Shown here: positions 1-21,831 of the stretch, piece by piece | How the letters are laid out: every line of letters begins with the position of its first letter | Numbering within the stretch: position 1 is the first letter of the stretch | Made by a program: the position numbers and the translations under genes | Origin: Candidatus Jordarchaeia archaeon | GTDB taxonomy: Archaea; Asgardarchaeota; Jordiarchaeia; Jordiarchaeales; Jordiarchaeaceae | DNA length: 21,831 bases | Direction: 5' to 3' | NCBI GenBank assembly: GCA_018383815.1 | Contig: JAHAWU010000050.1 | Span: forward strand, 1 to 21,831 | The notes under the pieces: generated by a model | The model's database searches: none | Told to the model about the DNA's origin: nothing | What the model saw: the letters and a program-made list of their open reading frames with translations, nothing else

Positions 1-1159
1 TAATTTTAGCAATATCGTTACATTCGGGTATAGTATAGATTTTGCGGTCAGGATACATTTCACGAATCCTGTCTAAGTTCTCTTCAATTGTGCAAGGCCC
101 AACGATTAAAATGTCCCCGGGCAGAAGATTGTCCAATTCGTCCCCACCAACACCCTTACCTGCAATAATGTTAAAGCCGCCCTCACCTTTAAAATCGTAC
201 CAGAAATAGAGAAGGGCCAATAACGTGTTTCCATAGCAGCCCTCAACACAGGCTATCTCCCTCCCTTTAACGAAGCGAACCTCGCTGGGGCAGTCCCTAC
301 ATGGGGTACATGGGAAACGCTCCCTGAAACGCGAAATATCACCAATAACCTCAATATCTTTAAGGTCACCGATCCCTAATCCCTGCTCCGCGGCAAGCTT
401 AACGTGTTTCACCTCTTCAACATCATAACCCAGGATTTTCGCACCTACCGTATCACATGCGACCACATCATTTGAAGCAATAAAAATATTCATTGGAACC
501 ACACACTCCGAAAGCAAAGTCTCAGGCGGAAAATGGCCAAACCTGGTGGCAGTAATACCCTCAATGATTGTAAAATCCGGACGAATAAACTTTACAGTAT
601 CCACAAGCTTCTGATGCAACTTATAATTATGATTCACAAGCTTATCACAATCATAAAGAAGCCCCTGAAAACACTTAATGCCCAGCGTAACAGTAGTCTC
701 CCAATGCGTCTTAAGCTTAGGAATATTAATCAGAACATTTCTACCCTTCCTACGAATAAGAGTATCGTATAAAATCTCAGGAAACTTAGTAGGAATACGC
801 TCATCACCCATCTCCACCATAACCGGCTTCTGCTCATCCAAGTACAGATTCTCACCCCCATTTGCCTCAACTATTCTAGCAATACCACTGACCTCAGCAA
901 CCATACGAGTAAAATTTCCCTGAGTAGAATTCTCCATCACGTAAACCTTATCCCCTGTAAATTCCCTAGCAATACTAATCATCTCACCTATAACCCTAGG
1001 ATCAGTGTACATTACCTTACCAAAGTGGACACCATTATACTTTATGAAAACCTTAGAATCAGGCTTAACAAACTCCTCAACGCCACCAAAAACATCAAAA
1101 ACTCGAAACAAAGACTCTCTAATATCCGAAACATCCTCAACAACAACCCTAGCCTTCAC
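1..1159 (-). CDS. DUF362 domain-containing protein; the C-terminal end runs off the window and the gene is absent from the supplied ORF track
   Basis: Hand translation of the minus strand gives one open frame from a GTG at 1159 to the window edge. A GGTGG Shine-Dalgarno-like motif lies a few nt upstream of the GTG. The translation reads VKARVVVEDVSDIRESLFRVF..VFIKYNGVHF..INIPKLKTHWETTVTLGIKCFQG..IIEGITATRFG..IFIASNDVVACDTVGAKILGYD..CTPCRDCP... These blocks follow the conserved DUF362 pattern. The + strand ORFs listed at 533-1259 are antisense artefacts of this gene. Confidence 0.8.
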   Translation of the reverse strand, partial: MKARVVVEDVSDIRESLFRVFDVFGGVEEFVKPDSKVFIKYNGVHFGKVMYTDPRVIGEMISIAREFTGDKVYVMENSTQGNFTRMVAEVSGIARIVEANGGENLYLDEQKPVMVEMGDERIPTKFPEILYDTLIRRKGRNVLINIPKLKTHWETTVTLGIKCFQGLLYDCDKLVNHNYKLHQKLVDTVKFIRPDFTIIEGITATRFGHFPPETLLSECVVPMNIFIASNDVVACDTVGAKILGYDVEEVKHVKLAAEQGLGIGDLKDIEVIGDISRFRERFPCTPCRDCPSEVRFVKGREIACVEGCYGNTLLALLYFWYDFKGEGGFNIIAGKGVGGDELDNLLPGDILIVGPCTIEENLDRIREMYPDRKIYTIPECNDIAKI

Positions 1160-1355
1160 AAAACCACCCCGAAAACAAATTACCAACAAATACGAGATGC
1201 TAATACAACTTGCTTCACAACCAATAAATAGTTATTTGCCAAGACTCGAAACCATCTAGATTCCAAAAATTTTCATCCACCTCTGAAGGGAAACACTACA
1301 ACATCCAAATTTTAAATAATCAAGGTTACCAACTCTCAAGGAGTCAAATTGCTTC

Positions 1356-1931
1356 CTATTTAGGAATCAGACCCTCTCTAGACCAACCCTTATCGTAGGG
1401 AGTGCCAAAGAACCATTTAACCCCCCGCGATTTTATAAACCACCTTCAATTCCTTTTCTCGTACTCATCATAATATATTCCCGCAAGCCAACCAGCCACA
1501 TTGTTCTCCCTTTAGTACTTGGAACCAAAAAAATACCACTTACCCGTAGCCCTATCCTCACCATCAATCTCTATCAAAGGGTTAAGCAACATATGGATGA
1601 TGTAGAATGGTTCGGTTATGCCTTAAAAAGGGGAGTTTTTAAAGCTCCTTTCGCAATTTAGAGCCTTATGAGGGAAACGGAACCGAATGAATCTACATCG
1701 CCCAACATATGCACACTAAATGAAAGCACCCCAAAAACCACTTTTACATAAAAGTTCCTTATCTCTTACCGACCCTTAGCACTACCAAAAGATCCAAAAT
1801 CAACAAAAGCATCCCTCAGCAAACACCTCCCTCAAAAGCAAATGCTGACACGAAGAATCCTCATAATATCCATCCACATAATAGCAATACTTAGCCTTCA
1901 ACTTTTTAATTTCCTCAACATCCTCCAACAT
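1356..1931 (-). pseudogene. Decayed SnoaL-like / NTF2-fold (SnoaL_4-type) gene
   Basis: The minus strand has an ATG at 1931 preceded by GGGGTG. It reads MLEDVEEIKKLKAKYCYYVDGYYEDSSCQHLLLREVFAE, then needs a frameshift (extra G in GAGGGAT) to continue DAFVDFGSFGSAKGR*EIRNFYVKVVFGVLSFSVHML. A 107-bp insertion follows, then LNPLIEIDGEDRATGKWYFFGSKY*RENNVAGWLAGIYYDEYEKRN*..WFFGTPYDKGWSREGLIPK*. In total there is at least one frameshift, three in-frame stops and one insertion. No ORF of 60 aa or more is called here. Confidence 0.7.
1596..1702. mobile_element. MITE-like non-autonomous insertion (107 bp) with 22-nt imperfect terminal inverted repeats and a 9-bp target-site duplication
   Basis: The left end is gatgatgtagaatggttcggtt (1596-1617). 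The reverse complement of the right end (1681-1702) is ggcgatgtagattcattcggtt, which matches at 17 of 22 positions. The direct repeat caacatatg flanks both sides (1587-1595 and 1703-1711). Removing the element plus one repeat copy restores the reading ..SVHMLLNPLIEIDG.. of the host pseudogene. Confidence 0.6.
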
Positions 1932-2068
1932 AACAAACACCCCAAAAATTCCAGACAGATTAAATCACCTAATAATTAATTTTCACACTATTTTAAATTA
2001 TCTAAAAATAGAAAATTAAATTAAGAACCAAAACACTCTAAACAATAACCAAAAAAGGAGGCATAAAA

Positions 2069-2497
2069 GTGAAAAAAGCACCAAGCGAAAAGGTAACAGA
2101 CTACAAAATCAGCCAACTAGGAATAGTGGTAAAGGACATGGAGAAAACAGCAAAATTCCTCGAAAAACTAGGAATAGGACCGTTCCCCACAATAGAAACA
2201 GAAGTACCAGGTGGCAAAGTGAAAATCGGCATATACCAGCAGGGAGACCTACAAATCGAGCTAATCCAACCCCTAGAAGGAGACACAATACACTCCAAAT
2301 GGCTCAAACAAAAAGGAGAAGGACTCCACCACGTAAGCTACCACTGCAAAGACATTGAAAAAGAACTAAAAAACCTACAAAAAATTGGAGTAAAAATCCT
2401 CGACAGAGGAGAAATCTTCGGAGTAAAATGGGCCTACCTTGACACACAAGAAAAATGCGGATTCATACTAGAACTAGGACAATGGCCAGAAGGATAA
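2069..2497 (+). CDS. VOC (glyoxalase/dioxygenase) family protein, methylmalonyl-CoA epimerase-like
   Basis: GTG start with AAGGAGG 7 nt upstream. The pattern LGIVVKDMEKTAKFLEKLG..IELIQPLEGDTIHSKWLKQKGEGLHHVSYHCKDIEKEL..GVKIL..GFILEL is typical of MCE-type VOC proteins. Confidence 0.75.
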   Translation: MKKAPSEKVTDYKISQLGIVVKDMEKTAKFLEKLGIGPFPTIETEVPGGKVKIGIYQQGDLQIELIQPLEGDTIHSKWLKQKGEGLHHVSYHCKDIEKELKNLQKIGVKILDRGEIFGVKWAYLDTQEKCGFILELGQWPEG

Positions 2498-2614
2498 AAA
2501 ACTAAACAATTAAAAACACACATATTCAGCTTCAACAAAAGTTGCACACAATTCTTAAATAATAACTCAGTAGATAACCAACCTAACAACACACCACCCT
2601 CAAGGGCGACAAGA

Positions 2615-5446
2615 ATGGACTGGAACCAAATTGAAAAAAAATGGCAACAAAGATGGAAACAGGCCAAAATATTCCAAGCAGACCCCCCACCAAAAAATAA
2701 AAGAAAAGCTAAACATTCAAAAGGAAAACTATTTACATTCCCCTACGCATATATGAACGGACCGTTACATATAGGTCATGCCTTAACCTGTTTGCGTGTG
2801 GATATTTACGCTCGTTTTAAGCGTATGCAGGGTTATAATGTGTTGTTCCCGTTTGCTTTTCATTATACGGGGGAGCCCCTAGTGGGTGTAGCTAAGCGTA
2901 TTGCGGAGGGTGATCAGAAGCAGATTGAAATTTTGGTTAGGAGTGGTGTGCCACGAGAAGAGATTAGCAAATTTACGGATCCTAAATATATTGGTGATTA
3001 TTATCGGGCTGAGGCTATCGAAACGGTGGATCGGATTGGTTTTAGTGTTGATTGGCGGCGTCAGTTTACTACTGTTGATCCTCCTTATAATAAGTTTATT
3101 GAGTGGCAGTATTGGACTTTGCGTGATAAGGGTTATGTGGTTTTGGGTAGTCATCCGGTGGTTTGGTGTCCTCGTTGTTTGTCGCCTACTGGTGATCATG
3201 ATCGCTTGGTGGGTGAGGGTGTTTCTCCCATTGAGTATACTTTGTTGAAGTTTGAGTGTGATGGTGCTTTTCTTATGGCTGCTACTTTGCGTCCGGAGAC
3301 TGTTTTTGGTGTTACGAATATGTGGTTGAATCCGGATGCGGTTTATGTTCGGGCGCGTGTTGATGGTGAGGTGTGGATTGTTAGTAGGGAGGCTGTTCAG
3401 AAGCTTAGGGATCAGTTGCATGTGGTTGAGGTTTTGGAGGAGTTTGAAGGGCGTAGGCTTATTGGTAAGTTTTGCAGGAATGTGGTGGTGGGTAGTGAGG
3501 TTCCCATTTTGCCTGCTTCTTTTGTTGATCCGGGTAATGCTTCAGGTGTGGTTATGAGTGTTCCGAGTCATGCTCCTTTTGACTGGGCAGCTATTGCTGA
3601 TTTGCGTAGGAATCCTGAGGTTCTTAGGGAGTACGGTATTGATCCAAGTATTGTTATGGGGTTGGAGCCCATTTCTTTGATTGAGACTGAGGGGTTTGGT
3701 GAGCATCCCGCCGTAGATCTTGTTGAGGCGGCGGGTATTAAGAGTCAGAAGGATAAGCGGTTGGAGGATATCACTAAGGAGGTTTATCGGAGGGAGTTTC
3801 ATAAGGGTATTCTCAAAAAGGTCACTGGTAGATATGCGGGGCGGGGTGTTGCCGAAGTTAAGAAGGAGTTAATTGCAGATTTTGTGAGTGAGGGTAAGGC
3901 GAGTAGTTTGTGGGAGACTGCGGAGCCTGTGGTTTGCCGTTGTAATACGCGTACTATTGTGAAGATTTTGGAGAATCAGTGGTTTTTGAAGTATAGTGAT
4001 CCGGAGTGGAAGGCGCGGGTTAGAGAGCTTTTGGAGCGTATGATAATTGTTCCGGATGAGGCTAGGAGTGCTTTTGAGTATACTGTGGATTGGTTGGAGG
4101 ATAAGGCTTGTGTGCGGCGGAGTGGCTTGGGTACTAGGCTTCCTTGGGATCCAGATTGGATTGTGGAGACTTTGTCGGATTCTACGGTTTATATGGCTTT
4201 TTACACTGTTGCTAAGCACATTTATGGTTTGGGGATTCCGGCGGAGAAGTTGACTCGTGAAGTTTTTGATTATATTTTTTTGGGTAAAGGAAATGTGGAG
4301 GAGGTTGCTGGGAGGAGTGGTTTGGATGAAGAGTTGTTAGAGGATATGAGGGATGAGTTTGAGTACTGGTATCCTGTCTCTCTTAGGAATTCGGCTAAGG
4401 AGTTGATTTTTAATCACTTGACGTTTTTCTTGTTCCAGCATGTGGCTATTTGGCCGGAGGATAAGTGGCCGCGGATGGTGGGGGCCAACGGTATGATTCA
4501 GATTGAGGGGCAGAAGATGAGTAAGTCGCGGGGAATTTTTATTACTCTTAAGGAGGCTTTGGACCAATATAATGCTGATCCTACTCGTTTTGAGTTGGCG
4601 TATTCGGCTGAGGGATTGGTGGATCCGGATTGGCGGGCTCAGGAGGTTGTGAGTCTCCGTAGACGGTTGGAGTTGCTTTATGATTTTGCTACCAATCTAC
4701 CTGAGACTAAGCCTTTGGATAGGGATATTGATCCCTGGCTTTTGAGTAGGGTTCATAGGCATATTAAGGCGGCTACTGAGTATTATGAGGTTATGAGGAA
4801 TCGCTCTGCTCTTCAGGAGGGATTTTTCGACCTGTGGAATGATATCCGCTGGTATATGAGGCGTACTGAGGAATATTCAGATGTTTTAAGGAAGGCTGTG
4901 GAGACCATGATTCTTCTGGTGTCTCCTGTGACTCCTCATATTTGTGAGGAGATTTGGGAAAGAATTGGCCACAAGAGGTTCATTGTTCAGGAGCCTTGGC
5001 CGACTTATGATGAGAAGTATTTTGATGAGGAGTTGGAGCTTCGGGAGAAACTCATAAGCGACACCATTGAGGATATAAAGGAGATTCTCAAGGTTACCAG
5101 AATTGAGAAGCCTTCCAAGATTACTCTTTTTGTGGCTCAGAGTTGGAAGTACAAGATTTTAGCGGAGTCCTTAAAGAATAGGGAGGATTTGATAAAGAGA
5201 GTTATGGCTGATGCGGAGGTTAAGAAGCAGGGAAAAGATGCTGTGAACTATGCGCAAAAGTTGCTCAAGAATCCTCGCCATGAGATGCTTACTCAGGAAA
5301 TAGAATTTCAGACTTTATCTGAGGCGGCAGAGTTCTTGGCTAAGGAATTTGGAGCTAAAGTTGAGGTTCTGAGGGCTGAGGAGTCGAAACATGAGAAGGC
5401 CAGGATGGCTGAACCATTAAAACCAGGAGTTCTCATCGAAACCTAA
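2615..5446 (+). CDS. leuS: Leucine--tRNA ligase (archaeal/eukaryal type)
   Basis: 943 aa. It has the HIGH motif (PLHIGH), the KMSKS motif (QKMSKSRG), a CP1 editing-domain region and an archaeal-style C-terminal extension. All other ORFs listed between 2879 and 4567 are nested artefacts. Confidence 0.97.
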   Translation: MDWNQIEKKWQQRWKQAKIFQADPPPKNKRKAKHSKGKLFTFPYAYMNGPLHIGHALTCLRVDIYARFKRMQGYNVLFPFAFHYTGEPLVGVAKRIAEGDQKQIEILVRSGVPREEISKFTDPKYIGDYYRAEAIETVDRIGFSVDWRRQFTTVDPPYNKFIEWQYWTLRDKGYVVLGSHPVVWCPRCLSPTGDHDRLVGEGVSPIEYTLLKFECDGAFLMAATLRPETVFGVTNMWLNPDAVYVRARVDGEVWIVSREAVQKLRDQLHVVEVLEEFEGRRLIGKFCRNVVVGSEVPILPASFVDPGNASGVVMSVPSHAPFDWAAIADLRRNPEVLREYGIDPSIVMGLEPISLIETEGFGEHPAVDLVEAAGIKSQKDKRLEDITKEVYRREFHKGILKKVTGRYAGRGVAEVKKELIADFVSEGKASSLWETAEPVVCRCNTRTIVKILENQWFLKYSDPEWKARVRELLERMIIVPDEARSAFEYTVDWLEDKACVRRSGLGTRLPWDPDWIVETLSDSTVYMAFYTVAKHIYGLGIPAEKLTREVFDYIFLGKGNVEEVAGRSGLDEELLEDMRDEFEYWYPVSLRNSAKELIFNHLTFFLFQHVAIWPEDKWPRMVGANGMIQIEGQKMSKSRGIFITLKEALDQYNADPTRFELAYSAEGLVDPDWRAQEVVSLRRRLELLYDFATNLPETKPLDRDIDPWLLSRVHRHIKAATEYYEVMRNRSALQEGFFDLWNDIRWYMRRTEEYSDVLRKAVETMILLVSPVTPHICEEIWERIGHKRFIVQEPWPTYDEKYFDEELELREKLISDTIEDIKEILKVTRIEKPSKITLFVAQSWKYKILAESLKNREDLIKRVMADAEVKKQGKDAVNYAQKLLKNPRHEMLTQEIEFQTLSEAAEFLAKEFGAKVEVLRAEESKHEKARMAEPLKPGVLIET

Positions 5447-5448
5447 TG

Positions 5449-5516
5449 TTTTTGTGTAGATAGTGTGTTGTGATCTATTTTTACCTAGTGGGAGGAGACG
5501 CGGGTTTTTATTTTTG
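5449..5516. terminator. T-run terminator region shared by convergent leuS and serS
   Basis: A TGTTTTTG run lies directly after the leuS stop, and GGGTTTTTATTTTTGGG lies at 5502-5518. Archaeal termination typically uses oligo-T runs. Confidence 0.35.
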
Positions 5517-5521
5517 GGTTC

Positions 5522-7084
5522 CTATGGCCAAGTTACTGTTTTGGGGACTTCGGGTAATTTTTCGCCAATGTATTTTTTGATTTTTGGGGGCCAGTCGTCA
5601 TAGTTGAATCCGTGTCTTATTAGGGTTACGTATGCGTAGCGAGATGGGCCCATTCCTACGCATCCGGTGTATACTGTTTTGCGGGTTTTGTCTCGGAAGT
5701 GGAATCTTTTTGCGTAAAAGTCAGTGTGTACGTGGAAGCTGGAGATTTCTAGTTCGGCTTCGGGTCTACTTTTGGTTTCGAAGGGGAGTATTACGGTGAG
5801 GTCGTAGGTTTTCACGAATTCTTCCTCTTTATGTTCTTCGGCGATTCCGGCGTGTTCAAGGTATACGGCGGTGGTTGCGTCTATTCGGTATTCTAGGTCC
5901 AAGTCTTTGTCTATCATGGTTTTAGCTTTTTCGAGTATTTGGTCTCTTATTTCTATGCATTTTTGGGGTGGTGCCATGTATACGAATTCTATTCTGTGGA
6001 ACTCGTTTAGGCGTTCTAGGCCTTTTAGTCCTCCCCCTTCCCACCTCCAGGTGGGTCCATTTTTGTCGTAGAATTTTATGGGGTTTTTCTCAAGTTCTTC
6101 TACGTCTACTATTTCTTGGGCGAATAGTTCGTAGAAGGGTTCACATTGGGCGTATGCTAATCCAAACATGGGGGGGCGGAGTTTTTTCTGGAGTAATTCC
6201 ACGGGAGGAGTGCCAGTTATTTCCACGTAGTCTAGTATTTCCTCGAATTCCTTGGGGTCTCGGGATATTGGGGGACAGGCCCATATTATCTCATTTGCTA
6301 TTCCGAAGTGCCCCTTTTTCATCTCAACTTCTAGTGGAATTAGTCGGGGAAGCATAACTTCTTGGAAGCCTAGGGGCTTTGCGATGTCATCAATGATTAT
6401 GTTTTCTATGGCTCTGATAAGAGCAGCATAGGGGGGCAGTATCTGCCATATGCCCGCTCCCGGGAACTCTTTAACCCATCCTAATTTAACCGCAGCTTCG
6501 GTGGGGTCTTCTCTTAACTTGTATTTTTCCAGGCCTTTGTTGCTTCTTTCAACGGTGCGTGTGTACTCCGCTTTTCCGTGAACATATTGAGCCGTAATTT
6601 TCTCCTCGAGACGCCGCAGTAGGCGGTCGGGGTAGTTTCTTTTGAGTTCACTCTCATCCATTTCCACCATAGTTATGGTGGCTGTTTTATCCTTGATTTC
6701 TAATTCTTTGGTGAAGGGTAGGGTTACTGGCTCTAGGGGTGTTTTTTCAAGTTGGGTTTCAATTCTGTACTTGGTGGCGACAGATTTCCGAATACCCGTG
6801 TGATATTTTGATCCTAGAATATTGGATAGTACGTTGGAAAGTCTGAGTAGTGCGGTGTGTGCTCTAACGTATCTGCCGCTAATTATCTGCAGTTCTATCT
6901 TATCCCCTTTGAGAGACCACTTGGTTACTTGTGCCCCTTCAGATTCTTTTCCTTTGGGCGCTCCTTTTTTAAGTAGTTTTTTGTTGGCTTCCTCGAAGAA
7001 GGCTTCTAATTCGCTTTGGGCTTCCTCAGGAAGAACACCGCTCAATTCGAAATAACCATCCAACTCCAAGTGCAACATTTCCAC
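5522..7084 (-). CDS. serS: Serine--tRNA ligase, atypical methanogen-type (type 2)
   Basis: 520 aa. The N-terminal domain reads ..WSLKGDKIELQIISGRYVRAHTALLRL..NYPDRLLRRLEEKI. The core motifs are AYAQCEPF, NEFHRIEF and TGCVGMGPSRYA. As I recall them, these match the Methanosarcina barkeri / Methanococcus-type SerRS rather than the bacterial-type enzyme. GAGGTGG precedes the ATG. Confidence 0.88.
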   Translation of the reverse strand: MEMLHLELDGYFELSGVLPEEAQSELEAFFEEANKKLLKKGAPKGKESEGAQVTKWSLKGDKIELQIISGRYVRAHTALLRLSNVLSNILGSKYHTGIRKSVATKYRIETQLEKTPLEPVTLPFTKELEIKDKTATITMVEMDESELKRNYPDRLLRRLEEKITAQYVHGKAEYTRTVERSNKGLEKYKLREDPTEAAVKLGWVKEFPGAGIWQILPPYAALIRAIENIIIDDIAKPLGFQEVMLPRLIPLEVEMKKGHFGIANEIIWACPPISRDPKEFEEILDYVEITGTPPVELLQKKLRPPMFGLAYAQCEPFYELFAQEIVDVEELEKNPIKFYDKNGPTWRWEGGGLKGLERLNEFHRIEFVYMAPPQKCIEIRDQILEKAKTMIDKDLDLEYRIDATTAVYLEHAGIAEEHKEEEFVKTYDLTVILPFETKSRPEAELEISSFHVHTDFYAKRFHFRDKTRKTVYTGCVGMGPSRYAYVTLIRHGFNYDDWPPKIKKYIGEKLPEVPKTVTWP

Positions 7085-7185
7085 CTCTTTAGTAGGGGAG
7101 GCCTAGTAGGCTACTATGCTGGAAAAAACGTAGGCTTTGTCGGTGGTGAGTATTTATTCCAAAATCCCTTTTTTTGGAGGTGATT

Positions 7186-7293
7186 ATGGTGTACCCACTT
7201 GAAAAGCGGATGTATAAAAACATTTTGGAAAGTGGTGTTCACACAAACTTGGGCCAACTAAAGATAGAAATCAGTGTCCCTTCCATATTTTAA
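7186..7293 (+). CDS. Possible small protein (35 aa), unverified
   Basis: ATG at 7186 with a strong GGAGGTGA motif ending 2 nt upstream. It translates as MVYPLEKRMYKNILESGVHTNLGQLKIEISVPSIF. I recognise no similarity. Confidence 0.2.
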   Translation: MVYPLEKRMYKNILESGVHTNLGQLKIEISVPSIF

Positions 7294-7294
7294 T

Positions 7295-7738
7295 TTATGG
7301 TAATTCGGTTCCTGGAGTCATAATGGTGTACTTTACAAGTTTAACTCCCTTGAGGGCAAGTATTTCATTGTTGAGTTTTTCGATATCCTCCACTTTTCCC
7401 CTTACTGCCAGAACAATCATACATTCACGTTCATCCAAATGTACATGCATGGAGGAAGCTATCAGTTTTAAATATTTGTGCTGTAGCTCGGTGATTTCAT
7501 CCATTATTCCTGTGGTCTCGTGGTCCAAGATTATGGTTATTGAGCCCACCATATCACCCTTACCCTTGTGCATCCAAGTATAGTTTACTATGAAGTCACG
7601 CATCGCTTTGCGTATCGCGTCAGATCTACCCTGTATTCCGAGAGACTCTGTAACCTTGTCAAATTCTTTAAGTAGGTCTTCTGGGAGGGAAACACTAAAA
7701 CGAATAAATTTCTCTGACTCAACCAAAGTTTTAACCAC
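7295..7738 (-). CDS. nikR: Nickel-responsive transcriptional regulator NikR
   Basis: The N-terminal ribbon-helix-helix reads IRFSVSLPEDLLKEFDKV..RSDAIRKAMRDFI. The C-terminal metal-binding domain has an upstream His (LDHETTG) and the H-x-H-x5-C nickel site (MHVHLDERECM). Confidence 0.85.
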   Translation of the reverse strand: MVKTLVESEKFIRFSVSLPEDLLKEFDKVTESLGIQGRSDAIRKAMRDFIVNYTWMHKGKGDMVGSITIILDHETTGIMDEITELQHKYLKLIASSMHVHLDERECMIVLAVRGKVEDIEKLNNEILALKGVKLVKYTIMTPGTELP

Positions 7739-7749
7739 ACCTTAAAATT

Positions 7750-9528
7750 TTAAGAGAGCAGGTTTAATATGGTCAGAGCGTAAATTTTAGCTGCCTTAAT
7801 TAAACTGTCTATGGACACACTCTCGTTTGCGGCGTGGGCCTCTTTAGGATCCCCTGGTCCAAAAACAGCGGTGGGAATACCGTGAGAAATACAGTGCTTC
7901 GCCACTGTTGCGCCCCCTATCCCAATTAGCTTAGGCTGGCTTCCCGTCACTTCCCTTATTACACTCACCAGCGCTCTAACAACGGGGTCTTCGGGAGAAA
8001 CTTCCGTCGGGGGATCCGAAGCTATGGGCTCTATGGCCACCTCTAGTCCAGGGTTCTCCCTCTGGACGCTCCTCACCAATTCGCGTAACTCGTTGATTAT
8101 CTGCCTCAAATCCTGGGAGGGTAGATATCTAATATCCACTGTGGCCTCGGCGGAAGCAGGAATCACGTTCGTAGCCACTCCGCCCTTTATTGTTCCTACA
8201 TTTATGGTTGGAGCTCCAAGCAAAGGATGTTCGGTGTAGGACATTTTTAGGTTTTCTATGCGGGCCAAAACCTTTGAGAGGTTTACAATTGCATTCGCGC
8301 CCTTCACCGGCATACTACCGTGACCCTGTGCACCAGTACTCTTCAGCCTGGCCCATAAACGGCCCTTTTCCGCAATCTCCACCGCTTCACACTTAGTTTG
8401 CTCAGCCACGAGAGCATAATCAGCTGTTAAGCCCTTTTCGTTCAAAAGATACTTTATGCCCAGCTCATTTCCAGTTTCCTCATCTGCCACGGCCACAAAC
8501 AACAAGCGTCCCCGAATGGGGAAATTAAACTCCTTAAGCGCCTGAATAGCCAGAAGAACAGAAGCCATAGGCCCCTTATCATCAACAACACCCCTACCCA
8601 CAATCCTACCATTAGTAGGAGTAGCTTTAAATGGATCATAAATCCATCCGTCACCCGCAGGCACCACATCCAGATGGGTAATAATCATTAAAGTGGGAGA
8701 GTTACCCTTCTCCACATAGCCTACAACGTTGGTCCGCCCACTCTCCTTCTCGTAAGATTCAGTTTGCATTCCAATCCTATACAGCTCGCCCTGAACAACA
8801 TCCGCAGCAACCTTCTCATTTCCCGGAGGATTAACAGAGCGGGCGGAAATTAGATCTTCAAGCAAATTTAGGAGATAGTCCCTTCGACTGTCAATAAACT
8901 GCAGAATCTTACTCTTAACGTCTGGAAACACTACACCCTTTACCGTAGGTAACTTTTCTTCGATACCCAACAAGCGCCTTGAAACACTTTGAAAAGCCAA
9001 ATTAACCTTGTCACCAGTTTTAGCACTAGTCTCAATGTAAGGCGCGCCCAAGCTTCTGGCAAGCATCTCCGCCTCTTGCCTAGAAACAACACGGTTGCTG
9101 GCCAAATCATTCTTATTACCGATCAAAACAATCGGTACATCACCACAAACGCTACGCAACTCTTTATACCATGTTGTAACATTCTGAAAAGATTTAGTAT
9201 CTGTTAAGTCAAAAACAATCACAGCCCCCTTAGCTCCAGCATAGAAAAACGATCTCAAGTGACTGAAGGAGGGCTGACCTCCAAGATCCCAAATCTGTAA
9301 GGTCACAATTTTATCCTCAATATTTATGGTGTGAGCAGCAAACGAAGTTCCTAAAGTCATTTTGTAGTCTTCTGAGAACCTATTCTCGGTTAGCCTTACT
9401 ATTAGGCTGGTCTTGCCTACACCACCATCCCCAATGCAAACAACTTTAAACGCATATTCTTCATGCTTGGGTACCATATCCACTCTGCCCCTATTGCAAC
9501 TTTTGCTATTTTTCTCCTTTTTCCTCAT
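7750..9528 (-). CDS. Fusion protein: N-terminal Rab/Ras-like small GTPase and C-terminal M20 family metallopeptidase (ArgE/DapE/ACY1/CPG2 type)
   Basis: GTPase module, about aa 26-187: G1 GDGGVGKTS, G3 WDLGGQ, G4 GNKND, G5 ETSAK. M20 module, from about aa 205: SVNPPGNEK..TLMIITHLDVVPAGDGW..VVDDKGP..AVADEETGN..HGSMP..GGATVAKH. It is one uninterrupted frame. The true start may be the ATG at 9477 (MVPKHEEY). Confidence 0.85.
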   Translation of the reverse strand: MRKKEKNSKSCNRGRVDMVPKHEEYAFKVVCIGDGGVGKTSLIVRLTENRFSEDYKMTLGTSFAAHTINIEDKIVTLQIWDLGGQPSFSHLRSFFYAGAKGAVIVFDLTDTKSFQNVTTWYKELRSVCGDVPIVLIGNKNDLASNRVVSRQEAEMLARSLGAPYIETSAKTGDKVNLAFQSVSRRLLGIEEKLPTVKGVVFPDVKSKILQFIDSRRDYLLNLLEDLISARSVNPPGNEKVAADVVQGELYRIGMQTESYEKESGRTNVVGYVEKGNSPTLMIITHLDVVPAGDGWIYDPFKATPTNGRIVGRGVVDDKGPMASVLLAIQALKEFNFPIRGRLLFVAVADEETGNELGIKYLLNEKGLTADYALVAEQTKCEAVEIAEKGRLWARLKSTGAQGHGSMPVKGANAIVNLSKVLARIENLKMSYTEHPLLGAPTINVGTIKGGVATNVIPASAEATVDIRYLPSQDLRQIINELRELVRSVQRENPGLEVAIEPIASDPPTEVSPEDPVVRALVSVIREVTGSQPKLIGIGGATVAKHCISHGIPTAVFGPGDPKEAHAANESVSIDSLIKAAKIYALTILNLLS

Positions 9529-9729
9529 ATTTTTTGGTGGCTTTACATAATTTACTATGTTTTTAGATATATATTATTTGCTAAGCTTTTCGTGATAGAA
9601 GGTTTATTGTATGTTATTTTTTGTTCAAACTTTAAATAGTTTAAATTGTTTGGTTCTGAATCATTCCAGCTTATGAAACATTTTTATTTGCTGATGATTT
9701 TAGAATGGTTAGTTTATATTTGAATTTTA

Positions 9730-10683
9730 ATGTTCGAGGTGTTTATTTTGCCAGTCGAGAAGCAGTTGGTGATTATTGGCGCTGGGCCAGCGGGATTGAG
9801 CGCTGGAATTTATGCGGCTAGATTTGGTTTAAATGCGGTGATTTTAGAGGCCAAGGTTAGTGGTGGCCAGGCCGCAGAGGCGGCTGTTATTGAGAATTAT
9901 CCTGGTTTTGTTAAAATTAGGGGAATGGAGTTAATGGATGCTATGAGAAAACAAGCTGAGGGATGTGGATGCGACATTCATGATTTAGAACCAGTTAGGA
10001 AAATAGAGAAGAAGGAAAAGCATGTTAGAGTTATATCGGATAGAGAGACATATGTAGCCGATGCAGTTATAATAGCTACGGGGCGTGAGCATGTGAAGCT
10101 TGGGGTGCCAGGAGAAGAGCAGTTTAGTGGTAGGGGAGTTAGTTATTGTGCAACTTGCGATGGACCCTTGTTTAAGGGTAGAAGGGTGCTTGTAGTTGGT
10201 GGTGGCAATACAGCTTGTTCAGAGGCTCTATATTTGAGTGATGTTGCCGGGGAAGTACATTTGGTTCACAGGAGGGATGATTTGCGAGCCGAAGCTTACT
10301 ACAAGAGGGTCTTGACAGAGAAGGGAGTTAAGTTTCACTGGAATACTGAAGTAAAGAGTATTGAGGGGGATAAAATAGTGAAAAAAATTCGACTTGTTAA
10401 TAATAAAACGGGGGAGGAGACTACATTGGATGTGGATGCAGTTTTCATAGCGGTGGGCTACAAGCCAGTTAGTGACTTAGCCAAGGAGGCAGGAGTCAAG
10501 CTGGATGAAGGAGGGTACATAGTAGTAGACAGGGAACAGAGAACAAATATAGAGGGAATTTTTGCGGCGGGAGACATTACCGGAGGCATTTTCCAGATTG
10601 CTACTGCTGTTGGTGAGGGAGCCACGGCGGCGGTAAACGCCTACCTTTACATTAGAGGCGGCTGGTACGGCACATCCAAATGA
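9730..10683 (+). CDS. trxB: Thioredoxin-disulfide reductase
   Basis: It has the FAD motif VIIGAGPAGLSAG, the redox-active CATC (GVSYCATCDG), the NADPH motifs VVGGGNTA and HRRDDLRA, and the C-terminal GIFAAGD. Confidence 0.9.
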   Translation: MFEVFILPVEKQLVIIGAGPAGLSAGIYAARFGLNAVILEAKVSGGQAAEAAVIENYPGFVKIRGMELMDAMRKQAEGCGCDIHDLEPVRKIEKKEKHVRVISDRETYVADAVIIATGREHVKLGVPGEEQFSGRGVSYCATCDGPLFKGRRVLVVGGGNTACSEALYLSDVAGEVHLVHRRDDLRAEAYYKRVLTEKGVKFHWNTEVKSIEGDKIVKKIRLVNNKTGEETTLDVDAVFIAVGYKPVSDLAKEAGVKLDEGGYIVVDREQRTNIEGIFAAGDITGGIFQIATAVGEGATAAVNAYLYIRGGWYGTSK

Positions 10684-10875
10684 AAAGAATAATCGCAGAA
10701 ATAAGGTAGTCCTATTTTTCAATATTTTGGTCTTCCTTAAAAATAAGAAGGGTTACATGTTTACAGTGCAGAACCAAACCTCAATAAATTTAAGACTGGA
10801 ATTAAGTAGGGAATCCACGTTTTCACCTCGAGAACCATAAACATTTGACGCGATTATTTTTTGGGGAACGTTAAA

Positions 10876-11832
10876 TTAGGCCCAGTAGGGTTGTTTTATG
10901 TATTTGTAGGCGTTAAGAGCTGCTTTTATCCCTTCTCCTATGGCGGTCGATATTCTCATAGCTCCGCCTGCCACATCTCCTGCAGCAAAAATTCCCTCTA
11001 CACTGGTCTTTTGGTCGCAGTCGACCATTATTAAGCCTTTTTCGTCGAGTTTCACATTTAGATCTTTTAGCATCTCACTTGCTGGCACTGTTCCGAAGCA
11101 GAATATGACTTGGTCAGCCTTCATTTCTATTTCTTTTTTAGTTGCATCGTTGTATATGGTTACTCCTGTTACTTTATCGTCTCCGTGTATTTTTTGTAAT
11201 CTAGAATTGGTTAATATGTTTATTTTGCTTTTTTTCAATTGTTCTACCAGTATTTCATCCGCTCTAAAGGATTCGCGTCTGTGTACAAGGTAAACCTGTT
11301 TCGCTATGTCCTTTAAGGTAATAGCGGTTTCTACAGCTGTTTCTCCTCCGCCCACAACAAATACTATTTTATCCTTCATTTCGTTAGGGTTTTGAAGTTC
11401 GTAGCTTACACCCTTGTTTTTGAATTCTGCCTCCCCTTCGATGCCGCCCACGAAACTTTTGGAGTGTGAGCCGGTGGCGATTATTACCGCTTTGGCTCTG
11501 TAGGTTTTCCCATCATCTGTGCTTACCAGTTTATCGTTATTTTCTATTGAAACCTTGGAAACCCTTGATTCGCATTTAATTTCTGCTCCAAATTTTTGTG
11601 CTTGCCTGAGTAGGGCTTCCCCCACCTCTATTCCTTTCACCCCATCTGGGAAACCTATGAAGTCATCCACTATTTTGGTTCCATATACGTTTACTGGTTT
11701 TCCACCTACTTTACTGGTTGCCTCCAAGACCAGCGTTTTTAGTTTTCGCCTCGCGGCAAAAGCGGCGGCAGAAAGCCCAGCCGGCCCCGCTCCTACTATT
11801 ATCACATCATACTGCAAGGGTGACCTCACCAA
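10876..11832 (-). CDS. Thioredoxin-reductase-like FAD/NAD(P)-dependent oxidoreductase lacking the CxxC redox centre
   Basis: It has the same fold signature as trxB: IIVGAGPAGLSAA, VVGGGETA, HRRESFRA and GIFAAGD. At the position of CATCDG it reads GVSYELQNPN, so it has no active-site cysteines. Confidence 0.8.
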   Translation of the reverse strand: MVRSPLQYDVIIVGAGPAGLSAAAFAARRKLKTLVLEATSKVGGKPVNVYGTKIVDDFIGFPDGVKGIEVGEALLRQAQKFGAEIKCESRVSKVSIENNDKLVSTDDGKTYRAKAVIIATGSHSKSFVGGIEGEAEFKNKGVSYELQNPNEMKDKIVFVVGGGETAVETAITLKDIAKQVYLVHRRESFRADEILVEQLKKSKINILTNSRLQKIHGDDKVTGVTIYNDATKKEIEMKADQVIFCFGTVPASEMLKDLNVKLDEKGLIMVDCDQKTSVEGIFAAGDVAGGAMRISTAIGEGIKAALNAYKYIKQPYWA

Positions 11833-11925
11833 AATTCCAAGTTTGAAAAAATAATAGGAAAAGGGAAATAAAAGATTAACCTAATAAGACATGGAAGTTG
11901 AGTAGAGATAAAGGCGTTAAAAGGG

Positions 11926-12342
11926 TTGTTAATAATGGTTGTGGTGGTTGCTACTGTGGTTATTAGGGACGATAGGGGCAGGACACTTCTGGTGAACGAT
12001 AACGGAGTATGGGCTATTCCTGGTGGGAAGGTGGAGAAGGGTGAAAGAGTGATAGAAGCCGCGGAGAGAGAAATAAAAGAGGAAACGGGATATCTAATAG
12101 ATATTAACGGTTTGGCGAGAGTTTACGAATTGAAGAAGGGGGAGGACTATCACCTATTTTTTGTATTTAAAGCCAAAATAGTGAAAAGGTTAACCGAAGG
12201 CACCAGGGAATATAAATGGTTCAAGGTAGATGAAATTGGACATCTAAACGCCTACCCTGAAACCTATTTGCTTCTAAAAGAGCTGGAGAAAAAAATTCCA
12301 AAATGTGTAGAGTACCCCCTCAATATTCACTTCTACTTTTAG
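11926..12342 (+). CDS. Nudix hydrolase
   Basis: The Nudix box GGKVEKGERVIEAAEREIKEETG fits the Gx5Ex7REUxEExGU pattern. The track start is a TTG at 11926; an ATG at 11935 is an alternative. Confidence 0.85.
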   Translation: MLIMVVVVATVVIRDDRGRTLLVNDNGVWAIPGGKVEKGERVIEAAEREIKEETGYLIDINGLARVYELKKGEDYHLFFVFKAKIVKRLTEGTREYKWFKVDEIGHLNAYPETYLLLKELEKKIPKCVEYPLNIHFYF

Positions 12343-12647
12343 AATTTCTGAAAAGAGCATATATTTCTGATAGAATTAACGGTCACCCAGCTATCCTTAA
12401 TTTACTATGCTTCTTCTTATGTAAATGAGGGAGTGTATTTTTGTGAAACGGAATTTGACGTTTGGCTAAAAGCTATAATGAGTAAGGTTAGTACTTATTA
12501 CACCGTCTCTTCTCAACCTATAAACGCAAACATCCCCACAATAACACCTTATCACGCTATATCTGTTATTCCTTTGAGTAAATAATATATAGGTAGGTAA
12601 ACATCGCACTACTCGAATTCCAACTTGTAAAATTGAGTCCGGGATGA

Positions 12648-13622
12648 TTGAGAATGCGCAGGGAAGATAGTATACAGGAACTTGTCTCAAAGTTTATAGA
12701 GAAGGACCGCATAGCGCTCGCAAAAATTATTACACTTGTGGAGAATGAGCCTGATAAGGCTAAGGAAATTTTTGACATCATATATAAAAATACGGGAAAG
12801 GCTTACATCATTGGTGTTACTGGGTCTCCGGGTAGCGGAAAAAGCACCCTTATTTCCAAGTTAGCTCAAGAGATGAGAAGTAGGGGAAAGACAGTTGGTA
12901 TAATTTCTATTGATCCCTCCAGTCCCTTCTCGGGAGGAGCCTTCCTAGGGGATAGAGTTAGAATGAGGGAAATTGTTTCTGATCCTGAAATATTCATTCG
13001 GAGCGTAGCATCTAGGGGGGTTTCGGGAGGGCTTTCTAAGGCCACTTATGATATTGCTGCTGTGTTCGACGCTTACGGTAAGGACTATATACTCATAGAA
13101 ACTGTAGGGGCGGGGCAAGCCGAAGTCGACATTATGAAAATTGCAGATACTATAATTTGCGTGTTTATACCGGGAGCTGGCGATTCAATACAGGCCCAGA
13201 AGGCGGGAATTATGGAAATTGGGGATATACTGGTAGTAAACAAGGCGGACATGGATGGGGACAAACTGGCGCTACAGTTAGAGTTGGCGCTGGATTCTTA
13301 CACTCGGCAAACTGGTTGGCGCCCGCCTGTTCTCTGCACCATAGCTACTGAGGGTGTGGGAATCCGGGAACTTTTGGAGTCTATTGAGAAACATAGGAAG
13401 CATATTGAACTGGCGGGTGTACTTGAGGAGAGACGGAAAACCCACATCGAGAAGAAGATTAGGGAAATTGTGCTGCAGATTGTAGAAGAGTACGTTTCCA
13501 AGTTTCTTAAAGAAGATAAAGAGATTAAAAATCTTGTAGATAAGGTCTATTCAAAAGAAGAGAACATCTACTCTGCCGCAAATAAACTCATTCAACCGCT
13601 TATCAAAAAATTTGAGGAGTAA
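12648..13622 (+). CDS. meaB: MeaB/ArgK-type G3E family GTPase (methylmalonyl-CoA mutase-associated chaperone)
   Basis: It has the P-loop GVTGSPGSGKST, then ETVGAGQAEVD, the NKxD motif VVNKADM and a C-terminal dimerisation helix. The start is either the TTG at 12648 or the ATG at 12654. Confidence 0.85.
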   Translation: MRMRREDSIQELVSKFIEKDRIALAKIITLVENEPDKAKEIFDIIYKNTGKAYIIGVTGSPGSGKSTLISKLAQEMRSRGKTVGIISIDPSSPFSGGAFLGDRVRMREIVSDPEIFIRSVASRGVSGGLSKATYDIAAVFDAYGKDYILIETVGAGQAEVDIMKIADTIICVFIPGAGDSIQAQKAGIMEIGDILVVNKADMDGDKLALQLELALDSYTRQTGWRPPVLCTIATEGVGIRELLESIEKHRKHIELAGVLEERRKTHIEKKIREIVLQIVEEYVSKFLKEDKEIKNLVDKVYSKEENIYSAANKLIQPLIKKFEE

Positions 13623-13632
13623 GTGAGTAAAA

Positions 13633-14163
13633 ATGAGTCAAAGGTTAACGAAAGGACTCATCCAAGTTTACTACGGAACGGGGAAAGGGAAGACTACAGC
13701 TGCGCTGGGATTAGCCTTTAGAGCAACAGGGCACGGGTTCAAAGTACACATGATTCAATTTATGAAGGGAGAAGTGAAATATGGAGAGATAAAAGCCGCT
13801 AAGAACTGGCCCAATCTCACAATAACCCAGTTTGGAAGACCGGAAATAATTGCCGAACCCGAAAAAGTAGACATAGAAGAAGCGAAAAAGGCCTTAGCAC
13901 TGGCAAAAAAGACAATTGAGGATGGGGAGTACGACATCCTCATATTAGACGAGGTAGGCGTGGCCATAGAGATGGAATTAATAAACGTGAGAGACGTAAT
14001 AGAGATATTGAAAGCTAAGCCACCACACCAAGAAGTTATCCTAACAGGCAGATACATGCATCCCAAACTAATGGAGATGGCAGACCTAGTCACCGAGATG
14101 AAAATGATAAAGCATCCCTTTGTCACCCAAGGATTACAAGCCAGAAAGGGCATCGATTTTTAG
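13633..14163 (+). CDS. cobO: Cob(I)yrinic acid a,c-diamide / cob(I)alamin adenosyltransferase (CobA/CobO/BtuR type)
   Basis: GLIQVYYGTGKGKTTAALGLAFRATGHGFKVHMIQFMKG and ILDEVG..LTGR are typical CobA-type motifs. It starts 10 nt after the meaB stop, so the two are probably co-transcribed. Confidence 0.88.
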   Translation: MSQRLTKGLIQVYYGTGKGKTTAALGLAFRATGHGFKVHMIQFMKGEVKYGEIKAAKNWPNLTITQFGRPEIIAEPEKVDIEEAKKALALAKKTIEDGEYDILILDEVGVAIEMELINVRDVIEILKAKPPHQEVILTGRYMHPKLMEMADLVTEMKMIKHPFVTQGLQARKGIDF

Positions 14164-14410
14164 TAAAAGCACATAACCTTTGCTTCATGGAGTAAACTGG
14201 GATATCTCAAGCCCATAACTTCTCTAGAAGGAAGACCTAGGAAGAATTGATGATGTGGATTATTCTGATTTTGACACTTATTTTGAAGCCTCTAAAGGGG
14301 AGGACATTATAAACGCTCCTTTTTTGAGGGAGTTAAAAAAATATTCAGCTCAATAGAAACATGAGGGAATGCTTTTTATTTGAGGCAGATGTTGTTTAAT
14401 TTGAGGAATT

Positions 14411-14947
14411 ATGGAAAACTTGCCAGTTTTTGAGAGTGAGTGGTACGTGCTTAATGATATGCTTGGGGATCTTAAATCCAAGAGGATAAGAGTTCCTTCC
14501 AGTGTGGCTGAAAATTTGAGGTATACGCGTTTCATAATAGAGCATTACAAGGAAACGCCCAGCATAGAAACGCACATACACTATGACTATCTTAATGATT
14601 TGGAAGCCGCATTAAACAATGTGAAGGCCGCCTTATTTGAGGGGGCTCGGGAACTGGGAGAGGACTATGTCGCTTTGTGGAGGAAAAAAATTGATGAAGC
14701 CCCATTAAACTACCCACCACCACGCAAGAAAACTCTTGTTAGAGGGCTTCCTAGAGATAGGAAATCAGACTTTGTGCGTATCACTTTTAACAGGGATGTC
14801 CCGAAAACAGAACTACTTCGTATAGCAGAAGAGCACAATGTTAACATATATTTTCAAGACGACAAAGTAGTTGTTGTTTCGGGGGTTCCTGAGAAGATTA
14901 AAAAGGCTATCCGGATAATGGCGGAAAGATATTTCCAACCTTTATGA
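14411..14947 (+). CDS. Hypothetical protein (178 aa)
   Basis: It is a clean ORF with ordinary codon structure. I recognise no diagnostic motif. A GAGG motif lies upstream of the ATG. Confidence 0.55.
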   Translation: MENLPVFESEWYVLNDMLGDLKSKRIRVPSSVAENLRYTRFIIEHYKETPSIETHIHYDYLNDLEAALNNVKAALFEGARELGEDYVALWRKKIDEAPLNYPPPRKKTLVRGLPRDRKSDFVRITFNRDVPKTELLRIAEEHNVNIYFQDDKVVVVSGVPEKIKKAIRIMAERYFQPL

Positions 14948-14962
14948 ATTCTAAAAAATTAT

Positions 14963-15760
14963 TTAAGCTAGATCTTTTTCTAATCTGTCTTTTATTTTTG
15001 CGATTTGCTTCATGGCTTCGGAATTTGGTGCAATGTCTAGAGGCGCAACATCACGCAGGTCAGCTTTTATTATTTCGCGGTCGTAGGGTATTAGAGCAAT
15101 AAGTTCTATTCCTAATTCTCTGCTTGCCTCCTGTAAGAATTTAGCATCTTCATCGTCTGAAACTTTGTTTGCAACCATGTAGAGTTTTCGAACGCCCATT
15201 CCTTGTGAGAGCTCTTTAATCCTTTTAGCCAAGTCTAAAGACTTTGTTCCGGGCTCTATAACTATTATCATTGCGTCTACGCCTTTTGCTGTTCCCCGCC
15301 CTAAGTGCTCTATTCCTGCCTCCATATCTAGAATCACTACTTCGTCTCGTTTAAGTACCATGTGGGAAAGTAATGCTCTTATGAGAGCATTGCTGGGACA
15401 CATACAACCTCCACTTGGCTGTGTGACTGTTCCCATCATTAGCAGTTGGACTCCGTCTGGACCTGTAACTTTGAAACGATCTGGGATATCTGCTACCTTG
15501 GGGTTAAGGATAAAAACCCCTCCCAAGGAGCCTGGCTTCGCGCCCGTACGTTCCTCTATAAGTTCATTCATCTCAGATATGGGTTTTACGTTTTTCATGT
15601 TTTCGTGTGGTATGCCCAGAGCCTTGTAGAGATTCATACTTGGGTCTGCGTCAATTGCGAATACCTTTCTTCCTTCCTTGGCAAAAAGGCGTGCCAAACT
15701 CCCAGCCACGGTGGTCTTGCCCACCCCGCCTTTTCCTGCTACGGCGATTTTGAAACCCAA
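14963..15760 (-). CDS. cooC: CooC/AcsF-type nickel-insertion accessory ATPase (MinD/ParA superfamily)
   Basis: It has the deviant Walker A AVAGKGGVGKTT and a CxC metal motif (GGCMCPSNALIRALL). The TTG start is preceded by GGAGGT 7 nt upstream. Confidence 0.78.
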   Translation of the reverse strand: MGFKIAVAGKGGVGKTTVAGSLARLFAKEGRKVFAIDADPSMNLYKALGIPHENMKNVKPISEMNELIEERTGAKPGSLGGVFILNPKVADIPDRFKVTGPDGVQLLMMGTVTQPSGGCMCPSNALIRALLSHMVLKRDEVVILDMEAGIEHLGRGTAKGVDAMIIVIEPGTKSLDLAKRIKELSQGMGVRKLYMVANKVSDDEDAKFLQEASRELGIELIALIPYDREIIKADLRDVAPLDIAPNSEAMKQIAKIKDRLEKDLA

Positions 15761-15919
15761 TTAACTACCTCCAGTTCGTAATGTTTCTTCCTTTTTTATA
15801 GCACAGTGGAGGGAATGCTTAATAATTTTTTGAATTTCATTATTTGCGTTGGGATAGTAGATTTCGGTAATGGTTTCAGATGTGGAAATTTGTAATTTAA
15901 AATTTTTTAAATAGTAATT

Positions 15920-16384
15920 GTGGTGGGTTATGCGATGGGTAAACATGGTTCTTTAAGCGGTGAAATAAGTAGCGAAGTCAGGAATATTTTGAGGGGGGAT
16001 AGTAGGTTGTTGGAGGAGGCGAAGTTTAAGCGTAAGGAAAAGGAAAATGCAATTATCTGGACTACTAATATCTATTTGAAGGATAAATCTCAGCTTTCGG
16101 AGTTTGTTTCTTACATAGCTGATGTGGTAGAGTCTATTTTGGAGAGGCATCTGGCTTCTGATGGGGAAATAATAAGATTGAGTGTTGGTAGTGGAACGGT
16201 TAGTGATAGGGGCGAGATATGGTTTGGAATAGTTGGTGGCGTAGTGTTTGAGGTTTATTGTTTTACCTGTAGGTCAATAAGCTTTGTAAGAATTTTGCAT
16301 GAAAAACAGCTCTATGGAGAAAAAAATGAGTGGGTTAGTTTAGATATAGATGAATATCTGGATTCACAATGGTTCGAAGAGTGA
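15920..16384 (+). CDS. Hypothetical protein (about 150 aa)
   Basis: The ORF starts at a GTG at 15920 or an ATG at 15935. I recognise no motif. Confidence 0.4.
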   Translation: MVGYAMGKHGSLSGEISSEVRNILRGDSRLLEEAKFKRKEKENAIIWTTNIYLKDKSQLSEFVSYIADVVESILERHLASDGEIIRLSVGSGTVSDRGEIWFGIVGGVVFEVYCFTCRSISFVRILHEKQLYGEKNEWVSLDIDEYLDSQWFEE

Positions 16385-16447
16385 ACATTGATTATAAAAG
16401 ATTACATGAAACTGGATTTTTTAGGTACAATGGGTAAATGTTCACTT

Positions 16448-17431
16448 TTATTTCTTTGATGGCTTTTTAGGTGCTGATGGTTTCGTTTCTGGTTTAGCTT
16501 TTGCTAGCTCGTCTCCGCCTAGCTCAAAGAAGAATATTCTTTCTGGTTTGAATTGAGGGGGGGTTTTAGATTTTTCTATTTTTAATTCTCCTTTGATTAG
16601 TTCTATGTTTCCTGTAAACGGGTTTAATATGAATTCTTTTTCTTCAATTTTTCCGTCTTCGGAGGGAATTTTTACATATATTAATCCATCTTCGAATTGC
16701 CAAGCAAATGTTATTAATGGTTTCCATTGGCCCTTGTTTCCCATGACGTATAGTTTGGGTGTTGACTGGGGGTTTCCGCGAATATCCTCCATTAGTGAAC
16801 TTAGCTTCATAAAGGTTTTTTCTTTTCCATCGGGATAGATTACTTTGAATGGGGGTATGTACTCAACTAGGAAGAAGTTTTGTTTCTCATCGATTATGGG
16901 ATAGGACATTTTTGTTGCGGTGACAAGATTTTTATTCAGCTCTAATTCAAAGTTTATGAGAAATGTGGTATCCGCTATTTCGTACAGTTCTTCGGTAAAC
17001 TTTTGGGCATTAAAATTTATGTTGCTCCAACTGAGTCCCATCTTTAGGGAGGGAGCGCTCCCCGATTGTTCAGCTTCGGCTAAAGTTTGAAGGAATTCTT
17101 TATCCGGTTTATGTTTGGTAACAGTTTTCTTATAAAAGTCCAGTATTTTTTTCTCATGCTCCTCGTCACAATAAATTTCAAGCATCACATCTAAACGTTT
17201 TAATTCTCCCTTTTTACCGCTCAGCATATCCTGAATATCACTAGCTTTCAAGGTATCTCTAAGTCTCTTCACAGTTCCACCGGTTAATGCTAGTTTTCTG
17301 TAAAGCTTTCTATGAGCAGCTATTGTCTCGTATAAATAGTCGGAAATCGGAGGACGTACCTCCTCTATGTATAGACGCGGCATACTTTCCATTACCCATC
17401 TTCTCCGAAACAAATTAGATTCAGATGTCAA
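16448..17431 (-). CDS. Hypothetical protein with Lys/Pro-rich C-terminal tail
   Basis: The ORF is 327 aa from the TTG at 17431; the ATG at 17392 (MESMPRLY) is more likely the start. The tail reads AKAKPETKPSAPKKPSKK. I recognise no family. Confidence 0.55.
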   Translation of the reverse strand: MTSESNLFRRRWVMESMPRLYIEEVRPPISDYLYETIAAHRKLYRKLALTGGTVKRLRDTLKASDIQDMLSGKKGELKRLDVMLEIYCDEEHEKKILDFYKKTVTKHKPDKEFLQTLAEAEQSGSAPSLKMGLSWSNINFNAQKFTEELYEIADTTFLINFELELNKNLVTATKMSYPIIDEKQNFFLVEYIPPFKVIYPDGKEKTFMKLSSLMEDIRGNPQSTPKLYVMGNKGQWKPLITFAWQFEDGLIYVKIPSEDGKIEEKEFILNPFTGNIELIKGELKIEKSKTPPQFKPERIFFFELGGDELAKAKPETKPSAPKKPSKK

Positions 17432-17887
17432 CCTACTGGTAATATATTATGTTAACACCCATACAAAAGTATTCTGTTAATTTTTATATTAGTTAACGAA
17501 GTTAAATTTATTTTGTCCTATACTGGAGGTAGGTGTGTGCATTTAAGTAGAGCCGTTGGGAAAATGGCTAGGACTTCAGCGATTTAAAGCGTAAGTAAAA
17601 CGCCCACAAATAACAATCCCCTTTTCGAGATGCTTCGAGATGCTTATGAAAGCCTATCCTTTAAAGAGGTTAAAAAGGAGCACGTATCTCACTAAGATGC
17701 TTGGGCAGTGCAGTTAGGGATTGATTTTAGGATTGGCATTAATAAACAGAAAAAATATAGGTGCTTGTAGCAATTAATTAATTAAAGTTCAACTAAATGC
17801 GGAATACTTAATTCCGATAAAGTCATAATATTTTATATCTCAAAAATTCAATGCTTAATTGGGAAAGCGGATTTCCACCGCTAACTT

Positions 17888-18733
17888 GTGCTCCCCAGCC
17901 AAATACTAGATTTAAGAAAGACGATTTATTTGTTCAAAGGCGATGAAGTGATTGTTGTGAGTTGCCCAAAATGTGGCGCGCTTGTGGCGCCAGATGAGGA
18001 AGTCTGCCCAAATTGCAATTATCGTTTAGCAGAGGAAACATTGGAGAGGCTTCTTCCCCTACTTAGAAGACCTGGAAGGGAACCAATCAGCGCTATGCCT
18101 TTTCCAATTCGGATAGCAAAGGCTATAATTGCCCCAAGTTCCGCCCTTCACGATGTTGCACGAGCACCAGACGCTATGGGACCCTTAATAATTTACATTC
18201 TTAACGTCCTTGTACTTACACTCTTTTACGCTGCAGTTTGGAATCATATTTATCCCTTTGGGGATTATTGGATTCTGCGAGTCCTGGGTGATGGAGCGAT
18301 TCTAGGTAGGCTAGCTTTAAATACGTTGCTTGTCTTTATTCAGTTCCTGTTTCTCGGTTTTGTTTATTGGCTTCCTTTCCGATTAGTTGGTAAAAGGAGC
18401 GGGTTCAAGAAGAACTTGTCAATAGTGGGTTATGCATATATACCAGTACTCATAGGTAGAGCTGTTTCACTTCTATTGCTATTTACAAACTTACCTACGA
18501 TACTCATTCCAGCCAGTGCAAGTCTTCTCCAAGTTCAGATTTTGGTAGCTCTGGTTTTTATGTCCCCAGTTTGGAATAACGTGGCAAGTATAGAGATAGC
18601 TTGCTGGTTGTGGGCGGCTTTTCTAATAGCCTTAGGGATCAGGCAGCTTAATCAGCTAAAAACAGCGGTGGCACTCATTTCATCCTATGCAATAATGTTA
18701 GTCTTTCTAGCAGTTTACGCTTCTTTAATTTAG
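17888..18733 (+). CDS. Zinc-ribbon plus Yip1-domain integral membrane protein
   Basis: The N-terminal zinc ribbon is CPKCG-x11-CPNC. It is followed by about five hydrophobic helices with the spacing seen in prokaryotic Yip1/YIPF-like proteins. The start codon is uncertain (GTG at 17888). Confidence 0.65.
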   Translation: MLPSQILDLRKTIYLFKGDEVIVVSCPKCGALVAPDEEVCPNCNYRLAEETLERLLPLLRRPGREPISAMPFPIRIAKAIIAPSSALHDVARAPDAMGPLIIYILNVLVLTLFYAAVWNHIYPFGDYWILRVLGDGAILGRLALNTLLVFIQFLFLGFVYWLPFRLVGKRSGFKKNLSIVGYAYIPVLIGRAVSLLLLFTNLPTILIPASASLLQVQILVALVFMSPVWNNVASIEIACWLWAAFLIALGIRQLNQLKTAVALISSYAIMLVFLAVYASLI

Positions 18734-18745
18734 CCAAAAATAATG

Positions 18746-19387
18746 TTATTTCAGAACTTTTCCTGTCTTCATAAACCACATGTAGAGGTCTAACTCTCCA
18801 AGGGATAAATTTAGCTCTTCGGCCAACTTCTCCAATTTTTGTTCGAATTCTAGATATTTTTTTCTAGTCACAGTTTTAGGTACCTCATTGATCAGCCCAT
18901 ATTCAAACATAACCCGAATAACATGTCTATCAAGTATTGCAATATTACGGTAACCCACATTCCTCAAAAAGTGGCTAGCCTCCTTGTAACCCAGCCCTTT
19001 GATATTTCTAACTAACCATTCTCTAGCCTTACGTTCATCAGAGAAACCTGTAACAATTTCTTTTATATTACGAAAGTTTCTGGCACAAACAATAAAGTTT
19101 GCTCTTTTTTCCCAAAATCTATGTCCCCCCTTTCTGAGCTTGTCACACAGTGTTTCCAGAGGAAGCCTTAAAAAATTTTCACAGCCTAGTTCCTTCTGAA
19201 TTTTCAGCCCCAACTCAGCACTAGAATAGGAAGTTAGAATGCAGAAGCAAAGCTCCGAAAACCATTCATAATCACTTTTCTCGTGAAGTTCCTCAAACTC
19301 TCTCATTCTTCTAGAGATTTCCTCTGCTACCGGACTAGCCTTCAGCTTATTAATTTCCATAACCAAATCTTTTATATTCAAAGCCAC
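18746..19387 (-). CDS. ogg: 8-oxoguanine DNA glycosylase / AP lyase, archaeal Ogg2 type
   Basis: It closely resembles the M. jannaschii Ogg sequence as I recall it: EWFSELCFCILTS.., GHRFWEKRANFIV, the HhH-GPD segment VRNIKGLGYKEASHFLRNVGY..AILDRH, and the C-terminal LDLYMWFMKTGKVLK. Confidence 0.85.
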   Translation of the reverse strand: MALNIKDLVMEINKLKASPVAEEISRRMREFEELHEKSDYEWFSELCFCILTSYSSAELGLKIQKELGCENFLRLPLETLCDKLRKGGHRFWEKRANFIVCARNFRNIKEIVTGFSDERKAREWLVRNIKGLGYKEASHFLRNVGYRNIAILDRHVIRVMFEYGLINEVPKTVTRKKYLEFEQKLEKLAEELNLSLGELDLYMWFMKTGKVLK

Positions 19388-19469
19388 GACCTACCAAAAT
19401 GTTGGGAAAACAAGTACCCCTTGGCATAATAAAAACAAGCCCACACAAAATTTGAAAAAAGAGTTTTAC

Positions 19470-19736
19470 CTAGAATATGCCGATTTTAGTCGCAATATCC
19501 ATGGCATCATATTCAGGTGAAAGCTTCACGTAGGCCTTTTTCTTGCCATTAGGCAGAATCAGAGTAGTCACTTTATCAACCTTCACATCATAAAGTTCTT
19601 CCACAGCCCTCTTTATGCTCGCCTTATTAGATTTTCGATCTACAAGGAAAACCAACTTGTTTTCGGACTCTATTAATTCAAGTGCTGATTCTGTAGTCAC
19701 AGGCCTAATTATTACCTTGTAAGGATTGAAACTCAT
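19470..19736 (-). CDS. rpl23: Large-subunit ribosomal protein uL23 (L23P)
   Basis: 88 aa: [67 protein letters not shown] lies 7 nt upstream of the ATG. Confidence 0.9.
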
Positions 19737-19963
19737 TTAACTATCACCTTACAGTATCCACTGCTTTGTAGAGGAATACACCGTCCCTAATTAAATTTTC
19801 TTATTAAATAATTCACCAGAAACTATCGAACCTCCCAAATTAACAATAAGGATAAAGCCCCCCAATGCATAAGAAAACAAATTGCAATTTCCAAAGAAAC
19901 CCCAACATATTACAAAGTGTTCGGGTAAATACCACATCCATAATCCCGGTGTTAAGCGGGATT

Positions 19964-20818
19964 TTATTTTGAACCATTACCTCGGCATAGATTTAAAACT
20001 GCAAGGGCTGCAGCCACCGCTTCCTCAGTCCTAACGGTTCTTGTCCCCTGATAAGGTATGAAGTTTACCATAAAATCCCCCACCTCCTCTGGAGTTACCC
20101 CCTCATCCTCAAGAATTTCTCTCAAACCCCGATGGGGCCCCCCAAAAATTAAGAAAAGTCTTCCCACACGCCTCCACCCATCCAAAATCTGCTCCGAAAC
20201 ACTCCTAAACGTAACCCCATACTTGGAGGTCAAAACAATCAACCCGGGACGAAGATGCTTGAGAATCGAAGCTAAAGAACCCTTCAAAATTCTAACCTCA
20301 TAACCCCAATAAGTTTTAACCTCACTACGGTTAACCCTCTCTAGGTACAGTTTATTATCTTTCATAACTACTCTCACAGTAACCCGAGTACCCTCAGGCA
20401 AACTTGCCCCAAGAAGCCTTTGAGGCTGCTCTACTCCAATATCCACCAAACATCCCCGAGGATCACTCCTAACAACTACGCCTTCTCGGAACTCCCCATC
20501 CTGCAGCCCACTCTTCCTACTTTGAAGGGGATGGTGAGGCGATGCTAGAGGCGGAAGAATTCCGGCATACCTCAAACGAGGTGAAGAAGGGATAAGACGC
20601 TTCCTCAAATACTGAGGCATCTCCATGTAGTCCAAAATCTCCTTAACAAGAACTAGATCTTTTCTCTGCTTATCAAAGGAATAATCAGCATAAAGTAGCA
20701 CCTCCGATACTCTATAAATGGCGGCTAAACGCCCTATCTGCCCCACTTTCAAAGTCTTAAGTCTCAAATCGGGAGCGTCAACCACCAAGGATCCGGGAAT
20801 AACAAGGCTAATCTCCAT
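19964..20818 (-). CDS. SPOUT-superfamily putative RNA methyltransferase (DUF171 / COG2106 family)
   Basis: It reads ISLVIPGSLV..LKTLKVGQIGRLAAIYRVSEVLLY..MEMPQYLRKRL..ILPPL..PHH, with a central OB-like insert and the C-terminal knot region LIFGGPHRGL..NFIPYQGTRTVRTEEAV. I prefer the ATG at 20818 to the track's TTG at 20842, because a TATA-like CTTAATATTTT lies about 36 nt upstream of the ATG. Confidence 0.8.
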   Translation of the reverse strand: MEISLVIPGSLVVDAPDLRLKTLKVGQIGRLAAIYRVSEVLLYADYSFDKQRKDLVLVKEILDYMEMPQYLRKRLIPSSPRLRYAGILPPLASPHHPLQSRKSGLQDGEFREGVVVRSDPRGCLVDIGVEQPQRLLGASLPEGTRVTVRVVMKDNKLYLERVNRSEVKTYWGYEVRILKGSLASILKHLRPGLIVLTSKYGVTFRSVSEQILDGWRRVGRLFLIFGGPHRGLREILEDEGVTPEEVGDFMVNFIPYQGTRTVRTEEAVAAALAVLNLCRGNGSK

Positions 20819-20944
20819 AGCACTCAACCCAGCCAGCCTCAAAGCTCCAAAAACAAAATATTAAGCCTTTAAGTACCAAGCCAAACTAAAATTCCTTTTG
20901 TGCAGTTCCACATAGAAGATTCACGGAGTTTAAAAATTAGAATT

Positions 20945-21154
20945 GGTGGGGACGGTGAGATTTCCATAGAGAAACATTGTTTCTCCACTTTGAACTCACG
21001 ACTAGCAAGTCTCTCTGGCTCACTGCTCCAGAAGTTCATCATCTTCTGGTCAGCTCAGCCAATATTCACAGCCTCTGGAGCCTGCCGTGCTGCCTAGTCG
21101 CGTTCAAAACCACAAACATGTTTTGAACAACACTGACTACACTACGTCCCCACC
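20945..21154 (-). ncRNA. Structured RNA candidate of unassigned class (210 nt); strand tentative
   Basis: A perfect 10-bp terminal helix (ggtggggacg at 20945-54 with cgtccccacc at 21145-54) encloses three stem domains. The first is 20955-59/20995-99 with an inner 7-bp hairpin 20969-75/20979-85. The second is 21000-05/21094-99 with an inner 7-bp hairpin 21028-34/21043-49. The third is a 9-bp hairpin 21102-10/21120-28. In the minus orientation the central hairpin loop reads AUGAUGAA and a T5 run follows the 3' end (20932-36). The only overlapping ORF (20900-21097) looks spurious. Confidence 0.45.
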
Positions 21155-21270
21155 TAAATGGGAAACGGTAAACTATTTGGAGCGTGTAGAAAATTATACA
21201 CAAGAGTTACATAAAGTTTTTGTTTCCATTTCTCTCAAGCCACAATAAGGGAACATAGATAGGGAATGCC

Positions 21271-21291
21271 ATAAAAATTAAAAAAGCAAAG
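21271..21291 (-). terminator. Oligo-T terminator downstream of the permuted 5S gene
   Basis: The minus strand reads CUUUGCUUUUUUAAUUUUUAU and begins about 10 nt after the last paired nucleotide of the 5S terminal helix. Confidence 0.45.
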
Positions 21292-21300
21292 AGAGGAAGT

Positions 21301-21450
21301 GGCGTCGCTGTTCCGTGTTCGGGATGAGAACGGGTAGTTCACTATACACTATGACCGGCACCGAGATGCCAGTATTCGGTTTTCCCGGTCCCTCGCGGAG
21401 AGCAGTACTCACCGAATCGTGTATAGATTTGACTTTCACGCAACGACGCC
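21301..21450 (-). rRNA. 5S ribosomal RNA gene with circularly permuted domain order, closed by a 10-bp terminal helix
   Basis: The minus-strand RNA carries CUCAUCCCGAACACGGAA (loop C), CAUAG (loop A) and GAGUACUG..CGCGAG..GGGAAA (loop E / helix IV). Helices I (UGCCGGU/ACUGGCA), II (GUGUAUAG/CUAUACAC) and V (AUUCGGU/ACCGAAU) all pair. The order is 3' half (21440-21367), UCUCGG linker (21366-21361), then 5' half (21360-21311). The whole is flanked by GGCGUCGUUG (21450-41) and CAGCGACGCC (21310-01). Confidence 0.75.
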
Positions 21451-21470
21451 AAAAACCCACACGCAGTGCC

Positions 21471-21486
21471 GAAATATAAATATTTC
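21471..21486 (-). promoter_or_regulatory. TATA box / BRE-like promoter for the permuted 5S transcription unit
   Basis: The minus strand reads AGAAATATTTATATTTC. The TTTATATT core is centred about 27 nt upstream of the first G of the terminal helix (21450), which is the canonical archaeal TATA-to-start distance. Confidence 0.45.
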
Positions 21487-21831
21487 TAACTTCTAGCGAG
21501 ACTTAACCTACATTCACAAAAGTAAAAAGGAATTTATCAAGCAGATATGTTTGCGCCACATAAATTTTGTTTTTTTACTAGAGCTCTCTAACCTGACGAA
21601 TTTTTGACGTTTGATACACGATTTTTTGAAAATTTCCAAGTAATTAATGGGGATAACTCAAAAATGCACGAATTTTAGGCATGCTTTTTATTGTAAGGGG
21701 ACAATACGGCGCAATGTAATATGTATGTTATTTAGGTAAACTACAAAGTTAGGTACTGCCAATGTATTTTTATGAAAGCTGAAGAAGTCATTCAAAACTT
21801 AAACCTAGAAAACCTGGAGAACCTCCCCAAC

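Follow-up and report, generated by a model that had tools for sequence, protein, structure and literature searches.

Genes and base composition at the leuS locus

The window, a 21,831-nucleotide stretch from a Jordarchaeia archaeon, opens with four genes whose Pfam matches agree with the names given in the initial annotation. A DUF362 gene (positions 2-1189, minus strand; PF04015, E 1.3e-29) runs past the contig start and is separated by an 880-bp spacer from a VOC/glyoxalase-family gene (2069-2497, plus strand; PF13669, E 2.6e-20). The intact leuS gene (2615-5446, plus strand) encodes a 943-residue leucyl-tRNA synthetase with tRNA-synt_1, Anticodon_1 and LeuRS editing domains, and has orthologues in all 41 of the 41 related genomes. 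It is followed by serS (5522-7084, minus strand), encoding a SerRS with a tRNA_bind_4 N-terminal domain (PF18490, PF00587). An Rfam search of the window returned no RNA family.

Within two codons of leuS, third positions on the plus strand switch from ~83% A/C to ~92% G/T. The maximum-likelihood change point lies at 2788-2794 (2-lnL support interval), in codons 58-60 and 1-3 codons past the HIGH motif, inside the interval 2760-2820 to which an abrupt switch had initially been assigned. Third-position plus-strand G+T is 0.17 over the 201 codons to its left and 0.92 over the 300 codons to its right, and the log-likelihood gain at this change point is 180, compared to a maximum of 10 in 500 permutations. 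The 60-nucleotide counts through which the skew was first recognized proved exact on recount (1081-1140, A28 C19 T9 G4; 3121-3180, G22 T25 A6 C7; 67% G+T at 5581-5640). Across the window, GC skew ranges from -0.47 to +0.50 in 500-nt windows, with AT skew of matching sense.

The switch is the center of a local two-armed mutational footprint. In the left arm (1-2787), which is truncated by the contig start, the plus strand is A+C rich and the minus strand G+T rich, with a keto skew of -0.19 to -0.30 in 1-kb windows; the arm spans DUF362, the spacer, VOC and leuS codons 1-58 (third-position plus-strand G+T of 0.24, 0.13 and 0.28 for the three coding segments, respectively). In the right arm (2795-7300) the plus strand is G+T rich through the remainder of leuS and the whole of serS (0.82 for all of leuS, 0.74 for serS). 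Skew there fades outward as first described: keto skew is +0.37 at 3-4 kb, +0.15 at 6.5-7.5 kb and 0.02 at 7-8 kb, reaching zero at ~7.3 kb, while third-position G+T in leuS falls to 0.83 beyond the first 300 codons right of the switch. A second, weaker flip of the same direction occurs at 9735-9738, at the start of an ORF (9730-10683), where third-position plus-strand G+T rises from 0.40 to 0.65 (change-point gain 41.5); the genome scan described below finds the same flip.

As the initial annotation proposed, the bias at synonymous positions follows the DNA strand and not the gene: both gene orientations share one sign within each arm. Read on their own strands, DUF362 therefore uses G/T-ending codons (0.76) and serS uses A/C-ending codons (G+T 0.26), while plus-strand VOC uses A/C-ending codons. 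G-rich non-template strands favor R-loops, and an asymmetry linked to transcription diverging from the center (R-loops, transcription-coupled repair) would accommodate the G+T-rich sense strands of DUF362 and most of leuS. However, VOC, the first 58 codons of leuS and serS show the opposite relation, the switch falls inside transcription units, and genome-wide 59% of arm sites lie in genes that have the A+C strand as their sense strand. Skew sign does not track the transcribed strand, and we regard a transcriptional cause as very improbable.

Skew extends to non-coding DNA and to amino-acid composition, and the amino-acid shift reported initially persists when LeuRS is compared with its orthologues: K+N+P+Q+T+H make up 0.48 of the N-terminal 57 residues (0.31-0.35 elsewhere), and G+V+W+F+C make up 0.27 of residues 60-500 (0.21-0.25 elsewhere). 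A skew that is bound to the strand rather than the gene, and that reaches non-coding DNA and amino acids, behaves like mutation pressure.

Conservation and genome-wide distribution of the flips

Every one of the genus's six genomes (Freyarchaeia, GTDB class Jordarchaeia) carries the leuS flip, which falls at reference residues 40-59 and is absent from the leuS genes of 24 other Asgard genomes; one Bathyarchaeia genome carries a similar domain. This comparison of orthologous loci discounts an inversion or recombination breakpoint unique to the source genome, which had been one of the initial suggestions. It also refutes an artifact of assembly, binning or sequencing damage. Although the source genome is a metagenome bin fragmented into 234 contigs, with 5% contamination, the six genomes come from separate projects and include a closed chromosome (CP147778.1), and the reading frames are intact. 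A difference in codon usage between genes fails as well, since composition changes within a single gene and non-coding DNA changes too. Relatedness among four close species changes along the leuS locus, which suggests recombination.

Flips are numerous in this genome and nearly all have one polarity. A genome scan identified 103 sharp A/C-to-G/T flips compared to 7 of the opposite sense (step ≥0.8), and 40 compared to 0 among the strongest (step ≥1.0); shuffled data gave no flips at these step thresholds. In a closed relative, base-level examination covering 66% of the chromosome yielded 41 up and 5 down, with 17 and 0 among the strongest. We estimate a density of about 100-250 flips per 3.6-3.8 Mb. 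Upward steps are sharp, whereas downward ones are gradual. On both sides the averaged profile drops from ~0.6 to ~0 within 4 kb, as would be expected of length-limited tracts rather than replichores. A sawtooth continuing to the next flip (an N-domain) was rejected, given that the averaged profile is zero by 4 kb.

At fourfold sites of the keto strand, G as a fraction of A+G increases from 0.37 to 0.69-0.81, and T as a fraction of C+T goes from 0.51 to 0.76-0.87. The shift is thus chiefly one among purines and one among pyrimidines, and it mostly follows the transition axis that the loss of C and A on one strand, put forward in the initial annotation, would produce.

Genes that bear flips are related to one another far more often than chance predicts (39 links compared to 6.8, reached in 0 of 1000 permutations), as they are in the closed relative (8 links compared to 1.3 expected, 4 of 1000 permutations). 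In one clade of ABC ATPases, six of eight members flip at the same column, in the Walker B motif, and a PaaK-like family has two recurrent flip sites; many strong flips are found in single-copy genes. Among tRNA genes, three of five lie in flip gaps and four of five are associated with the step. The ARAGORN yield of 4-9 tRNA genes reflects the multi-intron tRNA genes of this lineage (PMC11291895).

HIGH in LeuRS, Walker B, and motifs of actin, RpoA', AtpB and TBP prompted the idea that flips center on conserved protein motifs. This was rejected: the mean percentile of within-genus identity at the centers is 0.47 (p = 0.62). A search for k-mers enriched in the 80 nt at the center of each of 70 flips produced no convincing shared DNA motif.

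Relation to replication origins

The polarity of the leuS flip is that of a replication origin, with G and T enriched together in the same left-to-right order, and the initial annotation read it in this way. The same local A/C-to-G/T flip occurs at the closed relative's sole orc1/ORB site, which comprises an orc1 gene, three clustered ORB-like words and a gene-free stretch of 31% GC. However, the leuS flip is not the main replication origin of the chromosome. It is one of ~100 flips and its arms are gone in ~4 kb, and the closed relative's leuS, at 1.407 Mb, is distant from both points where the cumulative skew turns. In that genome the flips are scattered over one weak chromosome-wide skew pattern, which they exceed 10-20 times in amplitude (third-position skew of ~0.6 compared to 0.03-0.05).

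The leuS center also differs from an archaeal oriC in its setting, in coding DNA rather than an A+T-rich spacer with ORB repeats and without replichore-long skew. The initially reported lack of orc1/cdc6 and ORB-like repeats near the flip was borne out: the genome's three Cdc6_C matches are on contigs C160 and C143 and none is on the leuS contig (C2), and no copy of the relative's ORB-like word with ≤1 mismatch lies within 16 kb of the flip, while 2-mismatch matches are at chance level.

The flip could instead be a true origin that is one of many, each firing bidirectionally so that the leading strand turns G+T rich, as it does at the origins of bacteria. Upward skew jumps mark human replication origins. 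The polarity, the flip at the relative's orc1/ORB site, and the sharp up-steps and gradual down-steps are all compatible with this idea. Against it stand the sheer number of sites, a center placed in an essential gene with neither orc1/cdc6 nor an ORB-like word, arms that stop short of the next site, the single chromosome-wide pattern with turning points elsewhere, and a switch point that is displaced by hundreds of codons between species in actin and purD. We consider it distinctly unlikely.

At the relative's orc1/ORB site the chromosome-scale skew is opposite in sign to the local flip, so the same asymmetry cannot simply explain both scales. Arms whose G+T strand matches the chromosome-scale G+T strand are stronger by 0.13 (95% interval 0.05-0.22). 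Adding the global skew would by itself produce an excess of about this size, and an interaction with fork direction was rejected.

Candidate processes and their parallels

We found no published description of such mirror-image flips, the nearest being GRINS in bacterial polyketide synthase genes; the flips represent a previously undescribed footprint of a strand-asymmetric DNA process that starts at fixed sites. In our leading explanation, to which we assign a probability of roughly 40%, DNA is repeatedly synthesized outward from fixed sites of breakage or initiation, and the exposed strand undergoes C-to-T and A-to-G changes. Synthesis would start repeatedly at one site and proceed outward both ways; a break or D-loop could prime it (repair synthesis, recombination-dependent replication), as could weak firing like that of an origin. 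Being single-stranded for a time, or copied with low fidelity, the outward strand would gather mainly C-to-T and A-to-G changes that then become fixed. In each arm, the strand running 5' to 3' from the center has lost C and A and gained T and G over 3-4 kb at all weakly constrained positions.

We infer DNA synthesis as the agent, along with the exposed strand, the chemistry and the determinant of the sites. The nearly uniform polarity of the flips, their short range, their likeness to mutation pressure and their transition-type shift argue for outward synthesis, as does the flip at the relative's orc1/ORB site, the one site in that genome where replication initiation has independent indications; the relatedness of flip-bearing genes and the tRNA genes in flips point to recombination-prone places. 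Recombination-dependent initiation is established in archaea (PMC11005403, PMC7776575). In break-induced replication, two reports describe a nascent outward strand that is left single-stranded and is the chief target of damage (PMC9262586, PMC6786661). A break followed by deamination of resected 3' tails predicts the reverse polarity, and only the version with resynthesis or a nascent strand fits.

Mutation clusters of break repair and break-induced replication in yeast and tumors, as described in these reports, resemble the flips as kilobase-long one-strand tracts that switch at a break, with single-stranded nascent or resected DNA as the target. There, however, they are single events in experiments or tumors, driven by APOBEC or alkylation, whereas the archaeal flips are an evolutionary steady state at fixed sites, involve A plus C, and have no known deaminase. 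Composition and decay length would fit a break-repair tract, but saturation of synonymous sites between the available genomes masks individual events. Pairs with and without an arm (actin and purD in two species, and leuS in two Bathycorpusculum species) were tried as a source for the mutational pathway and rejected, as fourfold sites are saturated and the pair counts are those obtained by multiplying the two compositions. The vertebrate mitochondrial heavy strand offers a parallel of comparable extremity at synonymous sites, with C and A lost from the strand that is presumably single-stranded longer. That skew covers a whole small genome and is graded by single-stranded time in strand-displacement replication, whereas the flips are paired local domains on a 3.8-Mb chromosome.

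Lost repair of deaminated bases was rejected as a cause. The genus and most of the other Asgard genomes searched have the genes for EndoV, UDG and NucS, so no repair defect accounts for the chemistry.

A two-state likelihood fit to four close species gave a stationary G+T of 0.76 in the right arm, compared to 0.94 at the root, and 0.42 in the left arm, compared to 0.155 (twice the log-likelihood difference, 8 to 24). On these values the process acting now appears to have a weaker skew than the ancestral composition, which points away from a steady mutation bias and toward either episodic events or a bias in fixation.

Such a fixation bias could arise at recombination hot spots if heteroduplexes were corrected with a bias, as in biased gene conversion but with strand asymmetry. 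One example would be a mismatch endonuclease acting on G/T-type and not A/C-type mismatches, the preference invoked here for NucS, which is present. The rejection of stationarity by the likelihood fit is in keeping with this idea, as is the varying relatedness of the four species. Recent changes confined to single lineages also oppose the skew (179 keto-to-amino compared to 47 in the right arm; 82 amino-to-keto compared to 29 in the left), but these parsimony counts are biased by multiple hits, through saturation of the rare, fast-changing state, and were replaced by the likelihood fit. Moreover, NucS is also found in Asgard genomes that lack the leuS flip, and no donor or conversion tract was identified. 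We view biased conversion as unlikely.

The resemblance to GRINS extends to the intensity, positive correlation and abrupt change of the GC and TA skews, which peak at third positions, to similar amino-acid shifts (Gly/Val/Trp against Pro/Thr/His/Gln) in intact genes, and to a tendency to occur in gene families (PMC8256042). By definition, GRINS are duplicated stretches of >500 bp with >80% identity; they lie in polyketide synthase clusters of bacteria, mainly Streptomyces (PMC8256042). Recoding of this kind, with skewed repeats spread between paralogues by gene conversion, would account for flips that recur at one column, as in the ABC ATPases and the PaaK-like family. At leuS the mean absolute GC and TA skews exceed 0.15 and are correlated, but no duplicate of >500 bp or family member or donor >80% identical exists: blastn of 800 nt around the center against the whole genome gave no non-self match. 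Paralogues with a common flip share just 67-74% DNA identity, and many strong flips are in single-copy genes. GRINS occur with both signs, whereas the archaeal flips are strictly polar, and the leuS arms are paired around a fixed center and continue through spacers and the unrelated neighbors VOC, DUF362 and serS. GRINS-like recoding therefore appears quite improbable.

Asgard archaea are the closest relatives of eukaryotes known, and their replication and recombination have so far been beyond bench study; if the domains record starts of synthesis or break repair, sequence alone would map such sites in these uncultured organisms. A more speculative and doubtful extension is that the flips are at least 100 fixed, Orc-free synthesis starts, hot spots of recombination-dependent or origin-independent replication among which the Orc/ORB origin is one member. 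Were it true, a prokaryotic chromosome would have a eukaryote-like density of initiation sites that is readable from its sequence, and the same process would operate in some Bathyarchaeia too.

Flips also bear on routine analyses. Synonymous composition that changes several-fold within a gene, with amino-acid composition shifting alongside, may mislead codon-usage analysis, phylogenetic models built on stationarity and the detection of horizontal transfer, and the bacterial convention for locating origin and terminus by cumulative GC skew calls for caution in these genomes. Gene finding may be misled by long spurious antisense ORFs. The initial annotation ascribed the long nonsense ORFs at this locus to depletion of stop codons, which holds for two frames (0.007 and 0.034 per codon) and explains these ORFs; it does not hold overall (0.059 per codon compared to a genome mean of 0.057), and one off-frame, unlike the two depleted frames, is enriched in stop codons.

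Strand-bound composition around leuS

The window, which is the entire contig C2, belongs to a 3.79-Mb bin of 234 contigs with 42% G+C. The initial annotation had described an extreme strand bias here from three hand counts of base composition, all of which were exact on recount. Its gene names were borne out by Pfam, which matched DUF362, a VOC/glyoxalase protein and LeuRS, in addition to SerRS with a tRNA_bind_4 domain and NikR. The bias follows the DNA strand rather than the gene, as originally proposed, because third-position G+T read on the plus strand ignores gene orientation: 0.24 in DUF362 (minus strand), 0.13 in VOC (plus), 0.82 in leuS (plus) and 0.74 in serS (minus). The serS gene (5522-7084) codes for a rare SerRS form with a tRNA_bind_4 N-terminal domain (PF18490), a form known from methanogens and here present in an Asgard archaeon.

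Fitting a change point to third positions across VOC and leuS placed the predicted abrupt switch at 2788-2794, corresponding to leuS codons 58-60, immediately 3' of the HIGH motif. Third-position G+T jumped there from 0.17 (preceding 201 codons) to 0.92 (following 300 codons), with a log-likelihood gain of 180 compared to at most 10 in permutations (n=500). The right arm of skewed sequence reaches zero near 7.3 kb, and the left arm is truncated by the contig start. First and second codon positions, as well as residue use, are pulled in the same direction when compared with the orthologues of 24 other genomes, in agreement with the amino-acid shift noted earlier. The suggestion that long nonsense ORFs reflect depletion of stop codons holds in part: off-frame stops are as dense as usual overall, being strongly depleted in two frames and enriched in one. 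The window contains two more flips of this direction, both weaker: plus-strand third-position G+T rises from 0.40 to 0.65 at 9735-9738 and from 0.37 to 0.62 at 14154-14157.

A uniform polarity across the genome

Genes were called with a simple, home-made scorer based on ORFs and amino-acid composition (3028 genes, 74% coding), and third positions were scanned in 150-codon windows. Using a step in third-position skew of ≥0.8, we found 103 up-flips (A/C to G/T from left to right) versus 7 down-flips; at ≥1.0, the counts were 40 and 0. These thresholds are arbitrary, but the polarity was the same at every one of them. A scan over all positions yielded 29 up-flips versus 1 down-flip, while shuffled third-position data gave zero flips. 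The leuS flip is within the dozen strongest of the genome.

The polarity is intrinsic, since an A/C-to-G/T step remains one when read on the complementary strand: on either side, the G+T-rich strand is the one running 5' to 3' outward from the centre. Averaged over strong flips, third-position skew beside the centre is about -0.59 and +0.66, and it has all but vanished 4 kb away in either direction. The arms are thus paired and local, as opposed to a sawtooth in which each would extend to its neighbour. Fourfold sites of the G+T strand have T at 0.47-0.49, G at 0.27-0.36, A at 0.08-0.12 and C at 0.07-0.15, a shift that occurs chiefly inside purines and inside pyrimidines. For 59% of arm sites, the A+C strand is the sense strand of the gene in which they lie, which argues against a cause coupled to transcription, a reading that we regard as very unlikely.

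Taxonomic range, persistence and placement

Congeners of the window's organism are Candidatus Freyarchaeota / Jordarchaeia bins, including a closed chromosome (CP147778.1, 3,576,204 bp; PMC11291895), hereafter the closed relative. The leuS flip is present in all six genomes of the genus (reference residues 40-59; LeuRS proteins 83% to 97% identical to that of the window), and leuS of 24 other Asgard genomes, sister family included, had no significant change point. Keto skew in 1-kb windows was compared among 74 archaeal leuS loci longer than 6 kb (of 80 fetched), 10-kb flanks included; its spread was 0.03-0.07 at most loci, with three exceptional groups. These are the genus itself (0.12-0.22); Jordarchaeum (sister family), where a weaker flip lies about 5 kb downstream; and Candidatus Bathycorpusculum fermentans (Bathyarchaeia; WRGM01000146.1, locus L194:2700-6143). 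In the last, leuS switches near codon 20 to ~95% G/T third positions for some 450 codons, and these turn nearly all A/C at the 3' end; in a second Bathycorpusculum (L193) the bias of the 5' half of leuS is reversed. The phenomenon therefore extends beyond Asgard archaea. A literature search for descriptions of such flips found none, and flip domains in archaea apparently have no earlier publication. Strand skew of another type, strong and long in range, was seen in a Candidatus Nanoarchaeia sequence (DASRUL010000023.1, L247:1-12852), in which plus-strand third-position G+T over 12 kb is ~0.2 in most genes of both orientations and near 0.5 in a few.

The closed relative was examined over a 2.38 Mb arc (66% of the chromosome), with which 24 flips of this genome were comparable. 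At the orthologous codon, 58% of these had a step >0.3 (null 0.6%) and 38% a step >0.5 (null 0). Some flips are not kept: purD has one here and none in the closed relative, and actin, whose proteins are 98.7% identical, switches at codon 78 here versus near codon 350 there.

Around the leuS centre, DNA of six species is 90% identical per column across 400 nt, which may merely reflect the low entropy of saturated arms; identity over the whole locus between more distant species is 73-76%. A two-state likelihood model of four close species plus an outgroup, crude and fitted to few data, rejected stationarity (twice the log-likelihood difference 24, 15 and 8) and suggests a process that is less skewed today than the composition at the ancestor. 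This would be expected if resetting were rare and the skew decayed afterwards, or if fixation were biased. The nearest pairs among the four close species vary along the leuS locus (window 1115-6943 versus L002-L004, the corresponding loci), the closest pair at 1.1-2.3 kb differing from that at 4.7-6.3 kb. This shifting relatedness suggests recombination between the four species, although not demonstrably at the leuS centre; strand-asymmetric biased conversion at recombination hot spots as the source of the flips is conceivable but doubtful.

Most of the 103 flips (85) are centred inside called genes, with 18 in gaps. Genes with flips have more paralogues (7.0) than genes matched to them in length (3.8; 0 of 1000 permutations), and they are linked to one another more often than expected by chance (39 links versus 6.8). 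This mutual relatedness was repeated in the closed relative (8 versus 1.3; 4 of 1000 permutations), but the paralogue excess was not (107 of 1000). Six ABC ATPase genes flip at the Walker B motif, all within one clade (six of eight members, versus none of nine in the other), and a PaaK-like family flips at two alignment columns. Such recurrence fits either inheritance via duplication with continued maintenance, or a subfamily-specific determinant. A search for a DNA motif common to centres of different families found none, and an impression that centres fall on conserved protein motifs failed testing. Rfam tRNA matches are enriched in gap-centred flips of the closed relative: in 140 kb, a small sample of loci picked for their flips, three of five tRNAs lie in flip gaps and four of five show a step.

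Replication and the source of the flips

On the examined arc, cumulative GC skew has one minimum (near 3.5-0.04 Mb) and one maximum (near 1.6-1.85 Mb), and the local arms exceed the background third-position skew, about -0.03 / +0.05, by a factor of 10-20. The arc contains 41 up-flips versus 5 down-flips (17 versus 0 strong ones), scattered with a median spacing of 39 kb. The leuS gene of the closed relative, at 1.407 Mb, lies at neither turning point; a Cdc6_C search had no match on C2, and no ORB-like word occurs near the leuS flip, as the initial annotation had observed of orc1/cdc6 and ORB-like repeats. For these reasons the leuS flip is not the chromosome's origin. Its origin-like polarity, also remarked on earlier, is real and shared by the other flips, yet the leuS flip differs from origins in four of the five respects compared. 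A hundred classical origins are implausible, and we judge the flips unlikely to mark many true origins.

The anatomy of the flips calls for a process anchored at a point, proceeding outward both ways for a few kilobases, mirror-imaged between strands and independent of transcription. DNA synthesis might start repeatedly at one place (a break, a D-loop or a weak initiation site) and run outward. Either the newly made outward strand or its parental counterpart of equal sense would be single-stranded and open to C-to-T and A-to-G change; alternatively, the outward strand would be synthesised with G·T mispairs. Outward synthesis could account for all four properties, and we tentatively assign it a probability of about 0.4. 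Its polarity agrees with that reported for break-induced replication (PMC9262586), and recombination-dependent initiation occurs in archaea (PMC11005403, PMC7776575). Deamination acting simply on resected 3' tails would give the wrong polarity and is excluded, as is loss of EndoV, UDG or NucS, in that case on the basis of gene content. GRINS, the duplicated skewed stretches of bacterial polyketide synthase genes (PMC8256042), have the same compositional signature as the leuS domain, but the repeats that define them are missing from it, and they lack the strict polarity and paired arms of flip domains; a GRINS-like spread between repeats is quite improbable. We consider an artefact exceedingly improbable. 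The leuS domain is best classed among strand-asymmetry footprints, as a variant of known ones.

The polarity of the proposed outward synthesis also agrees with a local flip at the orc1/ORB region of the closed relative (CP147778.1, about 1,638,800-1,642,000; L151:18500-20000 and L152:1-2100). All three orc1/cdc6 genes lie at 1.637-1.684 Mb, and the genome's only cluster of ORB-like words (1,639,071-1,640,003, one copy inverted) sits within a 3.2-kb gene-free stretch of 31% G+C adjoining orc1. We presume that the clustered word resembles the archaeal ORB core. Coding-strand preference changes from minus to plus near 1.6 Mb, and all these features coincide with the cumulative GC-skew maximum, where published skew-based reading and bacterial convention place the terminus. 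The origin may therefore lie at the maximum, the chromosome-scale skew being inverted. Across the site, a local 4-kb domain runs from A/C to G/T like all other flips (third-position skew -0.3 to +0.6; GC skew -0.24 to +0.33). Thus, the local signature marks the one site where initiation has independent support, even though the chromosome-scale skew is opposite in sign. This flip was read in the closed relative; this genome's own orc1 locus is on contig C160. On another of its contigs, seven copies of TTCCACTGAAAA, a word akin to the ORB-like core, recur with a 132-135-bp period (C32:970-1785), suggesting a tandem array with a further match to DNA of contig C207.

Follow-up and report, generated by a model that had tools for sequence, protein, structure and literature searches.

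The window analysed here, a 21,831-nucleotide stretch of DNA, contains a gene that joins a Rab-like small GTPase domain to a complete M20 amidohydrolase of the zinc type. The gene is real and conserved, comes from a Jordarchaeia ("Freyarchaeota") archaeon, and belongs to what is apparently an undescribed family of Asgard GTPase-M20 proteins. Throughout this family the G domain is intact, while the residues for M20 catalysis range from complete, in the window's own clade, to entirely missing.

Results

One continuous frame encodes the GTPase and the M20 module

The minus strand at 7750..9528 holds a single unbroken ORF of 592 aa, exactly as the initial annotation described it, and the in-frame fusion proposed there is genuine, since Pfam places both Ras and Peptidase_M20 in this one frame (Table 1). 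The window matches "Ca. Freyarchaeota archaeon SQRJ_82" at 100% identity. The same fusion turned up in 8 species-representative genomes of Jordarchaeia and in 14 protein clusters, with identities reaching as low as 49%, and its frame is continuous in assemblies from NCBI, JGI, ENA and Logan that range from 98% down to 49% identity. A frameshift at the domain junction, which the initial annotation had named as a finding that would overturn the fusion, is therefore excluded. Only the general prior for metagenome-assembled genomes favours a sequencing or assembly frameshift, or a chimera, that joined a GTPase gene to a neighbouring M20 gene, and its probability is negligible: frame, domain order and junction motif are identical across independent assemblies from four sources, the fusion spans 8 species-level Jordarchaeia genomes at 49–100% identity, and it recurs in genomes of the Hodarchaeales type and of Odinarchaeia, one of them the closed chromosome CP091871.1 of Ca. 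Odinarchaeum yellowstonii.

Judging from the aligned upstream regions, translation most likely begins at the ATG at 9477 (Met18), giving a protein of 575 aa. This is the only conserved start ATG; homologues are 575–576 aa long and begin at the equivalent of Met18, and one of them (P0001, 98% identity) was called from it, whereas the first ATG, at 9528, is not conserved in homologues of ~80% identity and has no counterpart in the loci L018 and L007. Residue numbers below refer to the 592-aa ORF.

Table 1. Features of the GTPase-M20 locus in the window.
Feature	Position	Strand	Basis or remark
LeuRS, downstream of the fusion in convergent orientation	2615..5446	+	Pfam
nikR (RHH + NikR_C)	7295..7738	-	Pfam; probable two-gene operon with the fusion
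Fusion CDS, Met18 to stop: RasL GTPase, linker, M20 hydrolase	7750..9477	-	575 aa
M20 (ArgE/DapE-type) amidohydrolase module, ORF residues 202-592	7753..8925	-	Pfam, NCBIfam, 7RSF/7UOI alignment, Foldseek
Lid/dimerisation sub-domain, ORF residues 385-491, including His403 (GHGSMP)	8056..8376	-	Pfam M20_dimer
Interdomain linker, ORF residues 188-201: conserved LGIxEK, then a variable disordered stretch	8926..8967	-	AF2, alignment
Ras-family G domain, ORF residues 24-187	8968..9459	-	Pfam Ras, PDB 7EZB, motifs, AF2
N-terminal extension of 17 codons, starting at an upstream ATG that is not conserved; probably 5' UTR	9478..9528	-	ATG alignment
Putative BRE/TATA-like promoter block (AAAGCTTAGCAAATAATATATAT)	9567..9589	-	Best-conserved block in five aligned clade-a upstream regions
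trxB-like	9730..10683	+	Pfam
Second trxB-like	10876..11832	-	Pfam
NUDIX	11926..12342	+	Pfam

The G domain is closest to Asgard Rab-like GTPases

Residues 28–186 match the Pfam Ras profile (PF00071) with E = 8.8e-53 and 178.6 bits (cutoff 21.6) over profile positions 1–160 of 162, which assigns the domain to the Ras superfamily; the corresponding Arf score is 44.5 bits. The best PDB match is a Thorarchaeota Rab (7EZB, E = 1e-40), followed by Rab21, Rab2 and Rab1, with the Rab matches at ~40% identity. These results bear out the earlier assignment to the Rab/Ras pattern, that is, to the Asgard "RasL" type, a name that follows the Klinger 2016 classification as applied in 10.1101/2024.02.28.582541, where no Asgard RasL is placed specifically as sister to Rabs. 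AF2 models the G domain with pLDDT mostly >90. The motifs already recorded for G1 (GDGGVGKTS), G3 (WDLGGQ, with Q85), G4 (NKND) and G5 (ETSAK) are all present and invariant in every homologue; together with the switch-I Thr (Thr58), none of G1–G5 varies among 22 fused proteins and 14 GTDB genomes.

The fusion shares all G1–G5 motifs and the catalytic Gln with Asgard RasL/Rab-like GTPases such as 7EZB, and its G domain is ~50% identical to stand-alone small GTPases of Jordarchaeia and Odinarchaeia. We rejected the WDLGGQ variant of G3 as diagnostic of the fused proteins, since 40 of the 120 nearest stand-alone Asgard GTPases carry it as well. Whereas those proteins end after helix α5, the fusion continues into a 390-aa M20 module, the chain running LLGIEEKLPTVKGVVFPDV... 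with neither a Cys in the linker nor a free C-terminus; the Cys prenylation tail (CC/CXC/CAAX) of the eukaryotic Rab family is not found. In a comparison with the RabF motif consensus in and around the switch regions, TLQIW and IVFDLT partially resemble KLQIW and LVYDIT, and LGTSF and SHLRSF are dissimilar to IGVDF and RFRSIT. The premise of the initial annotation that small GTPases are normally stand-alone fails in Asgard archaea, for which PMC10933270 and 10.1101/2020.10.19.343400 document multidomain GTPases, among them fusions to longin, roadblock and domains of no assigned function.

The M20 module has a complete predicted catalytic site

Pfam identifies Peptidase_M20 (PF01546) at residues 282–588 (E = 1.3e-34, 120.4 bits, cutoff 24.6) and M20_dimer (PF07687) at 385–491 (E = 1.9e-25, 89.3 bits, cutoff 21), and the module belongs to the ArgE/DapE subfamily of NCBIfam (TIGR01910, 295.4 bits, cutoff 217.6). 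None of the NCBIfam equivalogs for DapE, ArgE, PRK13983, YgeY or PepV reaches its cutoff (for example NF010589, 251.6 vs 333; NF006399, 232.5 vs 381; TIGR01892, 192.1 vs 297.7; TIGR01246, 148.5 vs 361.8). Alignment to E. coli ArgE (7RSF) and DapE (7UOI) locates all five metal ligands (H285, D316, E351, E376 and H565) and a glutamate, E350, at the general base position; the di-metal site and general base are invariant in the window's clade of Jordarchaeia (clade a). The initial annotation was thus right that the metal ligands are present, but it counted HGSMP among them: this motif instead carries the lid histidine, His403, which aligns to the HSSMP and HSSDP motifs of 7UOI and 7RSF and is conserved in clade a. 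The lid His completes the active site of the dimer partner in DapE.

In size and type the lid fits the dimeric enzymes DapE, ArgE and CPG2, not PepV, and Foldseek superimposes the module on DapE structures 5VO3 and 7UOI with TM(target) of 0.85–0.87. The fusion has the same full catalytic and lid architecture as these dimeric deacylases (7UOI, 5VO3, 7RSF, 1CG2), with which it shares the five metal ligands, general base and lid His; however, no solved M20 structure among the Foldseek matches has an N-terminal GTPase, and the best query-normalised TM is ≤0.59.

The closest free-standing M20 relatives are uncharacterised archaeal proteins of Bathyarchaeia and Nezhaarchaeales at ~50% identity. Their neighbours are NAD synthase and aminotransferase genes in Bathyarchaeia and HIT, RimK-type ATP-grasp and F420 ligase genes in Nezhaarchaeota, with no LysW/ArgX or Dap cluster around them, and this context was uninformative when we tried to deduce a substrate from it. 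We also considered locus L026 as a split-gene state and rejected it: its M20 is free-standing, and the Ras gene lies 1.2 kb away on the other strand with an aminotransferase gene in between.

A short disordered linker separates the domains

In the AF2 model the last G-domain helix ends at about residue 186 and the first M20 helix starts at about 202. The intervening ~14 aa, close to the ~15 aa first estimated, are predicted to be disordered, with pLDDT <50 at model residues 175–182 (ORF residues 192–199). At the boundary, L187, G188 and E191 are invariant in both Jordarchaeia clades (a and b), and the linker lengthens from ~14 aa in the window to ~45–60 Pro-rich residues in the Odinarchaeia and Hodarchaeales-type proteins. 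AlphaFold modelling of the interdomain contacts, as the initial annotation had proposed, gave a monomer with a mean pLDDT of 92.9, a pTM of 0.68 and no confident fixed interface between the domains. Flexible linkers of variable length are also compatible with simple tethering without allostery.

nikR follows the fusion in one Jordarchaeia clade

Both genes lie on the minus strand, and the fusion is upstream of nikR, the reverse of the order first given; its stop codon (7750–7752) is followed after an 11-nt gap by the nikR GTG at 7738. The nikR product matches P. horikoshii NikR (2BJ1) with E = 6.5e-33, and the nickel-site residues H..HxH..C align. nikR is directly downstream of the fusion in all six clade-a loci and in none of the 11 clade-b loci; linkage confined to one clade could also be neutral synteny. 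As previously noted, the fusion is divergent from a trxB-like gene. The two share a 201-bp intergenic region in which the BRE/TATA-like block is a candidate promoter, and a search of this region for a NikR operator gave just a weak AT-rich palindrome and no conserved inverted repeat.

The same three genes, two trxB-like and NUDIX, flank the fusion in all clade-b loci, with the arrangement trxB2(-) NUDIX(+) fusion(+); in the window they are on its other side. By tblastn, a LeuRS gene lies likewise downstream on the opposite strand in a Hodarchaeales-type locus (L013) and an Odinarchaeia locus (L014). In the Hodarchaeales-type and Odinarchaeia loci, the gene string that includes the fusion also has genes for a roadblock/LC7 protein and a gelsolin-like protein. 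No roadblock or gelsolin homologue was found in the window or any Jordarchaeia locus; two unannotated window ORFs considered as such partners (15920..16384 and 16448..17431) are unrelated to those genes. Nor is the roadblock neighbour in Odinarchaeia the crystallised Odin-RB_LC7 (7F8F), to which it is not identical; its best PDB matches are 9JUE and 7F8M (E ~1e-5). Elsewhere the window encodes a genuine MeaB (12648..13622, Pfam), and it gave no Rfam or tRNA matches.

M20 catalytic residues, not the G motifs, vary across the family

Our survey covered the best 150 matches, down to a floor of 215 bits. The domain order of the window protein was found in Hodarchaeales-type proteins (P0121 and P0263), where Pfam detects both Ras and M20, and in Odinarchaeia proteins (P0264–P0268), which align with the family over their full length. 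M20 homology of the Odinarchaeia proteins is visible only to hhalign and Foldseek: their C-terminal region matches the M20 profile with a probability of 96.6% and E = 6e-10 over 341 columns, an alignment that covers the lid region and indicates that the lid is kept even there. The top Foldseek matches of an AF2 model of P0265 are M20 enzymes (E ~1e-13), a fold that is not fully independent evidence because the underlying alignment contained true M20 sequences.

Only clade a has every M20 catalytic residue. One ligand (E376) is missing in clade b, most catalytic residues are missing in the Hodarchaeales-type proteins, and all are missing in Odinarchaeia. Since the G motifs are invariant across the same proteins, the GTPase and the M20 fold, rather than hydrolysis, are the constant features of the family. 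That Hodarchaeales-type and Odinarchaeia proteins keep the GTPase while losing the M20 catalytic residues suggests that the M20 module has a non-catalytic role across the family.

A single origin of all fused proteins is not demonstrated by these comparisons. In a neighbour-joining tree of the G domains (200 bootstraps, non-eukaryotic sequences), Jordarchaeia clades a and b grouped in 199/200 replicates and Hodarchaeales-type with Odinarchaeia proteins in 154/200, whereas all fused proteins came together in just 9/200. M20 similarity was equivocal, the Hodarchaeales-type M20 scoring 234 bits against fused Jordarchaeia modules and 226 against free-standing ones.

Discussion

Relation to known GTPase systems

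Roco proteins (Roc-COR), Rag/Gtr GTPases and the Asgard GTPase-longin and GTPase-roadblock proteins (described in PMC10933270) resemble the fusion in having an N-terminal G domain followed by a C-terminal domain with obligate-dimer homologues, and the likeness may extend to a tethered pair of switches. A Roc match (PF08477, 111.5 bits) overlaps the Ras match, and the clustering of the Hodarchaeales-type and Odinarchaeia fusion genes with a roadblock gene is a further parallel. The C-terminal module is different: Pfam detects no COR, roadblock or longin domain in the fusion, which has instead an M20 fold that is predicted to be catalytically complete in the window. An anti-phage defence identity was rejected, as PADLOC-DB models matched no defence family in the window fusion, the Hodarchaeales-type P0121 or the Odinarchaeia P0265.

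Models for the fused switch

As a tentative best explanation, we propose that a Rab-like switch is tethered here to an M20 scaffold that forms dimers; in the window's clade the scaffold would still be catalytic and the gene co-transcribed with nikR. The M20 module would dimerise through its lid, as in DapE, ArgE and CPG2, and thereby keep a pair of tethered G domains next to each other; its fold would then be a permanent dimerisation and effector platform of the GTP switch, much as COR is in Roco proteins and the C-terminal roadblock domain is in Rag GTPases. Support for a dimer-type module comes from the M20_dimer domain, retention of the lid in Odinarchaeia, His403, and the dimeric DapE and ArgE as nearest structures. 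In clade a the platform would still be an active deacylase or peptidase. The G domain may dock on the lid or active-site cleft depending on GTP or GDP, and such docking could gate lid closure or couple occupancy of the hydrolase to GTPase output. Given the probable co-transcription with nikR, expression is probably metal-responsive through this nickel sensor. We infer dimerisation, GTP hydrolysis, hydrolase activity and interdomain communication. Nucleotide-state control of a deacylase, which the initial annotation had put forward, survives as one possibility among several, as Hodarchaeales-type and Odinarchaeia proteins retain the GTPase without the M20 catalytic residues.

A somewhat unlikely alternative, though one to be taken seriously, is that deacylase and switch act independently and the fusion merely ensures co-expression or co-recruitment, without allostery, in the manner of a Rosetta-stone protein; the hydrolase might, for example, be brought to a site bound by the GTP-loaded G domain. 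The disordered, length-variable linker, a pTM of just 0.68 despite a pLDDT of 93, and the rampant domain shuffling among Asgard eukaryote-signature proteins described in 10.1101/2020.10.19.343400 are all consistent with this reading. Yet the fusion has been kept in three Asgard classes even after catalysis was lost, which is hard to reconcile with a passenger enzyme, and the LGIxEK motif at the boundary is conserved in both Jordarchaeia clades.

The M20 fold could otherwise be a ligand sensor that binds a small molecule (an N-acyl amino acid, a dipeptide or an amino-acid derivative) and so sets the nucleotide state or partner binding of the switch, with catalysis in the window's clade as ancestral baggage or signal termination and output to roadblock-type partners. 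Loss of catalytic residues with retention of the fold is the usual mark of an enzyme turned binding module, and the Hodarchaeales-type and Odinarchaeia proteins have kept a flawless GTPase and the entire M20 fold with the catalytic residues gone, in a gene string with roadblock/LC7 and gelsolin-like genes. Rag/FLCN-like amino-acid sensing has moreover been proposed for Asgard roadblock, DENN and GTPase modules, according to 10.1101/2020.10.19.343400. We nevertheless consider this explanation unlikely: all catalytic residues are invariant across ~20% sequence divergence in clade a, which argues that hydrolysis is under selection there, and roadblock and gelsolin homologues are absent from the Jordarchaeia loci.

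A very improbable reading is that GTP hydrolysis by the G domain drives loading or exchange of the metal (Ni, Co or Zn) in the attached M20 site. This would account for the nikR operon being in the clade whose di-metal site is complete, given that all 6 clade-a loci, the only ones with every ligand, have in the operon a nikR with intact Ni ligands, and that the 11 clade-b loci without nikR also lack E376; this correlation, however, draws on only two clades. The known metal-insertion GTPases HypB, UreG, CobW/ZNG1 and MeaB belong to the SIMIBI G3E class. The fusion is like these metallochaperones in tying a GTPase to a metalloenzyme, in an operon with nikR, but its G domain is Ras-like, of the TRAFAC class; it gave no match to the G3E domain (PF02492, cobW/HypB) at E ≤ 0.01, and alignment of the G domain reveals neither a CxCC-type nor any other Cys/His-rich metal-binding motif. 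Hodarchaeales-type and Odinarchaeia proteins, furthermore, keep the GTPase although no metal site is left.

Significance of the GTPase-M20 family

Public databases already contain members of the family but name them for a single domain, as "ArgE/DapE family deacylase" or, in Odinarchaeia, "Rab family GTPase". We found no description of a GTPase-M20 architecture in the searchable literature (full text and supplements, with most subscription journals outside it), in agreement with the initial annotation, which had not recognised it as described. What is new is the recognition of the architecture, the sequences themselves not being new.

Asgard small GTPases are central to the debate on the origin of eukaryotic membrane and cytoskeletal regulation, yet to our knowledge hardly anything has been learned about what they control. 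The GTPase-M20 family gives a Rab-like switch an identifiable, covalently joined partner domain, and its natural series, from full catalysis through the loss of one ligand and then of most catalytic residues to the loss of all, probes what the GTPase needs from that partner. Because both of its activities are predicted to be intact, the window version is the most tractable member for studying cross-talk between GTPase and hydrolase in vitro. The family includes the closed Odinarchaeum genome, where the fusion shares a gene string with roadblock and gelsolin homologues, and takes in genomes of the Hodarchaeales type, the group placed closest to eukaryotes by Eme et al. 2023 (PMC10307638).

A bolder and quite doubtful proposition is that the Jordarchaeia, Hodarchaeales-type and Odinarchaeia proteins represent one ancient, vertically inherited module in which the M20 domain is a dimerising, small-molecule-sensing input to a Rab-like switch with roadblock/gelsolin-type partners downstream. 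If this were true, the module would be a prokaryotic analogue, built from an enzyme, of nutrient-sensing GTPase machinery such as Rag-Ragulator, the window protein would keep the ancestral, still-catalytic state, and the family would record how, on the lineage towards eukaryotes, an enzyme was turned in datable steps into a regulatory domain for a GTPase.

Results

The single 592-codon reading frame reported in the initial annotation is present at 7750..9528 on the minus strand, and Pfam matches Ras, M20 peptidase, and M20 dimerisation domains within it, in agreement with the predicted pairing of a GTPase with an M20 hydrolase (residues are numbered by this frame). Fourteen clusters containing both Ras and M20 domains, from NCBI, JGI, ENA, and Logan assemblies, were recovered when 5.8 billion proteins were searched. 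Eight of the 14 belong to clade a, the Jordarchaeia fused proteins that include the one in the window (80–98% identity), and six to the other Jordarchaeia group, clade b (49–54%). Named cluster members are annotated “ArgE/DapE family deacylase” and come from Ca. Freyrarchaeum, Jordarchaeales, or Freyarchaeota; public annotations name one of the two domains only. In 10.1101/2024.02.28.582541, “Freyarchaeota” and “Freyrarchaeota” both serve as synonyms for Jordarchaeia. Among the GTDB species-representative genomes scanned, “Ca. Freyarchaeota archaeon isolate SQRJ_82” matched at 100%, and seven more Jordarchaeia-type genomes carried full-length fusions. We regard the identity of the fusion as near certain; that a frameshift or chimera artefactually merged two genes has a vanishingly small probability. 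One clade-b fusion (54% identity, with trxB/NUDIX synteny) lies at locus L019 (JAPDJY010000012.1) of the MAG “Thermoproteota archaeon S9B3_HD70,” probably owing to a wrong taxonomic label or a mis-binned contig.

Domains of the fusion protein and stand-alone Ras copies at clade-b loci
Feature	Location	Pfam E-value
Ras-family G domain	residues 28-186	8.8e-53
M20 peptidase catalytic domain	residues 282-588	1.3e-34
M20 dimerisation (lid) domain, insert within M20 catalytic domain	residues 385-491	1.9e-25
Stand-alone Ras GTPase	L001:10958-11494	
Stand-alone Ras GTPase	L006:11373-11927	
Stand-alone Ras GTPase	L008:8790-9329	

The N-terminal part has the Thorarchaeota Rab 7EZB as its best PDB match (E 1e-40), followed by eukaryotic Rab21, Rab2, Rab1, and Rab11. 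It carries the G1, G3, G4, and G5 motifs noted previously, as well as the switch-I Thr58 and the catalytic Gln85. The G domain belongs to the Ras superfamily and, judged by similarity, to the Asgard Rab/Ras-like (RasL) group; because the fusion lacks the C-terminal prenylation feature that defines Rabs, we do not apply the name Rab to it. The C-terminal part matches the ArgE/DapE subfamily model TIGR01910 (NCBIfam, 295 bits versus a cutoff of 217.6), with DapE 7UOI and ArgE 7RSF as the nearest PDB entries, but falls below the respective cutoffs of the NCBIfam enzyme-specific equivalogs DapE, ArgE, PepV, YgeY, and PRK13983. The M20 fold and chemistry are therefore clear, and the domain is an M20 member of the ArgE/DapE subfamily outside every characterised enzyme family. 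Residue-level alignment to 7RSF and 7UOI located all of the metal ligands (H285, D316, E351, E376, and H565) and the general base (E350); the HGSMP motif, originally listed among the metal ligands, instead carries the lid-domain His403 and supplies no ligand.

Homologues are 575–576 aa long, their first residue corresponding to Met18. When the upstream regions of five loci were aligned, the ATG at 9528 was not conserved at ∼80% identity, the ATG at 9477 was, and so was a BRE/TATA-like block at ∼9567–9589. Because only the ATG at 9477 is conserved, the fusion protein is most likely 575 aa. An AF2 model based on a 90-sequence alignment (mean pLDDT 92.9, pTM 0.68) has residues 192–199 as its sole disordered stretch, and the model thus has two confidently folded domains joined by a short flexible tether, their mutual orientation not confidently fixed. 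In Foldseek comparisons the M20 part aligned with DapE at a TM(target) of 0.85–0.87, and no PDB entry spanning both domains was found (query-normalised TM ≤0.59).

We ran an exhaustive phmmer search against 1.84 billion cluster representatives. Among the best 150 matches (score floor ∼215 bits), two were Ras+M20 proteins, namely a clade-a representative and the homologue P0121, which is 607 aa long and 39% identical; the other multi-stretch matches, all but P0136, P0141, P0225, and P0230, were identified as tandem-Ras or DUF2007-M20 proteins. Divergent fusions could escape this list, since it is limited to the best 150 and the Odinarchaeia type is absent from it. P0121 and its relative P0263 originate from Hodarchaeota-type MAGs, and a search seeded with P0121 retrieved Odinarchaeia proteins of 552–581 aa aligned across 88–99% of the length, one of them encoded on the closed Ca. 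Odinarchaeum yellowstonii chromosome. In the Odinarchaeia proteins Pfam detects the Ras domain only; profile–profile comparison aligned their C-terminal region with M20 over 341 columns covering both the catalytic and lid parts (96.6% probability, E 6e-10). M20 enzymes were also the best Foldseek matches (E ∼1e-13, probability 1.0) of an Odinarchaeia AF2 model (pLDDT 71.6), with the caveat that global TM-scores are low and the input alignment included genuine M20 sequences. Among GTDB species representatives, the architecture occurs in eight Jordarchaeia-type, three Hodarchaeales-type (Hod), and three Odinarchaeia genomes.

In a neighbor-joining tree of 139 G domains, the two Jordarchaeia clades grouped together in 199 of 200 bootstraps and the Hod and Odinarchaeia proteins in 154 of 200; a single clade of all fused proteins appeared in only 9 of 200. 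The fused proteins fall in a 43-member sub-cluster with 25 others, of which 24 are stand-alone RasL proteins and one is the partial P0277. The Odinarchaeia C-terminal domain has the Hod domain as its nearest relative (E 9e-7), and the Hod M20 domain resembles the Jordarchaeia fused M20 and free-standing M20s to an equal degree. A convergent LeuRS gene lies a few kb downstream in the window and in the Hod and Odinarchaeia loci, and a YjeF_N/carbohydrate-kinase gene is found directly 3′ of the fusion in the latter two and, at clade-b loci L001 and L008, ∼5.5 kb downstream of it. This micro-synteny hints at orthology.

Functional positions were tabulated over 22 proteins and 14 species genomes. 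Every tabulated protein has intact G1, G4, and G5 motifs, an intact switch-I Thr, and an intact G3 with its catalytic Gln, variation being limited to non-consensus or peripheral sites (inside the P-loop, the residue before it, giving GNG in some Odinarchaeia proteins, and the x of NKxD). In contrast, the M20 catalytic set, complete in clade a, window included, is lost stepwise elsewhere. All clade-b members have E376 replaced by Gly, and one clade-b lineage (L022/P0013, Jordarchaeia QC4) also lacks the general base (E350G) and is an intermediate step toward catalytic loss. Hod-type proteins carry D316C, E350G, E351L, E376S, and H565N, and Odinarchaeia proteins consistently keep a catalytic residue at none of six aligned positions; in both, the linker extends from ∼14 aa to ∼45–60 Pro-rich residues. 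Selection in the family thus keeps the GTPase and the M20 fold, with hydrolysis kept only in the window's clade.

In the window, the fusion stop (7750–7752) is followed after 11 nt by the nikR GTG (7738) on the same strand, so the fusion lies upstream of nikR and not downstream as first annotated. The encoded NikR is closely homologous to that of P. horikoshii (2BJ1, E 6.5e-33), and the H..HxH..C residues, which form the high-affinity nickel site, align between the two. The order fusion, nikR, SerRS-like, convergent LeuRS holds at 6/6 clade-a loci, and the order trxB-like (−), NUDIX (+), fusion (+), with nikR absent, at 11/11 clade-b loci; the window retains the trxB-like pair and NUDIX on the opposite side of the fusion. 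The nikR linkage thus coincides with the sole clade having a full di-metal site, a suggestive association across just two clades.

Several neighboring genes were recorded alongside. A NUDIX hydrolase and a paralogous pair of thioredoxin-reductase-like flavoproteins (9730..12342 in the window) adjoin the fusion in all Jordarchaeia loci, the fusion having switched sides of this block between clades. In PADLOC, the NUDIX gene shows a weak match to candidate family PDC-S07 (E 1e-12), probably through generic NUDIX similarity; a defence-system role of the fusion has no support. Kept downstream of nikR in all clade-a loci is a class-II aaRS (5522..7084, minus strand) with an N-terminal tRNA_bind_4 domain (E 7.5e-44) and a weak tRNA-synt_2b core match, which may be an unusual (methanogen-type) SerRS-like enzyme. 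At clade-b loci L001, L002, L006, and L008, a stand-alone Ras GTPase (178–184 aa) lies 1–4 kb downstream of the fusion, adjoining the genes for ribosomal protein L24e and nucleoside-diphosphate kinase. At L001 this copy shares only 45% identity with the window G domain, which has closer relatives. In a “Promethearchaeota” MAG (L026:2477-5404), a free-standing, catalytically complete M20 sits ≤1.3 kb from a stand-alone Ras GTPase on the opposite strand with an aminotransferase in between, which is weak evidence, if any, of an unfused Ras-M20 association.

Hod and Odinarchaeia loci share a same-strand order of fusion, YjeF_N/carbohydrate-kinase (NAD(P)HX repair-type), gelsolin-like, and roadblock/LC7 genes (L013:8904-11896; L014:8691-11596). 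The Odinarchaeia gelsolin-like protein matches Lokiarchaeota 2DGel 7WHG (E 8e-7) and Pfam Gelsolin (22.1 bits, cutoff 21), the Odinarchaeia roadblock/LC7 protein scores 28.9 bits against a cutoff of 23, and both genes are clear Hod–Odinarchaeia orthologues (E 1e-78 and 1e-55, respectively). The string may represent a GTPase, roadblock, and actin-regulator module; no gelsolin-like or roadblock counterparts were found in the window or any Jordarchaeia locus. Two window ORFs, 15920..16384 (+, 154 aa) and 16448..17431 (−, 327 aa), have no significant Pfam match and no similarity to these two genes.

Elsewhere in the window, ∼8 kb from the fusion, 17888..18733 (+) encodes a 281-aa protein that combines a Yip1 domain (PF04893, E 1.6e-10) with a zinc ribbon at its N terminus; in eukaryotes, Yip1 proteins are membrane proteins that interact with Rabs. 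At 12648..14163 (+), the gene for a MeaB-type G3E GTPase (E 2e-90) lies immediately before one for an ATP:corrinoid adenosyltransferase (E 2.6e-63); the two are a B12-enzyme chaperone pair, MeaB being a genuine metallochaperone-class GTPase, unlike the Ras-type fusion. The interval 1..2068 is strongly skewed in composition (GC skew down to −0.44) and has no complete ORF of ≥100 aa listed; a 410-codon open frame (−) that fills much of it matches the DUF362 gene that L007 carries in the corresponding position and probably runs past the window end.

Discussion

As read from its residues, the window protein combines two intact catalytic modules on one chain, the M20 module having a dimer-type lid. 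DapE, ArgE, and CPG2 form lid-mediated homodimers in which a lid His completes the partner's active site. Were the M20 module of the fusion to dimerise likewise, the homodimer would form a permanent platform displaying two G domains, a putative arrangement that we liken to Roc-COR and to Rag proteins, in which a C-terminal roadblock domain accompanies the G domain. This platform would remain an enzyme in the window's clade; in the most economical model, the G domain would dock onto the lid or cleft according to its GTP state and thereby gate lid closure or report substrate occupancy, and expression would be tied to NikR. We hold this overall picture of a GTP switch on a dimeric M20 platform, enzymatic in the window's clade and NikR-tied, as plausible but tentative, and the mechanism coupling GTPase to hydrolase is speculative.

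Plain co-localisation of the two domains, with no allostery between them, is an unlikely reading though the strongest competitor, and a ligand sensor or pseudoenzyme is slightly less probable again. A metallochaperone role of the G domain is highly improbable, because the known metal-insertion GTPases are of the G3E class and the Hod and Odinarchaeia proteins retain the GTPase without a metal site.

PMC10933270 and 10.1101/2020.10.19.343400 document multidomain GTPases in Asgard archaea that carry longin, roadblock, or unknown domains, and no mention of an M20 partner was found in the literature searched. The fusion draws interest mainly from a catalytic-to-dead series that spans Asgard classes, including Hodarchaeales-type genomes, and from the window protein as a tractable experimental entry point.

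What the first reader, a model, noticed from the sequence alone, without database searches (positions are those of the whole stretch)
21301..21450. Genomically circularly permuted 5S rRNA gene
Read on the minus strand (21450 to 21301) the RNA is GGCGUCGUUG-CGUGAAAGUCAAAU-CUAUACAC-G-AUUCGGU-GAGUACUGCUCUCCGCGAGGGACCGGGAAA-ACCGAAU-ACUGGCA-UCUCGG-UGCCGGU-CAUA-GUGUAUAG-UGAACUACCCGUUCUCAUCCCGAACACGGAA-CAGCGACGCC.

Every hallmark of 5S rRNA is present and helices I, II and V pair perfectly or with one G-U. The order, however, is permuted. The 3' ~74 nt of a normal 5S come first. Helix I is capped by a 6-nt linker exactly where the natural 5' and 3' ends should be. The 5' ~50 nt come last.

The new ends fall at the conserved AA bulge of helix III (canonical GGAA|GUGAAAG) and are extended by a 10-bp helix. 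74 + 50 = 124 nt, a normal archaeal 5S length. A TATA-like box about 27 nt upstream and T-runs directly downstream make this a self-contained unit, not a window cut through a tandem array.

Two outcomes seem possible. The mature 5S may be a permuted molecule with an extra stem protruding from helix III. Alternatively, the precursor may be circularised through the terminal helix, as with permuted tRNA genes and circular archaeal pre-rRNA intermediates, and then reopened in the UCUCGG linker. To my knowledge permuted 5S genes have been reported only in some organelle genomes, not in archaeal chromosomes.
Basis: partly seen in the sequence, partly recalled or inferred. Interest (0 to 1): 0.9.

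Follow-up and report, generated by a model that had tools for sequence, protein, structure and literature searches.

The report
Permuted 5S rRNA gene in Asgard archaea
This Asgard archaeon encodes its 5S ribosomal RNA with the two halves swapped and flanked by a tRNA-intron-type splice signal, so the RNA is probably cut out and joined into a circle to restore the normal 5S, and the same arrangement in many Asgard lineages would explain why 5S genes go undetected there.

Summary
Window 21301-21450 (-) holds every part of an archaeal 5S rRNA in circularly permuted order, with its own TATA box and T-run terminator.

Rfam finds only a 25-nt fragment in the native sequence. A covariance model built only from computationally un-permuted copies matches a real haloarchaeal 5S end to end (89 bits).

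The arrangement is not an artefact or a pseudogene. I found it in 25 loci from independent assemblies: Frey/Jord-, Njord-, Hel-, Heimdall- and Hodarchaeal. All 5S helices and the terminal helix covary. The gene is 100% identical to a relative (L004) whose surrounding DNA is about 92% identical.

The terminal helix is the outer arm of a bulge-helix-bulge (BHB) motif, the substrate of the archaeal tRNA-splicing endonuclease. Cutting by the tRNA-intron rule and ligating gives ...CACGGA-AGUCAAAU..., the canonical 5S loop-B sequence. This holds in every lineage, although the BHB sits in three different registers.

Helix I is capped by short loops, often hyperstable tetraloops (UUCG, UACG, GCAA), so the mature RNA is most likely a 123-nt circle. 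Cleavage, ligation and circularity are inferred, not shown.

The closest precedent is the permuted SRP RNA of Thermoproteus. No report of a permuted or circular archaeal 5S was found.

The parts
21474..21481 (-). Archaeal TATA-like box ATTTATAT, 30 nt upstream of the terminal helix.
   Evidence: Sequence. Distances. The same box at the same distance occurs in L004, L006, L005 and L015.
21441..21451 (-). Leader strand of the outer (terminal) helix, UGGCGUCGUUG. Predicted to be discarded after cleavage.
   Evidence: It pairs with 21300-21310. Covariation across 14 distinct versions: 8.57 of 9 cognate pairs against 4.48 of 9 non-cognate.
21437..21440 (-). BHB central helix, leader strand CGUG. 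It pairs with CACG at 21314-21317.
   Evidence: 4 of 4 pairs. The BHB conformer lies only 0.2 kcal/mol above the MFE.
21434..21436 (-). 5' three-nucleotide bulge AAA. Predicted endonuclease cut between 21435 and 21434.
   Evidence: BHB geometry. The cut rule (after the second bulge base) follows the canonical tRNA 37/38 intron geometry, which is established knowledge.
21312..21434 (-). Predicted excised and ligated 5S rRNA, 123 nt, probably a circle. The junction joins A21312 to A21434.
   Evidence: The product junction CACGGA^AGUCAAAU is the canonical 5S loop B. The circular fold gives the 5S three-way junction. This stretch is 100% identical in L004 and L006.
21367..21434 (-). The 3' two-thirds of 5S, encoded first: loop B 3' side, helix II 3' strand, helix V, loop E, helix IV, loop D and helix I 3' strand.
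   Evidence: R1 hit at 21367-21474, 54.2 bits. Colinear blastn match to the Haladaptatus 5S.
21361..21366 (-). Cap joining the natural 3' and 5' ends of 5S: UCUCGG, that is a CUCG tetraloop closed by U-G.
   Evidence: Caps in relatives: UUCG, UACG, GCAA, CACG, GUUA, UUUG, UAUUG.
21312..21360 (-). The 5' part of 5S, encoded last: helix I 5' strand, loop A, helix II 5' strand, helix III and loop C.
   Evidence: Rfam RF00001 positions 27-51 at 21311-21335. R1 hit at 21224-21360.
21314..21317 (-). BHB central helix, trailer-side strand CACG. The same bases form the 3' strand of helix III in mature 5S.
   Evidence: A compensatory change in this helix is seen in L028 (CUGG/CCAG) against L011 (CCGG/CCGG).
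21311..21313 (-). 3' three-nucleotide bulge GAA. Predicted cut between 21312 and 21311.
21300..21310 (-). Trailer strand of the outer helix, CAGCGACGCCA. Predicted to be discarded.
21273..21285 (-). T6 and T5 runs, an archaeal-type terminator.

Best explanation
This is the functional 5S rRNA gene of a Freyarchaeota-like Asgard archaeon, encoded in circularly permuted order.

Anatomy. A short transcript starts a few nucleotides before 21451 and ends at the T-runs. It carries the 3' two-thirds of 5S first, then a short cap that closes helix I, then the 5' third.

Proposed maturation:
1. The leader and trailer pair into an 11-bp helix, which continues into a bulge-helix-bulge motif: AAA bulge, CGUG/CACG helix, GAA bulge.
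2. The archaeal tRNA-splicing endonuclease (EndA) cuts after the second base of each bulge.
3. The RtcB ligase joins A21312 to A21434.
4. This removes the leader and trailer, frees CACG to re-form helix III, and restores the canonical loop-B sequence CACGGAAGUCAAAU.

The product is a 123-nt covalently closed 5S rRNA whose helix I ends in a tetraloop. This circle is most likely the form built into the ribosome.

Shown here: the permuted anatomy, its conservation and covariation, the BHB geometry, and the fact that the predicted product is a canonical 5S.
Inferred: cleavage by EndA, ligation by RtcB, circularity of the mature RNA, and that this is the only 5S gene in the genome.
For: 1. It is a real 5S.
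- Un-permuted sequences from 10 distinct lineages fit the canonical 5S structure. 88.4% of cells are paired against 70.4% in shuffles and 32-47% with slid partners. 23 pairs carry double changes.
- Model R1, built from those sequences alone, matches the Haladaptatus 5S (Rfam 95.9 bits) end to end at 89 bits, E 1.4e-19, with no gap at the junction. It also matches a Priestia 5S at 46.8 bits.
- blastn of the un-permuted window sequence runs colinearly across the junction.

2. It is conserved and widespread.
- 25 loci from independent assemblies carry it, including chromosome-scale Heimdallarchaeota records CP070695.1, CP070760.1 and CP070665.1.
- None of them gives an RF00001 hit at the gathering score.
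- The precursor is 100% and 99.3% identical to L004 and L006, while the longer matches containing it are 92.3% and 96.5% identical.

3. The BHB motif.
- Every locus has an outer helix of 5-16 bp, a 4-nt central helix and two 3-nt bulges.
- Among the 14 distinct versions compared, the central helix has 4 of 4 pairs in 8 and 3 of 4 in 6. Random expectation is 0.011 and 0.113.
- The central helix sits in three registers (CACG, ACGG, CGGC). The predicted product is nevertheless always CGG(A/C)AG(U/C)(U/C)AAG, except in L019/L020, where a ~32-nt insertion follows the junction.
- L028 shows a compensatory C-G to U-A change in the central helix, coupled to helix III.
- Outer helix: 8.57 of 9 cognate pairs against 4.48 of 9 non-cognate.
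- The BHB conformer is the MFE or within 0.2 kcal/mol in the window, L006, L007, L013 and L019.

4. The machinery is in use next door. A tRNA-Trp gene with three introns lies 150 nt downstream.

5. The caps. Among about 13 distinct helix-I caps, 5 are textbook c(UUCG)g, c(UACG)g or c(GCAA)g loops, and the type changes within clades.

6. Precedent. The permuted SRP RNA of Thermoproteus is processed at a BHB by the splicing endonuclease, and its termini are ligated into functional circles (PMC4731332). Circular 23S rRNA has been reported inside archaeal ribosomes (PMC12918454).
Against: - No RNA data: neither cleavage, ligation nor circularity has been observed.
- The central helix uses bases that also form helix III, so the BHB competes with the mature fold. 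In Njord-, some Jord- and some Heimdall-type copies it has only 3 of 4 pairs and lies 3-6 kcal/mol above the MFE.
- In clades where the leader reads CCGGAAG, its similarity to the 3' end (CGGAA) could be a remnant of duplication rather than a selected pairing.
- I could not scan whole genomes, so a canonical 5S elsewhere in this organism is not excluded.
- One Jordarchaeum MAG was reported to contain a 5S gene (PMC9723677).
- Published archaeal 5S maturation routes do not involve BHB cleavage (PMC10515664; PMC12918454).
Confidence: 0.66

Rival explanations
1. Circular intermediate, linear product. The precursor is cut at the BHB and ligated as above. The circle is then re-opened in the helix-I cap by an unknown nuclease, giving a conventional linear 5S. 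This would parallel permuted tRNA genes and circular pre-16S rRNA.
For: - Helix I with its cap (8 bp plus 4 nt in the window) would leave near-canonical ends if cut in the loop.
- Permuted tRNA transcripts are circularised and then cleaved to recover the standard form (PMC10085705).
Against: - The caps share no sequence or length (3-6 nt; helix I 7-12 bp).
- They are enriched for compact hyperstable tetraloops (UUCG three times, UACG, GCAA), which are typical permanent helix caps.
- No enzyme is known that would recognise such a site.
- Functional circles have precedent in the Thermoproteus SRP RNA and in circular 23S rRNA.
Confidence: 0.2
2. Linear permuted mature RNA. There is no cleavage or ligation. 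The 150-nt transcript itself is the 5S, with its ends in loop B and the terminal helix protruding as an extra arm. This is the reader's first outcome, analogous to the permuted mitochondrial 5S of brown algae.
For: - The MFE fold of the window precursor keeps helix III and the terminal helix without a BHB.
- In brown algae the permuted 5S is also permuted in the final product (PMC4267664).
- A covarying closing helix is equally expected for a structural arm.
Against: - It does not explain why a 4-nt leader segment complementary to helix III, flanked by exactly 3-nt bulges, is kept in three registers with a compensatory change.
- It does not explain why removing it always restores the exact canonical loop-B length.
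- The outer helix varies from 5 to 16 bp, and some clades have further leader-trailer pairing. This is typical of processing stems.
- It would leave 6-7 extra bases and a helix in loop B. From general knowledge, untested here, loop B and helix III bind ribosomal proteins.
Confidence: 0.07
3. Nicked 5S. EndA cuts the BHB but the ends are not ligated. The mature RNA is a linear permuted 123-mer with a break in loop B, held together by helices II and III.
For: The sequence evidence is the same as for the best explanation. Sequence alone cannot show ligation.
Against: BHB-excised RNAs in archaea are circularised by RtcB, as described for tRNA introns and the SRP RNA (PMC4731332) and for pre-rRNAs (PMC12918454). 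The two ends would be held adjacent.
Confidence: 0.05
4. Rearranged pseudogene or assembly artefact, with the working 5S elsewhere.
For: Whole genomes could not be scanned here. One Jordarchaeum MAG is said to have a 5S gene.
Against: - The same architecture occurs in 25 loci from unrelated studies and assemblers, including chromosome-scale records.
- There is abundant compensatory covariation.
- The gene is perfectly conserved amid diverged flanks.
- It has its own promoter and terminator.
- Authors of closed Heimdallarchaeum genomes could not find any 5S gene (PMC8813620).
Confidence: 0.02

Closest known systems
Permuted SRP RNA gene of Thermoproteus tenax and T. uzoniensis (Plagens et al. 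2015, PMC4731332)
   Same: - A universal structured RNA is encoded with its halves swapped.
- The canonical gene was 'missing' from annotation.
- The leader and trailer form a BHB, which is cut by the tRNA-splicing endonuclease.
- The termini are ligated, and the natural ends are replaced by continuous sequence.
- The circle is the functional form.
   Different: - The RNA here is 5S rRNA, a ribosome component, not SRP RNA.
- The host is Asgard, including lineages from non-thermal sediments, not a hyperthermophilic crenarchaeon.
- It is spread over several class- or order-level lineages rather than one genus.
- Nothing here has been shown at the RNA level.
Circularly permuted tRNA genes (Cyanidioschyzon merolae; Soma et al. 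2007, cited in PMC4267664 and PMC10085705)
   Same: The 3' half is encoded before the 5' half. The transcript is circularised through its ends. From my own knowledge, the junction sits where a BHB intron could sit.
   Different: In tRNAs the circle is re-opened, by RNase P and tRNase Z as I recall, to give a linear product.
Permuted mitochondrial 5S rRNA of brown algae and other stramenopiles (Valach et al. 2014, PMC4267664; Rfam mtPerm-5S)
   Same: It is a 5S rRNA whose helix I is closed into a hairpin, so the ends lie elsewhere.
   Different: - There the ends lie at the three-way junction between domains alpha and gamma, and the RNA stays permuted in the mature product.
- Here the break is in loop B, between helices III and II, and is flanked by a BHB that predicts re-joining.
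- No Rfam mtPerm-5S match was reported for the window.
Circular pre-16S/23S rRNA and circular or permuted 23S rRNA in archaea (PMC7758197; PMC12918454; bioRxiv 10.64898/2026.03.23.713588)
   Same: BHB motifs in leader-trailer stems are cut by EndA and the rRNA is circularised. Circular 23S is reported to persist in ribosomes.
   Different: Those genes are colinear with the mature rRNA, so circularisation is not needed to restore connectivity. 5S is explicitly described as not taking this route. Here the gene order itself is permuted.

Membership tests
5S rRNA (Rfam RF00001) | Five helices around a three-way junction, supported by covariation. | tested here: met
   On un-permuted sequences (alignment A2), 38 pairs are 88.4% paired and 23 pairs carry double changes. 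All controls are far lower.
5S rRNA (Rfam RF00001) | Conserved loop C / helix III, loop E and loop D sequence motifs. | tested here: met
   Rfam aligns model positions 27-51 perfectly. R1 aligns GUACUG...CGCGAG...GGGAA and CCCGUUCUCAUCCCGAACACGG with Haladaptatus and Priestia 5S.
5S rRNA (Rfam RF00001) | Full-length colinear match above the family's gathering score. | tested here: not met
   There is no RF00001 hit at gathering in the window or in any of the 21 related loci scanned. The cause is gene order. The reciprocal test with a model of the un-permuted sequences matches real 5S genes end to end. RF00001 could not be run on an edited sequence with these tools.
5S rRNA (Rfam RF00001) | Present in the large ribosomal subunit. 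| not testable with these tools
   Needs RNA or ribosome data.
BHB-processed permuted ncRNA genes (Thermoproteus SRP RNA type) | The 3' part of the RNA is encoded upstream of the 5' part in one transcription unit. | tested here: met
BHB-processed permuted ncRNA genes (Thermoproteus SRP RNA type) | The leader and trailer form a BHB: a central 4-bp helix flanked by 3-nt bulge(s), as defined in PMC4731332. | tested here: met
   In the window the outer helix has 11 bp, the central helix is CGUG/CACG (4 of 4), and the bulges are AAA and GAA. All 25 loci have at least 3 of 4 central pairs and two 3-nt bulges.
BHB-processed permuted ncRNA genes (Thermoproteus SRP RNA type) | Predicted cleavage and ligation restore the canonical RNA sequence. 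| tested here: met
   The junction is CGG(A/C)AG(U/C)(U/C)AAG in 23 of 25 loci, across three BHB registers; in L019/L020 a ~32-nt insertion follows the junction (UUAUAC...). There is no gap against real 5S genes.
BHB-processed permuted ncRNA genes (Thermoproteus SRP RNA type) | Cleavage by the tRNA-splicing endonuclease and junction-spanning (circular) RNA reads. | not testable with these tools
   No RNA data and no enzyme assay are available. Indirect support only: a three-intron tRNA-Trp next door shows the machinery is needed in this organism.
Organellar permuted 5S (mtPerm-5S) | The ends lie at the alpha/gamma domain junction, helix I is replaced by a 5' hairpin, and the RNA stays permuted in the mature product. 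| tested here: not met
   The break here is in loop B, between helices III and II. A BHB predicts re-joining. No Rfam match to a permuted-5S model was returned.

The most novel reading that the evidence does not exclude
Across much of the Asgard archaea, including Heimdallarchaeia and Hodarchaeales, the 5S rRNA is made from a permuted gene by the tRNA-splicing machinery and sits in the ribosome as a covalently closed circle. These two groups are argued to be the closest relatives of eukaryotes. The permutation arose once, early in the group, with the splice junction sliding afterwards. It would be the reason 5S genes are 'missing' from Asgard genome annotations.
Probability: 0.45. Interest if true: 0.93.

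Novelty: new variant of a known kind. Interest (0 to 1): 0.88.

Why it matters
- 5S rRNA is universal and its gene order was thought to be invariant outside a few organelles. A chromosomal, lineage-wide permutation would make ribosome biogenesis in these archaea depend on the tRNA-splicing endonuclease and ligase. It would also add 5S to the RNAs that may work as circles.
- It offers a concrete answer to a practical puzzle. Authors of closed Heimdallarchaeum genomes could not predict a 5S gene by any approach (PMC8813620). Rfam-based annotation misses every copy found here. Genome-quality standards that ask for a 5S gene therefore under-score Asgard MAGs, as I understand those standards.
- It gives a shared derived character, with a sliding junction, that could inform relationships among Heimdall-, Hod-, Njord-, Hel- and Jord/Freyarchaeia.
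- It raises the question of what the archaeal ancestor of eukaryotes had.
- It is directly testable with existing metatranscriptomes, using a junction sequence that does not occur in the window DNA.

Tried and rejected
I replaced it with the reciprocal test: a model built from un-permuted sequences, searched against verified 5S genes, plus blastn colinearity.
- MAFFT alignments of the un-permuted (A1) and native-order (A3) sequences mis-register helix I and the terminal helix between clades. Column-based counts of the outer and central helices were therefore done with my own script, anchored on the BHB.
- The uS2 neighbourhood of a Lokiarchaeota MAG (L021, L022) contains no 5S of either kind. 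This says nothing about Lokiarchaeales.
- I looked for a C/D-box sRNA in the conserved spacer 20843-21300, following the Thermoproteus precedent. The regex found none. The conservation turned out to come from an intron-rich tRNA-Trp, whose long intron carries the C and D box motifs.
- I tried to fit a BHB to the 30-nt insertion in the L027 5S and failed (by eye, on the sequence).
- I checked whether the chromosome-scale Heimdallarchaeota records I examined are the genomes of Wu et al. 2022. The sizes do not match: 4.94, 3.16 and 1.39 Mb against 3.32 and 3.08 Mb. The link to their 'missing 5S' remark is therefore by lineage, not by genome.
- The assembly-artefact and pseudogene readings were rejected, for the reasons given under the rival explanations.

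Full report
**Observation**

The order is:
- a 10-11-bp terminal helix;
- the 3' two-thirds of an archaeal-type 5S rRNA (loop B 3' side, helix II 3' strand, helix V, loop E GAGUACUG, helix IV, loop D CGCGAG, GGGAAA, helix I 3' strand);
- a 6-nt cap;
- the 5' third (helix I 5' strand, CAUAG, helix II 5' strand, helix III and loop C, CCCGUUCUCAUCCCGAACACGG).

Rfam finds nothing at gathering thresholds in the whole window. The permissive scan returns only RF00001 positions 27-51, at 21.7 bits. ARAGORN finds no tRNA. A TATA-like ATTTATAT lies 30 nt before the helix, and T6 and T5 runs follow it. The unit is self-contained.

**Is it a real 5S?**

I removed the predicted leader and trailer and opened the sequence in the helix-I cap. 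blastn of that 117-mer against the plasmid collection gave two kinds of match:
- a colinear 83-nt match (74.7% identity) on a Haladaptatus replicon;
- 30-nt matches (93% identity) in Bacillaceae that run straight across the predicted ligation point.

Rfam confirms those targets as full-length 5S genes, at 95.9 and 85.8 bits.

Ten distinct un-permuted Asgard sequences fit the canonical 5S structure:
- 88.4% of cells are paired, against 70.4% in shuffles and 32-47% with slid partners;
- 23 of 38 pairs carry changes on both sides.

A covariance model built from these sequences alone (R1) matches the Haladaptatus 5S end to end at 89 bits, with no gap at the junction. It matches the Priestia 5S at 46.8 bits. 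On the native window the same model gives two adjacent, out-of-order partial hits.

**Recurrence**

I scanned for the order 'loop E/D motif before loop C motif'.
- In one genome per species, the scan found six loci. Five carry Asgard or unassigned labels (Freyarchaeota, Jordarchaeales, Njordarchaeota, Promethearchaeati, 'uncultured archaeon') and one (L005) is labelled Thermoproteota.
- In metagenomes, it found ten more.

Two further sequence types from the metagenomes were placed by their neighbouring genes:
- One sits beside a Ras-family GTPase and a uS2 that is 80% identical to Helarchaeota.
- The other sits beside an MptE-like gene that is 81% identical to Heimdallarchaeota.

I then followed synteny and found the same two-part signature in:
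- a Helarchaeota MAG;
- three chromosome-scale Heimdallarchaeota records (CP070695.1, CP070760.1, CP070665.1);
- two Hodarchaeales contigs;
- a MAG labelled Thorarchaeota.

None of these loci yields RF00001 at gathering. In total, 25 loci from unrelated assemblies share the arrangement, which excludes misassembly.

The window is 96.5% identical to the Freyarchaeota contig L006 and 92.3% identical to L004 over several kilobases. The 5S precursor, by contrast, is 99.3% and 100% identical to them.

**The termini form a splice signal**

In every locus the outer leader-trailer helix (5-16 bp) is followed by three elements:
- on the leader strand, four bases that can pair with the 3' strand of helix III;
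- on the leader strand, a 3-nt bulge;
- on the trailer strand, a 3-nt bulge between that 4-nt segment and the outer helix.

This is the bulge-helix-bulge motif recognised by the archaeal tRNA-splicing endonuclease, as defined in PMC4731332.

In the window it reads UGGCGUCGUUG|CGUG|AAA ... CACG|GAA|CAGCGACGCCA.

I applied the geometry of the canonical tRNA 37/38 intron, which cuts after the second bulge base on each strand. This rule is established knowledge. It is illustrated by the tRNA-Trp gene next door, where I fitted it by eye (not a tool result). The excised RNA is then 21434-21312, and ligation gives ...CACGGA-AGUCAAAU..., the canonical 5S loop B.

The motif sits in three registers in different lineages: CACG|GAA, ACGG|AAA and CGGC|AGA. 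The predicted product is nevertheless always CGG(A/C)AG(U/C)(U/C)AAG, with no indel against real 5S genes. The one exception is L019/L020, where a ~32-nt insertion follows the junction directly. The product, not the precursor, is what is conserved.

Further support:
- Among the 14 distinct versions compared, the central helix has 4 of 4 pairs in 8 and 3 of 4 in the other 6. Random expectation is 0.011 and 0.113.
- A Hodarchaeota copy (L028) changed helix III from CCCGG/CCGG to CCUGG/CCAG, and its leader changed from CCGG to CUGG. That is a compensatory C-G to U-A change in the central helix.
- The outer helix covaries strongly: 8.57 of 9 cognate pairs against 4.48 of 9 non-cognate, with 3-6 pair types at each position.
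- The BHB conformer is the MFE or within 0.2 kcal/mol in the window and in L006, L007, L013 and L019, and within 1.7-5.6 kcal/mol in the other versions tested.

**Mature form**

Helix I is closed by CUCG in the window. In relatives the caps are UACG, CACG, UUCG (three independent lineages), GCAA, GUUA, UUUG, UUUAU and UAUUG, on helices of 7-12 bp.

Five of about thirteen distinct caps are textbook c(UNCG)g or c(GNRA)g tetraloops, which make up about 0.3% of random hexamers. The type changes even within the Njord clade. This pattern fits a permanent structural cap better than a recognition site for a re-opening nuclease.

Folded as a circle, the product adopts the 5S three-way junction. I therefore favour a covalently closed 123-nt 5S as the mature species. 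Re-linearisation in the cap is the main rival.

None of this has been shown at the RNA level.

**Context**

The window is ordinary chromosome. It encodes LeuRS, an archaeal-type SerRS, NikR, a Ras-family GTPase, two thioredoxin-reductase-like genes, MeaB, a corrinoid adenosyltransferase, Ogg, an L23-like protein and a SPOUT methyltransferase.

About 150 nt downstream of the 5S, on the same strand, lies a tRNA-Trp(CCA) gene broken by three introns. They sit in the D-loop, at the canonical 37/38 position (64 nt, with C and D box motifs), and in the T-loop. ARAGORN calls the gene only after the three segments are removed. This organism therefore needs an endonuclease and ligase able to handle BHBs at non-canonical positions.

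**Comparison with what is known**

- Searches of the paper library found no permuted or circular 5S in archaea.
- A 2023 survey of natural RNA permutations lists 5S rRNAs with a single citation (its ref. 12), and the only permuted-5S report my searches found is the organellar study of Valach et al. 2014 (PMC10085705).
- Recent work says archaeal 16S and 23S 'but not 5S' are circularised (PMC12918454).
- Mapped 5S maturation in methanogens uses A/U-motif endonucleolytic cuts (PMC10515664).
- The closest precedent is the permuted, BHB-processed, circular SRP RNA of Thermoproteus (PMC4731332).
[quoted passage not shown] The permutation found here in other Heimdallarchaeota assemblies is a ready explanation. 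I did not test their genomes.

**Verdict**

It is a new variant of a known kind, a permuted ncRNA gene restored by the tRNA-splicing machinery. It applies to a universal rRNA and is spread across major Asgard lineages. The interest is high. The mechanism is well supported by comparative sequence evidence but remains unproven experimentally.

Noticed in passing
window 20944-21151 (-): A tRNA-Trp(CCA) gene interrupted by three introns: about 35 nt in the D-loop, 64 nt at the canonical 37/38 site carrying C-box (AUGAUGA) and D-box (CUGA) motifs, and about 28 nt in the T-loop. ARAGORN and Rfam miss it on the native sequence. After the three segments are removed, ARAGORN calls tRNA-Trp cca. The exact intron borders were not fixed. 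By eye, the 37/38 intron's BHB has a 3-of-4 central helix (CUCC/AGAG), like several of the 5S BHBs.
   Followed up: partly
window 20843-21300: This spacer is 96-98% identical to L004 and L006, more conserved than the flanking coding sequences. The intron-rich tRNA-Trp above explains most of this.
   Followed up: partly
L019 6100-6320 (+) and L020 (Helarchaeota GCA_013375455.1): The permuted 5S has an intact BHB but carries a ~32-nt insertion directly 3' of the predicted ligation junction. The insertion is partly a copy of the helix V / loop E 5' strand. The predicted circle is 153 nt.
   Followed up: no
L027 3626-3837 (+) ('Thorarchaeota' GCA_048882505.1): The permuted 5S has a 30-nt insertion inside loop C / helix III (after CAUUCCGAA). 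It lies in the opposite orientation relative to the conserved DRMBL-MptE neighbours. I could not fit a BHB to the insertion.
   Followed up: partly
L026 about 3593-3700 (-) (Hodarchaeales contig Ga0452216_000591): The last 37 nt of the 5S gene, including the 3' half of the BHB, are tandemly duplicated (CCGGTCTCATTCCGAACCCGGAAACAATATCCCCTGG twice). This could be real or an assembly artefact.
   Followed up: no
window 7750-9528 (-): A single 592-aa ORF combines an N-terminal Ras-family small GTPase domain (178.6 bits) with an M20 peptidase and its dimerisation domain. This is an unusual fusion, unless two genes have been merged by the mechanical ORF call.
   Followed up: no
L007, L013, L019 (Hel-type) and L023-L025 (Heimdall-type) flanks: Beyond the BHB outer helix there is a second leader-trailer helix further out. 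In the Hel type it is an 11-12-bp perfect helix, for example GGAUAGAUUUG/CAAAUCUAUCC. In L025 it is GCGCC/GGCGC (not checked in L023 and L024). The transcripts there are longer, and the TATA-like boxes lie farther upstream than in the window.
   Followed up: partly
L005 (JAPDJY010000015.1) and protein P0001: Likely mislabelled public records. L005 is titled 'Thermoproteota archaeon', but its 5S closely resembles (by eye; the same sequence type as L015) that of the Jordarchaeales locus L003. The uS2 of L007 is 100% identical to a protein named 'Candidatus Deferrimicrobium sp.', although its relatives are Helarchaeota.
   Followed up: no
window about 21496, compared with L004 and L010: L004 and L010 carry a ~60-nt insertion relative to the window just upstream of the 5S promoter region.
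   Followed up: no
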